Of a stretch of 64,000 nucleotides of DNA, positions 1 through 64,000 are shown one piece after another. How positions within the stretch are numbered: position 1 is the first letter of the stretch; every line of letters begins with the position of its first letter. Position numbers and translations under genes: made by a program. The DNA is taken from contig JAEEON010000036.1 of the NCBI GenBank assembly GCA_016284305.1, forward strand, positions 30,735 through 94,734. Reading direction: 5' to 3'. The notes under the pieces are model-generated. The model searched no databases. It saw only the letters and a list, made by a program, of their open reading frames with translations, and had not been told where the DNA came from. The stretch is from Bacteroidales bacterium (GTDB lineage Bacteria > Bacteroidota > Bacteroidia > Bacteroidales > F082).

Positions 1-1
1 G

Positions 2-568
2 GATGTCACTGATACAGCTGCTCTCAAAGCAGGACTGATGGGTATTCATAAAACGGAGGGAAAAATAGATGTTGTTGTTAACAATGCAGCTATTATCCAA
101 AACCAAAAGTTAGGCATGGTGACTAAACCTTTGCTTGAAAAGATGTTCAATGTGAATGTCTTTGCTGTCATTGACATGATGCAGATTGCCTCTCGTTTGA
201 TGGCCCGGACAGGTGGTGGAAGCATAATCAATATTGCCTCTATTACCGGAGTTGTTGGCTCTCCTGGCCAAGTTGCATATAGTTCTACCAAAGGGGCGGT
301 CATAGCAGCAACCAAATCAGCAGCTAAAGAATTGTCCCCAATGCAAATACGCGTCAATGCAGTTGCCCCAGGCATAATAAAGACAGAACGTTTTGAGGAA
401 TTGTATGAGGCCACTGGCGACAAGATCGACCAACGTATTAGCAGGATTGCTTTGGGACGTCTTGGCACTCCTCAAGATGTGGCTAATGCCGTTGCGTTCT
501 TGGCTTCAGATCGCGCTTCTTATATCAGCGGACATATCTTAGGTGTGGATGGCTGCGCTTCAATTTAA
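2..568 (+). CDS. Short-chain dehydrogenase/reductase, FabG-like 3-oxoacyl-ACP reductase (5' end cut by window edge)
   Basis: Frame is open from nt 2 (DVTDTAALKAG...), so the Met at 38 is internal. SDR motifs present: NNAA, YSSTK (YxxxK), APGIIKTE (PGxxxT), C-terminal GHILGVDGC. Confidence 0.85.
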   Translation, partial: DVTDTAALKAGLMGIHKTEGKIDVVVNNAAIIQNQKLGMVTKPLLEKMFNVNVFAVIDMMQIASRLMARTGGGSIINIASITGVVGSPGQVAYSSTKGAVIAATKSAAKELSPMQIRVNAVAPGIIKTERFEELYEATGDKIDQRISRIALGRLGTPQDVANAVAFLASDRASYISGHILGVDGCASI

Positions 569-572
569 TAAA

Positions 573-1952
573 ATGTTTTTAGATTTAAATCAAAAAGAAA
601 GGGATCGGATCGCAGTCATAGATGATAGCGGTAGGTCCGTGTCATACGGTGATATCTGTGATTTCTCTGAATCATTTGCTCTTCAATTGCCCAAAAGATC
701 TTTGATCTTTATCCTAGCGGAGAATAAAATAGGTTCTTTGTTGGGATATGTATCAGCTTTGAGTAATCGTATTGTCCCGTTAATCCTTAGTGCATCAACG
801 GAAGAAGGGTTGTATAGTCAGTTGTATGACAAATATAAGCCGGAGTACCTATGGCTTCCGTTGGCTATTGCAGAAAAAAAAGGCTTAGAACCTCATTTTA
901 CCGCATGGGACTATGCGTTGGTTAAAACTGGTAACGTTAATGTGCCAATGTTCGATGATTTGTCGCTCTTGCTTCCCACTTCTGGTTCAACAGGTAGTCC
1001 CAAACTTGTTCGACATAGTTATCGTAATATAGAAGCCAATGCCGATAATGTCAGAAGGCTTTTCCAATTGGATGGGACAGAAAAAGCTATGGCTATCCTG
1101 CCTATGCATTATACCATGGGCCTTTCGGTAATCACCTCCCATTTGTTGGCTGGCTCAACTTTGTTGCTTTCAGGCAGGTCTCTTTTGGACAAGGGCTTTT
1201 GGGCTATGTTAAAAGAGGCTACAAGCTTCACAGGTGTACCGTATAGTTATGAGATACTTATGAAGATGCGGTTCACCCGAATGGATTTGCCTAACCTCAA
1301 AGTGATCACTCAGGGTGGCGGGAAACTGTCAGGAGAGATGTTCCACCTTTTGGCTCAGTATGCCCACGACAAAGGCAAAAAATTCATCGCTACATACGGG
1401 CAATCTGAATGTACTGCCCGTATGGCATATTTGCCTTATGAGTTGGCTTTGGAAAAAACTTGTAGTATAGGTTATGCTGAACCTGGTGGACAGCTATCAA
1501 TCGTTGATGATAACGGCAATGAGTCTTTTGAAGGAGAAGCTCAAGGCGAGATGGTTTATCGAGGCGAAAATGTTACTCTAGGATATGCTACAAACCAGGA
1601 AGATCTTCAGAAAGGAGATGAAAACCATGGTGTGATGCATACAGGGGACTTGGCTAAACGAGATAAAGACGGCTGTTATTTCATCATAGGTCGGTTGAAA
1701 CGTTTCCTTAAAATCTATGGACTCCGCATTGGTCTTGACGAAGTGGAGCAAATGATAAAAGCTGAGTATGGGGCGGATTGTTATTGCAAAGGCAATGATG
1801 AAAAGCTTATAGTGCTTGTAACCGACCCGAAGTTGGTGGATTTATTGCCCTCTTTCATTGAGGAAAAGACTCATCTGTTCCATCAACGTATCGAGGCTCA
1901 ATTGGTGGACGCTATTCTGAGAAACGAAGCTGGAAAAGTAATTAATCAATAA
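573..1952 (+). CDS. AMP-dependent synthetase/ligase (acyl-ACP or acyl-CoA ligase-like, adenylate-forming)
   Basis: ANL motifs: LLPTSGSTGSPKLV (A3), ATYGQSE (A5), HTGDLAKRDKDGCYFIIGRLKRFLK (A8-A10 region). ATG at 573 preferred over the GTG at 543, which lies inside the upstream SDR. Confidence 0.85.
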   Translation: MFLDLNQKERDRIAVIDDSGRSVSYGDICDFSESFALQLPKRSLIFILAENKIGSLLGYVSALSNRIVPLILSASTEEGLYSQLYDKYKPEYLWLPLAIAEKKGLEPHFTAWDYALVKTGNVNVPMFDDLSLLLPTSGSTGSPKLVRHSYRNIEANADNVRRLFQLDGTEKAMAILPMHYTMGLSVITSHLLAGSTLLLSGRSLLDKGFWAMLKEATSFTGVPYSYEILMKMRFTRMDLPNLKVITQGGGKLSGEMFHLLAQYAHDKGKKFIATYGQSECTARMAYLPYELALEKTCSIGYAEPGGQLSIVDDNGNESFEGEAQGEMVYRGENVTLGYATNQEDLQKGDENHGVMHTGDLAKRDKDGCYFIIGRLKRFLKIYGLRIGLDEVEQMIKAEYGADCYCKGNDEKLIVLVTDPKLVDLLPSFIEEKTHLFHQRIEAQLVDAILRNEAGKVINQ

Positions 1953-1965
1953 ACATAATAAAAAG

Positions 1966-2205
1966 ATGACAAATAAAGAAAAATTAGACAGAATCTTTTG
2001 TGAGGTGTTCTCTGTTGAGGAATCTGCTTTGAACAATGATTTCAACAATTGTAATGTAGAGGGATGGGATTCCGTTCGTCAACTCAGCCTCACTACGGCT
2101 ATTGAGGATACTTTTGACATCATGCTTGATGCAGAGGATATCCTTGAATTCACTTCTTACGAAAACGCAAAGAAAGTATTGGCCAAATACGAAATTGAAT
2201 TATAA
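1966..2205 (+). CDS. Acyl carrier protein (ACP-1)
   Basis: 79 aa, acidic. Phosphopantetheine Ser in the GWDSVRQLSL context (DS motif). Sits between the ligase and KASIII. Confidence 0.8.
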   Translation: MTNKEKLDRIFCEVFSVEESALNNDFNNCNVEGWDSVRQLSLTTAIEDTFDIMLDAEDILEFTSYENAKKVLAKYEIEL

Positions 2206-3278
2206 TGGCATATTGGAATATTAAGAATGTAGCCCTTAGGGGTGTTACGGGCACGGTGCCAAACAATCCAGTGAAATCAAGTGACTTCGAATTCTTTGAT
2301 GAAAAAGATGCTGAGGTCTTTGATAATACTGTGGGCATTTTAAATCGTTATATCGCACCTGAAAATGTTTGTGCCTCTGACCTCTGTTATGACGCAGCAA
2401 CACGCTTGTTGGATGCTTTGGGATGGGAAAAAGAGTCAATAGACATTTTGTTGTTTGAATCAGTTACCGGGGACTATAAGACACCACCCACTTCGGGCAT
2501 TCTGCAAGACCGCTTGGGCTTGCCACAATCTACATTTGTTCTAGATGTTCCAATGGGCTGTTGTGGTTGCCTGTATGCGATTAACATCGCTGGAAATATG
2601 CTTTCATCTGGATCCGTGAAGAGAGCATTGCTGCTGATAGGGGACACTGCCTCTAGAATGGGCTCCAAGTTCGATAAAAGCCGAGTTCCTCTGTTTGGGG
2701 ATGCCGGTATGGCCATGGCATTGGAGTATGATGAAACAGCTGAGGATATACATATAGAGTTTAATACATTGGGGTCAGGATATCAAGCTCTTATGACTCC
2801 TCATGGTGGCTATCGTCATCCGATAGATCAAGAGACGTCTTTCGTGTATGAAGATTTTGGTAATGGAATTGTTCGAGCCCCCAAAGACGCTTTGATCAAT
2901 GGCATGAATGTTTTTTCCTTTGCCATCACAAGACCGCCTGTGAGTGTTAAAAACATGATGGACCGATTAGGACTTGACAAGGATAAGGATATTGACTATT
3001 TCTTAATCCATCAAGCAAATAAAATGATTGTGGATCGAATTGTGAAGAAACTAAAATTGGATCCGGAAAAAACTCCCTACGATTTGCAGGAATTTGGCAA
3101 TCTTGGAGGTGCTTCGATTCCCATGCTCATGACATACAACATTAGTGATTCGTTGCAAGCTCGTCCGTTGACACTACTCTGCTCTTCTTTTGGGCTTGGT
3201 TTGACATGGGGTACGATGTTGTTAAGAACGAATCCGATGATAGTTTTACCTGTATCCTATTTCGATTATGAACATTAA
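2205..3278 (+). CDS. 3-oxoacyl-ACP synthase III (KASIII/FabH-like), copy 1
   Basis: Cys-His-Asn triad contexts: MGCCGCLYA, FLIHQANKMI, EFGNLGGASIP. TAATG one-nt overlap with ACP-1. Confidence 0.85.
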   Translation: MAYWNIKNVALRGVTGTVPNNPVKSSDFEFFDEKDAEVFDNTVGILNRYIAPENVCASDLCYDAATRLLDALGWEKESIDILLFESVTGDYKTPPTSGILQDRLGLPQSTFVLDVPMGCCGCLYAINIAGNMLSSGSVKRALLLIGDTASRMGSKFDKSRVPLFGDAGMAMALEYDETAEDIHIEFNTLGSGYQALMTPHGGYRHPIDQETSFVYEDFGNGIVRAPKDALINGMNVFSFAITRPPVSVKNMMDRLGLDKDKDIDYFLIHQANKMIVDRIVKKLKLDPEKTPYDLQEFGNLGGASIPMLMTYNISDSLQARPLTLLCSSFGLGLTWGTMLLRTNPMIVLPVSYFDYEH

Positions 3279-4104
3279 GAATATTACCTATACCATTCTC
3301 AAAGGTTATAAAAAAGCGAAATCCCTGAAAAATAAGGGAGGGAGGTCCTCGTTCTCAGTCTATCGAGAGATGGTTTCGCTTTGTTTAAAGTATAACTTGT
3401 ATCTCTCGGATTATGTTGGCAACGGTTTCCATGCTTTTAATGATGAAGAAAGGAAAGTTGCCATTGATTTATTAAAAGAAAAAAGAGAGTACATCAAAAA
3501 AAGAGATGAGAATTGGCGCTTTTTGATTAAATATTCGGATTTCAAGTATCAAAGAAGTAATAAGGCGAAAGAAAAGAAAAGATTGGCGTATATAAAACAA
3601 TACCATATGGGACCTCATTGCAAGGTTCAATATGGGGTGATGTTTATTTTTGACCATCGCAACATCGGAAAACTAAATATTGGCGATAATGTTTTGTTCG
3701 CAAGAAATGTAGATGTTGATATTACTGGTGATTTGACGATTAGTGATGGTGTGAAGATTTCAGAAGGAGCTAAGATATTGACACACAGCCATGATTTCCT
3801 TGGTACCTATAGAGAAGAGGATTTGATACCTTTTTCCAATAGGGCACATAATACCCCCCTTTTCATCGGTGAAAACGTGTTGATAGGTGCACATTCCATT
3901 ATCATGCCCAATGTCAAAACTATTGGTGAGAATGCGGTTATCTCCGCAGGGTCCGTTGTTGCCCATCCCGTTCCTGCAAATACTATAGTATCTGGCAATC
4001 CGGCTGTAGTTGTGGGCAAGATGCCTAAAAGGCTTAGGGTGTCAACACAACAATTTTATGATGATAGTTTTGCTGCTCAGATTAGAAAAAGGATGAAGTC
4101 GTAA
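3268..4104 (+). CDS. Left-handed beta-helix (hexapeptide) acyl/acetyltransferase with about 150-aa non-LbH N-terminal extension, paralog A
   Basis: C-terminal hexapeptide rungs: IGDNVLFARNVDVDITGDLTISDGVKISEGAKILTHSHDF ... IGENVLIGAHSIIMPNVKTIGENAVISAGSVV ... VSGNPA. Overlaps the KASIII stop by 11 nt. Confidence 0.75.
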   Translation: MNIKNITYTILKGYKKAKSLKNKGGRSSFSVYREMVSLCLKYNLYLSDYVGNGFHAFNDEERKVAIDLLKEKREYIKKRDENWRFLIKYSDFKYQRSNKAKEKKRLAYIKQYHMGPHCKVQYGVMFIFDHRNIGKLNIGDNVLFARNVDVDITGDLTISDGVKISEGAKILTHSHDFLGTYREEDLIPFSNRAHNTPLFIGENVLIGAHSIIMPNVKTIGENAVISAGSVVAHPVPANTIVSGNPAVVVGKMPKRLRVSTQQFYDDSFAAQIRKRMKS

Positions 4105-4117
4105 ATGTTTTTAGATA

Positions 4118-4939
4118 ATGGTTTTTATGAAACAATTGATTCGTCGCTTATTTAAAAAATGGTTCTTTGCTAAAAAAATCGCCTCCCTTACAGAAGGTGG
4201 AAGATCGGTTTTCTCCATTTATTGTGATTTTAAGAGCAAGCATCGTAACTATGGAATTACCCGTTGGCAGTATCAAGAAAACAGGTTGTTTGAATTGTCT
4301 GGTGATGAACTGAGTGTTAAGTGCGATCAATTAAAGAAGGAGAATGATACCATCAATCAATGGGTTAAAGAGCGTTTTAGAACCCGACGTTTCCTTACAA
4401 AATATATGGATCATCGCTTCGAAAATAGTTTGCGGCTGATAAAAAAGAGACAGAAGGCTTATACACAGTTCTATGGGCTCGGAGAAAAATGCAGTGTTCA
4501 ATATGGCGTTTCCATTATTTCTGAGCATCATCATACCGGTCATTTTAAGGTGGGAGATTACTGTTTGTTTGCACGTAATTGTGATATTGATATTACAGGG
4601 GATTTGATGGTCGGTAATGGCGTATCGTTTGCGGAAGGCTGTAAAGTTTTAACGCACAGTCATGATTTTTTTGGTGCCTACGATGACTGTGAATTAATCC
4701 CATATTCCAATAGAGCTCGCAACACTCCTTTAAAAATTGGTGATAATGTTTTAATTGGAGCGCATTCTCTTATCATGTCAGGTGTTGGCGAAATTGGCGA
4801 AAACTCAATTATTTCAGCAGGTTCAGTGGTAACTAGACCAGTGCCGGCTAATTGCGTGGTTTCGGGAAATCCGGCGCAAGTTGTCAATAAAATTCCATCT
4901 GGAGCGCGTATCTATTATAGACAAAATAAAGCAGACTAA
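4118..4939 (+). CDS. Left-handed beta-helix acyl/acetyltransferase with N-terminal extension, paralog B
   Basis: Collinear with paralog A: GGRSVFSIY vs GGRSSFSVY; LTHSHDFFGAY..ELIPYSNRARNTPLKIGDNVLIGAHSLIM vs LTHSHDFLGTY..DLIPFSNRAHNTPLFIGENVLIGAHSIIM. Confidence 0.75.
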   Translation: MVFMKQLIRRLFKKWFFAKKIASLTEGGRSVFSIYCDFKSKHRNYGITRWQYQENRLFELSGDELSVKCDQLKKENDTINQWVKERFRTRRFLTKYMDHRFENSLRLIKKRQKAYTQFYGLGEKCSVQYGVSIISEHHHTGHFKVGDYCLFARNCDIDITGDLMVGNGVSFAEGCKVLTHSHDFFGAYDDCELIPYSNRARNTPLKIGDNVLIGAHSLIMSGVGEIGENSIISAGSVVTRPVPANCVVSGNPAQVVNKIPSGARIYYRQNKAD

Positions 4940-4940
4940 A

Positions 4941-5885
4941 ATGAAAGCATTCATATTTCCAGGCCAAGGTTGCCAAAAAGAAGGTATGGGAAAAGACTTA
5001 TATGAGAAATTCCCCAAGGCAAAAGAATTATTTGAAAGAGCAAACGATTTTTTTGGTCGCCGTATTACCGATGTGATGTTCAACGGTACAGAGGAAGAGC
5101 TGATGGAAACCATCAACACACAACCTTCGGTGTTCCTATATGAGGTGGTTCTGGCTTTGTGTCAAGATGATGTTAAACCCGATGTAGTTGCGGGTCATTC
5201 TCTCGGTGAGTTTGCTGCATTGGTCATCAATGGAACCATTAGTTTTGAGGATGGCCTGAACCTAGTTCTGAATCGAGCAGTGATTGGACAAAAAGCTTAT
5301 GAGAGTTCGTCTGTCAAAACTGGCATGGGTGCTGTCATCGGCTTGAATGATGAGTATGTGGAGAGGCGAATTAAAGAGATATGGGACGAGACAGGTGAAC
5401 CTATCTATTTTGCAAATTACAATGGCCCAGGACAAGTTGTGATTTCGGGTTCGCGTAAAGGAGTTAGGGCGGCTTGTAAAGCTTTTATGGCCGAAGGAGC
5501 GAAGAAGGCGGTTCCCTTGGCTATTGGTGGTAGTTTCCATACTCCTTTTATGAATGAAGCTCGCGTGGAATTGGGTGAAATCATCAAAGAGACTAAGTTC
5601 AACAGACCGACTATCCCTATTTATCAATGCGTTGATGCTCTCCCTCATACAGATCCTGAGACGATTAAGGATAATCTAATTCAACACATAACGCATCCCG
5701 TTTTATGGACGACGATGACCCATAATATGGTTAAGGATGGAGTGACGGAATTTTTTGAGGTTGGAACTGATGATACCTTGGAAAAGATTGTTCACAGAAT
5801 GTATCCCGATTTACATCAACAATCTTTGTTGGATGTTCCATCTTATTGTGGTAAAGTTGCAAATTATAAGATTGTTAAAGAATAA
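4941..5885 (+). CDS. Malonyl-CoA:ACP transacylase (FabD-like)
   Basis: MKAFIFPGQG N-terminus, GHSLGEFAAL active-site Ser motif, TQPSVFLYE, GSFHTPFM. ATG at 4941 preferred (the listed 4881 start lies inside the upstream gene). Confidence 0.9.
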   Translation: MKAFIFPGQGCQKEGMGKDLYEKFPKAKELFERANDFFGRRITDVMFNGTEEELMETINTQPSVFLYEVVLALCQDDVKPDVVAGHSLGEFAALVINGTISFEDGLNLVLNRAVIGQKAYESSSVKTGMGAVIGLNDEYVERRIKEIWDETGEPIYFANYNGPGQVVISGSRKGVRAACKAFMAEGAKKAVPLAIGGSFHTPFMNEARVELGEIIKETKFNRPTIPIYQCVDALPHTDPETIKDNLIQHITHPVLWTTMTHNMVKDGVTEFFEVGTDDTLEKIVHRMYPDLHQQSLLDVPSYCGKVANYKIVKE

Positions 5886-5920
5886 TAAACGTTAATACTT
5901 ATCTAATAAAATTAAGAATT

Positions 5921-6148
5921 ATGACACTTGATGAATTTGTAAAAGCATTTGCTGCCGAGTTTGACGATACGCCAACTGAGCAGTTTACTCCCTCAACCAA
6001 TTATAGAGAATTAGAGGAGTGGGGGTCGTTAACAGCATTATCAATCATTTCAATGGTTGACGATGAAATGAACAAGCGCGTTACAGGAGCGGACCTTAGA
6101 AAATGTGCCACGATTGAGGAATTGTATAATTTAGTGGAGTCAAAATAA
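5921..6148 (+). CDS. Acyl carrier protein (ACP-2)
   Basis: 75 aa, acidic, four-helix-like pattern. Candidate phosphopantetheine Ser in EEWGSLTALSI. Positioned before the second KASIII. Confidence 0.7.
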   Translation: MTLDEFVKAFAAEFDDTPTEQFTPSTNYRELEEWGSLTALSIISMVDDEMNKRVTGADLRKCATIEELYNLVESK

Positions 6149-6160
6149 ACTGTCTTATAT

Positions 6161-6183
6161 GGGCGGTACGCAAGGTGCCGCCC
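6161..6183 (+). other. GC-rich hairpin between ACP-2 and KASIII-2 (possible intra-operon RNA structure)
   Basis: GGGCGG (6161-6166) pairs with CCGCCC (6178-6183) around an 11-nt loop. No strong T-run follows. Confidence 0.25.
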
Positions 6184-6199
6184 TCTTAAAATCATCATT

Positions 6200-7267
6200 A
6201 TGTCGTCGATAAGTGTTAAGAATATCTCAATCAAAGGAATGGCAGGTTGTGTCCCTTCCCGTGTGGTTGAAAACAGGGATTTCCCGGGCATGAGTGCTGA
6301 GGAGATTCAGAAGTACATTAATGTGACTGGCGTTGAACGTCGTCATTGTGCCATTCATGATGGAAGTATTTGTACTTCCGATCTGTGCCAAAAAGCTGCT
6401 GAAAAATTGTTGTCAGATCTTAATTGGTCGAAAAGTGAAATTGATTTATTAGTATTTGTTTCACATACTACTGATTACAAATTACCTGCTACAGCTATAG
6501 TTCTTCAGGATAAGATGGGGATACCGACCTCTTGTCTTGCTTTTGATATTACGCTGGGTTGTTCGGGGTTTTTAGTTGGTTTGGGCGTTATGGGAAACCT
6601 TATGGCCTCGGGGTTCTTTAGAAAAGGGTTGTTGATGGTTGGAAATACTCAATCTGAATATGCAAGTCCAGAAGACCGAAGTATGGCTTTGTTGTTAGGC
6701 GATGCAGGCACAGTTACTGCTATTGAGTATAATCCTGCTTCCAGGGATGAGATGAATATCACCTATATGTCAGATGGTTCGGGACGTGAATTTGTTATAT
6801 TACCTGATGGTGGATCCCGTAACCCAGTCAGTGAAAAGTCATTTGTCATGGAGGACTGTGGCGATGGTATCCGTCGTTCTCGCTTGCATGAAAAGATGAT
6901 CGGTGACGAGGTGTTTTCTTATGGAACCTTCTATATTCCGAAAGTTTATAATGAGATGCGAGAGAAATTCAATGTTGAACCTGATGATGTGGATTATTTG
7001 CTGTTGCATCAAGCTAATAAGTTTTTATGTGAAAAACTAAGAAAAAAAATGAAGTTCCCTCCTGAGAAAGTGCCGTATAACATTCAGGAGTTTGGGAATA
7101 CCAGCGGTGCTACCATCCCACTTTTGATGGTTACTGAATTGCAACACCAATTGAAAGACAAAGATCTCAATATGCTTGCAGCTACTATTGGTGTTGGCTT
7201 CTCTTTGGGTGTCGCCCAAATAAAAACGCATGGGGGAATCATCGTTCCTGACTTGTTGTTCCTTTAG
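6200..7267 (+). CDS. 3-oxoacyl-ACP synthase III (KASIII/FabH-like), copy 2
   Basis: Triad contexts: TLGCSGFLVG, LLLHQANKFL, EFGNTSGATIP. Confidence 0.85.
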   Translation: MSSISVKNISIKGMAGCVPSRVVENRDFPGMSAEEIQKYINVTGVERRHCAIHDGSICTSDLCQKAAEKLLSDLNWSKSEIDLLVFVSHTTDYKLPATAIVLQDKMGIPTSCLAFDITLGCSGFLVGLGVMGNLMASGFFRKGLLMVGNTQSEYASPEDRSMALLLGDAGTVTAIEYNPASRDEMNITYMSDGSGREFVILPDGGSRNPVSEKSFVMEDCGDGIRRSRLHEKMIGDEVFSYGTFYIPKVYNEMREKFNVEPDDVDYLLLHQANKFLCEKLRKKMKFPPEKVPYNIQEFGNTSGATIPLLMVTELQHQLKDKDLNMLAATIGVGFSLGVAQIKTHGGIIVPDLLFL

Positions 7268-7295
7268 AATGTTTGTTAATTCTGTTTGAAAGAAA

Positions 7296-7880
7296 ATGAA
7301 GCATTTAGTTATAATTGGTACGGGTAATGTTGGCCAAATTGTTAGATGGTATGCTTCCTTAAGCAAAGATTATCTATCAAGTTGGGATATTAAATGTAAT
7401 ATCGATAATGTTGATGATTACGAGATTGAGCCGGATGATGTATTTGTTTGTGCGGAGGCAAAACCTGCGTTAAGGTTTGAGAAGTCTAATGTCATTAGAG
7501 CAAAAGGAGGGGAATTCATTAACGTCATACATCCGATGGCCAATATTGCTCCTTCTTCCATTCTTGGTACTGGGATTGTTGTCGGTGCGTTTTCTACGGT
7601 TTCAATTAATACCATGATTAGTAATGACGTGTTGATTCAAGATCATTGTAATGTCGGTCATGATGGTGTCGTTGAACAAGGATCCCATCTATATGTTGGA
7701 GTGAAATTGTGTGGGCGTAACAAGGTGGGAGTGCGTACGTCTATTTTTACTGGGGCCGTGGTCTATCCCGATGTAAAAATCGGAGATGATTGTACGGTAG
7801 GGGCTGGCAGTGTGGTAAGCCGCAAAGTAAAAGATGGGGAAACAGTTTTGGGCAATCCTGCAAAAAAAATTGAGATTTAA
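7296..7880 (+). CDS. NeuD/PglD/VioB-type sugar N- or O-acyltransferase (Rossmann-like N-domain + LbH)
   Basis: N-terminal LVIIGTGNVGQ, then hexapeptide rungs: IAPSSILGTGIVVGAFSTVSINTMISNDVLIQDHCNVGHDGVV ... IGDDCTVGAGSVV. About 194 aa, typical of the family. Confidence 0.75.
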   Translation: MKHLVIIGTGNVGQIVRWYASLSKDYLSSWDIKCNIDNVDDYEIEPDDVFVCAEAKPALRFEKSNVIRAKGGEFINVIHPMANIAPSSILGTGIVVGAFSTVSINTMISNDVLIQDHCNVGHDGVVEQGSHLYVGVKLCGRNKVGVRTSIFTGAVVYPDVKIGDDCTVGAGSVVSRKVKDGETVLGNPAKKIEI

Positions 7881-7882
7881 AC

Positions 7883-8623
7883 ATGAATAACTCTGTTTTT
7901 GGTCTTGAAGGAAAAACGTTACTCATTACCGGAGCGTCTTCTGGAATAGGTAGGGCAACTGCTATTGAATGCTCGAAAATGGGGGCAAAAGTGTTTCTAA
8001 CTGCCCGAAATAAGGAGAGACTCGAACAGACATTGAATGAAATGGAAGGTGAGGGTCACAAGATAATTCCAGCTGATTTAACAGTTGCAGGAGATATTCA
8101 ACGTTTAGCAAATGAGATTGATGTGCTTGATGGTGTTGCCTTGGTTTCAGGTATCAACGACAAGATGATTATTAAGAAATTGGACGATTCCTTTGTCTCT
8201 CAAATGCTATGCACCAACTTTTCTGGACCTGCATTGCTGATGAGATCCTTGTTGAAATACAAAAAGATAGCTAAACAGGCCTCCATCGTTTTCATGTCTT
8301 CCGTATCGGCTTTTTATCCAACGGTATCTAATGCAATGTATGCTGCCTCAAAGGCTGCAATGAATCAGTTTGCCAAAGTTCTTGCCCTTGAAGTGTTGCC
8401 TCTGAAAGCTAGGGTGAATTGCATTCTTCCCGCTTTTGTGGAGACGGAAATGATAAACAAGTACGGAGAAGACACGTTGAACGAAATCCGTAGCAATTAT
8501 CCTTTAGGGCGATTTGCCAAGCCAGAGGAAATTGCATACGCTGTCATATATTATTTCTCTGATGCTACCCAATTGGTTACAGGAACGTCTTTTGTGATTG
8601 ATGGAGGTTATACACTGAAATGA
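7883..8623 (+). CDS. Short-chain dehydrogenase/reductase (3-oxoacyl-ACP reductase-like)
   Basis: TGASSGIG cofactor motif, catalytic YAASKAA (YxxxK), C-terminal TGTSFVIDGG. Confidence 0.85.
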   Translation: MNNSVFGLEGKTLLITGASSGIGRATAIECSKMGAKVFLTARNKERLEQTLNEMEGEGHKIIPADLTVAGDIQRLANEIDVLDGVALVSGINDKMIIKKLDDSFVSQMLCTNFSGPALLMRSLLKYKKIAKQASIVFMSSVSAFYPTVSNAMYAASKAAMNQFAKVLALEVLPLKARVNCILPAFVETEMINKYGEDTLNEIRSNYPLGRFAKPEEIAYAVIYYFSDATQLVTGTSFVIDGGYTLK

Positions 8624-8629
8624 TTTGAA

Positions 8630-9640
8630 ATGCTAAGAGATTATCGATTTGATATCGCTAGAGTAATCTGTATGACCTATATAGTGGCTTTCTGCCATTT
8701 ATGGTCTTATGTGCACCCGGATGTCGTCTCGGCAATTTATGTACACCCCATCTTTCTCATATTGACAAATGCTTGTTTGGGATTGTTCACTTTTGCCTCT
8801 GGCTATCTTTTGGGACAAAAATATTCTTTCGGAGAAGGAGGTAACAGTAGCGTTTGGCAGTTCTATTACAAGAGGATTGTTCGTATTATCCCTCTTTTTG
8901 TGCTTGCATCAGCGGTATTGTATTTGATTGGATTAAATGGCTATAAAGCTACATTGAATGGTGTTCTTTGTATTTCTCCGTTCATTAAACCTAGGCCAAA
9001 AACATTATGGTATATACCTGTAATATTGTTTTGCTACTTAATCACCCCTTTGGTTTCAAAAAAGAATAAAGTTTGGAGAATAGGAATGGGTTTGGCTTTA
9101 GCTGTGGCTATATGGATTCTGCAGAAATTGATTAGTAGTGTTGATTGGAGGTTGTCGTTCTATTTACTTTTCTATTTGCTTGGATTGGTTTCAGCACCCT
9201 ATTTTAACTGGAAGTTTGAAAAAGCTCCTTTTGTAAAAATAATCACTATCATTGTTTTTTGCGTGTTAACTCTAATTTGCTTATGGATTTCACCTACGGT
9301 TCTGTATAAAAAGGTTGTATCCGGCATAGGGGTTTTTGCACTATTGTTTGTTTGTGAGATCCTTGCGTCAATGTGTTTTAAAGATTCTATGCATGGGTCT
9401 TCCTTCAATCGAATTATACTAAATGTAAGCTATGCAAGTATGGCCTGCTACATGTTTCATCGCCTCTTTTTCTGGTTGGGTGAAAGAATTCTGAATCCGG
9501 ATTTGTCTTGGGTCAAATGGTTGTATATGGCAGGTCTCGTTTATCCTATTATGCTTGTTCTGTCATTTTGGTTGCAGAAAGGTTATGATGCTATAGTCGG
9601 CTCTATTAAACTCAATAATTCCAATAAATTAAAACCATGA
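8630..9640 (+). CDS. Membrane acyltransferase family 3 (OatA/WecH-like O-acyltransferase)
   Basis: N-terminal FDIARVICMTYIVAFCH signature. About 10 hydrophobic segments throughout. Confidence 0.75.
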   Translation: MLRDYRFDIARVICMTYIVAFCHLWSYVHPDVVSAIYVHPIFLILTNACLGLFTFASGYLLGQKYSFGEGGNSSVWQFYYKRIVRIIPLFVLASAVLYLIGLNGYKATLNGVLCISPFIKPRPKTLWYIPVILFCYLITPLVSKKNKVWRIGMGLALAVAIWILQKLISSVDWRLSFYLLFYLLGLVSAPYFNWKFEKAPFVKIITIIVFCVLTLICLWISPTVLYKKVVSGIGVFALLFVCEILASMCFKDSMHGSSFNRIILNVSYASMACYMFHRLFFWLGERILNPDLSWVKWLYMAGLVYPIMLVLSFWLQKGYDAIVGSIKLNNSNKLKP

Positions 9641-10641
9641 AGAATAACTTTGCTTATCGGTTGTATGTTCAATTGAAACGTAGAAAGTCAAGAAAACGTT
9701 TTTTAATTGATAAATACGGACAAAATCCAAAGATTAGGAGAAAGGCATTATGGGCTTGGCTGTTTTGCGGCATTGCTCCTAATGAGTTCCATAGACTTCA
9801 TTGTGAAGAAAAGACAAAAAAAGAAATTCGCACTTTTTTGTCGTTGAGTGAGACCCGAGAGTTTTATAGAAAATATAATTCTAGCAAGGCACAGAAGATA
9901 TTGAGCGACAAGTATATTGCCTATACGCGTTTTAAAGAATTCTATAAGCGCAACTGCATATTGATAACTAAGGATGATATTGAAAATAATGTTCTTGAAA
10001 CAAAAATTCATGAGTTCTGGCAGAAGGATTCCGTGAATCAAAGGGGGGCGATTTTCAAACCATTAAAAGGAGAGAGAGGATTCGGTATTAAGATTTTCCA
10101 TGATGAAAAAGAGGCGGTTGAAATGATAAAACAAACCGATGGAGGAGTCATGGAGGAACTGATTGTTCAGAATGAAGAACTTGCTGAGTATAATCCTTCT
10201 TCTGTTAATACGTTGAGAATAATCACTGTTAATTATGGAGATGGTACTGTCGATGTGAAATGGCCAGTAATGAGATATGGTAGGGAAGGAAGCGTTGTTG
10301 ATAATTCGGGAAGTGGAGGAGTGTTTGCTGCTGTTGATGTTGCGAGTGGCAAGACTCTAGCGGCTTGTGATGAATTTCATAATTTCTTTGAGGTTCATCC
10401 TGATACTAAGAAAAAACTAAGTGGGGTCGTTATTCCCCAATGGAATGAAGCATGTGCCTTGGCCAAACATCTTGCTACCATGATCCCTGAAGCCGTAATT
10501 GTCGGTTGGGATCTTGCTCTCTCTGATGACGGATGGTGCATGGTTGAAGGCAATTCTTCTCCTTTGATTGGACATCAGATTGCAATTGATCGAGGATTGA
10601 AAGATGAATGGAGAAAGACTGTGTCTCGGGTTAAGAAATAA
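9637..10641 (+). CDS. ATP-grasp enzyme of the 'sugar-transfer associated' type
   Basis: ATGA overlap with the upstream gene. ATP-grasp core-like segments: AIFKPLKGERGFGIKIF, GVMEELIVQNEE, NTLRIITV, GWDLALSDDGWCMVEGNSSP. Family assignment is from recollection of ATPgrasp_ST architecture. Confidence 0.6.
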   Translation: MKNNFAYRLYVQLKRRKSRKRFLIDKYGQNPKIRRKALWAWLFCGIAPNEFHRLHCEEKTKKEIRTFLSLSETREFYRKYNSSKAQKILSDKYIAYTRFKEFYKRNCILITKDDIENNVLETKIHEFWQKDSVNQRGAIFKPLKGERGFGIKIFHDEKEAVEMIKQTDGGVMEELIVQNEELAEYNPSSVNTLRIITVNYGDGTVDVKWPVMRYGREGSVVDNSGSGGVFAAVDVASGKTLAACDEFHNFFEVHPDTKKKLSGVVIPQWNEACALAKHLATMIPEAVIVGWDLALSDDGWCMVEGNSSPLIGHQIAIDRGLKDEWRKTVSRVKK

Positions 10642-10662
10642 TTTCGCACTGGTTTCATAAAG

Positions 10663-11307
10663 ATGGAGAAAATTGTTGTTATGCCTAAACCTGATTGGAT
10701 ATCATGGGAAGATATCCATCAATTGTTGTTGTCGGCTCATAAAAAAAACATTGACAAGGGAATAGTGATGGGGACCTCTCAGCTTTCAGGTCCGGAACTG
10801 GAAAAAAGAGTTGGTGAATTGGGGCGTTGCTTTGTCGCATTGGCGGATGACATCCTTGTAGGCACCACATCAGTTGGCTTCTTTAAAGGACGTTCATGGT
10901 ATGATAAAAACCAGTTAGTGGCTCATAGTATGTTGGCGGGAATTCTTCCCAGGTATCAGGGAATAGGTATCGTTGATGAGCTCAATGCTATGAGAGACGC
11001 GTATATTCATGAAGTGGGCGCTACCATAATTCAAGCAGATACTGCTGAAGGTAATACCATAGTTCGAAAAAACGCTAAAAGAAACGGCTACCGTGAGGTT
11101 GAGTATCGCGCTTTTAAATCCGGACACTATTCGGTAATCTTTGTAAAATGGTTAAACGGATGTCCCTTTTCTGATAGATATATCCATAGACGGTATAAGC
11201 TTTCAGAGCGATTGACCAAGATTCAATATAAACCTGGTCGTATAGAAAGGTCACGTGTCTTGTCTCTCTTTTGTAGAGCTATCAGGAAAGTTATTCTAAT
11301 TCATTGA
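10663..11307 (+). CDS. GNAT family N-acetyltransferase
   Basis: Acetyl-CoA pyrophosphate-binding motif RYQGIGIVDEL (Q/RxxGxG/A). 214 aa. Confidence 0.65.
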   Translation: MEKIVVMPKPDWISWEDIHQLLLSAHKKNIDKGIVMGTSQLSGPELEKRVGELGRCFVALADDILVGTTSVGFFKGRSWYDKNQLVAHSMLAGILPRYQGIGIVDELNAMRDAYIHEVGATIIQADTAEGNTIVRKNAKRNGYREVEYRAFKSGHYSVIFVKWLNGCPFSDRYIHRRYKLSERLTKIQYKPGRIERSRVLSLFCRAIRKVILIH

Positions 11308-11308
11308 T

Positions 11309-13129
11309 ATGCATAGGTTTATTCCACTCATAATGGCATGTGTTTTTGTGACGAGCTCTTGCAAAAAAGAGCCGTCACGGGATGAAATTATGCCTGTAAA
11401 TACTGAAGTGGATGGCCAAATGGTTGATTTGCTGAATGAAAACATCAATAGTTTGCGTGAGTTAGCCATTTGTTATGGCAAAGAGGATAAGGTTATTTAT
11501 AGTGACAATTATGGGCTTTCTGATGATGCATATCGTTTTTATTTTGAAAGCGGAAGCCAGTTGGTTTTCCCCAAATTATCCAACTATAAAAACCTGCCTT
11601 GTCCATCAGTTTCGATGATTTTTGTTGACAGCGTATTTTTTTGGACATTAAATGATCATATTTTAAGGGATGAACAAGGGATCCCAATAAGCGTTGATTC
11701 TACTCGAATTGCTCCAAAACTGTATTTTGAATCTGGTTGCTGGTATTATACCATCAATGGAACTGAATATAAATATTGTGAAGCCCAAGAATCATTCCGC
11801 CCGATATGTTTTGAAAATCCAAAGAATTGTGGGTTTGTTGTATTTGTTTTGCCGTTAGGGTGTAAAATTGTGGTTCCCGAGTCGGATTGTGTTTCAAAGC
11901 TTAGGGTATTTATGCCAAATATGGCTTATTATAAGGATGTTTTTTTGGATGCAGGTATTGGATTGACTTCAAGAAGGCAATTATATGCAACATTGTTTCT
12001 TGGCTTATCATTGGAATGTATGAGTTTTTCGTCTGATGATTACACTGATTTACAAAATCAGTTGATTGAAGGTGATTCTTTGGATGTTAATGGACGATTG
12101 CTCTATCCCGATGGTCAACCTAGATACAAGTTACTGTTCGTTAACGGTGGAAGAGCAACGATGCATGGACAGTCATTGACAGAGGGCTCCCATTCCAACA
12201 TGCGCTTGTTCCGAGAGGCTGGAGGCAGTTATGTAGGGACATGCGCTGGTGCTTTTTTTGCTTCAAATGGATATAATAGGCCTGAAATTAATCCGGATTA
12301 TTTGCATATCTGGCCTGAGTTTGTCCATAATACTCATTTGTCCCAAAGTCATACAGGTTTTGTGATAACGCCTAATTCTCCTTTATTGGATTATTTCGAT
12401 TTTGGGGGCGATTTTTATCTGGATAGTGTTCGACATAATGGTGGATGTTATCCGGATGTGTTACCTTTGGGCAGTGAAGTCTTGGCATTATATGATTATC
12501 CTGCTATTGAGTCAATGCATCTTCAGCCATCAGCTTGGGCTTACAAAGAGAATTCAACTGCGGGAAGAATCGTCCAGATAGGTTCTCATCCGGAGGAAGT
12601 GAGTGATGGAGAGCAAAGAGATTTCACTGCTGCATCGATATTATATGCCATTGAAGGACGAGGCGTTTCAATTGTGAAAGGCTCACTTCAAAATGGTATT
12701 TGGCGGGATATGGACAAAACCACATCTGAGAATGATCCGGATTACACTGTGATTGGGGATCTCCAATGTCATCATTTTCTGACTTATATTCCTGATGATG
12801 CTGTTGAGGTGGAGTTTAATTTGAATTGTGATGCGGATGTTGATATGTCATTAATGATAAGCAAAGATGTTTATGCTTACGAAGAGTATGCTCAGTATGT
12901 CTCTGAATCTACTGGAGCCAATCATCGTTTTTTGTTTTCCAGATTGTCCAAAGGCTTATGGTTCGTGACTGTGAAATGCAATACGACAGTTGATGTAACT
13001 CAAACTGAATGGGGGCAAGAATATGGTGGAAGAACAGATGTTCTTAACGGAGTCCCGTATTCGGTGAGAGTAAAATGGAGTACTCCGTTAAAACTCGCTG
13101 AACAGTTGAAGCCTCCATTTTATAAATAA
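11309..13129 (+). CDS. Surface lipoprotein with BPL_N/class-I-glutamine-amidotransferase-like domain and a possible PPC-type C-terminal beta-sandwich
   Basis: Lipobox MACVFVTSSC. LLFVNGGRATMHG...REAGGSYVGTCAGAFFAS resembles the BPL_N/GATase1 nucleophile-elbow region. C-terminal NCDADVDMSLMISKDVYAYEEY resembles the pre-peptidase C-terminal domain. Confidence 0.45.
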   Translation: MHRFIPLIMACVFVTSSCKKEPSRDEIMPVNTEVDGQMVDLLNENINSLRELAICYGKEDKVIYSDNYGLSDDAYRFYFESGSQLVFPKLSNYKNLPCPSVSMIFVDSVFFWTLNDHILRDEQGIPISVDSTRIAPKLYFESGCWYYTINGTEYKYCEAQESFRPICFENPKNCGFVVFVLPLGCKIVVPESDCVSKLRVFMPNMAYYKDVFLDAGIGLTSRRQLYATLFLGLSLECMSFSSDDYTDLQNQLIEGDSLDVNGRLLYPDGQPRYKLLFVNGGRATMHGQSLTEGSHSNMRLFREAGGSYVGTCAGAFFASNGYNRPEINPDYLHIWPEFVHNTHLSQSHTGFVITPNSPLLDYFDFGGDFYLDSVRHNGGCYPDVLPLGSEVLALYDYPAIESMHLQPSAWAYKENSTAGRIVQIGSHPEEVSDGEQRDFTAASILYAIEGRGVSIVKGSLQNGIWRDMDKTTSENDPDYTVIGDLQCHHFLTYIPDDAVEVEFNLNCDADVDMSLMISKDVYAYEEYAQYVSESTGANHRFLFSRLSKGLWFVTVKCNTTVDVTQTEWGQEYGGRTDVLNGVPYSVRVKWSTPLKLAEQLKPPFYK

Positions 13130-13139
13130 GAAATTGTTT

Positions 13140-14267
13140 ATGATGAGTAATCCTGTGTTCTTAGTATTTGGGTTGTCTAATGGTGGTCTTTTTTTGTCTC
13201 GACAACTGCGTAAGCAGTGGCCGAATGCTACAATTTATGCCATTGGTGAATCAAAAGATATAGGTAAATTCTCAAATACCATTGACGGTTTTTATGAAGC
13301 CTCCTCTGAAGAAGAAATACTGGAGCGAATGAAACGGGTTCTTGAACTAACAAGCGGGGAAAAAGTCAAAGCCTACATGTGCTCAAATCCTATGCTTGAG
13401 TCATTGGCTATTCACCATCCTGAATGGTTTGGGCTGATGCAGTTTGAGAATGATTATGATCTCTATAAACGAATTGTTGATAAAGTTGCTGTTGATAATT
13501 GGTGTCGATCATTAGATATTACTCGTCCCAAAGAGTATGATTTGACTGATTCAATGCTTTCTGAGATTTGTTTTCCCGTTGTGGTGAAGCCTCTTGAAAA
13601 AGCCAATGCAAAAGGCGCTTCTAAATGTGCTTACCTATCAAATCGAGATTCATTGTTGAGCTATCTAAAAAAGATGGACGGTCTCGGCATTAACCGTAAT
13701 GATTTGGTGTGCCAACAATGTGTTGAAGGTGATAACCGATGGGAGTATGGATATGGCGGCTTCTTCAAGGAGGGGATTCCTTTGGTTGACATTTGCTTCT
13801 ATCAATTCATTCAAGTCCCTCAAGGATTATGCTGTTATAGTAGGGAAGTGACTGACGAGGTGTTGAAGACACAAATTAAGGATCTGGTCGCTCCTTTTCT
13901 TAAAGATTCCAAATACAATGGATTCATGGAGTTTGATATCAAACAAGATTCTAACGACAAGGCCTTGTATTTATTGGATATCAATCCGCGTCCATGGAGG
14001 TCTGTTGACATCTTAAAAGCTAAATTGGGGAGTTCGACGGTTTTTAATCCTGAGGTTTCGGATAGAAAGGCGGTTTGGAGATATCCATATAGAGAGTTGT
14101 TTAGACGGAAAAACAGAAAAAATGTTTCCTATAAAATTTGCAAAGCTTTGACCCGAGGATATAAAACCACAACTCAGATAGCTTTGCACGATACTAATGA
14201 TCCTCGGCCATGCCGAATGCAACGCAAAGCGGATTTTCATGATTTTGTTAATAAATTGAAAAGATGA
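13140..14267 (+). CDS. ATP-grasp domain protein (carboxylate-amine ligase-like)
   Basis: Pre-ATP-grasp Rossmann-like N-terminus (VFLVFGLSNGGLF), FPVVVKPLEKANAKGASK (phosphate-binding lysine region), LLDINPRPWRS C-terminal motif. ATG at 13140 preferred over the TTG at 13134. Confidence 0.6.
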   Translation: MMSNPVFLVFGLSNGGLFLSRQLRKQWPNATIYAIGESKDIGKFSNTIDGFYEASSEEEILERMKRVLELTSGEKVKAYMCSNPMLESLAIHHPEWFGLMQFENDYDLYKRIVDKVAVDNWCRSLDITRPKEYDLTDSMLSEICFPVVVKPLEKANAKGASKCAYLSNRDSLLSYLKKMDGLGINRNDLVCQQCVEGDNRWEYGYGGFFKEGIPLVDICFYQFIQVPQGLCCYSREVTDEVLKTQIKDLVAPFLKDSKYNGFMEFDIKQDSNDKALYLLDINPRPWRSVDILKAKLGSSTVFNPEVSDRKAVWRYPYRELFRRKNRKNVSYKICKALTRGYKTTTQIALHDTNDPRPCRMQRKADFHDFVNKLKR

Positions 14268-15004
14268 AAAATGCATTATCGCCAAAATTGGTAAAATTTG
14301 CCAATAAAGTGGCAAAGATTCCTTTGGCAAAAAAATTGATAAAACCGTTCTATTATCCTTATAAAGAACGAATTCAAAAGAAAAGAAATAAAGCGTACAA
14401 AAAGTATGCTTTGGAGACTTTGGCTGCATTCGATGCCTGCATGCGGGCAAATGGATTCAAATACACTCTTATCTTTGGCTCAATGTTGGGCGCAGTCCGC
14501 GAAAAAGGATTCATCAAGCACGATCTTGACATAGATGTAGCCATGTGGAAAGATGACTATTCGGAGAATGTTCAGAAATGTCTCGAAAAAGCGGGATTCA
14601 AGTTGGATCATCGGTATTTGATTGATGGGGGCGAATCAGCAAGAGAGGAGACCTATGTTTTGAATGATGTCTCAATAGATGTATATTGCATCAATCCGCC
14701 TATAGATGAGTATCCCTATGTCTGTAGTAAATGGACTCCGGTTGAAGGCTGTGTGACCAAGCAGGAAAGCATGAAAAAGTATGGTTACATCACAGGGAAA
14801 CGCTTGGAAATGCCCATTGGAAGAACTTTTGTTGATGTTCCTTTTGAGAGTTTGATGCTTCCCATTGCGGATAATGCCCGTGAGGTTTTAAGGTTTTATT
14901 ATGGAGATGATTATATGAATCCAGATCCGACATGGGTGGAAAGTAAAGAATATCCATATAGAAAACCATGGCCTGAAAAGAAGGCGATATTAATTGAATA
15001 TTGA
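14264..15004 (+). CDS. LicD family phosphotransferase (phosphocholine / phospho-alcohol transferase)
   Basis: Signature LIFGSMLGAVREKGFIKHDLDIDVAM (compare LicD GTLLGAVRHxGFIPWDDDxD). ATGA overlap with the upstream gene. Confidence 0.8.
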   Translation: MKNALSPKLVKFANKVAKIPLAKKLIKPFYYPYKERIQKKRNKAYKKYALETLAAFDACMRANGFKYTLIFGSMLGAVREKGFIKHDLDIDVAMWKDDYSENVQKCLEKAGFKLDHRYLIDGGESAREETYVLNDVSIDVYCINPPIDEYPYVCSKWTPVEGCVTKQESMKKYGYITGKRLEMPIGRTFVDVPFESLMLPIADNAREVLRFYYGDDYMNPDPTWVESKEYPYRKPWPEKKAILIEY

Positions 15005-15008
15005 TAAT

Positions 15009-16217
15009 ATGGTGAGCTCCAATCGATTCTTTAGCGGTTTGGCTATTGCTATGTTGCTGTTTTTTGCCGTAGCAAGTTTTGTATTCGAAGGAATGCAACA
15101 GTTGGCTCTATGGATAGCTGTTCCTTCATCGGCTGTTTTTGCTTTTATTGCTGTTCCGCATCACAGAGCATCAGTTTATATGCGTTTGCAAATCATTCTT
15201 TATTTGTGGATCGCATTCACGGCCTTGTTCGCAATCAATCTTCCCATAGCCATGTCTCAGCTTCGACGACTCGTGGGCTGTTTTTTGTCTATTTATGCCA
15301 TTAATCAGTTGGCAAAAGATTATAAGCTGACAAAATGGCTATACATCGTGTATTTGGTGTTTTACGTTGGTATGGTTTATTATGCCAGTACCCATATATT
15401 GACTGAAGAATTTGATTATACAGAGGATCGTTTGGATGATAGTAAATTGAATGCCAATATGATAGCCTACTTCACTTTCTTTACAACATATATTGTTTTT
15501 ATTATGGCGGATATCGCAGAGAAGCCATGGGGAAAAGTGCTGTTTCGTTGGCTGTTCCTGCTTTCTCCTATTTGGTCGTTTGTTGCTGCCGTTTTAACTG
15601 GGTCTCGGCAAATTATTGTTATTCAAGTGCCTTTGGTGATTGTTTTATTCTATTTGCGATATCTAAGGGAAAGGAAAGTCTCGAATAAAATAATCTTTGT
15701 TTTGATAGCCGTTGTTGTTGGTTTTTTTGCGATTCGGTATGCATCATCAATCTATGAAGGAAGTTATCTAAGTCAGCGAAACGAAGATAGTTATATGGAG
15801 GACTCTAGAATTATGCTGATTAGAGATGCCTTTGAGGTTGGAATCACTCACCCTATTGTAGGAGTGGGGCCTGGAGGTTTTGGAAAGTTTAAGTATGGCC
15901 GATCTTTTTCCCATAATAATTATGTGGAACTGTTTGCTAATTCCGGTTTGTTGGCAATGGTCTTGTGTATTGCAATGTACTGGATATTTATCAAAACCCA
16001 ATGGCGCCGATTTAAACAGACGAGAGACAAGATGTTTCTTACCTTTTTGGTCTTCGGAATCATGTATGTTGTGGACAACATGTTTTATGTTTTCTATTCC
16101 AATACCTGGCTAATGGCATTTTTCTTTCTAGTGGCGATGCATGCAGATAATTTTTATAAGTATAATTATAGTGATCCTAAAGTAGAAACATCAATACATC
16201 AACCTGAACATGAATAA
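15009..16217 (+). CDS. O-antigen polymerase/ligase family membrane protein (Wzy-like)
   Basis: More than 10 hydrophobic segments. TGSRQIIV and SHNNYVELFANSGLLAM match the Wzy_C/O-antigen-ligase loop signature. ATG at 15009 preferred over the TTG at 14994. Confidence 0.7.
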   Translation: MVSSNRFFSGLAIAMLLFFAVASFVFEGMQQLALWIAVPSSAVFAFIAVPHHRASVYMRLQIILYLWIAFTALFAINLPIAMSQLRRLVGCFLSIYAINQLAKDYKLTKWLYIVYLVFYVGMVYYASTHILTEEFDYTEDRLDDSKLNANMIAYFTFFTTYIVFIMADIAEKPWGKVLFRWLFLLSPIWSFVAAVLTGSRQIIVIQVPLVIVLFYLRYLRERKVSNKIIFVLIAVVVGFFAIRYASSIYEGSYLSQRNEDSYMEDSRIMLIRDAFEVGITHPIVGVGPGGFGKFKYGRSFSHNNYVELFANSGLLAMVLCIAMYWIFIKTQWRRFKQTRDKMFLTFLVFGIMYVVDNMFYVFYSNTWLMAFFFLVAMHADNFYKYNYSDPKVETSIHQPEHE

Positions 16218-17460
16218 AAGTTTAATCATACTGAACCAGCAGCCTTTAATACCTCCTTTCATGTTGGCCGCTATTACAGCTGCTGAGAATGCCTATGATG
16301 ACATTTACTATGTAAATACAAAATACCCCAACAATACCAATGCAGTTGATAAGACGGCTAGAATCCATTTTGTTCATCCGTCAAAGCTTCAAAACGCTTG
16401 TGGCTTTTTGATTTCTTTTTTTTCCTTGTTTAAGCCGGTTGTATTCAGGGACATGGTAAAATGTATTAGAGATAAGAAAGAGTTTTTCCATATCATTAAG
16501 TTATTTCTTATTGAACAATCAGTGCATCATCGCATTTTTCCTCAAGCAAAAAAGATTATAAAACAAATTGAAGAAAATAGTGAAGTTGTGGTGTTATCGA
16601 CATGGTTCGATGCTTGTGCGTATTCTGCAGCAACACTTAAACGAACCTTCCCCAAGGCGAAAGCGGTTTCATTGGCTCATTCTTATGAGATACTTACGAT
16701 TAGAAATCCGTACGTTCCATATAGACATGTCAAATACAAACACCAATTTTTAGATGGTGTTTTCTTTATTTCACATATTATCAGAGATATGTATTTTTCA
16801 GGAGTGGGACAGTTGCCTATTCAATTTGTTGAGAAAACCCATGTTTGTTATTTGGGAACTTATAAGGACAATGATAAGTTGAATCCTCTTGACAACAACA
16901 GTTTTAATATTTGCACATGTTCTCGCGTTGTTTCATTAAAAAGATTAGATGTTTTGATGGAAGCGTTAAGGGAATGGAATCATGGAAATATAAATTGGAC
17001 CCATATCGGGGACGGCCCGTTGCTAGAAGGTTATAAACGAGCCGCTCTGGAGGTCATGGAAAACAATTCAAAGGTACATATTGATTTTGTGGGACGTATC
17101 TCAAATGACGCTGTTAAAGCCTATTATGCGGATCATCCAATAGATATCTTTGTGAATTTGAGTGATATAGAAGGATTGCCAATATCAATAATGGAGGCGA
17201 TTTCTTATGGAATTCCTGTGATAGCAACTGATGTGGGAGGAACTCGTGAGATTGTTAATCCCCAAACAGGTTATTTGATTGATGCTGATATTACACCTTC
17301 GATGGTGCGAGAGATACTGTGGAATTATGAGAAGATGCCGTTGGAAGGCAAAGATCAATTGCGAAAGAATGCTTTCGATTATTGGAAAACCAATTTTGAT
17401 GCTAAAACAAATCTAAAAATACTATTTGACCAAATTGACAATTTGGCAACCAGTAATTAA
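16210..17460 (+). CDS. Glycosyltransferase, GT4 (GT-B fold)
   Basis: C-terminal FVNLSDIEGLPISIMEAISYGIPVIATDVGGTREIV (E-x7-E-type motif). 8-nt overlap with the Wzy-like gene. Confidence 0.8.
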   Translation: MNKSLIILNQQPLIPPFMLAAITAAENAYDDIYYVNTKYPNNTNAVDKTARIHFVHPSKLQNACGFLISFFSLFKPVVFRDMVKCIRDKKEFFHIIKLFLIEQSVHHRIFPQAKKIIKQIEENSEVVVLSTWFDACAYSAATLKRTFPKAKAVSLAHSYEILTIRNPYVPYRHVKYKHQFLDGVFFISHIIRDMYFSGVGQLPIQFVEKTHVCYLGTYKDNDKLNPLDNNSFNICTCSRVVSLKRLDVLMEALREWNHGNINWTHIGDGPLLEGYKRAALEVMENNSKVHIDFVGRISNDAVKAYYADHPIDIFVNLSDIEGLPISIMEAISYGIPVIATDVGGTREIVNPQTGYLIDADITPSMVREILWNYEKMPLEGKDQLRKNAFDYWKTNFDAKTNLKILFDQIDNLATSN

Positions 17461-17466
17461 TGAATT

Positions 17467-18408
17467 ATGGCTAGACAACAGATTACAAATGCAATAAAAA
17501 AAGTATTTGGTATTTCCGATTGGAGTTTGTTTTCAAAAAACCTTCATAAAAAGATTGGAAAAATCATCTATAAAAAGAAATACACCGCCAATGATCTCCT
17601 TCAGGTGATGATAAAGATGGGTATGCAGCCAGGTGATGTTGTGTATATTCATTCTTCAATGAAGGAGTTCTATAACTATCAGGGAACTGCCGAAGAATTG
17701 ATAAATGTCATCCTAGATTATTTGGGACCTGAAGGAACTTTGGTTATGCCTGCATATCCACCGAATTTCTTTAGCATATCTAAGACCTGTTTGACTGAAA
17801 ACTATCATGGCCTACAAGATGAAGTAAAATTTGATGTGAAAACGACTCCAACAGGAGCAGGCTATCTGGCGGAAGTGTTCCGTAAAATGCCAGGGGTTAA
17901 AAGAAGTATCAATCTTCAGCACTCTGCATGTGCCATTGGTAAATATGCCGACTATCTTTTGTCAGAGCATCAATTTAGTAAGACTTGTTGGGATGAGAAG
18001 TCTCCATACTATAAGTTGACATTATTGGATGCTAAAGTATTCTCTTTTGGTTTGCCCTATTTTGTTTCTACAGTGATTCATTGCACTGACAGCCTTTTAT
18101 ATGGAAAATATGAATTTTTTGATTACTTTTTTAGAAGAAGTATTACCTATAACTATAGGGATGAAAATGGCAATATTGGTACGCATACGATGAGAACGCA
18201 AGACTCGATGAAAAGAAGAAATAAGAAAAAAATGGTAAAAAGGTATTTTGCAAAAGAGCAATTTTTGAAAACCAGTATTTCAAATCTAAGGATAGAATTG
18301 GTGTATGCAAAATATACCCACGAACGTTTTATGGAACTTGCGCGACAAGGGATTGTCATGTATTCTCAACCAGATCCTAAGAAGTGCAGTTGGGTGCCTA
18401 TGGATTAA
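17467..18408 (+). CDS. AAC(3)-fold (Antibiotic_NAT family) N-acetyltransferase, probably acting on an amino sugar
   Basis: GDVVYIHSSMKEF ... GTLVMPAY ... GAGYLAEVFR pattern, as in aminoglycoside 3-N-acetyltransferase-like proteins. Embedded between glycosyltransferases. Confidence 0.55.
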   Translation: MARQQITNAIKKVFGISDWSLFSKNLHKKIGKIIYKKKYTANDLLQVMIKMGMQPGDVVYIHSSMKEFYNYQGTAEELINVILDYLGPEGTLVMPAYPPNFFSISKTCLTENYHGLQDEVKFDVKTTPTGAGYLAEVFRKMPGVKRSINLQHSACAIGKYADYLLSEHQFSKTCWDEKSPYYKLTLLDAKVFSFGLPYFVSTVIHCTDSLLYGKYEFFDYFFRRSITYNYRDENGNIGTHTMRTQDSMKRRNKKKMVKRYFAKEQFLKTSISNLRIELVYAKYTHERFMELARQGIVMYSQPDPKKCSWVPMD

Positions 18409-18420
18409 TTGTTTTTTAAA

Positions 18421-19527
18421 ATGCATCTTTGTCTGATTTACAATTTTGCTCAACATTATCGCACCAGTATATTCAAACTTATTGATCAGGAGTTTGACTG
18501 TGACTTTGTGTTTGGCGATAGCATGAGTGATGTAAAAAAAATGGATTACTCCCTTCTACAGGGAGGAATTACTGAAGTTGCCACAAAGCGTCTTTGGGGA
18601 GGTTGGTATTACCAACCAGGGGTTCCGTCATTATTGCGTAAAGGATACGATACATATATTCTATTGGGTGAGACAAGGGCGCTAAGTACTTGGTTGTTCT
18701 GTCTAAAAGCGAAACTGTTCCATCCTGAAAAGAAAGTGTTTTTCTGGTCACATGGTTGGTATGGCAAAGAAACGAGATCAGAAAAAAGGATCAAAAAGTT
18801 GTTGTTTAATCTTCCCAATGGTGGTATTTTCCTGTATGGAAATTATGCCCGAGATCTGATGATAAAGGAAGGGTTTAATCCTGAAAAACTATTTGTCATA
18901 CACAATTCTTTGGCTTATGACGAACAAGTGGCTGTTAGGAAACAATTGACTGTCAAACCGTTATTTCAAAACCACTTCGATAACGATTATCCTAATCTAA
19001 TCTTTGTTGGACGGCTTACTGCGATTAAGAAATTGGATATGATTTTGCGTGCTATGGCGTTATTGAAGGGGAAAAAGCACAATTACAATTTAACTCTAGT
19101 AGGCGGTGGTGAAAAGGTAGAGGAGTTGAAGTCCTTGTCCAAGCAATTGGATCTAGAGAATAATGTTTGGTTTTATGGTCCATGTTACGAAGAGCAGGTG
19201 TTAGGAGAATTGTTATATAATGCTGATTTGTGTGTTTCTCCAGGCAATGTCGGATTGACTGCAATGCACTCTATGGTGTTTGGTACGCCAGTGCTAACTC
19301 ATGATGATTTTCCCCATCAAATGCCAGAATTCGAAGCTGTTCAAAAAGAAAAAACTGGAGATTTCTTTAAGTATGATGATGTTGATGATTTGGCTGCCAA
19401 AATCAATAGTTGGTTTGTCAAAATGGGTGAACGACGAGAAGAGGTTCGGTCAGCTTGCATGAATGAGATTGATAATTATTGGACTCCTCTATTCCAAATA
19501 CAAGTGCTAAAAAAACATTTGCAATGA
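18421..19527 (+). CDS. Glycosyltransferase, GT4
   Basis: [14 protein letters not shown]..., [25 protein letters not shown] (EX7E-like region). ATG at 18421 preferred over the TTG at 18409. Confidence 0.75.
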
Positions 19528-20171
19528 GCAAACTCCATTTTGTTACGGGTTTTATTAAAAACCTTTTTAATCCCCATGTTTCTTGTTTGGCGTTTGTATC
19601 GTCCAATAACGATATTGATGCTAAAGCTACTATTTATAGAGGCGTAAAAATTAAGGGGAGTAAGGTTGGAGCTTATACGTACATCAGTGCAAATACAGAT
19701 GTCGAAAATGCTCAAATTGGAAAGTTTTGTTCCATTAGTGACCATTGCCGTATTGGTATGGGTGGACATAATACGAATCAGATTTCCACTAGCCCTATTT
19801 TCACGGAAAGAAATAACGCAACTAAATTTTGTTGGACATCCAAAAATATAAATGCGTCTCCTCTAAAAAAAGCTATTATAGGCAACGACGTTCTGATAGG
19901 TTCCCATGTCTTGGTTCTAGGAGGAGTTACTATTGGGAATGGGGCTGTCGTAGCTGCTGGTGCTGTGGTGACCAAGGATGTCCCTCCATATGCTATTGTT
20001 GGTGGTGTGCCAGCTAGAATTATCAAATACCGTTTTTCTCAGGAAAAAATAGAAAAACTCCAAGAGATAGAATGGTGGGATTGGCCAGAGGAACGATTGA
20101 GAGCAAACATGGGATTGTTTCAATCTTATGATGTCAATGTCGAAGATTTAGGCAAATCCAATTTGTCGTAA
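19524..20171 (+). CDS. Hexapeptide-repeat O-acetyltransferase (CatB/VatD-like xenobiotic acetyltransferase fold)
   Basis: ATGA overlap with the GT stop at 19524-19527. LbH rungs: [14 protein letters not shown] ... [49 protein letters not shown]. Confidence 0.8.
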
Positions 20172-20201
20172 CTAGTAGGTGTTTTTGGTTTTGAAGAAGA
20201 C

Positions 20202-21986
20202 ATGAGCTTACATTGTAAGATTTGCTTGATTGTGGGTATTCTCTTTTCTGCCAGTTTGCATATTGTTAATGCCCAACAATCTCCAGTTGAAAAGAGCTTA
20301 AGGGCTTGCGAAAGCTATTCTTGTGCTTCTTCCCCAAAACGAACTCTTCCACAGAATGCTTTTGTTATAAAAGTTTCAAAGCAGGATGACTTGAAAGAAT
20401 TGAGTTCTAACGTAAAAAAGGCGATTAGAACAGGAAAAAAGAACATTGTGGTTAATCTTGCTTCGGGTGTCTTTTACTATGATAAATTGCCAATTTATCT
20501 ATATAATATAGATGCCCCCGATGTTTCAATTACTATAAAAGGTAATAATACCATCATGGTGGCCGGTGGCAAAGACTATCCCAAAGGAGGTGGGGTGATG
20601 TCCCCTAATTGTGAACATGTATATCTTGATGATGAGTTGAATCTGGTTGATTTGTATGGAGAAGTGTTTCAGGCAGATGACAAAGTTGAGGTGATAAATG
20701 CGAAAAAGAAAACTTGTCGAGTAGCTGTTCCTGAGCCAATTAGTTTTGTTTCAGGCATGAAAGTTCAAATCTCGGAATGGTTTCATTCACCAACTTATGA
20801 GATTACGGCATATAAGGACGGCTTCCTCTATTTTATAGCACATGATTTGACATTTGATGAAGCCAAGAAATGTTATAATGTTCATTATGACAATCGGATT
20901 GGGGAAGTGAATCCTCGTTTGCGTATTGTTGATCCGCAACGAGTTTCCTCGTGTCAAAAAGCAATCCATGAATGCGAGGTGTCTCAATTCTTGACACTAT
21001 ATAAAATGAAACTGAAGGACTTTACAATAACTGGCCTTTCTTTTTCAGGTTGTGCAAAGGGGAAAGAGGCAATGTGCTATTTCCGAAACGTCGATGCTGA
21101 TCGGATAGCGATTAGCGATTGTAGGTTCGAGAATTTAAACTATCGGATTGTAAAATTGAAAAATACGGGAAACTTTGTGTTTGATAATAATGATGTAGCA
21201 AATTGCTATTATGGAGCGGTTTATTCAGATATCGATTGTCCAAAAACTATAATTACCAATAATAAGTTTTATCGTGCCGAATTGAGTTGGACCAACGTTT
21301 CATGTGTAGCTTGCTATGGCGAAGACTTTCTGATTTCCAATAATCAATTTGAAGATATTGGATACGCGTCAATTTCGTCTGGCTATCATTACAATTGGGG
21401 AGATGAAATGGTTTCTCAAGGGGTGATTGAATCTAATGAAATCTACTTTGGTGATGAATATTATTCAAATCCAGGGAAATATACTTTGATGGATGGAGGC
21501 GCCATTTATATTGGCACTCTGAACAAGATGGTGATTGTAAGATATAACTACATCCATCATTATCGAGGAGTCAGATCCAATAGGGCAATCTATTGCGATG
21601 ACGGTGCCATGAACGTCAAAATCTATGGTAATGTTATTAGTGGAGTGACCAATGCTCACTCCATTTTTAGTTGGAGAGCAAAAAGCGTGAATAAGAGATT
21701 GCCCCAATCCAATGATGGAATAGACGTGTTTTATAATGTCATTTGGGGAAATTACCTGTTTGACGAACGCCCCAATAGCTTTTGCAATCATGGCAAGAAT
21801 CTGATTCTTTATGGAAATGGAGAACCGATTCCCAGTAATACCGTGAATAATTTTGCATATCAAGAAAATGATGTCTTCGTGCAAGGTTCTGTGATGGAGA
21901 ATGGTAAGATTATACTTCCTGAAACCGCTATGGTCGAACTGAAACAGTTCCCGACATATGATAAAATGAAAAAATGGATCGAGTAG
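20202..21986 (+). CDS. Secreted right-handed parallel beta-helix (pectin-lyase-fold) protein
   Basis: Signal peptide MSLHCKICLIVGILFSASLHIVNA/QQ. Periodic PbH1-like rungs: ISDCRFENL, FVFDNNDVANC, IITNNKFYRA, LISNNQFEDI, IESNEIYFG, VRYNYIHH, KIYGNVISG, FYNVIWGN. Confidence 0.65.
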   Translation: MSLHCKICLIVGILFSASLHIVNAQQSPVEKSLRACESYSCASSPKRTLPQNAFVIKVSKQDDLKELSSNVKKAIRTGKKNIVVNLASGVFYYDKLPIYLYNIDAPDVSITIKGNNTIMVAGGKDYPKGGGVMSPNCEHVYLDDELNLVDLYGEVFQADDKVEVINAKKKTCRVAVPEPISFVSGMKVQISEWFHSPTYEITAYKDGFLYFIAHDLTFDEAKKCYNVHYDNRIGEVNPRLRIVDPQRVSSCQKAIHECEVSQFLTLYKMKLKDFTITGLSFSGCAKGKEAMCYFRNVDADRIAISDCRFENLNYRIVKLKNTGNFVFDNNDVANCYYGAVYSDIDCPKTIITNNKFYRAELSWTNVSCVACYGEDFLISNNQFEDIGYASISSGYHYNWGDEMVSQGVIESNEIYFGDEYYSNPGKYTLMDGGAIYIGTLNKMVIVRYNYIHHYRGVRSNRAIYCDDGAMNVKIYGNVISGVTNAHSIFSWRAKSVNKRLPQSNDGIDVFYNVIWGNYLFDERPNSFCNHGKNLILYGNGEPIPSNTVNNFAYQENDVFVQGSVMENGKIILPETAMVELKQFPTYDKMKKWIE

Positions 21987-21995
21987 CTTGAACTA

Positions 21996-23189
21996 ATGAA
22001 AACCCTTCTTTTGTTAGGAGGTGGCTTCCTCCAATGCTTTGTCATAAAAAAAGCTAAAGAACTCGGCTATCGGGTGATGGTATTAGATGCCGACCCTAAT
22101 GCAATGGGATTCCAAATGGCAGACAATTACGCTGTTATCAACATTGTTAATGAAGAAGCGTGTTTGAAATATGCACAGGAACACAAAGTGGATGGCGTGC
22201 TTACCGCTGCTACTGATTTCAGCGTCTTGACCATGAGCCGTATCGCAGAAGAAATGCACTTGCCAGGTATCAACTATAAGGCTGCCAAACGTATCAAGAA
22301 TAAAGCTGATGTTCGTAAATGTCTGTTTGATGCGAAGGCCGATGATACCGGATACTCTTTTGAGATTGACTCATTGGATCAGATTCCCCAGATATTGCCC
22401 CGAGTGAAGTTTCCTGTGATGATGAAACCTTGTGATGGCTCTGGTAGTAGGGGCGCTTCGCGCGTGGATGAAGCTTCGGACTTTGAAAAAGCATGTGTTT
22501 TTGCCATGAGTGGATCTATCACTCATAGGGCTGTGGCTGAACCTTTTGTGGAGGGCAAAGAATATGGAGTGGAGTCGTTTGTGGATCATGGCGAGATTCA
22601 TATTCTTGGCATCATGCAGAAGGATATGACCTTGCCGCCTTATTATGCCGAATTGGGCCATGCAATTCCATCTGGCTTGTCTCCCAAGCAAGAAGAGAGG
22701 ATAAGCTCCTGCGTGAGGAAAGCCCTGTTGGCGTTGGAAGTCAACCATGGCTCGGTGAATATGGATCTGCTTATCGGTGATAACGGTGATGTGCATATTG
22801 TTGACATCGGTGCCCGAATGGGAGGCAACCTGATCGGGTCTCACGTCATTCCTATTGGGACCGGTGTTGATTATATGGGCAATATGATTCGTGCCGCTGT
22901 TGGTGATCCAACGGATTTCATGAGCCATGGACAACATCAGCCTGTAGCGACTAAACTTTTGGCATTGACCCCAGGAAAGGTGAAAGCCTTACCGGATTTC
23001 AAAACAATCGAAGAAGAGTATAAGGTGAAGATCGAACATCATTTGCATGTTGGTGATGCTATCAACGAATATCATACTAATCTGGATGGCTGTGGATATG
23101 TAGTGGCAACTGACCTTGATGTGAAATGTGCCATAGAGAGAGCTGCAATGGTTAAAAAAACTATTGATGAATTGATTGTCAGGGAATAA
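21996..23189 (+). CDS. ATP-grasp ligase (L-amino-acid-ligase / carbamoyl-phosphate-synthase-like fold)
   Basis: MKTLLLLGGGFLQ Rossmann-like N-terminus, FPVMMKPCDGSGSRGASRV (P-loop-like lysine region), EPFVEGKEYGVESF, NMDLLIGDNGDVHIVDIGARMGGN. Confidence 0.75.
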   Translation: MKTLLLLGGGFLQCFVIKKAKELGYRVMVLDADPNAMGFQMADNYAVINIVNEEACLKYAQEHKVDGVLTAATDFSVLTMSRIAEEMHLPGINYKAAKRIKNKADVRKCLFDAKADDTGYSFEIDSLDQIPQILPRVKFPVMMKPCDGSGSRGASRVDEASDFEKACVFAMSGSITHRAVAEPFVEGKEYGVESFVDHGEIHILGIMQKDMTLPPYYAELGHAIPSGLSPKQEERISSCVRKALLALEVNHGSVNMDLLIGDNGDVHIVDIGARMGGNLIGSHVIPIGTGVDYMGNMIRAAVGDPTDFMSHGQHQPVATKLLALTPGKVKALPDFKTIEEEYKVKIEHHLHVGDAINEYHTNLDGCGYVVATDLDVKCAIERAAMVKKTIDELIVRE

Positions 23190-23194
23190 CTTGT

Positions 23195-24106
23195 ATGGAA
23201 TTAATAGCACTGAAAAAGGACGAATTACGTGGTAGATTACAGCAATTCTGTGACCTATATCATCATTGTTTCAATGACCATATAGACAACAACATCATTG
23301 AACACAGATATCTGCAAAATCCGATCGATGAGTTGTTTATGTTTGTGGCTATTGATCACGGTAAAATTGTTGCCAATTATTCAGTGACTCCCAACTATTT
23401 GCAATACAATGGTCGAAGGATAAAAAGTGCTTTGTCGTTGAACACGATGACCCATCCTGAGTATGTTGGTCGAGGGTTGTTTGTTGAGTTAGCCTCAATG
23501 CTATATGATGAGTTGAGGAAACAAGGCTACTGGATGGTATATGGCTTCCCGAATTATATCTCGAATCGAACGTTTTGTAGTAAATTGGGATGGAGAGATA
23601 TTTACGAGATACCCACTTTGGAACTCGTGATTGATAATCCGATTGGTTTTGATCGGTCCAATGTCTTCATGGCTTCAGATTACGCTATCTCTCCAACACT
23701 TGAAAAGCGTATTCATGTCTCAAAAACTGAAATGTATTTGCATTGGCGGTATCAGAGTAAGCCATATACCCAATACTATTGTATTAAAACGCAATCGGGG
23801 AGTTGGGCGGTTTACAAGTACTATCAGAACATGGTGAACATCGTTGAGTTACATGTAAATAATGATACGGATCTAGTGGATTTGATAGGATTCATTTCTG
23901 AAATGGTCATCAATGAAGGATTGGAGAAAATGACGGTTTGGTCGGAGGTGAATAGCAAGACGCATCTTGGTCTGGAGAAGCTGGGATTTCGCAATCGGTA
24001 TCCAATTACCTATTTTGGTGCTTGTGTATTGAATGAATCTGAAAATATTGATATTTGGGATTACCGTAATTGGAGTATCCAAATGGGTGATGATAATGTT
24101 TATTAA
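23195..24106 (+). CDS. GNAT-fold acyltransferase, two-domain (about 300 aa)
   Basis: THPEYVGRGLFVELASMLYDEL acyl-CoA-binding motif. The extra C-terminal domain gives a size typical of GNAT proteins paired with ATP-grasp ligases. Confidence 0.55.
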   Translation: MELIALKKDELRGRLQQFCDLYHHCFNDHIDNNIIEHRYLQNPIDELFMFVAIDHGKIVANYSVTPNYLQYNGRRIKSALSLNTMTHPEYVGRGLFVELASMLYDELRKQGYWMVYGFPNYISNRTFCSKLGWRDIYEIPTLELVIDNPIGFDRSNVFMASDYAISPTLEKRIHVSKTEMYLHWRYQSKPYTQYYCIKTQSGSWAVYKYYQNMVNIVELHVNNDTDLVDLIGFISEMVINEGLEKMTVWSEVNSKTHLGLEKLGFRNRYPITYFGACVLNESENIDIWDYRNWSIQMGDDNVY

Positions 24107-24112
24107 ATAATT

Positions 24113-24700
24113 ATGTATAAGAATTTTATTAAACCTGTGGCAGATTGGATTATTGCCCTATGTGCATTCCCTTTTTTCTGCATTTTGTGGATTGTTGTAG
24201 CTATTGCCATCAAAATCGAAGATGGTGGACCTGTTTTCTATATGGCCGAGAGAATTGGAAAAGATAGCAAAAAGCTCAAGATGTTTAAGTTCCGCTCAAT
24301 GAAAGTCAATGCTGAAAACATTCTGAATGCGGATGGGAGTACATATAACTCGAAAGACGATCCTCGGGTGACCAAAGTGGGTAAGTTTTTACGTGAAACT
24401 AGTCTTGATGAGACTGCTCAACTATTAAATATGCTGAAAGGTGAAATGAGTCTTATTGGACCAAGAGCAAGTGGATGGGATGCCTTGCCAACATATAAAG
24501 ATGATGAAATTGACAAGATGAAAGTGCGCCCGGGCATTACGGGTTATACACAAGCTTATTATAGGAATAGCATCTCAGTTCGGGAAAAACGTCTTTATGA
24601 TGCTTGGTATGCGAACCATATTTCATTCGGACTGGATGTTAAGGTCTTTTTCAAAACAATTGTCACTGTGTTTAAACACGATAATGTTTATACAAATTAA
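24113..24700 (+). CDS. Small monotopic phosphoglycosyl transferase (bacterial sugar transferase, PglC/WcfS-like initiating enzyme), copy 1
   Basis: One N-terminal re-entrant hydrophobic helix. GPVFYMAERIGKDSKKLKMFKFRSM, DPRVTKVGKFLRETSLDETAQLLNMLKGEMSLIGPRA (Asp-Glu dyad region). Confidence 0.85.
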   Translation: MYKNFIKPVADWIIALCAFPFFCILWIVVAIAIKIEDGGPVFYMAERIGKDSKKLKMFKFRSMKVNAENILNADGSTYNSKDDPRVTKVGKFLRETSLDETAQLLNMLKGEMSLIGPRASGWDALPTYKDDEIDKMKVRPGITGYTQAYYRNSISVREKRLYDAWYANHISFGLDVKVFFKTIVTVFKHDNVYTN

Positions 24701-24712
24701 TTTTTGGTGGAT

Positions 24713-26011
24713 ATGAGGGTGCTTTGTTTGCCTGCTTACTTTTTCCCAGAGAGCGCGGCTAGTTCGTATTTGAATGAGAATCGGAACAAAGCTTTTTCCG
24801 ATGCTGGATTTAAAACATTTATATACACTCCAACACCTTGTAGAGGAGTTGATGCTGAAACTCGCAAAAAGTATAAAAAAATCAAAAAAGAAGAGCTCTA
24901 TGAAGGGAACACTTTGGTTCACCGTTTTTCCATGTTTGCTGAAGGTAAAAACCCGGTTTTTCGAGCGCTTCGCTATTCTTTGTGCACCATCAAATATTTT
25001 AACCGTGCCGTCTTCGCCAAAGATGCCCGTTCCTGCAACGTGATGTTCATCGCCAGCACTCCACCTATTCAAGGAGCTATGGCAGCTATGGTGAAAAAGT
25101 GCCGTCGCGATCATATCCCGTTCGTATATAACCTCCAAGACATCTTCCCAGACTCCCTCGTGGGTACCGGCCTTGCTAAAAAGGATGGATTGCTATGGAA
25201 AATAGGCCGACGTATAGAGAATTTCACCTACCGCAATGCCGATAAAATCATCGTCATCTCTCAGGACTTCAAGCGTAACATCATGGCCAAGGGAGTTCCA
25301 GAAGAAAAAATTGAGGTGATCTACAACTGGGTCGATCAAAATGCCGTGGTTGACGTCCCTCGGGAAAAGAACAAACTGTTCGACATGTACGACCTCGACA
25401 GATCTAAGTTCTATATCACTTACAACGGCAATATAGGACTTACCCAAAACATGGAGATGCTTTGTGAGGTGGCACGTGAACTGGAACAAGAAGGCTATCA
25501 CGACATCCACTTTGTGCTTACCGGAAATGGTGCCTACTGGGATACCTTGGTGGCTAAACTGAAAGAACAAATACAGGAAGTGAAAACCAAAGCCCCCGAT
25601 GGTACCGAGGCCATCACCTTCGACAATATCACCCTGCTGCCTTTCCAACCTTACGAGGATATCAGCCATGTGTTTAGTCTAGGTGATGCCAGCCTAGTCA
25701 TCAGCAAGCCGGGAGTGGGGGAGAATAGCGTTCCCTCCAAGACTTGGAGCATCATGAGCGCATCGCGCCCAGTGTTGGCCAATTTCGATGAAAACGAATT
25801 GAAAACCATTATCGCTGAACATCATTGCGGCATCTTCACTAAAGCTGGCGACAAAGAAGCGTTTAAACAAGCCGTCCTGACCTTGTATAGGGATAGAAAC
25901 CTATGCAAAGAGTTCGGCCGTAATGGACGTCAGTTTGTCATGGATAATCTCACTCGAGAGGTGGGAACGCAGAAGTACGTCGAAGTGATCAAGAGCATTG
26001 AAAAGAAATAA
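24713..26011 (+). CDS. Glycosyltransferase GT4, WbuB/WcaI-like
   Basis: [21 protein letters not shown]-terminus typical of the WbuB class. C-terminal [36 protein letters not shown] at 24713 preferred over the TTG at 24704. Confidence 0.75.
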
Positions 26012-26028
26012 ATACATACATTATAAAC

Positions 26029-27132
26029 ATGAAAACCGCATTAATTACTGGAGTGACAGGACAAGATGGGTCATACCTCTCCGAATTCCTTATGGGAAAA
26101 GGCTATGACGTCCATGGCATCATCCGTCGCTCGTCTGTCGATTTCCGCGAACGCATCGCCCACCTGGAAGGGAAACCCCATTTCCATTTGCATTATGCTG
26201 ACCTGGGCGACTCCATGTCGATAGTCAAAGTCGTTGACAAAGTTCGTCCCGATGAAATTTATAACCTAGCAGCACAAAGCCACGTCCAAGTCAGTTTCGA
26301 CTCACCTGAGTTTACCGCCGACGTGGATGCTACCGGTGTGCTTCGTGTGCTTGAAGCCGTGCGTGCTTGCCACCTGGAAAAGACCTGCCGCATTTATCAG
26401 GCTTCCACATCGGAACTCTATGGCAAAGTGGAAGAAGTGCCACAAAACGAGAACACGCCCTTCCATCCCTATAGCCCATACGCCGTGGCAAAACTCTACG
26501 GCTTCTGGATTGTCAAAGAATACCGTGAAGCATACGACATGTTTTGTTGCTCGGGGATCCTCTTCAATCATGAAAGCGAACGCCGTGGAGAGACATTCGT
26601 GACTAGAAAAATCACCTTGGCCGCTGCAAGAATTTCCCAAGGTTTGCAGGATTGCCTTTATCTGGGTAATCTTGATAGCCTCCGTGACTGGGGCTATGCC
26701 AAGGATTATGTGGAGTGCATGTGGCTCATCTTGCAAAACGACAAACCGGAGGACTTTGTCATCGCTACCGGCGTGCAACATAGTGTTCGGGAGTTTACTA
26801 AACTAGCTTTCCATCACGCCGGTATCGAGCTTGAGTTTGAAGGCAAGGGAATCGATGAAAAAGGAATCTGCGTCAAAGGTCCTGATGGCCTGATCGGAAA
26901 GACTTTGGTCGCCGTGAGCAAAGACTTCTATCGCCCTACCGATGTCGTCAACCTGTGGGGAGATCCCACCAAAGCAAAAGCTAAACTTGGATGGAATCCC
27001 GCCAGGACCTCTTTTGAGGAACTCGTGAAAATCATGGTGGATCACGATATGGCTAAGGTGGCCTCTGAAGGTGCCGCCGCCAAAGTTAGGATGAACTTGG
27101 CTGAATATCTTGAAAAGGGAATTGTCAAATAA
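26029..27132 (+). CDS. gmd: GDP-mannose 4,6-dehydratase
   Basis: [45 protein letters not shown] (YxxxK), [18 protein letters not shown]: near-canonical Gmd signatures. Confidence 0.95.
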
Positions 27133-27143
27133 AATATAATCTG

Positions 27144-27160
27144 TAATTTAGAATTTAGAG
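27144..27160 (+). repeat. 7-nt periodic tract TAATTTA-GAATTTA-GAG abutting the fcl start codon
   Basis: The 16-mer AATTTAGAATTTAGAG (27145-27160) recurs exactly as a reverse complement at 43561-43576. Confidence 0.7.
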
Positions 27161-28102
27161 ATGAAAATAGATTCTAAGATATATGTGGCTGGCCATCGTG
27201 GTATGGTGGGGTCTGCCATCGTCAGAGAGTTGCAACGGCAAGGCTATAACAATATAATAACTCGCACGCATAAGGAAATGGACCTGTGCCGACAGGACCA
27301 AGTGGAGGCTTTCTTTGAACAAGAGAAACCTGAATATGTATTCCTGGCTGCTGCCAAAGTTGGTGGAATCGTTGCGAATCAGTCAGCCTTGGCCGATTTC
27401 ATGTACGATAACATGATTTTGGAGATGAACGTCATCCACTCAGCCTGGAAAAACGGCTGCAAGAAGCTGGAATTCCTTGGCTCATCGTGTATCTATCCGC
27501 GTATGGCACCGCAACCCATGACGGAATCATGCCTGCTCACGGGTGAACTGGAGAAAACCAATGAGGCATATGCCCTGGCTAAGATCAGCGGTCTGAAATA
27601 CTGCGAATTTCTCAATCGTCAATATGGTACGGATTTCATTTCGGTGATGCCTACCAATCTCTATGGCCCGAATGACAATTATCATCCTGAACACAGTCAC
27701 GTGCTCCCAGCATTGATTCGCCGTTTCCATGAAGCCAAAGTAAACGGACTCAAAGAAGTGGTTTGCTGGGGCGATGGCTCCCCATTACGCGAATTCCTCT
27801 ATGTTGATGACCTTGCCAACCTTTGCGTGTTTCTGATGAACCATTATTCAGGAAATGAGACTGTTAATGCCGGAACTGGTAAAGAGTTGACGATCAAGGC
27901 TCTAACCGAGCTTGTCGCTAAAGTTATTGGATACACTGGAGAGATCAAGTGGGATACTACGCGACCGAATGGCACACCACGGAAACTTCTCAATGTGAGC
28001 AAAGCAACCGCATTGGGCTGGACCTATAAGACTGAGCTTGAAGAGGGCATCCGTTTGGCTTATGACGACTTTTTGAATAACCCCATGAGGGCAGAACGAT
28101 AA
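27161..28102 (+). CDS. fcl: GDP-L-fucose synthase (GDP-4-keto-6-deoxymannose 3,5-epimerase/4-reductase)
   Basis: KIYVAGHRGMVGSAI, YALAKISGLKYC (YxxxK), NLYGPNDNY. Directly follows gmd. Confidence 0.95.
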   Translation: MKIDSKIYVAGHRGMVGSAIVRELQRQGYNNIITRTHKEMDLCRQDQVEAFFEQEKPEYVFLAAAKVGGIVANQSALADFMYDNMILEMNVIHSAWKNGCKKLEFLGSSCIYPRMAPQPMTESCLLTGELEKTNEAYALAKISGLKYCEFLNRQYGTDFISVMPTNLYGPNDNYHPEHSHVLPALIRRFHEAKVNGLKEVVCWGDGSPLREFLYVDDLANLCVFLMNHYSGNETVNAGTGKELTIKALTELVAKVIGYTGEIKWDTTRPNGTPRKLLNVSKATALGWTYKTELEEGIRLAYDDFLNNPMRAER

Positions 28103-28113
28103 TACTATCAACG

Positions 28114-29319
28114 ATGAAAACACGTAACATACCCTTCTCTCCACCGGACATCACTGAAGCTGAGATTCAGGAAGTGGCAGAGGCTCTGCGTTCTGGATGG
28201 ATCACCACAGGACCTAGGACGAAGGAATTTGAACGGCTTATTGCCAATAAATGCACAACCTCGAAGGCAGTATGTCTCAACAGCGCAACCGCTTGTATGG
28301 AAAGCATCCTTCGGGCATTGAACATCGGCCCGGGTGATGAGGTTATCACCTCGGCTTACACTTATACGGCTTCTGCCAGTGTGGTTTGCCATGTGGGGGC
28401 TACATTGCGATTGGTGGATACGCAACCGAACTCTTTCGAGATGGATTATGGGAAATTGGCGGATTCCATTAATGAAAACACCAAAGTCATCATCCCTGTT
28501 GATCTTGGCGGAGTCGTTTGTGACTATGACAAGATATTCGAGGTGGTGGAGAGTAAAAAGCATTTGTTTAAGCCCAACAATGATCTCCAAGCGGCCTTTG
28601 GTCGTGTCGTGGTATTGGCCGACGGTGCTCATGCTTTTGGCGCCGACTGGCATGGACGTCCCTGTGGTTCGATAGCTGACTTTACCTCGTTCAGCTTCCA
28701 TGCCGTCAAAAATCTCACCACTGCTGAAGGAGGGGCTTTGACATGGGTGGATAGGGAAGGAATTGATAATGAGGCTTTATACAAGCATTTCCAACTTCTT
28801 TCGCTTCATGGACAGAACAAAGATGCCTTGGCAAAGACGAAACTGGGTTCGTGGGAATATGACATCATCGCCCCCTATTATAAATGTAACATGACTGACG
28901 TGATGGCAGCCATCGGATTGGCTCAGTTTAAACGCTATCCATCTCTCCTGGCTCGACGCCGTCAGATCATCAATCAATATGATGAAGCTCTGAAGGGAAT
29001 GCCTGTTCAAGTGCTTGACCATTACGGAGACGATCATAATTCAACAGGACACCTTTATCTTACCCGTTTGCTTGGCAAAACGGTTGAGGAACGCAATGAA
29101 GTGATCGTGAAAATGGCTGAGCGCGGCATTGCTTGTAATGTGCATTACAAACCCTTGCCGATGATGACTGCCTATAGAGCTTTGGGATTTGATATCAAAG
29201 ACTATCCGAACGCTTTTAAGCAATATGAAAATGAGGTGACCCTGCCATTACATACTCGGCTCTCCGATGAGGATGTGGCATATGTGATTGAAAATTATTG
29301 CGATGTGATCGCAAAGTGA
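28114..29319 (+). CDS. DegT/DnrJ/EryC1/StrS family PLP-dependent sugar aminotransferase
   Basis: IPFSPPDITEAEIQEVAEALRSGWITTGP N-terminus. Schiff-base Lys in the FSFHAVKNLTTAEGG context. Confidence 0.9.
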   Translation: MKTRNIPFSPPDITEAEIQEVAEALRSGWITTGPRTKEFERLIANKCTTSKAVCLNSATACMESILRALNIGPGDEVITSAYTYTASASVVCHVGATLRLVDTQPNSFEMDYGKLADSINENTKVIIPVDLGGVVCDYDKIFEVVESKKHLFKPNNDLQAAFGRVVVLADGAHAFGADWHGRPCGSIADFTSFSFHAVKNLTTAEGGALTWVDREGIDNEALYKHFQLLSLHGQNKDALAKTKLGSWEYDIIAPYYKCNMTDVMAAIGLAQFKRYPSLLARRRQIINQYDEALKGMPVQVLDHYGDDHNSTGHLYLTRLLGKTVEERNEVIVKMAERGIACNVHYKPLPMMTAYRALGFDIKDYPNAFKQYENEVTLPLHTRLSDEDVAYVIENYCDVIAK

Positions 29320-29320
29320 G

Positions 29321-30496
29321 ATGACGAAGAAAGTATTTGTATCGGGGTGTTATGATCTGCTGCATAGCGGTCATGTGGAATTCTTTAGACAAGCTTCTCA
29401 GTTCGGCGATCTATATGTCGGGATTGGGTCAGATGCTACCATTCTTCATTATAAGGGACACAAGACGATATATAATGAGAAAGAACGTCTCTTCATGGTG
29501 AAGAGTATCCGTTATGTTAAGGATGCCTGCATCAACGAAGGTGATGGCTTCATGGATTTCGTTCCCACGCTAGATCTGGTAAGACCTGATGTTTTTGTGG
29601 TGAATGCCGATGGAGACTCTGATGCCAAGCGTAAGGTTTGCGAGGAAAAAGGCATTGAATATGTGGTGTTGGATCGAATACCCCATGAAGGACTCGAGGC
29701 GCGTTCCTCTACCGCATTGAAACAACAGACTTGTCAATTGCCCACCCGCCTTGACTTGGCTGGCACTTGGATCGATCAACCTTATGTGAGTTGTTTTGCA
29801 CCAGGATGGGCCATTACCATATCCCTTGAGCCTACCTTTGAAGTCCGTGAACGTTGCGGACTATCGACTTCTACCAGAAACATGATCAAGAAGATTTGGC
29901 CAATGAAGCTTCCTGACATGGATCCCGAAATCTTGGCTAAGCTGGTCTTCTGTTTTGAAAACGATCCCGAACGGAGCGATGGCATCATCAGTGGCGCCCA
30001 AGACTCCATCGGTATTTGTATGCCTGGATTGGTTCGTCATCACTACGACAACCGTTTTTGGCCGGATAAGATCGAGAGTTGTTATGATGAGAAGATATTG
30101 TCCTGGCTTGAGAACCATCTCTGTATGATTCCCATGGAACCCCGTAAGCCCGGTTGTTCTGTCGTTGAAGGGAAAGACATTACTGAAACCAAAGTAAAGG
30201 CATTGGCCAAGGCTGCAGACGAGTGTTGGACCGCCATCCTGAATCAAGACCTTGCGAAGTTTGCTTCTGCTTACAAAGCATCCTTCGATGCCCAAGTCGC
30301 CATGTTTCCGGCCATGATACAGGGATGTGTTCAACAATACATTGATTGCTATTCTGCTTTTCCTGAAGTGCTTGCTTGGAAAATGCCTGGGGCAGGAGGT
30401 GGAGGCTATTTGGCTTGTGTTGTCATCGATAGTAATGAGTTCTGTAGGAATCATAAAGAAGCTATTCCGTTGAAGATAAGACGGTATGAAAACTGA
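29321..30496 (+). CDS. Fusion protein: HIGH-type cytidylyltransferase-like nucleotidyltransferase + GHMP-kinase-like domain
   Basis: N-terminal VFVSGCYDLLHSGHVEFF (TagD/RfaE-II-like HxGH). C-terminal GHMP motif I-like PTRLDLAGTWIDQPY, degenerate motif II CGLSTST, intact motif III KMPGAGGGGYLACVV. Confidence 0.6.
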   Translation: MTKKVFVSGCYDLLHSGHVEFFRQASQFGDLYVGIGSDATILHYKGHKTIYNEKERLFMVKSIRYVKDACINEGDGFMDFVPTLDLVRPDVFVVNADGDSDAKRKVCEEKGIEYVVLDRIPHEGLEARSSTALKQQTCQLPTRLDLAGTWIDQPYVSCFAPGWAITISLEPTFEVRERCGLSTSTRNMIKKIWPMKLPDMDPEILAKLVFCFENDPERSDGIISGAQDSIGICMPGLVRHHYDNRFWPDKIESCYDEKILSWLENHLCMIPMEPRKPGCSVVEGKDITETKVKALAKAADECWTAILNQDLAKFASAYKASFDAQVAMFPAMIQGCVQQYIDCYSAFPEVLAWKMPGAGGGGYLACVVIDSNEFCRNHKEAIPLKIRRYEN

Positions 30497-31814
30497 AAAG
30501 ACTTTTGGCGTTATGAAGACATTAGAGAAGAAATACATCATTCCTTTTATCTTAGTGACAGCGTGTTTCGCTTTGTGGGGTTTTGCCAACGACATCACCA
30601 ACCCGATGGTCAAGGCTTTTTCAAAGATATTCCGTATGAGCGTAACCGACGGGGCACTGGTTCAGGTGGCTTTTTACGGTGGCTATTTCTGTATGGCACT
30701 CCCAGCAGCACTCTTTGTGAGAAAGCATTCCTATAAATCGGGATTGCTGATGGGATTGGGATTGTATGCTGTTGGCGCTTTCCTGTTCCTTCCTGCAAAA
30801 GCGTCTGGATCTTATTATCCATTTCTAATAGCCTATTTCATCTTGACATGTGGTCTTTCTTTTTTGGAAACCAGTGCCAACCCATATATTTTGTCGATGG
30901 GAGACAGAGAATCGGCCACTCGGAGGTTGAACCTGGCTCAAGCCTTTAATCCAATAGGTTCCTTGGCAGGTATGTTCGTCGCGATGAATTTCATCCAATC
31001 GAAGTTGAATCCACTCAGTACAGCTGAACGAGCTCTCCTGGATTCAGAGCAGTTTGAGGCGGTTAAGAATTCCGACTTGTCGGTGCTGAGCAAGCCTTAC
31101 GTAATTATCGGCATTGTGCTGGTCTTCATCTTTGTACTGATGTTGGTTCTGAAGATGCCCAAGACCGATGTGCCTCCTACGGATGATAATCGGTTTGGGC
31201 CAACGATCAAGCGCCTATGGAATAACAAGCGTTATCGTTACGGTGTCGTCGCCCAATTCTTTTATGTGGGCGTTCAGATCATGTGTTGGACCTTCATCAT
31301 CCAATATGGAACAAGGATTTTCATGCAGGAAGGGATGGCAGAGATGGATGCCGAAGTGTTATCGCAACGATACAACATCATTGCCATGGTCATTTTCTGC
31401 GTGAGTCGGTTTATATGTACCTTCCTTTTGAAGTATATCAAACCAGCAAAGCTGTTGGCGGTACTCGCTACTGTTGGCACTTTGCTCACGGTTGTAGTGA
31501 TCTTTGCTGACGGTAGGCTTGGCCTATATTCTTTAGTGGCGATTTCTGCATGCATGAGTTTGATGTTCCCGACAATATATGGTATTGCATTGGAGGAAGC
31601 TGGTGAGGATGCGAAATTGGGTGCTGCAGGGCTGATCATGGCTATCTTGGGGGGTAGTGTGATGCCTCCTCTCCAAGCTCGTATCATCGACATGGGCACA
31701 TTCTTGGGTAAACCTGCTGTGAATATGAGTTTTGTGGTGCCGATGGTCTGTTTTGTTGTCATCATTATCTATGGCGTATTTGTGGAAAGACAGAACAAAA
31801 AAATGATTGCTTAA
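30486..31814 (+). CDS. fucP: L-fucose:H+ symporter-type MFS permease
   Basis: 12-TM MFS. N-terminal YIIPFILVTACFALWGFANDITNPMVKAF resembles the FucP signature (YIIPF..L...FFLWa.AN.L). 11-nt overlap with the upstream gene; an alternative ATG at 30513 is possible. Confidence 0.8.
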   Translation: MKTEKTFGVMKTLEKKYIIPFILVTACFALWGFANDITNPMVKAFSKIFRMSVTDGALVQVAFYGGYFCMALPAALFVRKHSYKSGLLMGLGLYAVGAFLFLPAKASGSYYPFLIAYFILTCGLSFLETSANPYILSMGDRESATRRLNLAQAFNPIGSLAGMFVAMNFIQSKLNPLSTAERALLDSEQFEAVKNSDLSVLSKPYVIIGIVLVFIFVLMLVLKMPKTDVPPTDDNRFGPTIKRLWNNKRYRYGVVAQFFYVGVQIMCWTFIIQYGTRIFMQEGMAEMDAEVLSQRYNIIAMVIFCVSRFICTFLLKYIKPAKLLAVLATVGTLLTVVVIFADGRLGLYSLVAISACMSLMFPTIYGIALEEAGEDAKLGAAGLIMAILGGSVMPPLQARIIDMGTFLGKPAVNMSFVVPMVCFVVIIIYGVFVERQNKKMIA

Positions 31815-32137
31815 TGAAAAGATATTGTCAGGCATTGAACCTTGTGGATGACGAAGCGATGATTGCAAAGTATTGCGAAGCGCACGCTCATGTATGGCCA
31901 GAAATAATAGAGGGTCAAAGGCAGGTTGGAATTATAGATATGCAAATCTATCGTTTGGGCACCTCGCTTTTCATGATCTGTGATACCGTGGATGATTTCG
32001 ATTGGAATCGTGACATGGCTCGATTGTCAACCATGCCTCGTCAAGCTGAGTGGGAAGCTTATGTATCTCAGTTCCAAGGTTGTAGTCCAGAGGCTCGCAG
32101 CGATGAGAAATGGCAAATGATGGAACGGATTTTTTAA
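31814..32137 (+). CDS. RhaM-family (L-rhamnose/6-deoxy-L-hexose) mutarotase
   Basis: 107 aa. MKRYCQALNLVDDEAMIAKYCEAHAHVWPEI ... YRLGTSLFM ... W pattern matches the RhaM/DUF718 fold. TAATG overlap with fucP. Confidence 0.7.
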   Translation: MKRYCQALNLVDDEAMIAKYCEAHAHVWPEIIEGQRQVGIIDMQIYRLGTSLFMICDTVDDFDWNRDMARLSTMPRQAEWEAYVSQFQGCSPEARSDEKWQMMERIF

Positions 32138-32148
32138 AAAGGCATTTT

Positions 32149-33333
32149 ATGGAACAATCCCGCATCTACCTCTGCTTAGCCCACATGAGTGAATCCAATT
32201 TGGAGCAACACTATATCAAAGAAGCCTTTGATACGAACTGGATAGCACCGCTAGGTCCTAATGTAAATGGTTTCGAGGCCGATTTGGAGGCTTTTTTTGA
32301 TGATCGAAGAAAGGTCGTAGCCCTTTCGTCATGTACGGCTGCCATCCATCTTGCCTTGTTGGAACTTGGTGTTGGACAAGGAGATGAGGTGTTGTGCCAA
32401 TCGTTTTCATTTTGTGCATGTACAAATCCAGTCACCTATTGTGGTGCCAAACCTGTTTTTATTGACAGTGAGCCGGACACTTGGAACATGGATCCGAAAT
32501 TGCTTGAAATAGCCATCCAGGACCGAGTGGAAAAGACAGGCAGAAAACCAAAGGCTATTATTGTTGTAGATCTCTATGGGATGCCTGCCAACTGGGAGGC
32601 TATCGAAGCTGTCGGTCGCAGATACGATGTCCCAATTATCGAAGATGCCGCTAATGCGTTGGGTTCTTTTTATCAAGGCCAACCTTGTGGGCTGTTTGGT
32701 GAGTTGGGCACCCTCTCTTTCAATGGAAATAAGATGATAACCACAAGCGGGGGAGGAGCACTGTTGTGTGCAGATCCGCAAACAAAAAAGCACGTTGTCT
32801 TCATGTCAACGCAAGCCCGTGAGCCGTTTCCCTATTACCAACATGAAACGATTGGGTTCAACTACCGCATGAGCAATATCTGCGCCGGCATCGGTCGCGG
32901 ACAAATGACTATCTTGGAGAATCATCTTGCCCATCATAAACGCTTGCACCAACTATATCATGAATTGTTGCAAGGCGTGGATGGCATTGCTTTGCATGAA
33001 AACCCAGACAATCGCTATGATAGTTGTTTCTGGTTGAACAATATTACGATTGATCCGGAGTTGCATTTTATCGGGCAAATAGATCCCCACACCTCCTGCG
33101 AACCCAACCCTAACGTGGAAGCCTTGCGTGTCTATCTTGACCAACAAGGCGTCGAAGCCCGCCCACTGTGGAAGCCCATGCACAAACAACCTGTATATAA
33201 AGATGCCCCAGCATACGTCAATGGCATCTCGGAACAGCTCTTCAAAGTGGGCTTGTGCCTGCCAAGTGGCCCTTGCGTCAGTGACGAAAATGTTAAATTT
33301 ATCATAAAATGCATAAAAGATGCTCTAGTATAA
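32149..33333 (+). CDS. DegT/EpsN-like PLP-dependent aminotransferase
   Basis: Schiff-base Lys in LSFNGNKMITTSGGGALL. FNYRMSNICAGIG. ATG at 32149 (MEQSRIYLCLAHM) preferred over 32110. Confidence 0.85.
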   Translation: MEQSRIYLCLAHMSESNLEQHYIKEAFDTNWIAPLGPNVNGFEADLEAFFDDRRKVVALSSCTAAIHLALLELGVGQGDEVLCQSFSFCACTNPVTYCGAKPVFIDSEPDTWNMDPKLLEIAIQDRVEKTGRKPKAIIVVDLYGMPANWEAIEAVGRRYDVPIIEDAANALGSFYQGQPCGLFGELGTLSFNGNKMITTSGGGALLCADPQTKKHVVFMSTQAREPFPYYQHETIGFNYRMSNICAGIGRGQMTILENHLAHHKRLHQLYHELLQGVDGIALHENPDNRYDSCFWLNNITIDPELHFIGQIDPHTSCEPNPNVEALRVYLDQQGVEARPLWKPMHKQPVYKDAPAYVNGISEQLFKVGLCLPSGPCVSDENVKFIIKCIKDALV

Positions 33334-33343
33334 ATATTATTTG

Positions 33344-33351
33344 TATTTTTG
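33344..33351 (+). promoter_or_regulatory. Orphan Bacteroidota -7 box (TATTTTTG) between the locus end and its terminator
   Basis: Exact TAnnTTTG match 35 nt upstream of the terminator hairpin. No ORF follows before the terminator. Confidence 0.25.
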
Positions 33352-33385
33352 CACTCACATAAAGATAAATTCTAAGCTTTTTAGA

Positions 33386-33423
33386 GAGCGGATTTAGCTT
33401 CGGCTGGTCCGCTCATTTTTTTT
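33386..33423 (+). terminator. Rho-independent terminator closing the polysaccharide locus
   Basis: GAGCGGA (33386-33392) pairs with TCCGCTC (33408-33414), with a nested AGC-TTCG-GCT stem. Followed by T8 (33416-33423). Confidence 0.65.
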
Positions 33424-33465
33424 CATCAGTCCTTGAAAACACCAATCGTAATCCATTTTTATTTT

Positions 33466-33473
33466 TACCTTTG
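33466..33473 (+). promoter_or_regulatory. -7 promoter box TACCTTTG for the DUF3298-like lipoprotein gene
   Basis: Exact TAnnTTTG, 26 nt before the ATG at 33500. Confidence 0.45.
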
Positions 33474-33499
33474 TGCCATCAACAATAAACCTTCTAACC

Positions 33500-34291
33500 A
33501 TGAAAAAAGCCTTCTTATTCCTTTGTGCAGCATGTCTCCTCATGGGATGTGAACGTTCGCCTAAAGGTCCTGAAAATGCATTGAAAGTCAATACTATAAC
33601 CGTCGAGGATAGTGTTCAATTTCCACCTGAGGCCATTGAAGAATGGATGTACGATGACATGGCCTATTATCTTACCGTGGTTGATGCTCCAGTTACCGAA
33701 AATGAAGAGCTTCGGGATAACATCATCAACTGGATCAGCGAGTTCCTTAGTCCAAACTATGATGGCGACTCTCAAGATGTTAAGGCCATGGTTGAGTTCG
33801 ATCGTGATGAGTGCCTCGACATCAATACCGGCAGCCCTCAGTCGCGTCAACAAAACTTCATCAATATGATCGAAGATAGCGATCGCTATGTCACTTATAT
33901 TTGTGACAGCTACATCTATACCGGTGGCGCCCACGGAAGCTCCCTTAAAGAGGGAGCAACTTTTTTGAAGACCGACGGCACCCGCTTTACCTATGAGATG
34001 TTCAAGGATCCCGATGCTTTGGCAAATATCATCAAGGATGGGGTGGAGACTCAATATTACGCGTCGGTGTTGGAAGGTACTGACGTCCCATTTGAAGAAG
34101 CGCTCATAGAAGAAGCCCTTGATGATTTTCCTATGCCCATGACGGAGCCTTGGGTGGAAAATGACTCTATCTTCTTTATCTATATGATTTACGAGATCTC
34201 GGCCTACTCGCTTGGAATGCCACAATGTGGATTCCCATACCAAACGCTTAAAGAGCATCTGACCGACAAAGGCCTGTCTTTCTTTGAATAA
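33500..34291 (+). CDS. Lipoprotein, DUF3298/DUF4163-like
   Basis: Lipobox LLMGC. YIYTGGAHGS motif characteristic of DUF3298. ATG at 33500 (MKKAFLFLCAAC) preferred. Confidence 0.55.
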   Translation: MKKAFLFLCAACLLMGCERSPKGPENALKVNTITVEDSVQFPPEAIEEWMYDDMAYYLTVVDAPVTENEELRDNIINWISEFLSPNYDGDSQDVKAMVEFDRDECLDINTGSPQSRQQNFINMIEDSDRYVTYICDSYIYTGGAHGSSLKEGATFLKTDGTRFTYEMFKDPDALANIIKDGVETQYYASVLEGTDVPFEEALIEEALDDFPMPMTEPWVENDSIFFIYMIYEISAYSLGMPQCGFPYQTLKEHLTDKGLSFFE

Positions 34292-34306
34292 CCGTTGATT
34301 GCGGCG

Positions 34307-34981
34307 ATGAGTGGATTCGGAAAAGCCATGAAGTTCATGTTTGACCGAGTGATGTCATTCATCGGTTTGACCATTTTATGTTGGGTTTATCTTATCATCA
34401 TGATACTCATTAAGATACAGATGCCCGACGGACCGGTTTTCTTTACCCAGGAGCGAATTGGCAGGCAAGGTAAAAGGTTCAAGATACATAAATTCCGTAC
34501 CATGTATGTAGATCAGGAAGGTCCTTCGGTTGCCTATCCCATGGAAGGTCGCATCACTCCCCTTGGTGCCAAATTGCGGAGACTCAAGCTTGATGAGCTT
34601 CCAGAGCTATGGGATGTCTTCATTGGCAACATGAGTTTTGTGGGACCTCGCCCTGATGTGCCTGGCTATGCCGACTGCTTGGAAGGGGAGGACCGTGTCA
34701 TCCTTGAGCTTCGTCCGGGAATCACCGGACCTGCCACGTTGAAGTATCGTAACGAAGAAAAACTCATTATCGACTACGTGGAAAAGGCCAAAGCTGAAGG
34801 GGATCCTCGTCAGGAACAAGAAATCGCCGTTTGGTTCAATGACAACGTCATTTATCCTGATAAGGTTCGCATTAACAAGTATTATGCTCAGCACGCTACC
34901 TTTTGGCTGGATATGAAGATGATCTTTTACACCTTGTTGGGAAAAGATTATGATTGTCCTATGACAATTTCATGCTCTTGA
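34307..34981 (+). CDS. Small monotopic phosphoglycosyl transferase (bacterial sugar transferase), copy 2
   Basis: GPVFFTQERIGRQGKRFKIHKFRTM, RITPLGAKLRRLKLDELPELWDVFIGNMSFVGPRPDVPGY. The start could be the TTG at 34295 or the ATG at 34307. Confidence 0.85.
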   Translation: MSGFGKAMKFMFDRVMSFIGLTILCWVYLIIMILIKIQMPDGPVFFTQERIGRQGKRFKIHKFRTMYVDQEGPSVAYPMEGRITPLGAKLRRLKLDELPELWDVFIGNMSFVGPRPDVPGYADCLEGEDRVILELRPGITGPATLKYRNEEKLIIDYVEKAKAEGDPRQEQEIAVWFNDNVIYPDKVRINKYYAQHATFWLDMKMIFYTLLGKDYDCPMTISCS

Positions 34982-37900
34982 CCATCGTCAACCAGTTGGA
35001 TGCTAGTGGATTTCACGGGTTCGTTGTTGTTGCGGACGTATTTGATGACATAGGTGCTGCGCCCATAACGATAACGGATGTTGAAGTGATCCCATTCGGA
35101 GGGGATGTGTGGTTCGATGTTCAAGATGTCACCTTGTTTGTGCAAGCCCAGAATGTTCTCAATACCAGTCTTGTATGCCCACGATGCGGATCCGGTGTAC
35201 CAAGTCCAACCACCACGTCCTGGATGTTGCGGGTTGCTGTAGATGTCGGCGGCCATGCTATAAGGCTCCACCTTATACTTCAGCACATCGGCCAAGGTCT
35301 GGGTGCGATGGATTGGGTTGATAAGCGAGTAGAGGAAGTAAGCCATGTCGGTGCGTCCTTCTTTGAGCTGGGCCATGATATACCACATGGCTCCGTGAGT
35401 GTACTGTCCACCGTTCTCCCTGACACCCTCGGGGTATTGCATGATGTAGCCTGGGTTGTCGGCGGAGTTCTTGAAGGCAGGAGTGAGCAGTTGGATGATC
35501 TCGTGCTCGCGGTTGACGAGGCGTCCGTCGGTCTCGCGGAAGATGGTTTTCTTCTGCTCAGGTGTGGCCACGTTAGTGAGGATACTCCATGCCTGTGAGA
35601 TCAAGTCGATCTGGCATTCCGTGTTGTTGTGTGAGCCCATGGGGTCGCCGTTGTCGAAGAACGCGCGGAGGAACCAGAAACCATCCCATGCATTGTCTTG
35701 CAGAGCCTTGACTAACTTGGCGCGGAACTGTGAGAGTTCCTCGCAATAGCTGAGGTCGGCGTAAGGCATCTCTTGGGTCAGCTCTTCCATCTTGGGTAGC
35801 AAGTCACAGAGGAAGAAAGCTACCCAAACGCTCTCGCCCTTGCCTTTGGCGCCTACATTGCTCATGCCGTCGTTCCAGTCGCCGCAACCCATCAGAGGAA
35901 GTCCGTGGGCACCGATACGGCCCATGGAGCGGTTGATGGCTCGACGCAGATGCTCATAGAGTGATGCATAGGTGAACGAAGGATCCATGCTTCCATCAGC
36001 AGTCTTCTCAGGCACGGTATAGGTGATGCAACGTTCAGTCTCTCCAACACCCAGCTGTGGAGCTTGGCAGAACGGGACGCTTTCCGTGAGGATGTTGGCA
36101 TCGCCAGTGACACTGATATACTGGTAAGTGACATAGACGAGCCATAGGTAGTCGTCGCTGAAGGTGGTTCGTGCGCCCATCTTCATGTTCTCATGCCACC
36201 AGTGAAGCACGTCGCCCTCGGCAAATTGATGAGCCGCGTGGTCGAGGATCTGTCGTCTCGCCAGGGCTGGGTCGCTGTAAAGGCAACTCATCACGTCTTG
36301 CAGCTGGTCGCGGAATCCCGTGGCGCCGCCGACTTGATAGAAGCCGGCACGAGCGAAGAGGCGAGAGGCATACACCTGATATAGATACCAGCGGTTCAGC
36401 ATGTAGTTGAATGCACGATCGGGGGTGTCCACCTGGATGACGGAGAGTTTCTCGTCCCAGACACGGATCACCTTGTCGTATTCCTCATCGATGCTGGCGA
36501 AACTCAGCTTGACAGGCTTGTCTTCTGGCTTCTCGAGGACGGCGATGACGAAGGCCACCGGAATCTCTTTCTTGGCAGGGATGGTGACCGTCATGCCGAG
36601 ACGTTTTCTGTTGGGGTACTTCAGTGAATAGTCGATGTCGTGCATCGGGACTTCATCGCTGATGGTGGTCAGCTGCACCCGAGTGTTGCGGTACTGGTCG
36701 TGATAGACATTGCGAACGATGATGCTGTTGCTTTCCTCATCCCATTCGGAATAGATGTAACGCGCGGTCTTCTCCTCGGTGGTGCCAAGGACGAGTTTGT
36801 AAACCATGTCGAGTTGCACATCCAGTGCCTCGTCGGTCTTGTTCTCGATCTTGATCTGATAGTATTTCTCAAGGCGCTCTTTGGCGACAAACATGCGTAC
36901 CTTGACGTTGATGTCGTCGTATTGGGCATCGAAGGCGGAGAAGCCTTGTCCGTGACGTGCAGTGGCAGGAACAAATTGTTTCTTGTTGATGAGCAGCATC
37001 TCAGAGGCGTTGTCACGAACGATATCGTTGCTCCATCCCGTGAGTTTGAACTGCTGTGCGTTGAAGGCAAAGGTGAAGCCTGCCATGGTGGAGCTGACGA
37101 TGAAGCCGAACCTTGGGTTGGCAATGACGTTGATCCAAGGCATCGGAGTGTTGGTGTTGGTGACAACATAGTCGCGACCTTCGTTGTCGAATCCGCCATA
37201 TTGGTTGTAGAAGTCGAGGCTGCTCCATACGCGGAACTGCTTGCTGGTCTGCATGACGGGATATTCCACCTTGTCTTGATAGTGTTGGTTGGCGGCTTCC
37301 AGGTGTTGCAGCTGCTGTTCGATGCGTTCGTGGTTGTTGAGGTTGATGCGAGAAACGGTACGCAGTAGGGTGCGTTCTTGCTCGTTAATATCACTGCCGT
37401 TAATCACAAACACCTGTCCTGCTTGCTCGTGAGGAGCCCACAAGTGCTCGGTGTTGGCCATATTACGGATGAAGTGGGTGAGTCCGTCGTGATCGTCACC
37501 GGGGACGTCGTTGATGAAGACCAAATCGAGGACCATGCCGTGAACCTTGTAGTATTCAAAGGCGCGGAGCATCTCTTTGGCGAAACCTGACTTGTTGATG
37601 TCGTCAATCTCCATGAGTACGATGGCATGGTCACCACTGATGCCGAAGCGCCATAATCCGTTTTGCGAAAGCGTGTTCTTGGCAATCAACGCCTGACGTT
37701 CGTTGCCGATGGTGGCCGTCTGGAGGATGTATTTGCTGATGCCGTTGTAGAGACGCATCTGCGAGCCCTTGAGGAGCGACATTCCCGTACGCATGTTATT
37801 ATAAACGGAGGCTTTCTTGAAGGCGTCTTCGATATCGACGGTGCTCCGGTATTGCTCTACCAGTTGGGTGAGCTGTTCGCGCGACTTGGCGAAGCCGGTG

Positions 37901-40900
37901 ATCATGAAAGCTGAGACGGCTTTGCCGGCAGGCACATGGATGCGTCGCCGCATACTCATGATGGGGTCGAGGGTGGTGCCCACCGTGTTGCTCAGAGTGC
38001 GGTGATTGTCGATGACATGGGCGTGACGGATGCTGCCTCCACGACCCAGGAACTTGATTCGAGAGGTCTCGTACTCGACCAAGGTGGAGTTCTCAATGTT
38101 GAAATGCTGCTGCGGCTTGCCTTCCTCATTGAGTTCCATGTTCATCATCCTGAGCTCCTCATTATCGACAAAGAGCTTGTGGACCACGTAGTGCTTCACG
38201 TTTTGGTCTGGGGTTGGCTTGCTGAAGATTAAGGCCTCGTGCTCGCTGTCGTATTCACTGTGGATCTTCATGCTGTTGAAGACGCGGTGTCCGGCATCCT
38301 CGTCCTTGGTGGTGATGACCACCTCACCGTAAGTGGTGAGCTCGAGATCGACATCGTTGTTGCTGTAGTTGGTAAAGGTGAACTTCCTGATCTCGGCGAA
38401 GTAGTCTTTGATGACCGTAATCTCGGTCTTGGTTTCAATGTCGTCATCGACACGCATGTAACTCACCTTGTCGGAGGCGAAACTCACACGATATTGCGTG
38501 GGCATCACATCGAGAGGAGAGTAGGTGTTGCACCACAGCTTGTCGTTTTGCAGGTTGCGGATATAGAGATAGGTGCCGTAATGGTCTGCAGTGATCTTAC
38601 GATAACGGTTGATGAGGATGTTGCGGTAACGCGAGAAGCCTGAACCACGGTCGTTGAGCAGAACGGTATATTGTCCGTTGCTGACCACGCCGATCTCTGG
38701 CACGTTGGCGATGCCGTCGTAATCGCGGGCATCGCTTTCTGTTTGAACCTTAGAGTATTGATAACGTTTGTATTGCGTGACTTTCAGGTCGATATAGGGC
38801 TGAACTTGAGCTTTTTCTTTCAGTAAGGTCTCCATGGAACGGAACACGGGTTCTTGCATGAAGTAGTGTTGCAGGCAATGGTTACCTAGATAGTTTGCTA
38901 AAGAAGCCAGAATCATGCCTTGGTGGTGCGCATAGTGGGCGAGTACCGGCACGTGGTCATCCTCGTCATAACTTTCGTAGAATCCCATGTCGTCGTACAT
39001 GTCGAGTGACTTGAAACGTTGCACGTTGTCGTAAACGGCCTTGTCATTGATGCCGATGGTGAGCAGCGAGCTGTACGGCGAGAGCACGATGCGGTCGGGA
39101 GTGGTGTTTTGGAACTTGAGGTATGGCACGCCGAAAGCATGGTATTTGTAGTTCTTGCCATCGTCAAGTTCGTTGTAGGCGGTTTCGGAAATACCCCAAG
39201 GCATGTTGGAGTTGATGTTCTTCATGAATGCGCGCTGTGCCCTGACGGCGAAACTATAGGTTTCGTCCATTAAGGTGTGCTTGAAGGTGGGCAGGAAGAT
39301 CAACGGCATGAAATACTCAAACAGAGTGCCGTACCAAGAGGCGACACCTTTATAACCTTTGTATTGGACCAAGGTCTTGTCGAGGCAGAACCAGTGCTTG
39401 TAAGGAGCATCGCCTTGGGCGATGGTGAGGAAGCTGGTCAAACGGGCCTCGGAGGCGAAGTTGTTGTAATGGTAGGGCAGAAGCGCGTGGGCTCCATAGT
39501 CATAGCCGATGCTGAACACATCCAGCTCAGGATTATAGAGCTTCGAGAAGTCGGTTTTCTTGATCAAACGTTCCACCATCTCAATCAAATCCCTGACTTC
39601 TGTCTTCTGATCTTCTGTCTTCTTCAAATACCCTTTCAACACATACAGGCATGCCACGAAGTTACCACTGTCGCAGGTGGAGATGAAGAAATTGGGCAAA
39701 GCTTTGAGCGTCTCCACATGATACCAGTTGAAGAGGTGCCCGTTCCATTTAGGCAGTCGATCAACGGTGTTGATGATATGGCTAAGTCTATCGAAGGCCT
39801 CGTCATGGGTGATGAAGCCCAGCTCGGCAGCGGAGATCACGGAAGTGATGGAGTAGCCGATGTTGGTGGGTGAGGTCTTATAGTCCGCCTTTTTGGCTCG
39901 ATTGAGCTGATAGTTGTCGGGGATGAGGTAATGGGTATCTGCGCTGAGCAGGCTATCAAAGTAATGCCAAGTGTCTTGGGCAATCTGCTTCACGTTGTCG
40001 GTCTCAGCGGCACTGAGCGTTTTTTTGTCTTGCGGGAACTTCTTACCCAGCCAATACATCAGGAATGGAGCTCCACACCAGGTGAGGCAGCAGAAGGCGA
40101 GGGCCACAAGGTCGGCAATGTTTCCGCCAAAGACCAGGAAGAGTGCGACGATGATGGCCGATGCCACATAGTTGAACCAGAACTTGCCGATATAGTCGCC
40201 CAAGGTGCCTTTAGTGCTCTTGGCGGCCTCGTCGCTGGTAATCCAGTTGAGTAAGTTCTTGTGTGAGAACCACATACGATAGCAGGCGCGAATTAAGGCG
40301 TCGGTGTACATCCAAGCTTCCTTTGGGAGCAAGGCAAATTGCACTAAGGAGCGGTAGATGATCACTTGGAAGCCTCGCATCAAGGTGGCGTAATAATGAT
40401 AGCGTTTGCCGAATCTAGGCAGCTTGGTGATCTGTCCAAGGATGAAAAAGACGATGGGGCTGGCGACGATGATGAGGGCGGCAGCCACAAACCACACGGG
40501 ATGCAGCAATGCCAGACGGCTGAAGCCAAAGAACAGCACAACGAGCAAAGCCAGACTCAATACACTGCGACGAAGGTTGTCGAAAATCTTCCAACGTCCG
40601 ATGGCGTTGACTTGGTTCTTGACTTTCTCTCCGTGTTCGTTGTGGACACGATTGCGCAGCCATCCGATGATCTGCCAGTCGCCACGGGTCCAACGATGGT
40701 GACGCTTGGCATCGTCGATATAGTTGGATGGGTTGTCGTCGAAGAGCTCCAAGTCGTTGATGAGACCGCAGCGGATATGGCATCCTTCGATGAGGTCGTG
40801 GCTGAGGATGAGATTCTCGGGGAAGGTGCCTTTCAACACTTGCTGGAACACCTTCAGGTCATAAATGCCCTTGCCGCAGAAACTACCCTCGTTGAAAATG

Positions 40901-42660
40901 TCTTGATACAACTCAAACGAGGCAGTGGTATAGACGTCGAGACCACCCAGTCCAGCGAAGAGTTGGGCGTAGCGGCTCTTGTTGGTGACTTCCACATCGA
41001 CGTTGACGCGGGGTTGCATGATGCCGTAGCCCGCGTTGACACGCTTCCCGTCGGGGGAGAGCTGGGCACGGTTCAATGGATGAGCCATGGCTCCAATCAG
41101 CTTCTGGGCCGAATAGAGCACCAACTCAGTGTCGGTGTCCAAAGTGATGATGAAAGTGATCGGACATACTCCTTTCTGGCTTCTGACTTCAGGTTTCTGG
41201 CTCCATTCGCTGATGGTCTCGCAGCGGAAACGTTTCAGTTTCTCTTCCTCGGTGGTGTTGCCCAACACCAGGTCGTTGAAATGCAAGATGGCGCCACGTT
41301 TGCGCTCATGGCCCAGCCAACAAGCTTCGCCTTCACTGTAAGCGCGACGACGATAGACGAAGTTGAAGATGGGCGCACCGTATTTGGCGTTGAGTTCCTT
41401 TACCTTGGCCAAGCCGGCTTCCACCACTTCATCGTCCCAAGGCATGTCTTCGTTGGGGCCCGCGGCAGCATCACCAATCAAAGTGTAGTATAAGTTCTGG
41501 GGACGTTTCTCCAAACGTTGCCCGTTGCTGGCACGGTTGATGTTGGAGAGGTAATAGATTTCCAGCTGTTCAAGCAACTCAATGGTCTTGGCCTTGTTCT
41601 TCAAAATGGTAGGCATGATGACCATGGTGGCATATTCCTTGGGAATCAAACCATCTTTGAACTTGATTTTGAAAGTGTTGATGGGTTTGTGGATCCTATA
41701 AAGAAGCTGGTTGAACAGGTCGATGATGATCTGGCTTATCGGGACAATCATCAGCACGCCGAGGACGATGGTGATCCATAGGGGTGACTGTTGCAAGCCG
41801 CCTACACGGGTGGCAAGGATGGAAAACAGTGCCGCCAAGCCGATGGAGAAGAGGGCAACGATACAAATATAGAGATAGGCACGTTGGTTCCATTTCTTTG
41901 GCGGGAAAAGTTGCCATCCTACATGCTCGCCTTTCTCGTCGGCTTTCTGCACCAACTCTTTCACCAGGTCATATTCCTTCATCTTGCGTTTCTTGCACAG
42001 ACGAACGATCATGGCCCTGTAGTCATCCTTGGTGCGGTCGTACATCTGGTCGTACATGTCGGCTTTCTCGCCCTTCAGCATCTTCTCCGACCAGCTCACG
42101 GTGTCGATGAGCTCCGAGACCGGCAGTTTGGTCATCTTCTTCAACGAATTGAAGAGATTCATCATCATCAAATTCTGACGGGCGGCTTCGTTGAGTTTCT
42201 CCACATCGGCCATCGATTTGTCGGTAGGCGAATAGTGATAGGCGTTCTCGTTCTTCAACAAAGTGCAGAGGTCGGCCAGCTCCTTGAGAAGGATGTGCTT
42301 CATCAGCGGAAGGATGGAGCAGACCTCAGGGTAGGAGAGGTAATCATGGGTGTCCTCTTGCATCTGTTTCAAGTGGTTGAAGAGCATTCCCTTGTCGATC
42401 TGATAATGGCAACGGGTCAGGAACTCGCGCAGTAGCTGTTCCAGAAACTGCATCCGCTCACCTTCGAGCTTGCGGAACTCCTTGCTCTGGAGATCGATCT
42501 TCAGCACTTTCTCCTGCTCGCTGATCATATAATAGTTGTCGAGAATCCATTCGTTGGTACTACCCACCAAGCGTTGCGACTTGGTCTCTTCAACGAGGAG
42601 AAGATAGTAATTGGTAATGGTCTTGATACTTTCTTTGAAAATCTTGTAGGTGCTTTTCAT
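34948..42660 (-). CDS. Cyclic beta-1,2-glucan synthase-like giant protein (GT84 glycosyltransferase + membrane segments + cyclase-type middle domain + GH94 phosphorylase-like C-terminus)
   Basis: - 2570 aa.
- GT84-like: ITLDTDTELV (DxD) and HHRWTRGDWQI.
- Middle domain: SPTNIGYSITSVISAAELGF...NGHLFNWYHVETLKALPNFFISTCDSGNF.
- GH94-like: NTPMPWINVIANPRFGF, GGATGFRDQLQD, GCGDWNDGMSNVG, ENGGQYTHGAMW.
- Several TM helices sit around residues 270-330 and 700-900. Confidence 0.85.
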   Translation of the reverse strand: MKSTYKIFKESIKTITNYYLLLVEETKSQRLVGSTNEWILDNYYMISEQEKVLKIDLQSKEFRKLEGERMQFLEQLLREFLTRCHYQIDKGMLFNHLKQMQEDTHDYLSYPEVCSILPLMKHILLKELADLCTLLKNENAYHYSPTDKSMADVEKLNEAARQNLMMMNLFNSLKKMTKLPVSELIDTVSWSEKMLKGEKADMYDQMYDRTKDDYRAMIVRLCKKRKMKEYDLVKELVQKADEKGEHVGWQLFPPKKWNQRAYLYICIVALFSIGLAALFSILATRVGGLQQSPLWITIVLGVLMIVPISQIIIDLFNQLLYRIHKPINTFKIKFKDGLIPKEYATMVIMPTILKNKAKTIELLEQLEIYYLSNINRASNGQRLEKRPQNLYYTLIGDAAAGPNEDMPWDDEVVEAGLAKVKELNAKYGAPIFNFVYRRRAYSEGEACWLGHERKRGAILHFNDLVLGNTTEEEKLKRFRCETISEWSQKPEVRSQKGVCPITFIITLDTDTELVLYSAQKLIGAMAHPLNRAQLSPDGKRVNAGYGIMQPRVNVDVEVTNKSRYAQLFAGLGGLDVYTTASFELYQDIFNEGSFCGKGIYDLKVFQQVLKGTFPENLILSHDLIEGCHIRCGLINDLELFDDNPSNYIDDAKRHHRWTRGDWQIIGWLRNRVHNEHGEKVKNQVNAIGRWKIFDNLRRSVLSLALLVVLFFGFSRLALLHPVWFVAAALIIVASPIVFFILGQITKLPRFGKRYHYYATLMRGFQVIIYRSLVQFALLPKEAWMYTDALIRACYRMWFSHKNLLNWITSDEAAKSTKGTLGDYIGKFWFNYVASAIIVALFLVFGGNIADLVALAFCCLTWCGAPFLMYWLGKKFPQDKKTLSAAETDNVKQIAQDTWHYFDSLLSADTHYLIPDNYQLNRAKKADYKTSPTNIGYSITSVISAAELGFITHDEAFDRLSHIINTVDRLPKWNGHLFNWYHVETLKALPNFFISTCDSGNFVACLYVLKGYLKKTEDQKTEVRDLIEMVERLIKKTDFSKLYNPELDVFSIGYDYGAHALLPYHYNNFASEARLTSFLTIAQGDAPYKHWFCLDKTLVQYKGYKGVASWYGTLFEYFMPLIFLPTFKHTLMDETYSFAVRAQRAFMKNINSNMPWGISETAYNELDDGKNYKYHAFGVPYLKFQNTTPDRIVLSPYSSLLTIGINDKAVYDNVQRFKSLDMYDDMGFYESYDEDDHVPVLAHYAHHQGMILASLANYLGNHCLQHYFMQEPVFRSMETLLKEKAQVQPYIDLKVTQYKRYQYSKVQTESDARDYDGIANVPEIGVVSNGQYTVLLNDRGSGFSRYRNILINRYRKITADHYGTYLYIRNLQNDKLWCNTYSPLDVMPTQYRVSFASDKVSYMRVDDDIETKTEITVIKDYFAEIRKFTFTNYSNNDVDLELTTYGEVVITTKDEDAGHRVFNSMKIHSEYDSEHEALIFSKPTPDQNVKHYVVHKLFVDNEELRMMNMELNEEGKPQQHFNIENSTLVEYETSRIKFLGRGGSIRHAHVIDNHRTLSNTVGTTLDPIMSMRRRIHVPAGKAVSAFMITGFAKSREQLTQLVEQYRSTVDIEDAFKKASVYNNMRTGMSLLKGSQMRLYNGISKYILQTATIGNERQALIAKNTLSQNGLWRFGISGDHAIVLMEIDDINKSGFAKEMLRAFEYYKVHGMVLDLVFINDVPGDDHDGLTHFIRNMANTEHLWAPHEQAGQVFVINGSDINEQERTLLRTVSRINLNNHERIEQQLQHLEAANQHYQDKVEYPVMQTSKQFRVWSSLDFYNQYGGFDNEGRDYVVTNTNTPMPWINVIANPRFGFIVSSTMAGFTFAFNAQQFKLTGWSNDIVRDNASEMLLINKKQFVPATARHGQGFSAFDAQYDDINVKVRMFVAKERLEKYYQIKIENKTDEALDVQLDMVYKLVLGTTEEKTARYIYSEWDEESNSIIVRNVYHDQYRNTRVQLTTISDEVPMHDIDYSLKYPNRKRLGMTVTIPAKKEIPVAFVIAVLEKPEDKPVKLSFASIDEEYDKVIRVWDEKLSVIQVDTPDRAFNYMLNRWYLYQVYASRLFARAGFYQVGGATGFRDQLQDVMSCLYSDPALARRQILDHAAHQFAEGDVLHWWHENMKMGARTTFSDDYLWLVYVTYQYISVTGDANILTESVPFCQAPQLGVGETERCITYTVPEKTADGSMDPSFTYASLYEHLRRAINRSMGRIGAHGLPLMGCGDWNDGMSNVGAKGKGESVWVAFFLCDLLPKMEELTQEMPYADLSYCEELSQFRAKLVKALQDNAWDGFWFLRAFFDNGDPMGSHNNTECQIDLISQAWSILTNVATPEQKKTIFRETDGRLVNREHEIIQLLTPAFKNSADNPGYIMQYPEGVRENGGQYTHGAMWYIMAQLKEGRTDMAYFLYSLINPIHRTQTLADVLKYKVEPYSMAADIYSNPQHPGRGGWTWYTGSASWAYKTGIENILGLHKQGDILNIEPHIPSEWDHFNIRYRYGRSTYVIKYVRNNNEPVKSTSIQLVDDGQEHEIVIGQS

Positions 42661-42681
42661 AAGCTAGGTATTGTGATTAGG

Positions 42682-42689
42682 CAAAATTA
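42682..42689 (-). promoter_or_regulatory. -7 promoter box (TAATTTTG on minus strand) for the Cgs-like gene
   Basis: Plus-strand CAAAATTA. 21 nt upstream of the ATG at 42660. Confidence 0.45.
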
Positions 42690-42733
42690 AAAAATATATC
42701 AAGAAAAAAAGAAAATGGATTTGAAAAAAAACT

Positions 42734-42741
42734 TACTTTTG
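42734..42741 (+). promoter_or_regulatory. -7 promoter box TACTTTTG for the lipoprotein gene at 42786 (divergent from the Cgs promoter)
   Basis: Exact TAnnTTTG, 44 nt upstream of the ATG. Confidence 0.45.
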
Positions 42742-42785
42742 TAGGCATAAAGGAACAAACTATGTTTAATTAAAATATCAAAACA

Positions 42786-43280
42786 ATGAAAAAGCTTGTA
42801 TTATTGGCATTTGCAGTGTGTTTCTTTACCATGACTGCATGCAACAATGAGGGCGGTTCCAGCAAGGTTACCATCCCTGACACGTTCGTTACCTACGACA
42901 ACGAAAATTTCTCCATCATGTATCCTGGTGAGATGGAAGTGACTTGGTCATCAGGTTTCCTGAACACCCGTATGAAGGATAACAGCGCTAAGCTTGATGC
43001 CGCATTCAGCGACATGGCTCCTTCGATTGATGAACTGAAGAAGTATTCAGATAACATCACCTACATGTTGAAGAATGATGGATACACCGTTGGTGATCCC
43101 AAGATCAAAAATGGCGTGTTCGTGATCCGTTGTGTCAAGGAAGGTGAAGTCAGACAGTCATTCTCAGTAGTTGAGGAAGGCCATAAGGGCGTCTCTGGCA
43201 ACGTTTACTATCCTGAAGCTGACGAAGCCACCTGGAAGCCTTGGGCAGAAGTCATCATAGCCTCTGTGAAGATCAAGTAA
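42786..43280 (+). CDS. Small lipoprotein, unknown function
   Basis: Lipobox FFTMTAC followed by NNEGGSS. 164 aa. No recognisable catalytic motif. Confidence 0.6.
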   Translation: MKKLVLLAFAVCFFTMTACNNEGGSSKVTIPDTFVTYDNENFSIMYPGEMEVTWSSGFLNTRMKDNSAKLDAAFSDMAPSIDELKKYSDNITYMLKNDGYTVGDPKIKNGVFVIRCVKEGEVRQSFSVVEEGHKGVSGNVYYPEADEATWKPWAEVIIASVKIK

Positions 43281-43311
43281 GATCTCTTGCTGAAAAACGC
43301 AAGCGTTTAGT

Positions 43312-43411
43312 ACGTCATTGCGAGCGAAGCGAAGCAATCCAACCTGAACTATCAAAGGCCTTAGCCTGTTCAGGTTGGATTGCTTCGTCGTTTCACTCCT
43401 CGCAATGACGT
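43312..43411. repeat. Imperfect 100-bp palindromic element (REP/MITE-like)
   Basis: Left arm ACGTCATTGCGAG-CGAAGC-GAAGCAATCCAACCTGAAC (43312-43349). Right arm GTTCAGGTTGGATTGCTTC-GTCGTTTCACTC-CTCGCAATGACGT (43369-43411). The outer 13 nt and inner 19 nt pair perfectly around a central bulge. Confidence 0.85.
43347..43411 (+). repeat. 65-bp direct repeat, copy 1
   Basis: AACTATCAAAGGCCTTAGCCTGTTCAGGTTGGATTGCTTCGTCGTTTCACTCCTCGCAATGACGT, identical to 43457-43521. Confidence 0.95.
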
Positions 43412-43426
43412 GCCCGACGCCATTCT

Positions 43427-43461
43427 TTAACTGTTAACTGTTAACTATCAACTGTCAACTA
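43427..43461 (+). repeat. Degenerate heptanucleotide tandem tract (TTAACTG x2, TTAACTA, TCAACTG, TCAACTA)
   Basis: Five consecutive 7-nt units between the two 65-bp repeat copies. Confidence 0.85.
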
Positions 43462-43521
43462 TCAAAGGCCTTAGCCTGTTCAGGTTGGATTGCTTCGTCG
43501 TTTCACTCCTCGCAATGACGT
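43457..43521 (+). repeat. 65-bp direct repeat, copy 2
   Basis: Perfect copy of 43347-43411. Lacks the matching left palindrome arm. Confidence 0.95.
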
Positions 43522-43551
43522 ATGCGAAGCTACTTTTTAGTCACCCTCTCG

Positions 43552-43593
43552 TTCTATAATCTCTAAATTCTAAATTCTTAATTTTCAACTATC
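43552..43593 (+). repeat. Degenerate 7-nt periodic tract (..TTCTATA/ATCTCTA/AATTCTA/AATTCTT/AATTTTC/AACTATC) running into the last codons of the radical SAM gene
   Basis: Period-7 reading by eye. Contains the reverse complement of the 16-mer seen at 27145-27160. Confidence 0.6.
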
Positions 43594-44654
43594 ATCCTGT
43601 ACTGACAAACCCTAAGCTTGCCGTCCCCATCGCGGAGGTGGAAGCCGTTGCCTAAGCAGTAACGCCACATCTTGCAGTCGGCGCATTGTTCTGTCTTCAT
43701 CCATTTGCGATTGCGATACAGCTGATATTTGTTTTGCCACACCTCCCAGAAGCTGTCCTTGTAGATGTTGCCTTGATGGTAGTCGCTTCGGATGCTGAGG
43801 CAGCCCGAGATAGCCCCATCGGCTAGGATGGAAGCCACGTTGATGCCTGCACTGCAGGAATAGTAATGGTTTCGGACTTCGCCTTCATAAGGTCCCACGA
43901 AGCCGTCGCAGCCGTAATCAGCACGTATCTTGCCCTGAAGTCGGGTGAGTTTGATGAATTCCATCATCTCTACAAATTGCTTGTTCGAGAGCTTCAGCTC
44001 GGGCTCGTTGACAGCGCGTCCGAAAGGAAACACCGTGAACAATCTCCAGCGTTTGATGCCCAACGAGATCAGGTAGTCGCGGAACTTTGGCAGGTAGTTG
44101 ATTGTCCGTTGGTTGACACAGGTGATGACATCCCAGGTGAGGTCGGGGTGTTGTTTCAAGGCCTCTACAGCGACAAGTACGTTTTTGAAGCTCATGGGGT
44201 TCCCTCGCATCCAGTTGTGGTCTTCCTCGAACCCGTCGAAGCTCAAAGCGATCGACTGGAGGCCTGCCTTCACGAACTCGTCGAGTTTCTCTGAAGTGAG
44301 CATCATGCCGTTGGTCACCATGCCCCAAACGAATCCTCGTCTGCTGATCTCGCGACCGCATTGGGCAAGGTCTCGACGCATCATCGGCTCGCCCCCGGTG
44401 GTGATGACCATCACTTTCGAAGGGTCCTCGTGTTGCTTGATCTCGTCGAGTACTTTGGCAAAGTCGTCGAAAGGCATGTCGTCTTTTTCCGAGAGCATCC
44501 GGCAGTCGCTGCCGCAATGGCGGCAGTTGAGATTGCACCGAAGGGTGCATTCCCAAAACAGCTGATGCAACTCGTGCTCGTCGGTGCGCTTCTGCAGCAC
44601 TGCACGGTTGAGCTCAAGCATAGCCTTCTTGTATAGACCTATTTTGTTATCCAT
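43578..44654 (-). CDS. Radical SAM enzyme with C-terminal SPASM/twitch-type auxiliary cluster domain
   Basis: CNLNCRHC (CxxxCxxC) at residues about 40-47. GGEPMMR. C-terminal CSAGINVASILADGAISGC ... CADCKMWRYC ... VC cysteine pattern. Confidence 0.8.
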   Translation of the reverse strand: MDNKIGLYKKAMLELNRAVLQKRTDEHELHQLFWECTLRCNLNCRHCGSDCRMLSEKDDMPFDDFAKVLDEIKQHEDPSKVMVITTGGEPMMRRDLAQCGREISRRGFVWGMVTNGMMLTSEKLDEFVKAGLQSIALSFDGFEEDHNWMRGNPMSFKNVLVAVEALKQHPDLTWDVITCVNQRTINYLPKFRDYLISLGIKRWRLFTVFPFGRAVNEPELKLSNKQFVEMMEFIKLTRLQGKIRADYGCDGFVGPYEGEVRNHYYSCSAGINVASILADGAISGCLSIRSDYHQGNIYKDSFWEVWQNKYQLYRNRKWMKTEQCADCKMWRYCLGNGFHLRDGDGKLRVCQYRMIVEN

Positions 44655-46642
44655 GGTATAACTAATTGTTTTTCATTGACATGTAACGCCCTCATGGCAT
44701 TGAAGACGGTGAGAACAGTGACGCCAACATCAGCAAATACGGCCATCCAGAGTTTAGCGATGCCGAAGGCTGCAAGGATGAGTACAGCCACTTTGATGCC
44801 GATGGCAAACCACACATTTTGTTTGGCGATGCCTAGGGTGCGGCGTGCTATCTTGATGGCCAAGGCGATCTTGGAGGGTTTGTCATCCATCAAAACCACG
44901 TCGGCAGCTTCAATAGCGGCATCGCTGCCAAGGCCTCCCATCGCCAATCCTACGTCAGCGCGGGCCAAAACAGGAGCGTCGTTGATGCCGTCACCTACAA
45001 AGGCGAGGTGAGAATTGAGAGGGGAGAGCTGAGAGGAGAGTTCTTTTTCTATAAAAGTGACTTTGTCGGAAGGTAATAAATCGGCGTGGTATTCGGTAAT
45101 GCCTAATTTGTTCGCTACGTCTTCCGCTACTTCCTTTCGGTCGCCAGTGAGCATCACGGTGCGCTTGATACCCAAAGATTGCAGCTCTTTGATGGCTTCC
45201 GCACTGTCGTCCTTGATCTTGTCGTTGATGACGATATGGCCAGCATATTGTCCGTCGATGGCGACATGGATGATGGTGCCAATATGATGACAATCATGCC
45301 ATTGTGCTCCTATAGCCTCCATCATCTTGCTATTGCCTACGCAGACAATTTGGCCGCCTACACGGGCGCGTATGCCTTGTCCAGCAATCTCTTCCACATC
45401 ACTGAGTGTGCATCCATCGGTGGCCTCGTCGGGAAAAGCGTCACGCAAGGCAGCTCCGATGGGATGGGTGGAATAGTGCTCCACATGGGCGGCGAGATGC
45501 AAGAGATGCCGCTCATCGCAGATCTCTGGGTGAACCGCTGTCACAGCAAACTGCCCATGGGTCAAAGTACCGGTCTTGTCGAAGACCACGGTATCGACTT
45601 TGGCCAGCACATCCATGTAGTTTGCCCCCTTGATGAGGATGCCTTTACGCGAAGCGCCACCAATGCCGCCAAAGAAAGAGAGCGGAACGCTGATGACCAA
45701 GGCGCAGGGACAAGAGACGACAAGGAACATGAGGGCGCGATAGAGCCAAGTGGAAAAGTGGGAATTGAAAATTGAAAGGCGAAAGGTGAAAGGTGAGAAG
45801 GATAATGATTGAAACAAAGGTGGGAGGAGCGCCAAGGCAATGGCGGCAAAGACGACGATGGGGGTATAGACACGGGCAAATCTCGTGATGAAGGCCTCAC
45901 TCTTCGACTTGCTCTCTGTGGCATGTTCCACCAACTCAATGATCTTGGAGACGGTGCTTTCGCCATAGGTCTTAGTGGTGCGCATCCTGATGACTCCCGA
46001 TAGGTTGATGCATCCAGAGATGACCTCATCACCCACATTGACCTCTCGAGGCAGGGTCTCTCCCGTCAAAGCCACCGTGTTGAGCGAGCTGCTACCCTCG
46101 ATGACTACGCCATCCAAAGGCACTTTTTCACCAGGCTTGACAAGGATGGTCTCGCCAATGCCTACGTTTTGTGGATCGACTGATTGGGTCTGACCTTCAC
46201 GTTCAACATTGGCGATGTCAGGCCTGATGTCCATGAGGTGGGCAATGCTGTCGCGACTCTTCCCTTCGGCATAGCCCTCAAATAGCTCACCGACCTGGAA
46301 GAAAAGCATGACGAAGACCGCCTCGGGAAACTGGGTCTCAGCCCCAGGAAGAAAACCGATGCAAAGGGCCCCGATGGTGGCAATCGCCATCAAGAAATGT
46401 TCGTTGAAAGCCTCTCCGTGAATCAACCCTTCAGCGGCTTCTTTCAAAGTCTCCCAACCGATGACTAGGTAAGGTATCAGATAGACAAGGAGCAGCTGCC
46501 AGGTGCTGAAGTTGCAACGCTTCTCTACAATGACGGCTGCGATAAGCAACACAACGGTGACGGCAATCTTGATGATCTGCTCTTTCAAGCTGCCTTCCTC
46601 ATGCTCGTGGTGCTCGTGTTCGTGATGATGTTCGTGTGCCAT
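44639..46642 (-). CDS. Heavy-metal translocating P1B-type ATPase (Zn/Cd/Co-type)
   Basis: His-rich N-terminus MAHEHHHEHEHHEHEE, TGE (ALTGETLP), SCPC transmembrane metal site, DKTGTLT, MLTGD, VGDGINDAP, TM8 ADVGVTVLTVFNAMR. Confidence 0.9.
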   Translation of the reverse strand: MAHEHHHEHEHHEHEEGSLKEQIIKIAVTVVLLIAAVIVEKRCNFSTWQLLLVYLIPYLVIGWETLKEAAEGLIHGEAFNEHFLMAIATIGALCIGFLPGAETQFPEAVFVMLFFQVGELFEGYAEGKSRDSIAHLMDIRPDIANVEREGQTQSVDPQNVGIGETILVKPGEKVPLDGVVIEGSSSLNTVALTGETLPREVNVGDEVISGCINLSGVIRMRTTKTYGESTVSKIIELVEHATESKSKSEAFITRFARVYTPIVVFAAIALALLPPLFQSLSFSPFTFRLSIFNSHFSTWLYRALMFLVVSCPCALVISVPLSFFGGIGGASRKGILIKGANYMDVLAKVDTVVFDKTGTLTHGQFAVTAVHPEICDERHLLHLAAHVEHYSTHPIGAALRDAFPDEATDGCTLSDVEEIAGQGIRARVGGQIVCVGNSKMMEAIGAQWHDCHHIGTIIHVAIDGQYAGHIVINDKIKDDSAEAIKELQSLGIKRTVMLTGDRKEVAEDVANKLGITEYHADLLPSDKVTFIEKELSSQLSPLNSHLAFVGDGINDAPVLARADVGLAMGGLGSDAAIEAADVVLMDDKPSKIALAIKIARRTLGIAKQNVWFAIGIKVAVLILAAFGIAKLWMAVFADVGVTVLTVFNAMRALHVNEKQLVIPWITK
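45007..45040 (+). repeat. Heptanucleotide tract inside the ATPase CDS (GGTGAGA ATTGAGA GGGGAGA GCTGAGA GGAGAG)
   Basis: Read on the plus strand (antisense to the gene). Encodes SSQLSPLNSH just before VGDGINDAP. Confidence 0.8.
45764..45798 (+). repeat. Heptanucleotide tract inside the ATPase CDS (ATTGAAA x2, GGCGAAA, GGTGAAA, GGTGAGA)
   Basis: Five consecutive 7-nt units. Encodes SFSPFTFRLSIFNS in the loop preceding the CPC helix. Confidence 0.85.
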
Positions 46643-46676
46643 AGTAAAACTTTTCTTTTATCAGATTAGATGAAAG

Positions 46677-46684
46677 CAAAATTA
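46677..46684 (-). promoter_or_regulatory. -7 promoter box (TAATTTTG on minus strand) for the ATPase-radical SAM operon
   Basis: Plus-strand CAAAATTA, 34 nt upstream of the ATG at 46642. Confidence 0.45.
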
Positions 46685-46747
46685 CGGCAGGATTCTCTAT
46701 CTCAAAATACCTATTAATTAGGAATATTACTCTTTGAATGTAGTCAT

Positions 46748-47611
46748 TTATTGCAGTTCTTCAACGATGGTGTTGACATTCAACATTCCCTCTGCTACGA
46801 TGGCAGCGGTTCCTCCGACATAGATGGTGCCGTCAGCCTTAACTTCGGTGGCGACTACGGAAGGTCTGCCCATGGCTTCGCCTTGAAGGAAAGAACACTT
46901 CGCCTGAGGGCCAAGGCAGCCTATCTTTTGGAGATAGTGGGTGAGGGCCGCGTTGGCAGTGCCGGTGGCGGATTCTTCGGGGACACCATACAAAGGTGCG
47001 AAGTCGCGGACATGAGCCGTGTAGCCGTCGTTGTCGAAAGCAAAGACATGGAAGCTGACCGCATGATGCTTCTCAGTAAGACGAGAAACCTTCTCCATGT
47101 CGGGTTGCAAGGCCTGCAAGGTATCCACATCCTTGACGGGAATCATCAGGTCAGCAAGACCCGAATAGGCGATCATCACAGGCAACGATGGCTTGTAGTC
47201 ATAGATTCCAAGGGCTTCATAGATCTCAGTGGTATCGTCAATGCGAGCTTCGATGCGTGGAGTGGCCATCTGCATCATCACGTGTTCGCCCACTTCGATG
47301 CTCAAGTCGCCAGCTAGGGTGTGGCAGAGGCAGGTGCCTTTGGCCAAGCCTTTGCGGAAGAGAAAGGAGAAAGTGGCGATGGTGGCATGGCCGCAGAGTT
47401 CCACTTCGGCTTTGGGTGTGAAATAACGAATGGTGTATTCCTGCTCGGAATGCCGCTTGATGAAGGCCGTCTCCGAATAGCGCAGCTCGGCAGCAACTTG
47501 TAGCATCACCGATTCCTTCGGGAAGCCAGTCTCGTCAAGGAGCACCACTCCAGCGGGATTGCCACCAAAAAGGTGCTCCGTAAATGCGTCAACGATAGCG
47601 TAGTTCATCAT
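46748..47611 (-). CDS. PhzF-family epimerase/isomerase-like protein
   Basis: MNYAIVDAFTEHLFGGNPAGVVL N-terminus, SETAFI, CGHATIA: typical of PhzF/YddE. Confidence 0.85.
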   Translation of the reverse strand: MMNYAIVDAFTEHLFGGNPAGVVLLDETGFPKESVMLQVAAELRYSETAFIKRHSEQEYTIRYFTPKAEVELCGHATIATFSFLFRKGLAKGTCLCHTLAGDLSIEVGEHVMMQMATPRIEARIDDTTEIYEALGIYDYKPSLPVMIAYSGLADLMIPVKDVDTLQALQPDMEKVSRLTEKHHAVSFHVFAFDNDGYTAHVRDFAPLYGVPEESATGTANAALTHYLQKIGCLGPQAKCSFLQGEAMGRPSVVATEVKADGTIYVGGTAAIVAEGMLNVNTIVEELQ

Positions 47612-49305
47612 CTTTCCCTTCTTTCAATGACCTCTTTCAACTGATAACGTTCGCCCGTGGATTTACCGATGGCATCGATAAACTGCTGGTCGTAACCAGG
47701 GGTGGTGTAACGTGCTCGGATGAATTCTCCGTTCTTTGAGGGTCGAACGATTTGGTCGTTGTGCTTGACAATGAGGAACTTGGCGAGTTTGTCCCAACGT
47801 TTCATCATCTTGTCGGCATAACTGATGCTTTTATGGTTGAGGTAGCTTTGCCGATCGGATGGAGTCATGTCTTTGATTGCGGTGAGGACGCTATCTTGAT
47901 CCGCAAAGTAATAGTCTTCCAGCTCGTTTTGCGCATCGCGCAAATCACCGATCATCAATGAGTAGCGAGGATAGACCATGTTGGCTACCCAATTGTTCAT
48001 CCAGAAGGCAGATTCGTAGGAGAATTCGTTGCGAGGGTTGTTCTCGGGACGGAAGGCATCGGGCACCTGGGTGATGCAGCAATACAGCGGCACATAGGCC
48101 ACCATGTTGGCATCATCGCAGTTGAACCAAGTCACGCCGCCCACATCGTTGGGCAGCCATGAACGCATCTGGCAGGTCATGGTGAAGCCAGACTGTTGTG
48201 TGGCGATAGGGCGTTCGCGGTAATATGCGATGCTGTCGCTGTCCTTGAAGTGCATGGGCAACGGGCGGATGGGCATCCCCCAAGGACCAGCGGTCATGTC
48301 GGAGGTCATATCCAAAGGAGTTCCTTCAAAATGATCACGCATGTCACGCTGCAAGTCGCGCAAGGAGAGGGGAGCATCAGGTTTGATCCAAAGCGGAAGA
48401 TGGTCACATTGGTCAAAGTCGCCATTGATGTAAGGCAGGTATTTGTCCATCTCCTCATGACTATAATGATGTCGGAAGAAGCTCCATACGCGGGCATCGG
48501 CATAACGCACGTTTTCGAAGTCGATGGGGCAGTAGGCATCGCGGAAAGAGAAGTCCTCGTCTTTGCCGCTGAAATAGCCTTTCTCTCTGGCCAAGCTGAT
48601 AACATCCTCGGCATAGATGCACTCTACCTCGGGACGGTTGAGGTGTTTGAAGCTCTTGCTGCTGATGCTGGTGTAGGAACGTTTTTTCTCCAACGGGAAT
48701 TGCCTGATACGGCTGAGGTTGGCATGGGCGCAGATGGCGTCGTCGGGGATGCGCAAAGCTACCCAAACGGCACCTTTTCGACCAGGGCCTTTGCCCACGA
48801 TTTCCATGATCCATGCTTCGTTGGGGTCGCAAACGGTGATGGTCTCACCGCTGCTGTTGTAGCCGTATTCGGCGACTAACTCGGCCATGCATTGGATGGC
48901 TTCTCTTGCCGTGGAGCAACGTTGCAAAGCCAAGCGCATGAGGCTGAAATAGTCCAACAATCCTTCAGGGTTGACCAATTCCAAACGACCATCAAAGGTG
49001 GTCTCTACGATAGTCACCTGACGTTCGTTCATCAACCCCACCACATTATAGGTGTATTCAACTTGTTTGACAAACTGTCCCTCATGGGATGGCCCCCAAC
49101 CATGGATGGCGATCAACTCGCCTTCCGCATGCTTTCCTGGAGGGCTGTGGAACAACGATCCGGAGAACCCGAATCCATCGCAGTTATAAGTGCACATCAC
49201 GCTACCATCGGTAGAAGCTTTCTTTCCGACGATGAGATTGGTGCAGGCAAAGATGGTCTCCGTACTTAAAGTAATGATTAAAGTAAGGATAAGCAGTTTT
49301 TTCAT
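47608..49305 (-). CDS. C69 family dipeptidase (secreted)
   Basis: Signal peptide, then the nucleophile Cys context FACTNLIVGKKAS. 565 aa, typical size. Confidence 0.8.
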   Translation of the reverse strand: MKKLLILTLIITLSTETIFACTNLIVGKKASTDGSVMCTYNCDGFGFSGSLFHSPPGKHAEGELIAIHGWGPSHEGQFVKQVEYTYNVVGLMNERQVTIVETTFDGRLELVNPEGLLDYFSLMRLALQRCSTAREAIQCMAELVAEYGYNSSGETITVCDPNEAWIMEIVGKGPGRKGAVWVALRIPDDAICAHANLSRIRQFPLEKKRSYTSISSKSFKHLNRPEVECIYAEDVISLAREKGYFSGKDEDFSFRDAYCPIDFENVRYADARVWSFFRHHYSHEEMDKYLPYINGDFDQCDHLPLWIKPDAPLSLRDLQRDMRDHFEGTPLDMTSDMTAGPWGMPIRPLPMHFKDSDSIAYYRERPIATQQSGFTMTCQMRSWLPNDVGGVTWFNCDDANMVAYVPLYCCITQVPDAFRPENNPRNEFSYESAFWMNNWVANMVYPRYSLMIGDLRDAQNELEDYYFADQDSVLTAIKDMTPSDRQSYLNHKSISYADKMMKRWDKLAKFLIVKHNDQIVRPSKNGEFIRARYTTPGYDQQFIDAIGKSTGERYQLKEVIERRER

Positions 49306-49327
49306 ATTTAGTTATTTATAGATTATT

Positions 49328-51667
<2,340 letters not shown>

Positions 51668-51692
51668 CTAGAGGGTTATTTGAAGTTAACGA

Positions 51693-52532
51693 TTATATTT
51701 TGATTGTCAGGGTAGAACGTATCATGGCATCCCACCATTTGGCGGGTAGCAGCCAGTGTAAGAACACCAAGGTGCCAGAGAAGGCTCCGATGCGGTAGCG
51801 TGCCCTTGGATGGCGACGATTGACGGCTTTTTTGATGGCCTTGGTGACCAACGAGGGCTTGGAGAGGTGGTTGGAGTTGTACAACCACTGAATAGCCTTG
51901 GCTTCATTCAAAGCTGTCTCTTCGTAGGCAGTGCCTTTCGACGACTCGGCAAGATGCTTAGCGGCGATAGGGCCCCAATCGGTCTTGATGGCTCCAGGTT
52001 CGATCATCACCACGTCGATGCCGAAAGGTTTCATTTCCATTCGCAAGGCATCGCTTAAGGCCTCGACGGAGTATTTGGTGACGTGGTACCATCCTCCATA
52101 ATAAAGCACGGAACGACCTGCCACCGACGAGGTGTTGACAATGCGGCCTGAACCTTGCTTCCGCATGATAGGCAGGACCTTCTGGCAAAGGTTGGCCAAC
52201 CCAAACACGTTGACTTCTACTTGTCGGCGGGCATCTTCCATGGGGACATTCTCAATGGCTCCGAAATAGCCGTAACCGGCGTTATTGACCAACACGTCGA
52301 TGCGCCCCTCGGCATCCATGACAGCTCTGACACCTTCGTCCATCGAAGTCTCATCGGTGACGTCCATGTAAATAGGGATGATGCCTTTCTCGCGAAGAGG
52401 TTCCATTTTTTCGACACGCCGTGCAGCAGCATACACTTTATGTCCTTGCTGGGCCAGCATGATGGCAGCATCGTAGCCGATGCCGCTGCTAGCTCCAGTG
52501 AGCAAGATGACTTTTGAGTTGTTATTGCTCAT
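51693..52532 (-). CDS. Short-chain dehydrogenase/reductase
   Basis: LTGASSGIGYDAA, NNAGYG, YHVTKYSVEAL (YxxxK). Confidence 0.85.
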   Translation of the reverse strand: MSNNNSKVILLTGASSGIGYDAAIMLAQQGHKVYAAARRVEKMEPLREKGIIPIYMDVTDETSMDEGVRAVMDAEGRIDVLVNNAGYGYFGAIENVPMEDARRQVEVNVFGLANLCQKVLPIMRKQGSGRIVNTSSVAGRSVLYYGGWYHVTKYSVEALSDALRMEMKPFGIDVVMIEPGAIKTDWGPIAAKHLAESSKGTAYEETALNEAKAIQWLYNSNHLSKPSLVTKAIKKAVNRRHPRARYRIGAFSGTLVFLHWLLPAKWWDAMIRSTLTIKI

Positions 52533-52544
52533 TAATTGTACGAT

Positions 52545-53201
52545 TTAGTATCCGAAAAACTCCTTCAGACCTTGTCTTTTTAGTAAGTCTTCAGCGGTGA
52601 ACTGGTAATGTGATGCGGCAGAGAGAGTAACCACTTTTTTAAGGAATTCCTCGTAAGGAAGATTGAACCATTCCTCAGGAATGTCAACGTGGATGGTGCC
52701 GCCGTCGTTGTGTCCTCCTCCCCACCACCAGGCTTCGTCGAGGGCAGCCTCGTAGGTGCCGTCGTCCAACTTGGTAAAAGCATACCAGTTGACCCATTCA
52801 CGCATCCCTTCAGGAGTTTTTGGACCTTCATAATGAGGTGCGGAATGGTCTTTCGCAGAGTAGGTTTGCTCGTTTTTCTCAGCGTTTCGATTATACACAA
52901 CGAACCGTTCATTGGTTTCTTTAGGGATTCTCTTGATCACGAAAAACCCATCATCGTAAATCGGTCTTTTCAGGCCTTTCACTCGGTTTTTCTCCGTCAA
53001 CAAATTCTCGATGGCTGCAATGGGTTTTTTTTGACGGCAGTTCTTCAACAAGCCTAACTCCTTCAGCTTGTCCTTAAAGTCTTCGAGGTCTTGTTTCCAA
53101 GAGGTTATAACAAACTCATAGGAATGGTCGGAGAAGACATAATAGTTTCCGATGTACTTGTCCCCGTGGGAGATGGAATAATGGTCAATAATGTATGTCA
53201 T
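52545..53201 (-). CDS. Hypothetical protein, no recognisable domain
   Basis: 218-aa ORF in operon spacing with its neighbours. Trp/Gly-rich segment EAWWWGGGHNDGG. No signal peptide. Confidence 0.5.
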   Translation of the reverse strand: MTYIIDHYSISHGDKYIGNYYVFSDHSYEFVITSWKQDLEDFKDKLKELGLLKNCRQKKPIAAIENLLTEKNRVKGLKRPIYDDGFFVIKRIPKETNERFVVYNRNAEKNEQTYSAKDHSAPHYEGPKTPEGMREWVNWYAFTKLDDGTYEAALDEAWWWGGGHNDGGTIHVDIPEEWFNLPYEEFLKKVVTLSAASHYQFTAEDLLKRQGLKEFFGY

Positions 53202-53219
53202 AGGTGCTGTTGGTGTGGG

Positions 53220-53726
53220 TTAAGATGATTCAAGGTTAAGAAGAAATTGTTTGGCTTTGAGTCCGCCTCCATAGCCGGTCAAGGTGCCGTTGCTACCGAT
53301 GACACGGTGGCATGGTGCGATGATGCTGATGGGGTTGGCACCGTTGGCGTTGGCCACGGCACGGACGGCTTTGGGCATCCCGATGTTGCGTGCCATCTCG
53401 CCGTAGGATACCGTTCCCCCATAAGGTATATTCATCAACTCGGCCCAGACACGTTTTTGGAATTCCGTCCCTACAAAAAGCAGAGGAAGATCGAAATTGC
53501 GTCTTTCTTGATGGAAATACTCCTCAAGCTGTTTCTGGGCGACGGCAATCACTTCAGAAGGCTTTTCAATGAAATCAGCTTTCAGTCCCCGTTTCAGCCG
53601 GTTCTCCGTGGCTTGCCAATGCCATCCGTCCATCCAGTCGCAGAGACAGAGCCGTTTGTTGAACGACCCGAGTCGCAACGTCCCGCAAGGGGTGGGGTAG
53701 TATTGGAGGTGAAGCTGTTCTGCCAT
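53220..53726 (-). CDS. ogt: Methylated-DNA--protein-cysteine methyltransferase
   Basis: Active-site IIAPCHRVIGSNG (PCHRV). YGEMARNIG helix-turn-helix region. Confidence 0.9.
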   Translation of the reverse strand: MAEQLHLQYYPTPCGTLRLGSFNKRLCLCDWMDGWHWQATENRLKRGLKADFIEKPSEVIAVAQKQLEEYFHQERRNFDLPLLFVGTEFQKRVWAELMNIPYGGTVSYGEMARNIGMPKAVRAVANANGANPISIIAPCHRVIGSNGTLTGYGGGLKAKQFLLNLESS

Positions 53727-53728
53727 GA

Positions 53729-54535
53729 TCAGTTCGATGCGTTATAAAGATCCTGCATCACCAGTCCAGCGATGGTGAATCCAAAGATAGCAGTGATATG
53801 TGCTGTGGTACCGTTGATTTGTGCTTTTGAAGAGCACCATTCATGGTTGATGAGATCGGGGTTGCCAGCGGCGATGATGGCTTTGGGACACATGCAGGCG
53901 CTAGTTCCACAGGCGCTTGCAGTGCCTTTGTTGGGAAGTACTTCTGGAGAAAACACACAGAGGAACTTCTTGGCAGGATATTCGTCCATCTTTTTGAGGC
54001 GTTTACGGATGGCACGGGCCAAGGGGCATCCCTCCACTTCCCAGAACTCGGCCACCTTCACCTGGGTTGGATCCATCTTGAGGGCAGCGCCCATAGCGGA
54101 GAAAAGCTTTCCCTGACAGGAAGAGGCATGAAGGATGAGGTGTACCTTGTCTTTGAGGCTGTCGATGGCATCGATGATGTAGTCGTAGGTCTCGAGTTGG
54201 AAGATCTCAGCGTTTTCGGCGGAGTAGATCTCTTGCATGGCGTTGATCTCAGCCTCGGGGTTGATCTCTAGGAGTCGCTCCTTTAGCACTTCCACCTTGA
54301 CTTGCCCAACGGTCTTGGTGGTGGCTTGCAGCTGCCGGTTCACGTTGGTGATACACACCCGGTCACTATCGACGATGGTGAGATGGCTGATGCCGCTACG
54401 CACAAGGCTTTCAGCACACCAGCTGCCTACGCCTCCCACGCCGAAGATGATGACGCGTTTGCTGCGCACCCGCTCCATGGTCTCTTCGCCAAGGAGTAAG
54501 TTCAGCCGGTTGAATATGGCGTTTTCGATGCCCAT
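53729..54535 (-). CDS. tcdA: tRNA threonylcarbamoyladenosine dehydratase (ThiF/E1-like)
   Basis: VIIFGVGGVGSWCAESLVRSGISHLTIVDSDRVCITNVNRQ nucleotide-binding signature. 268 aa. Confidence 0.8.
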   Translation of the reverse strand: MGIENAIFNRLNLLLGEETMERVRSKRVIIFGVGGVGSWCAESLVRSGISHLTIVDSDRVCITNVNRQLQATTKTVGQVKVEVLKERLLEINPEAEINAMQEIYSAENAEIFQLETYDYIIDAIDSLKDKVHLILHASSCQGKLFSAMGAALKMDPTQVKVAEFWEVEGCPLARAIRKRLKKMDEYPAKKFLCVFSPEVLPNKGTASACGTSACMCPKAIIAAGNPDLINHEWCSSKAQINGTTAHITAIFGFTIAGLVMQDLYNASN

Positions 54536-54561
54536 CGGTGCTTTTTTTGAGGATCAGTTCG

Positions 54562-54569
54562 CAAAAATA
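54562..54569 (-). promoter_or_regulatory. -7 promoter box (TATTTTTG on minus strand) for the tcdA-led minus-strand gene string
   Basis: Plus-strand CAAAAATA, 26 nt upstream of the ATG at 54535. Confidence 0.4.
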
Positions 54570-54601
54570 AAACTTTTTTTTCTGTTATTTTACTGATTTC
54601 G

Positions 54602-54609
54602 TACCTTTG
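54602..54609 (+). promoter_or_regulatory. -7 promoter box TACCTTTG for the VanX-like dipeptidase gene
   Basis: Exact TAnnTTTG, 19 nt before the ATG at 54629. Confidence 0.45.
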
Positions 54610-54628
54610 TCCAGATTAATCAGAAGAA

Positions 54629-55393
54629 ATGAAAAAGTACATCCTAGCTATGCTTGCCGCCATCTTGGTCTGCGGCACTTGTAAGAGACAGACTCCAATA
54701 GAGTCGAAACCACAAGTCGTCACTTTGTCACCCACTGAGGATGCCTCTCAGTTCGTTAACCTGGCAGAGGCTGTTCCCGATGTCATCCTAGAGATCCGTT
54801 ATTATAGCACATATAACTTTGTGGGTGCTCGTATCGATGGCTATCTGGAACCCACAGCCCTGTTGACTCGTCGGGCTGCCGACAGTTTGCGCGCTGTCAG
54901 TGATGATTTGGTGCAACAAGGCTACCGTCTCAAGATTTACGACGCCTATCGTCCGCAATGCGCCGTTGACCACTTTGTGCGCTGGGCCGCCGATGTCAAC
55001 GACACCCTGATGCGGAAGTATTTCTATCCCGATGTCGATAAAAGCGAATTGTTTGAGCGAGAGTATATCATGGCGAAAAGCGGTCATACCCGTGGTTCGA
55101 CTGTCGATCTGACCTTGTTCGACATGGCGACGGAGAAAGAACTCGACATGGGTGGCACTTTCGATTGGTTCGGTCATGAGAGCCATCCTGATTTTGGAGG
55201 CAACCCAGAGACAGGGGAGTGGAAGAAAGGGGAGAACATCACCCCGGAACAGTTCCATAACCGCATGATCCTCCGTGAAGCCATGCTGCGTCACGGTTTC
55301 AAGGCGTTGGATACGGAATGGTGGCATTTCACCTTGCGAGATGAGCCTTTCCAGGACACGTATTTTACTTTCCCAGTGAAGAAATTAGACTAA
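54629..55393 (+). CDS. M15D D-alanyl-D-alanine dipeptidase (VanX/DdpX-like), secreted or lipoprotein
   Basis: SGHTRGSTVDLTL (SxHxxGxAxD) and EWWHF zinc/catalytic motifs. N-terminal signal with Cys (LVCGTC). Confidence 0.85.
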   Translation: MKKYILAMLAAILVCGTCKRQTPIESKPQVVTLSPTEDASQFVNLAEAVPDVILEIRYYSTYNFVGARIDGYLEPTALLTRRAADSLRAVSDDLVQQGYRLKIYDAYRPQCAVDHFVRWAADVNDTLMRKYFYPDVDKSELFEREYIMAKSGHTRGSTVDLTLFDMATEKELDMGGTFDWFGHESHPDFGGNPETGEWKKGENITPEQFHNRMILREAMLRHGFKALDTEWWHFTLRDEPFQDTYFTFPVKKLD

Positions 55394-55417
55394 GGTGAAC
55401 ATCAAGGACTGCCAATT

Positions 55418-55720
55418 ATGTATAAAGTAAAAATCACAGCCGTACGCCAAACCGTCTATCCCGACCTGATGGCGCAATTCGAAAACCCGATCGAACATAC
55501 CTGTGACGTGAAAATCGGCCAAAGCTGGATTTCTGTTGATGGGCAATGCCCTGAAGGAATGTGTGCCTCGGCATGGTCTTCGATGCGAGAGTTCGTCGAG
55601 GCGTTAGCCAGGGGAGAAGGCAACTTCTTCGATGGTTGGATGCGGAACCCGATGTCAGCTATGATCAGTTGTAACGACGGGTTCCGTCCAATGAGTTTTT
55701 ACCTCGAAGTTCTTCCCTGA
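55418..55720 (+). CDS. Small Cys-containing protein, TIGR04076-like
   Basis: 100 aa. CPEGMCASAW motif resembles the conserved CP.G.C..A core of that family. Assignment is from memory only. Confidence 0.4.
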   Translation: MYKVKITAVRQTVYPDLMAQFENPIEHTCDVKIGQSWISVDGQCPEGMCASAWSSMREFVEALARGEGNFFDGWMRNPMSAMISCNDGFRPMSFYLEVLP

Positions 55721-55735
55721 TCTCATCTTACAATA

Positions 55736-55769
55736 ATCCCCAGGTGGCGCTGACGCGCTACCCGGGGAT
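55736..55769. terminator. GC-rich hairpin between convergent genes (possible bidirectional terminator or REP-like element)
   Basis: ATCCCCAGGTGGCGC-TGAC-GCGCTACCCGGGGAT. 15-bp stem with one A-C mismatch and one G-U pair. No flanking T-run. Confidence 0.35.
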
Positions 55770-55814
55770 ACTATTGGCGCCCCTCTATGAGGTACTTTGG
55801 TTGCTATCAATACT

Positions 55815-55842
55815 TTTCACCTTTCACCTTTCACCTTTCACC
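55815..55842 (+). repeat. Perfect (TTTCACC)x4 heptanucleotide tandem repeat
   Basis: Four exact units ending 1 nt before the stop codon of the minus-strand MBL gene. It is the reverse complement of the GGTGAAA units seen inside the ATPase and GH97 genes. Confidence 0.95.
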
Positions 55843-55843
55843 T

Positions 55844-56590
55844 CTACTCATAGTGTCTAACCCTAACCTCAACTCCCTCTTCCTTTAAACGAGGAGCAAG
55901 TTCGCTCAAGTCAGTATCGGAATAATGGTAAGGGAAGAGCACTTTGGGTTTGATGATCTTGGCGGCTTTCACACATTGGTCAACCGTCATGGTGTAAGGT
56001 TGGTTGCAAGGCAAGAAGGCGATGTCGATGTCCTTGATGTCGGCCATCTCGGGAATGTCTTCGGTATCGCCGGCAACATATATCCTCAAGCCATCGATGG
56101 TGAGGATATAGCCGTTGTCACGTCCTTTGGGATGGAATTGTAGATGTCCCTCGGTGGTGTTGTAGGCAGGAACGGCCTCGACGCTAAGCCAGTCGTTAAG
56201 GTCTGCCTTCTCGCCATTGACCATGATTTTGCCGTAGCCCAACATGTCTCCACAACGTTGGTTGGTGACCAGTTGGGTCCCTTCTTTGGTGAGAAGGCCG
56301 ATGGCGTTTTTATCGAAGTGGTCAAAATGTTCGTGAGTCACAAAGATATAGTCAGCCTTGGGAAGAGCAGTGTAGTCGATGGTGCGGTTGCCGAGTTTGC
56401 CCGTGGGGTCGATCTCGATCTCCTTGCCGTCGAACTCAATCCGGATACAAGCGTGCATCAAGGCATGGAATTTGACACATTTACCACTTTTGGTCGTGAA
56501 GGTATCCGTCTCGTATGTCTCTGACGCAGGCTGTTGGTTGCATGACATCAGGCTGAACACGAGCGGGAGTAGGAGGGCGGTCTTTGTCAT
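55844..56590 (-). CDS. MBL-fold metallo-hydrolase, lipoprotein
   Basis: Lipobox VFSLMSC. HEHFDH (HxHxDH) metal-binding motif. Confidence 0.85.
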   Translation of the reverse strand: MTKTALLLPLVFSLMSCNQQPASETYETDTFTTKSGKCVKFHALMHACIRIEFDGKEIEIDPTGKLGNRTIDYTALPKADYIFVTHEHFDHFDKNAIGLLTKEGTQLVTNQRCGDMLGYGKIMVNGEKADLNDWLSVEAVPAYNTTEGHLQFHPKGRDNGYILTIDGLRIYVAGDTEDIPEMADIKDIDIAFLPCNQPYTMTVDQCVKAAKIIKPKVLFPYHYSDTDLSELAPRLKEEGVEVRVRHYE

Positions 56591-56602
56591 CGTCTCAGGT
56601 TT

Positions 56603-59548
56603 TTAATATCCAAATATCTCTTCCGTGCTGACGCGGCGAATCGGTCCAAATTGCTGTATGGACTGCATGTCGAGATCTTTCTCGTTGCCGAGGATGACAT
56701 AACGATAGGGCTTCTTGGCCATCTGTGCCTGCTCGAAGTCGATGATGTCTTTCAGCGTGACGTTGGGAAGGGCGTTATAGATGCGTTCGTTGATGTCGTA
56801 GTCGATGCCTCTCTGTTGGGCGGTGAGCCAGGCGTTGATCAAACCGAACTTGGTGGTGCGCTGACTGGCCAAGCGTTTGGTGAGGGCTTCTTTAGCGATG
56901 CCGAAGGCCTTCTCGCTTTCCGGAATCTCGTCCAAAATCTCATGGAAATGCGTCACGCAGTCCATCATCTTGTCGTTTTGGGTGATGATATGGGTGAAGA
57001 AATACTCCGGTTGGCCTTTGTAATAGGGCTCCATGTAGGCAGCATAGGCATTGTAAGCCAAACCGCGAGCCTCACGCATCTCTTGGAACACGATGGTATT
57101 CATGCCACCGCCATAGTACTCGTTGAAGAGGGCCTTGACAGCAGCCTCGTCGGGGTTCCATGGGCGTTGTTCGTTGTGAATCATGCGCATGTAGATGTTC
57201 TTGGCATCGTAAGGAGCGATGAGGATTTCGTTCTCAGGTGTGGGCTGCAAGGTGTAATGTTTTCCTTCGAGGGCAGGGATGAACTCGCCGTCCGTATGAT
57301 GGTTTTCAGTGACAGCCTTGGCCATCTCTTGTTCTGTCATCGGTCCATAATAAAGGATGGAATGCTCGTATTTGGAGAGACCCTTCAACAGGTCGAGGAG
57401 AACTTGGGGATCTTGCTGCTGAAGCTGTTCAACGGAAAGGATGTTGCGTGTGGAGTTATAAGGTCCATAGAGGCCGTATTGCACAAGGGCGTTGAAGTTG
57501 CGGTTTTGGTTGAGTTTGGCGTTGAAGCGCGACTGAGCCACCATTTGGACGTACATCATCCAGGCGTCTTTATCGACTTGGGCGTTTTGAAGGACGTCTT
57601 CGAGCAAGGCCAAAGCCTCAGGCATGTTCTCGCTGAGACCAGTCAGATAGACATAGATGTTACGGTCGCTCACCGCAACGCGGTAATTGCAGGCCAGCTT
57701 GTAGAATTGTTGTTTGATCTGTTCGTTACTGAGTTTGTCAGTGCCAAGGTACTCGAGGTAGTCGGCGGCATAGTCGTATTCAAGCATCGCATCGGTGCCG
57801 AATTCATAGCGGAAGGCCAAAATGAAACGGCCGTTCTCTTTGTTTTGTACATAGATGTACGGGATCTTGGCATCGGTGTTGCCAAAAGTAAGGTCTTTCT
57901 GGAAATCGACAAAGCGAGGTTGGATAGGCTCCACTTCGGTGTTTTGTACTTCCTCCACAAAGGCGCTTACCATGTCGCGGTTAGTCGGAATAGGGGTGAT
58001 GGCAGGTTTGTCGATCTTCTTTTGGTTCTCATCTACACCTTGGCGTTTGTAGATTACCACGTAGTTGTTGTTGAGATGACGGTTGGCGAAGTCAACAATC
58101 TGTTCTTTGGTCATGTTGGAAATGCGATCGAGATGGCCAACTTCTTGTTCCCAAGGTATTTCGTTGATATATCGTTCAACGAACAAATTGGCGCGTGCTT
58201 GGTTGCTTTCAAGCATGTTGTAGTAGTTGAGTTTGGCATTGTTGATAACCGATGGCAGAAGGTCGTCTGAGAAGTCGCCTCTCTTCAGTTTCTCGATTTC
58301 TTCAAGGAGCAGGTCCTTGGCTTCTTCGAGGGTCTGACCCTCTCTCGGGGTGCCGCCCAAAATGAAGCAGCTATAGTCGCGCATGGCTTGATATCCGCCC
58401 CAAGCACCCAACATCTTCATCTGTTGGTTGATGTCGAGGTCGATGAGGCCTGCGGTTCCGTTGCTCAGCATCTCACCGATGATCTCAAGGGTATCGGCTT
58501 GCAGGGAGTTGCCTCTGTCGAAGCGCCATCCGATGCAGAGGTTTTCAGCTTCAAGGCCATAGACAGAGGTGTCGCGAGGTGAGGTGATGGGAGCCATGGG
58601 AGCGAACTCGGGTTGTTTCACGTCCTCACCGGGTTCCCAAGCGCCGAAATACTTGTCGATGATGGCAATGACCTTGTCGGGATCAAAGTCGCCCGCCATG
58701 CAGATGGCCACGTTGTTCGGGCGATACCATTTGTTGAAATAGTTCTTGATGTTGGTGATGGAGGGGTTCTTCAGATGTTCCTGCGTTCCGATGGTAGTCT
58801 GAGTTCCATAGGGATGGTTGGGGAAGAGCATGGCGTAGAGTGATTCCCAGACTTTACGGCTGTCCTGGGCGATGCCGATGTTGTATTCCTCGTAAACAGC
58901 CTCAAGTTCAGTGTGGAAGCCACGGATGACCATGTTCTGGAAGCGGTCTGCTTGAATCTTGGCCCAGTTCTCCACCTCGTTCGAAGGGATGTCCTCGGTG
59001 TAGCAGGTCACGTCCTCGGAAGTGTAGGCATTGGTGCCCTCTGCGCCGATGGTTGACATGAGTTTGTCGTACTCGTTAGGGATGAAATATTGTGCAGCCA
59101 GTTGGCTCACAGAGTCGATTTCATGATAGGCGATGCGACGTTCCTCAGGATCGGTGAGGGTACGATATTTCTCGTACCTGGCCTCAATCTCATCCAACAG
59201 GGGTTTCTCGGCAGCGGCATCGTTGGTGCCAAACTGTTGCGTTCCTTTGAACATCAGGTGTTCCAGGTAGTGAGCCAGACCGGTGGTCTCAGCAGGATCG
59301 TTCTTCGATCCCGTGCGAACGGCAATGTAAGTCTGGATACGGGGCTCTTCCTTGTTGACACTCAGAAAAACTTTCAACCCGTTTTTAAGAGTATAGATTC
59401 GCGCTTCGGTGAGATCACCTTTCACGGTCTCATACTGGTATTTGTTTTGTTGTTTTTTGCACGATGTGAAAAGGGTGCACTGTAACAGCATCAGAGCTAA
59501 GACAATGGAGAGCACTGTGCTGAGATGAAGATGTTTGTTGTTTTTCAT
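56603..59548 (-). CDS. M16 family (insulinase/pitrilysin-like) zinc peptidase, lipoprotein
   Basis: Inverted zinc motif HYLEHLMFKGT (HxxEH). 981 aa two-half architecture. Lipobox LFTSC. Confidence 0.85.
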   Translation of the reverse strand: MKNNKHLHLSTVLSIVLALMLLQCTLFTSCKKQQNKYQYETVKGDLTEARIYTLKNGLKVFLSVNKEEPRIQTYIAVRTGSKNDPAETTGLAHYLEHLMFKGTQQFGTNDAAAEKPLLDEIEARYEKYRTLTDPEERRIAYHEIDSVSQLAAQYFIPNEYDKLMSTIGAEGTNAYTSEDVTCYTEDIPSNEVENWAKIQADRFQNMVIRGFHTELEAVYEEYNIGIAQDSRKVWESLYAMLFPNHPYGTQTTIGTQEHLKNPSITNIKNYFNKWYRPNNVAICMAGDFDPDKVIAIIDKYFGAWEPGEDVKQPEFAPMAPITSPRDTSVYGLEAENLCIGWRFDRGNSLQADTLEIIGEMLSNGTAGLIDLDINQQMKMLGAWGGYQAMRDYSCFILGGTPREGQTLEEAKDLLLEEIEKLKRGDFSDDLLPSVINNAKLNYYNMLESNQARANLFVERYINEIPWEQEVGHLDRISNMTKEQIVDFANRHLNNNYVVIYKRQGVDENQKKIDKPAITPIPTNRDMVSAFVEEVQNTEVEPIQPRFVDFQKDLTFGNTDAKIPYIYVQNKENGRFILAFRYEFGTDAMLEYDYAADYLEYLGTDKLSNEQIKQQFYKLACNYRVAVSDRNIYVYLTGLSENMPEALALLEDVLQNAQVDKDAWMMYVQMVAQSRFNAKLNQNRNFNALVQYGLYGPYNSTRNILSVEQLQQQDPQVLLDLLKGLSKYEHSILYYGPMTEQEMAKAVTENHHTDGEFIPALEGKHYTLQPTPENEILIAPYDAKNIYMRMIHNEQRPWNPDEAAVKALFNEYYGGGMNTIVFQEMREARGLAYNAYAAYMEPYYKGQPEYFFTHIITQNDKMMDCVTHFHEILDEIPESEKAFGIAKEALTKRLASQRTTKFGLINAWLTAQQRGIDYDINERIYNALPNVTLKDIIDFEQAQMAKKPYRYVILGNEKDLDMQSIQQFGPIRRVSTEEIFGY

Positions 59549-59583
59549 TTAATGATGATATTAAGTTGATTGTTTGTTACTTA

Positions 59584-59985
59584 TCAAAGGTATTTTGAAA
59601 ACAAGGCGGCAATTTCATCGCCACGGGTCAGGCGCCCATGGACCATGCATACGGTAGAGACGGTGGCTGAGACACACAGTTTCATGTCTTCCTTGCGATA
59701 AATGTCTTGGTCAAAAATGAAACGTGCGCCTTCGCGGCGAAGGTTGAGGCAGGAGAGGAAGGTCTCCTGGCCATGGAGGGGAGTCTTGTATTTTAAAGTG
59801 ATCTCAGAGACCACCATGTCGATGCCCTCGTCATGCCACTTCCTGAAGGAGAAACCTTCCTGTTGTAGCCATTTGTGACGTGTGGCTTCCAGATAATGTT
59901 GGTAGTCGGCATTGTTGACAATGCCCTGTATGTCACACTCGTAGTCGCGAGTCTCCATCTCGATGGAGTAGAGGTAATCTTTCAT
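59584..59985 (-). CDS. Acyl-CoA thioesterase, 4HBT/YbgC-like hotdog fold
   Basis: YECDIQGIVNNADYQHYLEATRHKWL matches the D..G.V.N..Y catalytic region. 133 aa. Confidence 0.8.
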   Translation of the reverse strand: MKDYLYSIEMETRDYECDIQGIVNNADYQHYLEATRHKWLQQEGFSFRKWHDEGIDMVVSEITLKYKTPLHGQETFLSCLNLRREGARFIFDQDIYRKEDMKLCVSATVSTVCMVHGRLTRGDEIAALFSKYL

Positions 59986-60030
59986 CTTATTAAATAAAGT
60001 GCAAAATTACGTTTTTTTATGTTTTTTTAT

Positions 60031-60038
60031 TAGTTTTG
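60031..60038 (+). promoter_or_regulatory. -7 promoter box TAGTTTTG for the lipoprotein gene at 60078
   Basis: Exact TAnnTTTG, 39 nt upstream of the ATG. Confidence 0.4.
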
Positions 60039-60077
60039 CACACAACAATTTGTCTAACTTTCTAAAATGTATCAATT

Positions 60078-60914
60078 ATGAACAAATCAAATCTTTTGGT
60101 TATCGGTTTAGTGACGATGATGTTCCTTGGTTTCAGCTCTTGTGGCAATGGTGATTCTGCAGCCAAGCTCATCAAAGCCATCGCAGATTCAGGTGTCCTT
60201 AATAAAGACGAAGGAAACAATGCTGATCCCAGTAGCACCTTGATTAGCGAGACTCCTCAGGCAAGTCAAGTCAATGGCAATACCATGACCTATGGCGACC
60301 ACACTTACACGGTGAGCGGTTACATTGGCGACAAGCCAGGCGAGGTCATCGGCTACCGTGGAACACCTACGGCTGTGGTCACCTTCACGAATGTTCCTTC
60401 CGGTTTCGAGGAGTTTTCCGCGGTTTACTCCGGACTGCTTGGCAAGTCCGTCCAAGGTACGGCAGCCATGATCCCTATGGCACTTGAGATCTATGCTCGC
60501 GACAAGTCGGTTGGCCTTCGTTGCCTCAATCTCCTTTGCAACAGTGGTTCTACGGTCAATGGTATCACCCGTATCCTTGATACCAAACTCGTCCCGTCGC
60601 AATATGCCGGTCCGGACGATCCGTATCTGCAACGTTATATGGCTGCTGCCTTGCTCAAGGGCGCTACTGCCGACAATGCCTACAAGCCCGTCGAACCTTA
60701 CACTGTCGAGATGTGCGCTTCAGCCAACAAGCCACAACAAGTCACTGGAGGTACCGACACCTTTGTTTACATCCTGGCTAAAGGTTGGGATACGGAACAA
60801 CGTCAGGTGGAAATATTCCAACCCAATGGCAGCGAGCTTTACAAAGTGTATAATTGTCCTTCCTGCTACACGCAGTGCAAGACCATCATTGGTACTTGGG
60901 GAGGCCTGAAATAA
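60078..60914 (+). CDS. Lipoprotein, unknown function
   Basis: Lipobox LGFSSC followed by GNGDS. 278 aa. No recognisable motif. Confidence 0.6.
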   Translation: MNKSNLLVIGLVTMMFLGFSSCGNGDSAAKLIKAIADSGVLNKDEGNNADPSSTLISETPQASQVNGNTMTYGDHTYTVSGYIGDKPGEVIGYRGTPTAVVTFTNVPSGFEEFSAVYSGLLGKSVQGTAAMIPMALEIYARDKSVGLRCLNLLCNSGSTVNGITRILDTKLVPSQYAGPDDPYLQRYMAAALLKGATADNAYKPVEPYTVEMCASANKPQQVTGGTDTFVYILAKGWDTEQRQVEIFQPNGSELYKVYNCPSCYTQCKTIIGTWGGLK

Positions 60915-60919
60915 TCTCT

Positions 60920-61399
60920 TTAATAGACTGATTTGTCTTCCTTTTCTTTCCAGAGCTTGAACGATTGTTTGGCCTCGCGCTTGAGCACTGGGATGAAAGG
61001 GATGCTCCGATCGCTAATCGGTTTGTCGATTTCTTTATAAATAAAGTCATCGTCAAAGTCGATTGCTGAGGCGTCGTTTCTGTTGTTGCCATAAAAAACC
61101 TTGGAGAGATGTGACCAATAGATGGCACCAAGGCACATGGGGCAGGGTTCGCATGAAGTGTAAATGACGCATCCCGATAGGTCATGGGTTCCTAATTTGC
61201 GACATGCCAGGCGGATGGTGTTTACCTCTGCATGAGCTGTTGGGTCTTGGTCGATGGTCACACTGTTGGAACTTTTGGCGATGATCTCTCCGTCTTTGAC
61301 GATGACTGCCCCAAAAGGCCCACCACCTTGTTTCACGCTCTCGTTTGCCAAACGGATGGCTTCGCGCATGAATTCCTTATCTTGTTCGGTAGCTTTCAT
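60920..61399 (-). CDS. CMP/dCMP-type zinc deaminase (guanine deaminase/nucleoside deaminase-like)
   Basis: HAEVNTI (H[AC]E) and CEPCPMC (PCxxC) zinc-binding motifs. 159 aa. Confidence 0.85.
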   Translation of the reverse strand: MKATEQDKEFMREAIRLANESVKQGGGPFGAVIVKDGEIIAKSSNSVTIDQDPTAHAEVNTIRLACRKLGTHDLSGCVIYTSCEPCPMCLGAIYWSHLSKVFYGNNRNDASAIDFDDDFIYKEIDKPISDRSIPFIPVLKREAKQSFKLWKEKEDKSVY

Positions 61400-61427
61400 T
61401 ATCTATGATTTTGATGATTGCAAAAAT

Positions 61428-61460
61428 AAAAAAAAGCCCTAAACACGTAGGGCTTTTTTT
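61428..61460 (-). terminator. Rho-independent terminator downstream of tRNA-Arg
   Basis: AGCCCT (61435-61440) pairs with AGGGCT (61449-61454). Flanked by A8 on the plus strand (T8 on the minus strand) and T7 on the other side. Confidence 0.65.
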
Positions 61461-61473
61461 ATGGAATTGTTTG

Positions 61474-61547
61474 TGATCCGGTTGGGATTCGAACCCAAGA
61501 CCCACAGCTTAGAAGGCTGTTGCTCTATCCAGCTGAGCTACCAGACC
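61474..61547 (-). tRNA. tRNA-Arg (anticodon TCT)
   Basis: Hand-folded cloverleaf: acceptor GGTCTGG/CCGGATC, D-arm GCTC-AGCTGGATA-GAGC, anticodon arm ACAGC-CTTCTAA-GCTGT, T-arm TTGGG-TTCGAAT-CCCAA, discriminator A. 74 nt; CCA not encoded. Confidence 0.9.
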
Positions 61548-61562
61548 ATCTCTTTTGCGCTG

Positions 61563-61570
61563 CAAAGATA
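61563..61570 (-). promoter_or_regulatory. -7 promoter box (TATCTTTG on minus strand) for tRNA-Arg
   Basis: Plus-strand CAAAGATA, 15 nt upstream of the mature tRNA 5' end. Confidence 0.45.
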
Positions 61571-61608
61571 CGTATTTTTTCTTTTTGTCAAGGGTTTTTC
61601 AGGAAAAA

Positions 61609-61941
61609 TTATGCTTCTTCCGCATCAGAATGTTTCGTGAAATGCGGTCTTTGCGTGCGTTGATCCTGACGACGTGGTCTCGTGGAAATGGAATTGTCCA
61701 ACTGAGGACGTGATTTCTTCACCTGAAGAACACTGCCCTGAAAATCCATGTCATCCGTCTCCACAATGGCTCTGTATGCCTCGTCATCGTTGGGCATCTC
61801 CACAAACCCGTAACACTTTGAACGACCTGTCTCATGATCCATGATCACCTTGCAAACATCCACCTGTCCGAACTGCTCGAAATAGGTCCTTAAATCCTCC
61901 GCCCTGGTCCGAAATGCCAGTTTTGCAACAAATATTTTCAT
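61609..61941 (-). CDS. RRM-domain RNA-binding protein with basic C-terminal tail
   Basis: RNP-2-like KIFVAKLAF and RNP-1-like KCYGFVEM. C-terminal RPRRQDQRTQRP tail. 110 aa. Confidence 0.85.
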   Translation of the reverse strand: MKIFVAKLAFRTRAEDLRTYFEQFGQVDVCKVIMDHETGRSKCYGFVEMPNDDEAYRAIVETDDMDFQGSVLQVKKSRPQLDNSISTRPRRQDQRTQRPHFTKHSDAEEA

Positions 61942-61961
61942 AAAAAAACAAAATTAGGCCG

Positions 61962-61969
61962 CAAAATTA
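61962..61969 (-). promoter_or_regulatory. -7 promoter box (TAATTTTG on minus strand) for the RRM gene; a second identical box lies at 61949-61956
   Basis: Plus-strand CAAAATTA occurs twice, 13 nt apart, upstream of the ATG at 61941. Confidence 0.4.
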
Positions 61970-62069
61970 GTAAAATATTATCATATAGAACCATATTTTT
62001 AAAAAAAATTAAGAAATTGATTAAAAATCTTTTATTTACTTTGCATATGGAAAAGTTATAAAATGTATT

Positions 62070-63233
62070 ATGCAATACAATTTCGACAAAATTATTCCCC
62101 GTGAAGACACAAATTGTGTTAAATATGATCTTCGTCAAGTAGTTTTCGGCAATCCCAAGGTGCTTCCTATGTGGGTGGCTGACATGGATTTTGAGACTCC
62201 TGACTTCGCTCGTAACGCTGTGATAGCTAGAGCTGAACATCCCGTTTATGGCTATCATTTCAAAGATGAACCCTATTTTAAAGCCATCCAGGGTTGGCTG
62301 TTGCGACACCATCAATGGCAGGTTGACCTGGAATGGATGTCGTTTGTGCCTGGAGTTGTCTGTGGATTCAACATGGCGGTGATGGCCTTCACGAAAGAAG
62401 GCGACGAAATCATCATCCAGTCTCCGGTCTATCCACCTTTCCATCATGCCGCTACTGGACATAATCGCAAACTGGTTTACAACACGCTGAAAGTGGGAGA
62501 GAAGGGCTATGAGATGGACTTCGAGTTGTTGGAGTCGCAGGCGAAGACCGCCAAGATGTTGATTCTCTGCAATCCTCATAACCCCGTGGGCCGTTGCTGG
62601 ACCCACGATGAGCTCTTGCGGCTTAGTGAGATTTGCCTGCGGAACCACGTGCTGGTAATCGCTGATGAAATCCATTGTGATTTGGTTTTGCCTGGTTTCA
62701 AACATGTGCCTTACGCTACCCTGAACGAAGAGACGGCAAACCACTGCATCGTCTTCCATGCTGCCAGCAAAACGTTCAATCTTGCAGGATTGGCGACTTC
62801 CACGGCAATCATCCCGAATAAGGACATGCGCGACACCTTTAATAATTATGTGCATTCCATGGAAGCCGAGTTGGGCAACATCTTTGGCAAGGTAGCAACC
62901 CAAGCCTCGATGGAACAAGGGGACGAATGGTTGTCGCAACTGCTTGACTATGTCCAAGGCAATGTGGATTACGTTGCAGATTTCCTTGCACAAAAGCTTC
63001 CGAAGGTCCGGTTCTTCAAACCTGAAGCTACGTATATGATGTGGCTGGACTTCAATGGCTTTGGCTTGTCGGAAGAGGAGCTGTGGCTGAAGATGACCCG
63101 TGGTGCTGAACTCGGGCTGAATCGAGGCAAGGAGTTTGGACAAGAGGGTAGTGGCTTCTTCCGTATTAATCTGGCTTGCCCTCGTTCCACCGTTGAGGAA
63201 GCAATGCGCCGGCTTTATTCGGAGTTCGGCTAA
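62070..63233 (+). CDS. PatB/MalY-type PLP-dependent C-S lyase (cystathionine beta-lyase-like aminotransferase class I/II)
   Basis: MWVADMDFETP N-terminal motif, NPHNPVG, PLP Lys in AASKTFNLAGL, FFRINLACP C-terminus. Confidence 0.85.
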   Translation: MQYNFDKIIPREDTNCVKYDLRQVVFGNPKVLPMWVADMDFETPDFARNAVIARAEHPVYGYHFKDEPYFKAIQGWLLRHHQWQVDLEWMSFVPGVVCGFNMAVMAFTKEGDEIIIQSPVYPPFHHAATGHNRKLVYNTLKVGEKGYEMDFELLESQAKTAKMLILCNPHNPVGRCWTHDELLRLSEICLRNHVLVIADEIHCDLVLPGFKHVPYATLNEETANHCIVFHAASKTFNLAGLATSTAIIPNKDMRDTFNNYVHSMEAELGNIFGKVATQASMEQGDEWLSQLLDYVQGNVDYVADFLAQKLPKVRFFKPEATYMMWLDFNGFGLSEEELWLKMTRGAELGLNRGKEFGQEGSGFFRINLACPRSTVEEAMRRLYSEFG

Positions 63234-63236
63234 GGT

Positions 63237-64000
63237 TCAAAACAAGGATAGTTGCGCGTTTTCTGAGTCGGGTTTGGGCTCCGATGTCATCTCTTTGGCC
63301 GATCCAATCATGGCATAGAAGTCGGCTTCACTGATGATGGGTATGCCTAAAGACTCTGCCTTCTTTCGCTTCTCGGGTCCCATGTTGTCACCGGCAAGCA
63401 CATAATCGGTCTTTGACGAGATGGAGCTGACGTTTTTGCCTCCGTAGTCTTCAATCATCCGCTTGAGTTCATCGCGCTCGATGGAGAATTTCCCACTGAC
63501 AATGATGGATTTTCCTGACAAGACCTGCTCCTTGTTAGAGGCTTCTGCCTGGACTTTGGCAAACTGCAAGCCGGCCTGACGGAGGCGTTCCACGATGTCG
63601 AGGTTCCGCGGAGATGCAAAGAATGCCTTGATGCTTTGAGCGATGACCCCACCTACGGTGTTGATGGAACTAAGCTCTTCTTCGCTGGCATTGATGATGG
63701 CATCGATATCATGAAGCTCAGCCACAATGGTTTTGGCCACCACCTCGCCCACGTTTCGGATGCCTAAGGCGAAGAGTACCCGTTCGAAAGGCACTGATCT
63801 CGACTTTTCCAAGGCATCGATGATGTTTTGGGCCGTTTTTTCCTTGAAGCTGACTTTGCGCGTCTTGCCTGTCTCAATGCCGTCCTCGTTGAGAATGGGA
63901 ATCTCCTTGGCTAGTCCGAACAGCTTGTCGTATGTAAGAGAGTATAGGTCAGCGACATCCTTAATGAGGCCTTCGTCGTAAAGCAACTCTATCTTGCCTT
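63237..64000 (-). CDS. ligA: NAD-dependent DNA ligase, C-terminal part (HhH + BRCT); 5' end lies beyond the window
   Basis: Frame is open to the window edge. FALGIRNVGEVVAKT helix-hairpin-helix region. BRCT-like SGKSIIVSGKF...RDELKRMIEDYGGKNVSSISSKTDYVLAGDNMGPEKRKKAESLGIPIISEADF. Confidence 0.85.
   Translation of the reverse strand, partial: GKIELLYDEGLIKDVADLYSLTYDKLFGLAKEIPILNEDGIETGKTRKVSFKEKTAQNIIDALEKSRSVPFERVLFALGIRNVGEVVAKTIVAELHDIDAIINASEEELSSINTVGGVIAQSIKAFFASPRNLDIVERLRQAGLQFAKVQAEASNKEQVLSGKSIIVSGKFSIERDELKRMIEDYGGKNVSSISSKTDYVLAGDNMGPEKRKKAESLGIPIISEADFYAMIGSAKEMTSEPKPDSENAQLSLF

Follow-up and report, generated by a model that had tools for sequence, protein, structure and literature searches.

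A two-module ACP-dependent cassette in a Bacteroidales polysaccharide locus, predicted to supply short hydroxyacyl groups

We analyzed a 64,000-nucleotide stretch of a Bacteroidales contig, hereafter called the window, whose positions 1-8623 carry eleven genes for ACP-dependent acyl chemistry. According to the ORF calls, all eleven are co-directional on the + strand, and the minus-strand ORFs of this region are at most 140 aa long, each nested within a + strand gene. All eleven genes were assigned to families with Pfam or NCBIfam profiles, with strong support throughout, and the catalytic residues of the KASIII, FabD, SDR and ACP proteins were scored by alignment to E. coli references. The genes, and the one that follows them, are listed below.

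1..568, + strand: SDR-B, C-terminal 188 aa, cut by the window start (Pfam adh_short_C2, 4e-49)
573..1952, + strand: AMP-forming ligase, 459 aa (Pfam AMP-binding, 5.7e-36)
1966..2205, + strand: ACP1, 79 aa (Pfam PP-binding)
2205..3278, + strand: KASIII-1, 357 aa (Pfam ACP_syn_III and ACP_syn_III_C)
3268..4104, + strand: long LbH acyltransferase 1 (LbH-1), 278 aa (Pfam Hexapep)
4118..4939, + strand: long LbH acyltransferase 2 (LbH-2), 273 aa (Pfam Hexapep_2)
4941..5885, + strand: FabD-type malonyl-CoA:ACP transacylase, 314 aa (TIGR00128)
5921..6148, + strand: ACP2, 75 aa (Pfam PP-binding)
6200..7267, + strand: KASIII-2, 355 aa (Pfam ACP_syn_III and ACP_syn_III_C)
7296..7880, + strand: NeuD/PglB/VioB-type LbH N-acyltransferase, 194 aa (TIGR03570, below cut-off)
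7883..8623, + strand: SDR-C, FabG-like ketoreductase, 246 aa (Pfam adh_short_C2, 2e-45)
8630..9640, + strand: membrane Acyl_transf_3 protein, 336 aa (Pfam Acyl_transf_3, 2.3e-22)

The eleven genes, families and catalytic residues given by the initial annotation were borne out by these profile searches and alignments. Its description of tight co-directional packing also stood, although neighboring genes overlap by up to 11 nt or lie up to 51 nt apart, rather than 0 to 50 nt. On the other hand, the source contig contradicts its description of the cassette as self-contained and heading the polysaccharide locus, since the window edge cuts the cassette, and Wzx and sugar genes lie upstream. Specifically, the contig encodes, in order, a 4,6-dehydratase/epimerase, a UDP-glucose dehydrogenase, a 763-aa protein, a PnuC-like protein and a cytidylyltransferase, followed by a Wzx flippase, ACP0 (77 aa), SDR-A (249 aa) and then SDR-B, which is truncated by the window from 252 aa. 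With ACP0 and SDR-A included, the true cassette count is 3 ACP, 3 SDR, 2 KASIII, 1 FabD, 1 ligase and 3 LbH. The locus holds Wzx, Wzy, glycosyltransferases, two small phosphoglycosyl transferases, gmd/fcl and two DegT aminotransferases; the aminotransferase genes, at 28114 and 32110 of the window, are ~20 kb away from the cassette, a distance that counts against our main reading. Among window ORFs of at least 150 aa, no match to FabZ/FabA, FabI/K/L, KASI/II or thioesterase families was found, in agreement with the initial annotation, and the 10 kb upstream of the window likewise lack a dehydratase, an enoyl reductase, a KASI/II and a thioesterase.

The cassette consists of two modules. Module A comprises ACP0, two SDRs, the AMP ligase, ACP1 and KASIII-1, together with a dedicated family of long LbH acyltransferases. 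SDR-B is a classical FabG-like reductase of a different subfamily from SDR-A and SDR-C; the latter two are 45% identical, and SDR-B stands apart at 28-33% (28% to SDR-C). Its window part (188 aa) shares 98% identity with an SDR of 252 aa from a related locus, L080, and both SDR-B and SDR-C retain the Asn/Ser/Tyr/Lys tetrad. The ligase contains the motifs SGSTGSPK and GDLAKRDKDG and a terminal GK, and among proteins of solved structure it is closest to oxalate-CoA ligase (2.7e-24), luciferases, DltA and MatB; that the first of these is only remotely related counts against our main reading. It is predicted to load ACP1, whose gene comes after that of the ligase in every module A context that we inspected other than L078, where a glycosyltransferase gene sits between them, and L019, where a distant ligase (47%) is placed after its ACP. 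ACP1 has its phosphopantetheine serine within GWDS and shares no more than 22-23% identity with ACP0 and ACP2. KASIII-1, with 4efi as its best PDB match (9.5e-57) and at least 120 clusters sharing ≥75% identity, keeps the Cys112/His244/Asn274 triad and has Thr in place of E. coli Phe87. Note that in module A a single KASIII is accompanied by two reductases, which counts against our main reading, as the source of one keto group is missing if the starter does not bring it.

LbH-1 has a maltose/galactoside-acetyltransferase-type core, whose catalytic His lines up with that of the maltose enzyme, and a ~110-aa helical N-terminal extension; LbH-2 is its tandem paralogue (49% identity over 252 aa). 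The AF2 model of LbH-1 (pLDDT 92.9) matches the fold of GAT/MAT and of AntD, a hydroxyacyl N-acyltransferase. The family is small, with 67 proteins; its genes lie just downstream of KASIII-1, immediately adjoining it in most contexts, and as judged from this synteny it tracks module A. The two proteins, previously described as odd paralogues that, with FabD, separate two ACP-KASIII pairs, are therefore not spacers and appear to be accessory proteins specific to the ligase module.

Module B comprises FabD, which marks its start, ACP2, KASIII-2, the NeuD-like protein and SDR-C. FabD scored 266 bits against TIGR00128, just above the cut-off of 260.9, and retains Gln11/Ser92/Arg117/His201. ACP2, with its phosphopantetheine serine within EWGS, is probably the extender carrier of this module; it belongs to one subfamily with the upstream ACP0 and is 53% identical to the ACP0 of L080. 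KASIII-2 also retains the Cys112/His244/Asn274 triad and is 38% identical to KASIII-1 and 85-89% identical to KASIII of loci that have module B only (L068, L013, L061 and L035). Neither KASIII keeps Trp32, Arg36 and Arg249, which hold CoA/ACP in E. coli FabH, a further point against our main reading, and Arg151 is retained in KASIII-2 only. The NeuD-like protein scored 133 bits against TIGR03570, under the cut-off of 160.8, which also counts against our main reading; its best PDB matches are the PglB acetyltransferase domain (4m98, 3e-18), PerB (4ea7) and PglD, and the catalytic His of PerB/PglB is aligned and kept. It is predicted to be the transferase for the module B product.

Cassettes of the FabD-ACP-KASIII-SDR type are widespread across Bacteroidales polysaccharide loci, where we compared 51 complete examples. 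KASIII and a reductase were present in all 51, most often one of each (KASIII:reductase 1:1 in 32/51), an ACP2-type carrier in 45, immediately after FabD in nearly all, and an adjacent LbH or GNAT N-acyltransferase in 38. In L004-L009, L075-78 and L081, module A is found while FabD and module B are absent, with a PglD-like or 154-aa gene upstream, a long LbH gene downstream, or both; module B occurs alone in L068 and L074, in identical order including NeuD and at 80-88% identity. KASIII-2 proteins of composite loci form no group of their own, and the window's KASIII-1 is nearer to those of module-A-only loci than to those of other composites. By these relationships, composites formed on more than one occasion, with KASIII-2 of different lineages, and modules A and B recombine freely. 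In L080, module A is 87.5% and the downstream genes are 83.6% identical to the window at the nucleotide level (93-98% for module A proteins), but its FabD-ACP-KASIII block is another version, with 56/68/45% protein identity and without NeuD. Module B also lacks an adjacent NeuD gene in L010, as in L079/L080, which are otherwise homologous to the window, indicating, against our main reading, that the NeuD assignment is not universal and that the long LbH enzymes could serve both modules. Many related cassettes end in a metallo-beta-lactamase-fold gene, a candidate thioester hydrolase.

We read the cassette, with a probability of roughly 60%, as an accessory ACP-dependent pathway that builds short hydroxyacyl groups and links them to the sugars of a surface polysaccharide of the Wzx/Wzy type. 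In this reading it joins two modules of a toolkit common across Bacteroidales, and these more likely work side by side than as a relay. From the observed gene content, intact residues, modularity and synteny, we infer the following substrates, products, carrier assignments and acceptors. In module B, FabD would malonylate ACP2, KASIII-2 would condense malonyl-ACP2 with a small primer that is most likely acetyl-CoA, SDR-C would reduce the 3-oxo group, and the NeuD/PglD-type enzyme would N-acylate an amino sugar bound to a nucleotide, presumably with 3-hydroxybutanoyl. In module A, the ligase would load a small acid onto ACP1, SDR-B may reduce a keto group of this starter, KASIII-1 would condense the starter with malonyl-ACP0, SDR-A would reduce the new 3-oxo group, and a long LbH enzyme would pass the acyl group, now bearing one or two hydroxyls, to an amine or hydroxyl of a sugar. 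Because dehydratase and enoyl reductase are missing, the chains would stay oxygenated, and side-by-side modules would give two acyl decorations. The general logic proposed earlier, namely dedicated ACPs, KASIII acting with malonyl-ACP, a stop at the hydroxy stage and PglD/NeuD-type transfer to an amino sugar, fits the residues, the absent dehydratase and enoyl reductase, and the DegT genes.

The single linear path drawn in the initial annotation, from a ligase-loaded starter through one or two extensions to NeuD, is not favored, as its two ACP-KASIII pairs belong to separately occurring modules, each with its own transferase. Restated for three carriers, KASIII-1 would condense the ACP1 starter onto ACP0, KASIII-2 would condense the reduced product onto ACP2, and after another reduction the NeuD-like enzyme would acylate one amino sugar with a single longer polyhydroxy chain, such as a di- or tri-hydroxy acyl of C7-C8. 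In favor of this relay, the whole part set is contiguous and co-directional with tiny gaps, a single FabD is present for two extender-type carriers, and no PglD-like gene lies beside ACP0 on the window's contig; related loci also contain 2:2 KASIII:reductase sets, and Flavobacterium psychrophilum devotes a pair of KASIII genes to a single 3,5-dihydroxyhexanoyl chain. We nevertheless regard the relay as rather unlikely. KASIII-2 is 88% identical to module-B-only enzymes and so probably keeps the same primer, composites formed repeatedly from distinct KASIII-2 lineages, the long LbH family goes with module A, and L080 replaces KASIII-2 by a 45% relative while its module A proteins are nearly unchanged.

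KASIII-like acyltransferases such as CerJ, ChlB6 and DpsC exist, and one or both KASIII proteins might likewise move an ACP-bound acyl group directly to a sugar rather than condense. The loss of the FabH contact residues would suit such a role, as would the position of KASIII-1 directly behind a ligase-ACP pair, without FabD, in module-A-only loci. However, both proteins have the full triad needed for decarboxylative condensation, KASIII-2 is always linked with FabD and an ACP of the extender type, the cassettes already have LbH or GNAT transferases of their own, and the reductases found in every KASIII cassette make sense only if a 3-oxo group forms, making this role improbable. Release of the product as a small molecule or lipid is more improbable still: the metallo-beta-lactamase-fold genes closing many related cassettes could favor it, but the window's cassette has neither such a gene nor a thioesterase, lies mid-operon between Wzx on one side and Wzy/glycosyltransferases on the other, and belongs to a type in which a sugar-type N-acyltransferase adjoins 38/51 cassettes. 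It is hardly credible that these are the housekeeping initiation genes of fatty acid synthesis, located here by chance. FabD does exceed its equivalog cut-off, but the KASIII proteins scored 193 and 206 bits against a FabH cut-off of 249, and the ACPs scored 21 bits or nothing against AcpP-model cut-offs of 71-106. KASI/II, FabZ and FabI are not nearby, and the cassette has a G+C content of ~0.40, compared with ~0.50 where the window is conserved. Moreover, the FabD-ACP-KASIII block is swapped between close relatives, one genome bin has two FabD cassettes (L011 and L048), and L061 and L063 each contain two FabD genes.

Systems of this type have already been predicted in other bacteria, and the window cassette is a more elaborate version with interchangeable parts. 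The claim that its logic is uncharacterized in Bacteroidales agrees with the searchable literature, in which we found nothing on such cassettes in this order, but it overlooked precedents in Flavobacterium, Pseudomonas and Vibrio, which back the logic through a matching structure in the first and, in part, through mutants in the second. In the F. psychrophilum O-antigen locus, the R1-group genes wfpC (KASIII), wfpD (ACP), wfpE (KASIII), wfpF (FabG-like) and wfpG (PglD-like) were matched to 4-N-(3,5-dihydroxyhexanoyl)-bacillosamine, a function predicted from structure and gene content and not reconstituted. Compared by gene content, this set from the same phylum shares with the window its place within a Wzx/Wzy polysaccharide locus, a dedicated ACP, two KASIII, a FabG-type reductase, a PglD-family N-acyltransferase and the lack of dehydratase and enoyl reductase; it also varies by serotype, resembling the L080 block swap. 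Unlike the window, it has one ACP, one reductase and no FabD, AMP ligase or long LbH. The viosamine island of Pseudomonas syringae, to which the flagellin glycosylation island of P. aeruginosa PAK is homologous, encodes VioS (KASIII), an ACP, VioR (reductase) and VioB (LbH N-acyltransferase) and yields an N-(3-hydroxybutanoyl) amino sugar; the modified viosamine is lost in vioR and vioB mutants. Its parts list is that of module B and of the commonest, 1:1 Bacteroidales cassette, although this proteobacterial island targets a flagellin glycan and is without a dedicated FabD or ligase module. The O-antigens of Vibrio cholerae O100 and O3, also proteobacterial, have 3,5-dihydroxyhexanoyl on bacillosamine, and O100 additionally has 3-hydroxybutanoyl on a second amino sugar, so that two hydroxyacyl groups per repeat give a structural precedent for the side-by-side model. 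AntD of the Bacillus cereus anthrose pathway, crystallized with 3-hydroxybutyryl-CoA, N-acylates a dTDP-4-amino-4,6-dideoxyhexose. The long LbH model shares its fold with AntD and the maltose/galactoside O-acetyltransferase LbH class, which use acyl-CoA, but differs in its extra ~110-aa helical N-terminal region and C-terminal helix, and identity is only 20-28%.

The proteins that initiate type II fatty acid synthesis (FabD, FabH, FabG and AcpP) have families and catalytic residues in common with the window, whose genes are instead accessory and variable, lie in a polysaccharide locus, come without an elongating KAS, dehydratase or enoyl reductase, and encode KASIII and ACPs under the FabH and AcpP equivalog cut-offs. 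In the tetronate pathway of V. cholerae O1 (RfbK-O), an ACP and an AMP ligase make the N-acyl group of perosamine. Its likeness to the window lies in an adenylating enzyme that works with an ACP of its own toward an unusual N-acyl group on an amino sugar, there of the O-antigen, whereas the O1 pathway uses reductase and alcohol-dehydrogenase steps and no KASIII condensation.

The Acyl_transf_3 protein encoded after SDR-C is possibly an O-acyltransferase, and its membership in the cassette is uncertain. Its gene comes after the reductase in L011, L027, L064, L068 and L079/80 and is a frequent neighbor of module B.

Positions 1-8623 of the window carried eleven plus-strand genes, neighbours overlapping by up to 11 nt or lying up to 51 nt apart, and the minus-strand ORFs in this interval were at most 140 aa long and all lay inside plus-strand genes. 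Pfam and NCBIfam searches bore out every family that the initial annotation had named, as listed below.

Genes of the cassette within the window
up to 568, + strand, classical SDR (SDR-B), cut by the window start
573-1952, + strand, AMP-forming ligase (Pfam/NCBIfam)
1966-2205, + strand, ACP (ACP1; PP-binding)
2205-3278, + strand, KASIII (KASIII-1; Pfam/NCBIfam)
3268-4104, + strand, long hexapeptide-repeat (LbH) protein 1 (Pfam/NCBIfam)
4118-4939, + strand, long LbH protein 2 (Pfam/NCBIfam)
4941-5885, + strand, FabD (TIGR00128, 266 bits against a cut-off of 260.9)
5921-6148, + strand, ACP (ACP2; PP-binding)
6200-7267, + strand, KASIII (KASIII-2; Pfam/NCBIfam)
7296-7880, + strand, NeuD/PglB/VioB-type LbH (TIGR03570, 8e-39; 133 bits, under the cut-off of 160.8)
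7883-8623, + strand, SDR (SDR-C; Pfam/NCBIfam)

Catalytic residues were located by alignment to E. coli FabH, FabD, FabG and ACP, references whose catalytic residues fell at the published numbers. The Cys112/His244/Asn274 triad (E. coli numbering) was intact in both KASIII proteins, as were Gln11/Ser92/Arg117/His201 in FabD and the Asn/Ser/Tyr/Lys tetrads of the SDRs, and the phosphopantetheine serine of ACP1 and ACP2 aligned with E. coli Ser36. A His of the NeuD-like protein lines up with the one used in catalysis by PerB and PglB. No match to FabZ/FabA, FabI/K/L, KASI/II or a thioesterase was found by Pfam among all window ORFs of at least 150 aa, and neither a dehydratase nor an enoyl reductase was present in the 10 kb upstream of the window. 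Note that a MaoC-type dehydratase was seen in 4/51 related cassettes, indicating that such a gene is detectable where present. With families, residues and absences checked in this way, what the initial annotation had read from the sequence holds. A promoter and terminator scan of 1-12000 gave counts at shuffle level, which allowed no division of that interval into internal transcription units.

The cassette had been thought to head the polysaccharide locus. However, on the 108-kb source contig, which was matched via the exact KASIII-1 sequence, it runs on upstream of position 1, and the genes found there place it in the middle of the locus.

Genes upstream of the window on the source contig
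Upstream gene 1, 4,6-dehydratase/epimerase
Upstream gene 2, UDP-glucose dehydrogenase
Upstream gene 3, 763-aa protein
Upstream gene 4, PnuC-like protein
Upstream gene 5, cytidylyltransferase
Upstream gene 6, Wzx flippase
Upstream gene 7, third ACP, 77 aa (ACP0)
Upstream gene 8, third SDR, 249 aa (SDR-A)
Upstream gene 9, SDR-B at its full 252 aa, truncated by the window start

These genes bring the cassette to three carriers and three reductases. Downstream in the window are a membrane Acyl_transf_3 protein, a sugar-transfer ATP-grasp, LicD, Wzy, glycosyltransferases and further acetyltransferases, together with an ATP-grasp/GNAT pair, two small phosphoglycosyl transferases, gmd and fcl. The downstream DegT aminotransferases that had been expected are present at 28114 (one of the two) and 32110 (the other), one being PseC/ArnB-like and one LegC-like. 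The G+C content was ~0.37-0.42 across the first 22 kb versus ~0.50 where the window is conserved.

The carriers and reductases fell into two classes. Specifically, ACP0 and ACP2 were 53% identical and ACP1 was 22-23% identical to either; likewise, SDR-A and SDR-C were 45% identical and SDR-B was 28-33% identical to either. Given these two classes, and since ACP2 follows FabD and ACP1 follows the ligase, we infer that ACP0 and ACP2 carry the malonyl extender and work with reductases of the SDR-A/SDR-C type, and that ACP1 carries a starter loaded by the ligase, on which SDR-B might act. The order ligase then ACP1 was kept in the module A contexts examined, module A being the part of the cassette from ACP0 to KASIII-1 plus the long LbH proteins; the exceptions were L078, with a glycosyltransferase gene between the two, and the rearranged L019. 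The best solved relative of the ligase was oxalate-CoA ligase (2.7e-24), which is remote, so no substrate call is justified.

To survey module B (FabD, ACP2, KASIII-2, the NeuD-like LbH and SDR-C), one genome per species was scanned with the cassette's FabD, and the loci were annotated by BLAST against the window's proteins. The scan gave 65 loci, nearly all from Bacteroidales, including Odoribacter laneus, Butyricimonas muris, Bacteroides stercorirosoris and Gabonibacter massiliensis. Cultured strains with such loci include Butyricimonas muris GBG-M4 (L038, composite), Bacteroides stercorirosoris DSM 26884 (L040) and Odoribacter laneus YIT 12061 (L029, module B only). Feature counts refer to the 51 complete cassettes; GNAT, MaoC and metallo-beta-lactamase calls came from Pfam scans of representative neighbours.

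Features of complete FabD cassettes
KASIII and reductase: 51/51 loci
ACP2-type carrier detected: 45/51 loci, directly 3' of FabD in nearly all
Adjoining LbH or GNAT N-acyltransferase: 38/51 loci
Metallo-beta-lactamase-fold gene: 28/51 loci
AMP ligase: 13/51 loci
MaoC-type dehydratase: 4/51 loci
KASIII:reductase 1:1: 32/51 loci
KASIII:reductase 2:2: 6/51 loci
KASIII:reductase 2:3, as in the window: 5/51 loci

In two loci (L068 and L074), FabD-ACP2-KASIII-NeuD-SDR occurred in the window's order and at 80-88% identity without module A. The MaoC-type gene, which the window lacks, lies between the NeuD-like gene and a second KASIII (L028 13753-14220, also L031, L034 and L035), indicating that the toolkit can also make unsaturated or deoxygenated acyl groups. 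A metallo-beta-lactamase-fold gene of ~225 aa (e.g., L028 16091-16780) closes the 28 cassettes that have one and is absent from the window's cassette; its product may be a thioester hydrolase or editing enzyme.

Close relatives of KASIII-1 formed at least 120 clusters at 75% identity or more, and their contexts had in common a six-gene unit, ACP0-SDR-SDR-ligase-ACP1-KASIII, which was also found without FabD, without the second ACP-KASIII pair and without NeuD plus SDR. DegT and ATP-grasp ligase genes usually came ahead of this unit, along with a gene for a PglD-like LbH or, in its place, one for a 154-aa protein without a family match. The latter is conserved (L007 6135-6599 and L075 4110-4574), takes the place that the PglD-like gene has in other module A loci and had no Pfam match. 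An ATP-grasp of the amino-acid-ligase type with an N-acyltransferase or the 154-aa gene precedes module A at L004 3648-6623, L075 1775-4574 and L078 432-2335, with a DegT gene ahead of the pair where the contig reaches far enough. This arrangement hints that the acceptor in module A loci could be an aminoacyl-amino sugar. The window's own ATP-grasp/GNAT pair lies at 21996-24106. At L083 7888-12326, a module A variant is followed by a second AMP ligase (495 aa), a formyltransferase-like gene, an ACP, FabD and a metallo-beta-lactamase-fold gene; with a further KASIII inserted between ACP0 and the reductases, the KASIII:reductase ratio of this locus is 2:2.

By gene content and synteny, the window's cassette is a composite of two modules, each of which also occurs alone. 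A rival account is that one chain is passed through all three carriers, which co-adaptation of KASIII-2 to module A would have favoured. We looked for such co-adaptation and found none: KASIII-2 proteins from composite loci did not form a separate cluster, the window's KASIII-2 grouping at 85-89% with that of L010 (composite) and those of L013, L035, L061 and L068 (module B only), and that of the composite L027 grouping at ~60% with other module-B-only loci. Similarly, the window's KASIII-1 was 77-79% identical to those of module-A-only loci versus 65-76% to those of other composites. The related loci L079/L080 share the window's architecture from Wzx through the genes after SDR-C, with nucleotide identities of 87.5% at window 1-5005 and 83.6% at 7907-11973. 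Between these, the FabD-ACP2-KASIII-2-NeuD block (5005-7907) is replaced by a divergent version at L080 7879-10107, where FabD, ACP and KASIII were 56, 68 and 45% identical at the protein level and the NeuD gene is missing. This looks like recombinational cassette replacement inside a conserved frame, and the exchange argues against co-adaptation of the modules. We consider passage of a single chain through all carriers the less likely account. In its most elaborate form, which we consider slightly less probable again, a non-iterative, KASIII-only relay would take an adenylated keto- or hydroxy-starter from ACP1 to ACP0 to ACP2, with its own KASIII and reductase for each round, to give a C7-C8 polyketide-like polyol acyl group (2-3 hydroxyls) unreported on any glycan; the long LbH proteins would be a new class of ACP-dependent sugar acyltransferases, and module content would set chain length and pattern, with swaps diversifying capsule antigens in gut and rumen Bacteroidales.

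For two separate modules, the parts list, residues and synteny suggest the following steps. In module B, ACP2 would be malonylated by FabD, a small primer, probably acetyl-CoA, would be condensed with malonyl-ACP2 by KASIII-2, the product would be reduced by SDR-C, and the NeuD-like enzyme would N-acylate a nucleotide-linked amino sugar, the expected group being 3-hydroxybutanoyl. In module A, the ligase would load a small acid onto ACP1, KASIII-1 would condense this starter with malonyl-ACP0, SDR-A would reduce the new keto group, SDR-B might reduce a keto group of the starter, and a long LbH protein would transfer the product. KASIII-1 has Thr at the position of E. coli Phe87, a change that, going by the M. 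tuberculosis enzyme, would weakly point to an enlarged primer pocket. The chemistry proposed in the initial annotation was broadly sound; its locus boundaries and its reading as a single pathway were not.

The long LbH proteins (49% identical to each other) are of the maltose/galactoside acetyltransferase class, and their catalytic His aligns with that of the class. In the confidently predicted model (pLDDT 92.9), ~110 aa of helical structure extend the N-terminus and a further helix lies at the C-terminus; fold matches of the model include AntD, which N-acylates dTDP-4-amino-4,6-dideoxyhexose from hydroxyacyl-CoA. The family is small (67 proteins at E <= 1e-10). In all contexts examined (the window, L007, L010, L027, L075, L079/80, L081 and L083), its genes lie just downstream of KASIII-1, directly adjoining it in most, which makes the protein an accessory of module A and most plausibly its transferase.

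Several other identities were considered. Housekeeping fatty acid synthesis was rejected because the KASIII proteins, at 193 and 206 bits, fell short of the PRK09352 cut-off of 249, ACP1 scored 21.6 bits against 71 and ACP2 had no match, FabD alone passing its equivalog cut-off among the FabH/AcpP/FabD-type comparisons (266 vs 260.9). In addition, neither the window nor its upstream flank has an elongating KAS, FabZ/FabA or enoyl reductase, relatives differ by exchange of the block, and copies are multiple, with a pair of cassettes in one genome bin and a pair of FabD genes in some single loci. KASIII acyltransferases of the CerJ/ChlB6/DpsC type are unlikely since both triads are canonical, with neither Asn to Asp nor Cys to Ser changes, and the presence of FabD and putative extender-type ACPs suggests that malonyl supply is not missing. 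The trio ligase-ACP1-KASIII-1 recalls ligase-primed type II polyketide initiation, but the window has no KS-alpha/CLF or KASI/II. The 3-hydroxybutanoic acid of B. fragilis PS A2 was dropped as a lead because there it forms an ether with heptose, a different kind of chemistry.

The cassette is a real feature. In common with the glycan-decoration cassettes vioS/acp/vioR/vioB and wfpC-G, it has an ACP, an intact KASIII triad, a ketoreductase without dehydratase or enoyl reductase, an adjoining PglD/VioB/NeuD-family enzyme with the catalytic His, and a glycan locus with an aminotransferase; a hydroxyacyl decoration of the window's glycan is predicted from these genes. The closest system is wfpC-G of F. 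psychrophilum (a pair of KASIII with a single ACP, reductase and PglD-like enzyme), which was matched to 4-N-(3,5-dihydroxyhexanoyl)-bacillosamine and in which replacement of the gene set was reported to be linked to serotype. Compared with it, the window adds a dedicated FabD, a module primed by a ligase and a long LbH family of its own, and it has three carriers, which form two classes, and three reductases. The logic of module B is that of P. syringae vioS/acp/vioR/vioB, where vioR and vioB mutants lost modified viosamine. V. cholerae O100 carries 3,5-dihydroxyhexanoyl and 3-hydroxybutanoyl on two different sugars. A literature search returned nothing on such cassettes in Bacteroidales, and the searchable literature describes no counterpart to a ligase-primed module that has a carrier class and an LbH transferase family to itself.

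The interest lies in the spread and combinatorial nature of this toolkit in gut and rumen Bacteroidales, together with the undescribed ligase module. Capsules of these bacteria shape phage susceptibility, immune recognition and competition, and to our knowledge chemical structures are available for very few of them. Counts of KASIII, reductases, carriers, ligases and dehydratases offer a frame for reading a common, unstudied gene set as a predicted acyl decoration, which block swaps would be expected to alter. If the predictions hold, the modules would be compact, portable tools to install defined hydroxyacyl groups on sugars and markers for in-silico serotyping, as already for Flavobacterium psychrophilum.

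Some further observations concern the surrounding locus. The block at 8630-13129, conserved with L079/L080, comprises Acyl_transf_3, a PF14397 sugar-transfer ATP-grasp, a 214-aa protein without a family and one of 606 aa that weakly matches BPL_N; at L081, module A is directly followed by a long LbH, a 198-aa protein without a family match and a PF14397 ATP-grasp. Two PglC-type small phosphoglycosyl transferase genes (24113-24700 and 34295-34981) lie ~10 kb apart, and past ~26 kb the G+C content climbs from ~0.38 to 0.47-0.54, which may mark the junction of a variable with a conserved region or the presence of two neighbouring loci. Adjoining the end of the polysaccharide locus, a minus-strand ORF of 2570 aa (34948-42660) has GH94 catalytic, supersandwich and glucoamylase-like domains and resembles cyclic beta-1,2-glucan synthases.

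Follow-up and report, generated by a model that had tools for sequence, protein, structure and literature searches.

A gene for a 391-residue protein, located in a capsule locus of a Bacteroidales bacterium from the ruminant gut, probably encodes a compact bifunctional L-fucose-activating enzyme. Judged from its sequence, and with a probability of roughly 0.6, this enzyme together with the products of the adjacent fucP and mutarotase genes would form an Fkp-independent salvage cassette beside gmd and fcl, at the downstream end of the capsule genes (Table 1). The window, i.e. the whole stretch of DNA analyzed, comprises 64,000 nt of the Bacteroidales bacterium (F082) assembly GCA_016284305.1 (contig JAEEON010000036.1, positions 30,735 to 94,734, forward strand). 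The fusion family is very common among gut and rumen Bacteroidales. No prior description of the 391-residue two-domain enzyme was found in the literature and apparently it has never been studied.

Table 1. Features of the window, with positions in nucleotides of the window.
Feature	Position	Strand	Basis or role
gmd, GDP-mannose 4,6-dehydratase	26029..27132	+	TIGR01472 equivalog 509 bits (cutoff 415); PF16363 464 bits; step 1 of the de novo GDP-fucose route
fcl, GDP-L-fucose synthase	27161..28102	+	NF047922 477 bits (slightly below the cutoff of 500, alignment full-length); PF01370 209 bits; step 2 of the de novo route
AT1, DegT-family sugar aminotransferase	28114..29319	+	PF01041 292 bits
Fusion gene, 391 aa	29321-30496	+	HxGH nucleotidyltransferase and GHMP kinase
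Fusion N-terminal domain (aa 1-138), HxGH-class nucleotidyltransferase	29321..29734	+	PF01467, TIGR00125
Fusion C-terminal domain (aa 139-391), minimal GHMP anomeric sugar kinase	29735..30496	+	Profile, AlphaFold2, Foldseek
fucP, L-fucose:H+ symporter (MFS)	30486..31814	+	TIGR00885 equivalog 605.7 bits (cutoff 280.4)
RhaM-fold mutarotase, FucM-like, 107 aa	31814..32137	+	PF05336 96 bits
AT2, DegT-family, PglE/LegC-like sugar aminotransferase	32149..33333	+	PF01041 290 bits; TIGR04181 332 bits (cutoff 420)
Bac_transf, downstream of AT2	34295-34981		
LicD-family transferase	14264-15004		PF04991, E 3.4e-10

Five open reading frames, whose coordinates were checked in the window, follow directly 3' of gmd and fcl on the same strand. 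The stop codon of fcl (TAA, 28100-28102) and the ATG of AT1 (28114) are separated by 11 nt, the stop codon of AT1 (TGA, 29317-29319) and the ATG of the fusion gene (29321) by 1 nt. The last 11 nt of the fusion gene (TGA, 30494-30496) are shared with fucP (ATG at 30486); if fucP started at the alternative ATG at 30513, a gap of 16 nt would result. At the fucP/rhaM junction the sequence TAATG was found (31812-31816). The rhaM gene ends with TAA (32135-32137). For AT2 two starts are possible: position 32110, which overlaps rhaM by 28 nt, and position 32149, which leaves a gap of 11 nt and was chosen by the gene callers in locus L003. Thus, the five-gene cluster with gaps or overlaps of 1-11 nt reported in a preliminary description was confirmed by reading the sequence. 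Inside the cluster 11 terminator-like signals were found versus 11.0 expected, none of them above chance. The identical arrangement occurs at 99-100% identity in the independent assemblies L003-L005; since it recurs there, and since the linkage of the fusion gene, fucP and rhaM recurs in many species, it is more than a chance arrangement. The region is transcribed: metatranscriptome contigs from bovine and sheep gut fall within the fusion gene, and one of them crosses the fusion/fucP junction.

Unbiased clustering of 718 neighbor ORFs gave FucP-like MFS permeases (32 loci), RhaM (29) and Gmd/Fcl (28) as the top clusters. These are also the most frequent neighbors in 80 loci from 80 reference species: within 5 kb of the fusion gene a FucP-like permease was present in 34 and a RhaM-fold mutarotase in 35 of the 80 loci, and at least one FucP-like, RhaM or Gmd/Fcl partner in 60; no fucose partner was found within this distance in 20. 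Of the 52 loci whose flanking sequence extends for 5 kb or more on each side, 40 had at least one of these partners within 5 kb. The order of the fusion gene and its partners varies among the loci, which argues for selection on linkage and not for simple inheritance of one arrangement.

Natural fusions were also observed. Protein P0135 combines RhaM, nucleotidyltransferase and kinase in one polypeptide; its gene adjoins those of a FucP relative and a GH29 alpha-L-fucosidase and is located outside any capsule locus. In locus L090 the cassette is accompanied only by a fucosidase, and a glycosyltransferase is absent. Furthermore, a fusion of a Gmd paralogue with the kinase forms a cluster of 43 members flanked by Gmd and a ManC-like gene, and kinase-domain homologues are fused to glycosyltransferase domains in P0141 and P0162. 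Distant homologues were found in phage contigs beside thymidylate-synthase-like genes and without fucose genes; thus, members of the wider family may have other sugars as substrates. Because of these homologues the AfhE-type phage enzyme, a D-arabinose-5-phosphate kinase/UDP-arabinose pyrophosphorylase (PMC13326640), is relevant here, and like the fusion protein it joins an N-terminal nucleotidyltransferase to a C-terminal kinase for sugar activation.

The FucP protein of the window passes its equivalog threshold by a wide margin. The permeases of the other loci fall into two groups with 46-50% and 63-77% identity to it. For the RhaM-fold neighbors a profile search against the PDB gave the L-fucose mutarotase 7byu as best match (1e-14, nearly full-length), followed by RhaU (7e-8) and YiiL (4.6e-5), which places FucM ahead of the rhamnose mutarotases by 22 bits; in a single-sequence search the window mutarotase showed low identity to FucM (E 0.09). 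FucM (7byu/7byw) is an L-fucose mutarotase from the RhaM superfamily that acts in the non-phosphorylating fucose pathway (Watanabe et al. 2020, cited in PMC11199699). Therefore, we propose the neighbor as a candidate L-fucose mutarotase. FucM, however, serves a catabolic dehydrogenase pathway, whereas here the mutarotase is linked to a putative anabolic kinase/nucleotidyltransferase and in P0135 is even part of the same polypeptide.

The C-terminal domain of the fusion protein comprises 253 residues, about 100 fewer than the GHMP sugar kinases known so far. AlphaFold2 modelling gave a pLDDT of 93.5 and, for the kinase domain, of 95.4 (pTM 0.92). Foldseek matched this domain with probability 1.0 to both WcbL (TMq 0.79) and Fkp (TMq 0.70-0.72); by fold alone the heptokinase WcbL is slightly better. 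Searching the PDB with the family profile returned Fkp first (1.3e-15), ahead of the heptose kinases (2.7e-11 to 1e-7; HddA-like 2.7e-11, WcbL 8e-8). Of all solved structures, the fucokinase domain of B. fragilis Fkp is closest by this profile. The NCBIfam model of Fkp was matched by 27 of 32 diverse family members, the HddA model by 1 of 32, and the motif-I segment of the window protein retrieved only three Fkp chains from 177,635 PDB sequences. The HMMER alignment covers Fkp residues 590-620 and 758-777 and equates R143, W150, D152, G225, Q227 and D228 with Fkp R592, W599, D601, G759, Q761 and D762; these residues are conserved in 27-32 of the 32 members. In Fkp the D762A variant is inactive, and W599A and D601A cause a more than 3000-fold loss of kcat/Km for fucose (PMC11982464). 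We therefore propose the domain as a candidate L-fucokinase. The three motifs of the fusion protein named previously were all present in the translation, i.e. CYDLLHSGH (aa 10-18), CGLSTST (motif II, aa 179-185) and PGAGGGGY (aa 356-363). The description of motif II as degenerate had to be revised: the P-loop GLSTSTR is unlike the canonical GSGLGSS-type motif, but with G180 in 31, S184 and T185 in 30 and R186 in all 32 members it represents a conserved family variant and not a decayed sequence.

It is conceivable but improbable that the fucose-like annotation of the partners reflects family membership and not real specificity, and that another similar free sugar is activated (L-galactose, D-arabinopyranose, L-rhamnose or another 6-deoxy-L-hexose). 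Leishmania Fkp-type enzymes are reported to handle D-arabinose (PMC5481574). The RhaM fold also includes rhamnose enzymes, the permeases are split into two groups, and the phage homologues lack a fucose context. Against this reading stand the FucP score far above threshold, the GH29 alpha-L-fucosidase beside the triple fusion, the preference of the mutarotase profile for FucM and the conservation of fucose contacts, with a Trp that stacks on C4-C5-C6 and an Asp and a Gln that bind O3 and O4.

The N-terminal domain is an HxGH nucleotidyltransferase of the TagD/RfaE-II fold, a Rossmann domain. It matched PF01467 (50 bits, cutoff 21, aa 7-135) and TIGR00125 (56 bits, cutoff 27.7). Foldseek yielded TMt values of 0.82-0.87 to 3glv, TagD and Fom1 and of 0.65-0.68 to HldC, with probability 1.0 for TagD, HldC and the Fom1 CyTase. 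H15 and H18 are conserved in 30, K45 in 29 and R56 in all 32 members. The nearest curated family was RfaE domain II in 32/32 members, each match being below the cutoff of rfaE_dom_II, and the best PDB sequence matches were the CTP enzymes ECT (3.3e-28 with the family profile) and TagD. TagD, CCT, ECT and the Fom1 CyTase share the fold and the HxGH and RxSST-type motifs with this domain; however, they use CTP with alcohol phosphates or phosphonates and are never fused to a GHMP kinase, and the TagD equivalog gave 36 bits versus a cutoff of 165. We propose the domain as a candidate L-fucose-1-phosphate nucleotidyltransferase.

Alternatively, the preliminary description had suggested that the fusion protein makes a CDP-donor for LicD. 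This would be a CDP-activated alcohol phosphate (CDP-choline, CDP-glycerol, CDP-ribitol or similar). The LicD-family gene in the same locus and the matches to TagD, CCT and ECT are in line with this, but the vicinity of the fusion gene lacked a LicD homologue in all 88 other loci analyzed (L001-L089), including a strain of the same species with a different upstream capsule region, and the alternative consequently fails. As the C-terminal half is moreover an Fkp-type anomeric sugar kinase and not a choline/glycerol kinase, this idea found no support and is hardly credible. Very improbable, too, is the combination of an HddA/WcbL-like heptose-7-phosphate kinase with an RfaE-II-like heptose-1-phosphate nucleotidyltransferase producing ADP- or GDP-heptose for the capsule. 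WcbL as best Foldseek match and RfaE domain II as nearest curated family agree with it; in the sequence profile search, however, the E-values of the heptose kinases are 4 to 8 orders of magnitude above that of Fkp, and the HddA model hardly matches the family. Heptose formation requires GmhA and GmhB. Among the 718 neighbor ORFs neither a GmhB-type HAD motif nor a plausible GmhA motif was found, and the conserved partners, a free-sugar transporter and a mutarotase, would be superfluous for a phospho-heptose pathway. HddA/WcbL (4usk, 3k85, 4n3o) belong to the same GHMP subfamily as fucokinase but have about 345 residues and different genomic partners. HldE/RfaE and HldC follow the same logic, in which a kinase is fused to an HxGH nucleotidyltransferase with a beta-sugar-1-phosphate substrate. 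In HldE, however, the kinase is N-terminal and of the ribokinase fold (PfkB), and the sugar is a phospho-heptose made intracellularly instead of the imported free sugar proposed here; the fusion protein scored far under the equivalog cutoffs (55 vs 181.5 bits).

AT1 and AT2 are closer to UDP-sugar 4-aminotransferases than to GDP-sugar enzymes. The best PDB match of AT1 was 6ewj (552 bits; perosamine synthetase about 150 bits), and AT1 probably makes a UDP-4-amino-4,6-dideoxy-HexNAc. It is found between fcl and the fusion gene only in L003-L005, i.e. in this species, and elsewhere (L018, L037, L048) forms a contiguous Bac_transf-GT4-AT1 block. AT1 is co-transcribed with the cassette, yet outside the salvage route to which the aminotransferases had been assigned. 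AT2, with 1o61 and 4ztc as best PDB matches (about 280 bits), occurs near the fusion gene in only 10 of the 80 loci, goes with the downstream Bac_transf gene and likewise lies outside the salvage route. Within the transcription unit both represent separate modules of amino-sugar synthesis, serving the two small PglC-like initiating transferases of the locus.

Fkp-independent L-fucose salvage is the best reading of these data because of the Fkp-like profile and residues of the kinase, the FucP, FucM-like and gmd-fcl neighbors and the mutarotase fusion beside a GH29 gene. The earlier proposal, in which import, anomer conversion and phosphorylation are followed by nucleotidyl transfer and a compact enzyme other than Fkp feeds the capsule, thereby gained several independent computational lines of support, including the fold similarity of the kinase half to Fkp and the Gmd fusions. 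The data show the domains with their folds, the conserved residues, the synteny, the natural fusions and transcription; from these we infer substrate, order of reactions and nucleotide as follows. Free L-fucose would be taken up by FucP and converted from the alpha- to the beta-anomer by the mutarotase. The GHMP kinase would then phosphorylate O1 with ATP. D228 would serve as the general base, the phosphates would be held by R143 and the GLSTSTR loop, and the 6-deoxy-galacto sugar by W150, D152 and Q227. Finally, the HxGH domain would transfer an NMP to beta-L-fucose-1-phosphate. The resulting NDP-L-fucose would most likely be GDP-L-fucose, also made by the adjacent gmd-fcl pair, for the capsule fucosyltransferases.

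The GDP-fucose product is the weakest step, since we know of no HxGH-class enzyme that uses GTP; RfaE domain II uses ATP and other HxGH relatives use CTP. With the same cassette and sugar, ATP or CTP would lead to ADP- or CDP-beta-L-fucose, a previously undescribed nucleotide sugar for dedicated glycosyltransferases instead of the ordinary GDP-fucose-dependent ones. We regard this as rather unlikely. To our knowledge all characterized HxGH cytidylyltransferase-like enzymes use CTP or ATP, the nearest family is an adenylyltransferase acting on a beta-sugar-1-phosphate, ECT and TagD depend on CTP, and P0141 and P0162 carry glycosyltransferase domains. Nevertheless, many species have the cassette beside gmd/fcl or ManC-like genes, which suggests a shared GDP-fucose pool, no glycosyltransferase family recurs among the 718 neighbor ORFs, and L090 combines the cassette with a fucosidase only.

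Fkp of Bacteroides fragilis is a bifunctional L-fucokinase/GDP-L-fucose pyrophosphorylase. Like the fusion protein, Fkp (5yys, 9iip, 9iit; NF009948) joins an N-terminal nucleotidyltransferase to a homologous C-terminal GHMP kinase with common fucose-binding and catalytic residues, and the fusion protein is predicted to serve the same purpose, supplying the surface glycans of gut Bacteroidales with salvaged free fucose. Fkp, however, has about 950 residues and its nucleotidyltransferase is a GlmU/left-handed-beta-helix-type GFPP domain, so the nucleotidyltransferase halves are not homologous; the fusion protein scored 22 bits against NF009948 (cutoff 721), its kinase has a different P-loop, and its gene lies in a cassette that also supplies a permease and a mutarotase. 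If the proposed function is true, the fusion protein would be a functional analogue of Fkp with a different and much smaller design.

The gene string, its junctions and the three fusion motifs reported in the preliminary description were all recovered from the six-frame ORF list and the junction sequences (see table). The distance from fcl to AT1 is 11 nt and that from AT1 to the fusion 1 nt. The fusion overlaps fucP by 11 nt, and fucP overlaps rhaM in TAATG; rhaM and AT2 overlap by 28 nt or are 11 nt apart, according to the AT2 start. The fusion motifs are CYDLLHSGH (aa 10–18), CGLSTST (aa 179–185) and PGAGGGGY (aa 356–363). A scan of the cluster revealed terminator-like sites at a frequency not above that of shuffled sequence, and 21 promoter sites compared with 23 expected, the promoter scan covering the sigma-70 consensus only. 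Bacteroidales promoters differ from this consensus. The DNA sequencing runs containing the region were gut metagenomes, with bovine, sheep or goat as named hosts. Metatranscriptome contigs of two sets lie inside the fusion gene (X26, 29987–30231; X27, 29888–30154), and a further X26 contig (30392–30539) bridges the fusion/fucP junction. Thin as it is, this contig coverage demonstrates transcription and would fit co-transcription.

Features of the capsule locus around the nucleotidyltransferase-kinase fusion gene
Feature	Position	Strand	Assignment and evidence
Acyl-chain gene set	38-8623		AMP-binding enzyme, two KAS III, acyltransferase (PF00698), two SDRs, three hexapeptide transferases
Acetyltransferase gene	17467-18408		aminoglycoside 3-N-acetyltransferase family, PF02522, 123 bits
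First Bac_transf	24113-24700		small, PglC-like
GT4	24704-26011		glycosyltransferase
gmd	26029-27132	+	GDP-mannose 4,6-dehydratase, TIGR01472, 509 bits (cutoff 415)
fcl	27161-28102	+	NF047922, 477 bits (cutoff 500), full-length alignment
AT1	28114-29319	+	DegT aminotransferase, PF01041
fusion (391 aa)	29321-30496	+	six-frame ORF list
fucP	30486-31814	+	MFS permease, TIGR00885, 605.7 bits (equivalog cutoff 280.4), profile positions 1-408 of 410
rhaM (107 aa)	31814-32137	+	RhaM family, PF05336, 96.4 bits (gathering score 23.4)
AT2	32149 (or 32110)-33333	+	DegT aminotransferase, PF01041
Lipoprotein gene (272 aa)	33473-34291		predicted lipoprotein, weak PdaC/DUF3298 matches
Second Bac_transf	34295-34981		small, PglC-like
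Glucan-enzyme-like gene (2570 aa)	34948-42660	-	GH94, glycoamylase and beta-supersandwich domains

The N-terminal domain of the fusion (residues 7–135) matched PF01467 with 50 bits (cutoff 21) and TIGR00125 with 56.4 bits (cutoff 27.7), and its H15-S-G-H18 motif is kept in 30 of 32 family members. The nearest curated family is RfaE domain II/HldC (TIGR02199), which the window protein matched with 55.3 bits at an equivalog-domain cutoff of 181.5; all 32 members matched it, every one below the cutoff. The match to TagD glycerol-3-phosphate cytidylyltransferase (TIGR01518) reached 36 bits (cutoff 165.4). An AlphaFold2 model of the full fusion, calculated with 32 diverse homologues as input, had a pLDDT of 93.5 with a dip at the linker (residues 131–140). 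Foldseek matches of its N-terminal half were TagD, HldC, Fom1 CyTase and 3glv, with no pyrophosphorylase of the type found at the N-terminus of Fkp, the bifunctional fucose-salvage enzyme of Bacteroides fragilis. The C-terminal half matched the GHMP sugar kinases WcbL, the fucokinase part of Fkp and mevalonate kinase.

Modelled alone, the kinase domain (253 aa; pLDDT 95.4, pTM 0.92) was predicted to adopt the two-lobed GHMP fold. Foldseek matched it with a probability of 1.0 to WcbL (TMq 0.79), Fkp (0.70–0.72) and mevalonate kinase (0.68). It probably represents a trimmed GHMP kinase, since the model superposes on the WcbL and Fkp structures while being shorter than their 345–361 residues. Of the three GHMP motifs, the protein has I and III in conserved form. 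In place of the P-loop Pro-x-x-x-Gly-Leu-x-Ser-Ser-Ala, motif II consists of a GLSTSTR-type conserved loop whose residues G180, S184, T185 and R186 are kept in 30–32 of 32 members. This motif, previously described as degenerate, appears to be a family-specific P-loop and not a sign of decay. Pfam GHMP_kinases_N did not match the window protein; GHMP_kinases_C (cutoff 21) was passed by the relatives P0153 (29.1 bits), P0176 (30.9 bits) and P0136 (23.6 bits), not by the window protein. Searched exhaustively against 1.84 billion representatives, the C-terminal half yielded 564 clusters at E ≤ 1e-3, which comprise standalone proteins of ~240 aa, nucleotidyltransferase-kinase fusions of ~365–415 aa and longer fusions.

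In sequence comparisons the kinase half was most similar to Fkp. The family profile matched Fkp in the PDB with an E-value of 1.3e-15, ahead of HddA-like proteins (2.7e-11), WcbL (8e-8) and mevalonate kinase (2e-7). The motif-I segment of the window protein, compared with 177,635 PDB sequences, retrieved three Fkp chains only, with E-values of 0.22–0.54 that are weak because of the short query. HMMER aligned Fkp residues 590–620 (PVRIDMAGGWTDTP...) with the family segment PyRiDlaGGWlDqP, and residues 758–777 (GGWQDQYGG) with sGsQDaiGi. In these alignments R143, W150, D152, G225, Q227 and D228 lie opposite Fkp R592, W599, D601, G759, Q761 and D762, and the six positions are kept in 27–32 of 32 aligned members. 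In Fkp, D762 serves as general base and R592 as stabiliser of the transition state; the sugar is contacted by W599, which stacks against C4-C5-C6, and by D601 and Q761, which bind O3 and O4. The D762A variant is inactive, and W599A and D601A lower kcat/Km more than 3000-fold (PMC11982464). Judged by sequence, the kinase domain is a family of its own, closest to fucokinase.

The preliminary description had also raised clustering with heptose enzymes. By fold alone WcbL is slightly ahead of Fkp, and RfaE domain II as nearest curated family of the N-domain likewise points to a heptose route, but the sequence profiles favour Fkp: its NCBIfam model was matched by 27 of 32 diverse fusions, the HddA model by one. 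Furthermore, the partners of the fusion are a permease and a mutarotase for free sugar, and among 718 neighbour ORFs a GmhB-type motif occurred in none and a GmhA-type motif plausibly in none. The heptose route was therefore rejected.

The Fkp-like reading concerns one half of the protein. A C-terminal GHMP fucokinase with its fucose-binding and catalytic residues appears to be common to Fkp and the fusion, whereas the GFPP-type (GlmU/beta-helix) pyrophosphorylase domain at the N-terminus of Fkp is replaced by a PF01467 HxGH Rossmann domain. Correspondingly, the Fkp equivalog model NF009948 (~950 aa, cutoff 721 bits) gave 22.1 bits with the 391-aa fusion, over profile positions 870–938 only. 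The 64,000-nt window contains no Fkp-like ORF. A protein search with a 92-aa Fkp segment retrieved C-terminal fragments of 80–160 aa only.

The neighbouring genes fit a fucose substrate. FucP is a predicted L-fucose:H+ symporter, as judged from its near full-length profile match. The profile of the RhaM-family neighbours matched the L-fucose mutarotase 7byu with 57.7 bits, compared with 35.7 bits for RhaU; E-values were 1e-14 over nearly the full length for 7byu/7byw, 7e-8 for RhaU and 4.6e-5 for YiiL. The enzyme of the 7byu/7byw structures is FucM, a RhaM-superfamily protein whose characterisation PMC11199699 attributes to Watanabe et al. 2020. Natural fusions link the same functions. P0135 (593 aa) carries RhaM, the HxGH domain and the kinase in a single chain. 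In the region L090 8001–12659, which belongs to a 5.6-Mb genome and to no capsule locus, its gene is directly followed by that of a full-length FucP relative (35% identity, E 4.5e-68) and by a GH29 alpha-L-fucosidase. As retaining enzymes, GH29 fucosidases set alpha-L-fucose free. Fkp takes the beta-configured sugar (PMC11982464), which would explain the need for a mutarotase. Upstream of this triple fusion, a T9SS-tail protein and a GH97 gene were observed. A cluster of 43 proteins of 601 aa combines a Gmd paralogue (57% identical to the window Gmd), a nucleotidyltransferase-domain tail and the kinase domain. In the region L091 6963–10886 (also in L092 and L093), such a gene has a true Gmd (71%) on one side and a ManC-like nucleotidyltransferase on the other. 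As the 43 members stem from many contigs, the join of Gmd and kinase is not a gene-calling artefact.

The fusion is widely distributed. A first protein search gave at least 8000 candidate clusters, the top 120 at ≥80% identity, and a scan of GTDB species representatives with a 5-sequence alignment (A3) gave at least 581 confirmed relatives. The best 80 of these belong almost entirely to Bacteroidales/Bacteroidota (Prevotellaceae, Bacteroidaceae, Rikenellaceae and other MAGs, including Segatella copri; two are labelled just 'bacterium') and originate from rumen, horse and human gut. For these best 80 of at least 581 loci, the 718 ORFs located up to 5 kb from the fusion were subjected to unbiased clustering. 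The most frequent partners were FucP-like MFS permeases (32), RhaM (29) and the Gmd/Fcl family (28), followed by CapD/PglF-like proteins (12), AT2-like proteins (12), UDP-glucose dehydrogenase (7) and ManC-like proteins (6). By tblastn, fucP, rhaM, gmd or fcl was present within 5 kb in 60 of the same 80 loci and in none of the remaining 20; such a partner was also present in 40 of the 52 loci whose flanks reach 5 kb or more in both directions. The orders fusion-fucP-rhaM, rhaM-fucP-fusion, fucP-fusion and gmd-fusion-fcl were all found. Such variation is expected of functional linkage and not of a single inherited arrangement. Two relatives (L006/L007, 2330–11249) carry two fusion-MFS-rhaM cassettes in tandem, with fusions 75% and 80% identical to that of the window, kept apart by SocA_Panacea and bAvd/23S-rRNA-IVP-type genes; downstream defence-type genes are TIR and OLD-TOPRIM in L006 and SIR2-HerA in L007.

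The two aminotransferases had been placed in the salvage route. They do not belong there: among the best 80 of at least 581 loci, AT1 was near the fusion in 4 and AT2 in 10. AT1 separates fcl from the fusion in the same-species assemblies L003–L005 alone; in the loci L018, L037 and L048 it directly adjoins homologues of the first Bac_transf and GT4 of the window. Among solved structures AT1 matches 6ewj best (552 bits), an entry deposited under the name capsular polysaccharide biosynthesis protein, which we take to be S. pneumoniae Spr1654, a UDP-4-keto-6-deoxy-HexNAc aminotransferase. A Gmd-linked enzyme of the GDP-perosamine synthase type was rejected for AT1, as perosamine synthetase reached ~150 bits compared with 552 for 6ewj and AT1 keeps company with Bac_transf-GT4 elsewhere. 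AT2, which precedes the second Bac_transf, has its nearest matches in 1o61 and 4ztc (~280 bits), presumably C. jejuni PglE. Thus, the five-gene string is a mosaic: gmd-fcl and fusion-fucP-mutarotase form a predicted GDP-fucose module, interleaved with two amino-sugar/initiating-transferase modules. The proposed compact, non-Fkp salvage enzyme for L-fucose is retained in part: the Fkp-type kinase profile and residues, the HxGH head and the synteny with FucP, a FucM-like mutarotase and Gmd-Fcl speak for it, and both aminotransferases fall outside the route.

The window as a whole forms a long one-directional capsule/O-antigen-type locus with glycosyltransferases, Wzy, LicD, acyl-chain enzymes and two initiating transferases of the Bac_transf type. 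Each small Bac_transf has its own DegT aminotransferase (6ewj-like or 1o61/4ztc-like), which suggests that a single capsule locus holds two modules for amino-sugar initiation, either alternative or sequential. The fatty-acyl/polyketide-like gene set suggests an acylated sugar or a lipid substituent on the polysaccharide. The PF02522 gene, situated amid capsule glycosyltransferases, more likely encodes an amino-sugar N-acetyltransferase than a resistance protein. The lipoprotein gene between AT2 and the last Bac_transf is kept in L003–L005. The 2570-aa protein, by its domains similar to a cyclic or linear beta-1,2-glucan phosphorylase/synthase, is encoded convergently to the capsule locus; its gene shares 34 nt at the 3' end with the last Bac_transf gene, a layout also kept in L003–L005.

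Relatives were also found on viral contigs. Standalone 240-aa kinase homologues (38–46% identity) occur on phage-like contigs (L094 6001–6726, P0147, P0152). One phage-contig homologue directly follows ThyX amid UvsX, DnaB and DNA methylase genes, another has a GT11 gene (alpha-1,2-fucosyltransferase family) two genes upstream, and a third lies amid GT2, GT1-like, sulfatase-like and Mom genes. Full-length fusions (42–48% identity) are present on the viral contigs L095 (7001–8137), L097 (6001–7155) and L098–L100, none of which carries fucP, rhaM, gmd or fcl. L095 encodes a prohead protease, a gp25 baseplate protein and a tail collar protein; on the 188-kb contig L097 the fusion is near a thymidylate-synthase-like gene and PNKP. 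By analogy with the AfhE-type phage enzymes (PMC13326640), to which the fusion is not homologous, the viral fusions may furnish activated sugar with which DNA or virions are glycosylated. Cultured phages (INPHARED) contained no fusion; matches were restricted to the nucleotidyltransferase domain, in cyanophages. That the enzyme acts on a different but similar sugar seems unlikely, less so for the distant phage homologues. An IMG/VR 'viral' contig (L101 4840–8142) carries gmd-fusion-fcl with 82%, 63% and 86% identity to the window genes; it resembles a piece of a bacterial capsule locus, or a region next to a prophage, more than a set of phage genes.

The weakest step of the proposed salvage route is GDP-L-fucose as the predicted product. 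All characterised enzymes of the HxGH class known to us use CTP or ATP. The common donor GDP-L-fucose is argued for by the placement with gmd/fcl and ManC-like genes and by the finding that no glycosyltransferase family travels with the fusion in the neighbour clustering (718 ORFs, best 80 of at least 581 loci). Alternatively, the HxGH domain would be the first of its fold to act on L-fucose-1-phosphate to give ADP- or CDP-beta-L-fucose for dedicated capsule glycosyltransferases, the phage relatives doing likewise for virion or DNA glycosylation; we consider this unlikely. The earlier suggestion of a CDP-donor for LicD was abandoned, because none of the 88 other fusion loci examined contains a LicD homologue, including that of a same-species strain with different upstream capsule genes. 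The salvage reading would be novel under either nucleotide outcome: with GDP-L-fucose as product the fusion would be the first guanylyltransferase of the HxGH fold, and with ADP- or CDP-fucose it would yield a nucleotide sugar that is itself new.

The public names of these proteins are generic ('adenylyltransferase/cytidyltransferase family protein', 'cytidyltransferase-like protein', 'galactokinase/mevalonate kinase-like predicted kinase'). Full-text literature searches retrieved no prior description of the architecture; it is also absent from the 2025 paper on the phylogeny of FKP, FUK and GFPP, which together with its supplement names no Prevotella or Segatella. The proposed novelty is a salvage route like that of Fkp in which the nucleotidyltransferase is non-homologous, the kinase is minimal, and permease and mutarotase come in a dedicated cassette. 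If true, the fusion would contain the first sugar-1-phosphate nucleotidyltransferase of the HxGH fold for a 6-deoxyhexose, together with a GHMP sugar kinase smaller than any other known, and it would be a candidate compact biocatalyst for NDP-fucose. Fucose salvage by Fkp is the textbook route by which gut Bacteroides obtain host-like surface fucose, and it affects gut persistence. At stake is a group of at least 581 GTDB species-representative matches and at least 8000 protein clusters, including Segatella copri and many Prevotellaceae. The fusion would predict which Prevotella-type strains are open to labelling with fucose analogues and, if it does the same job as Fkp, very many gut and rumen Bacteroidales would use a non-orthologous and much smaller solution.
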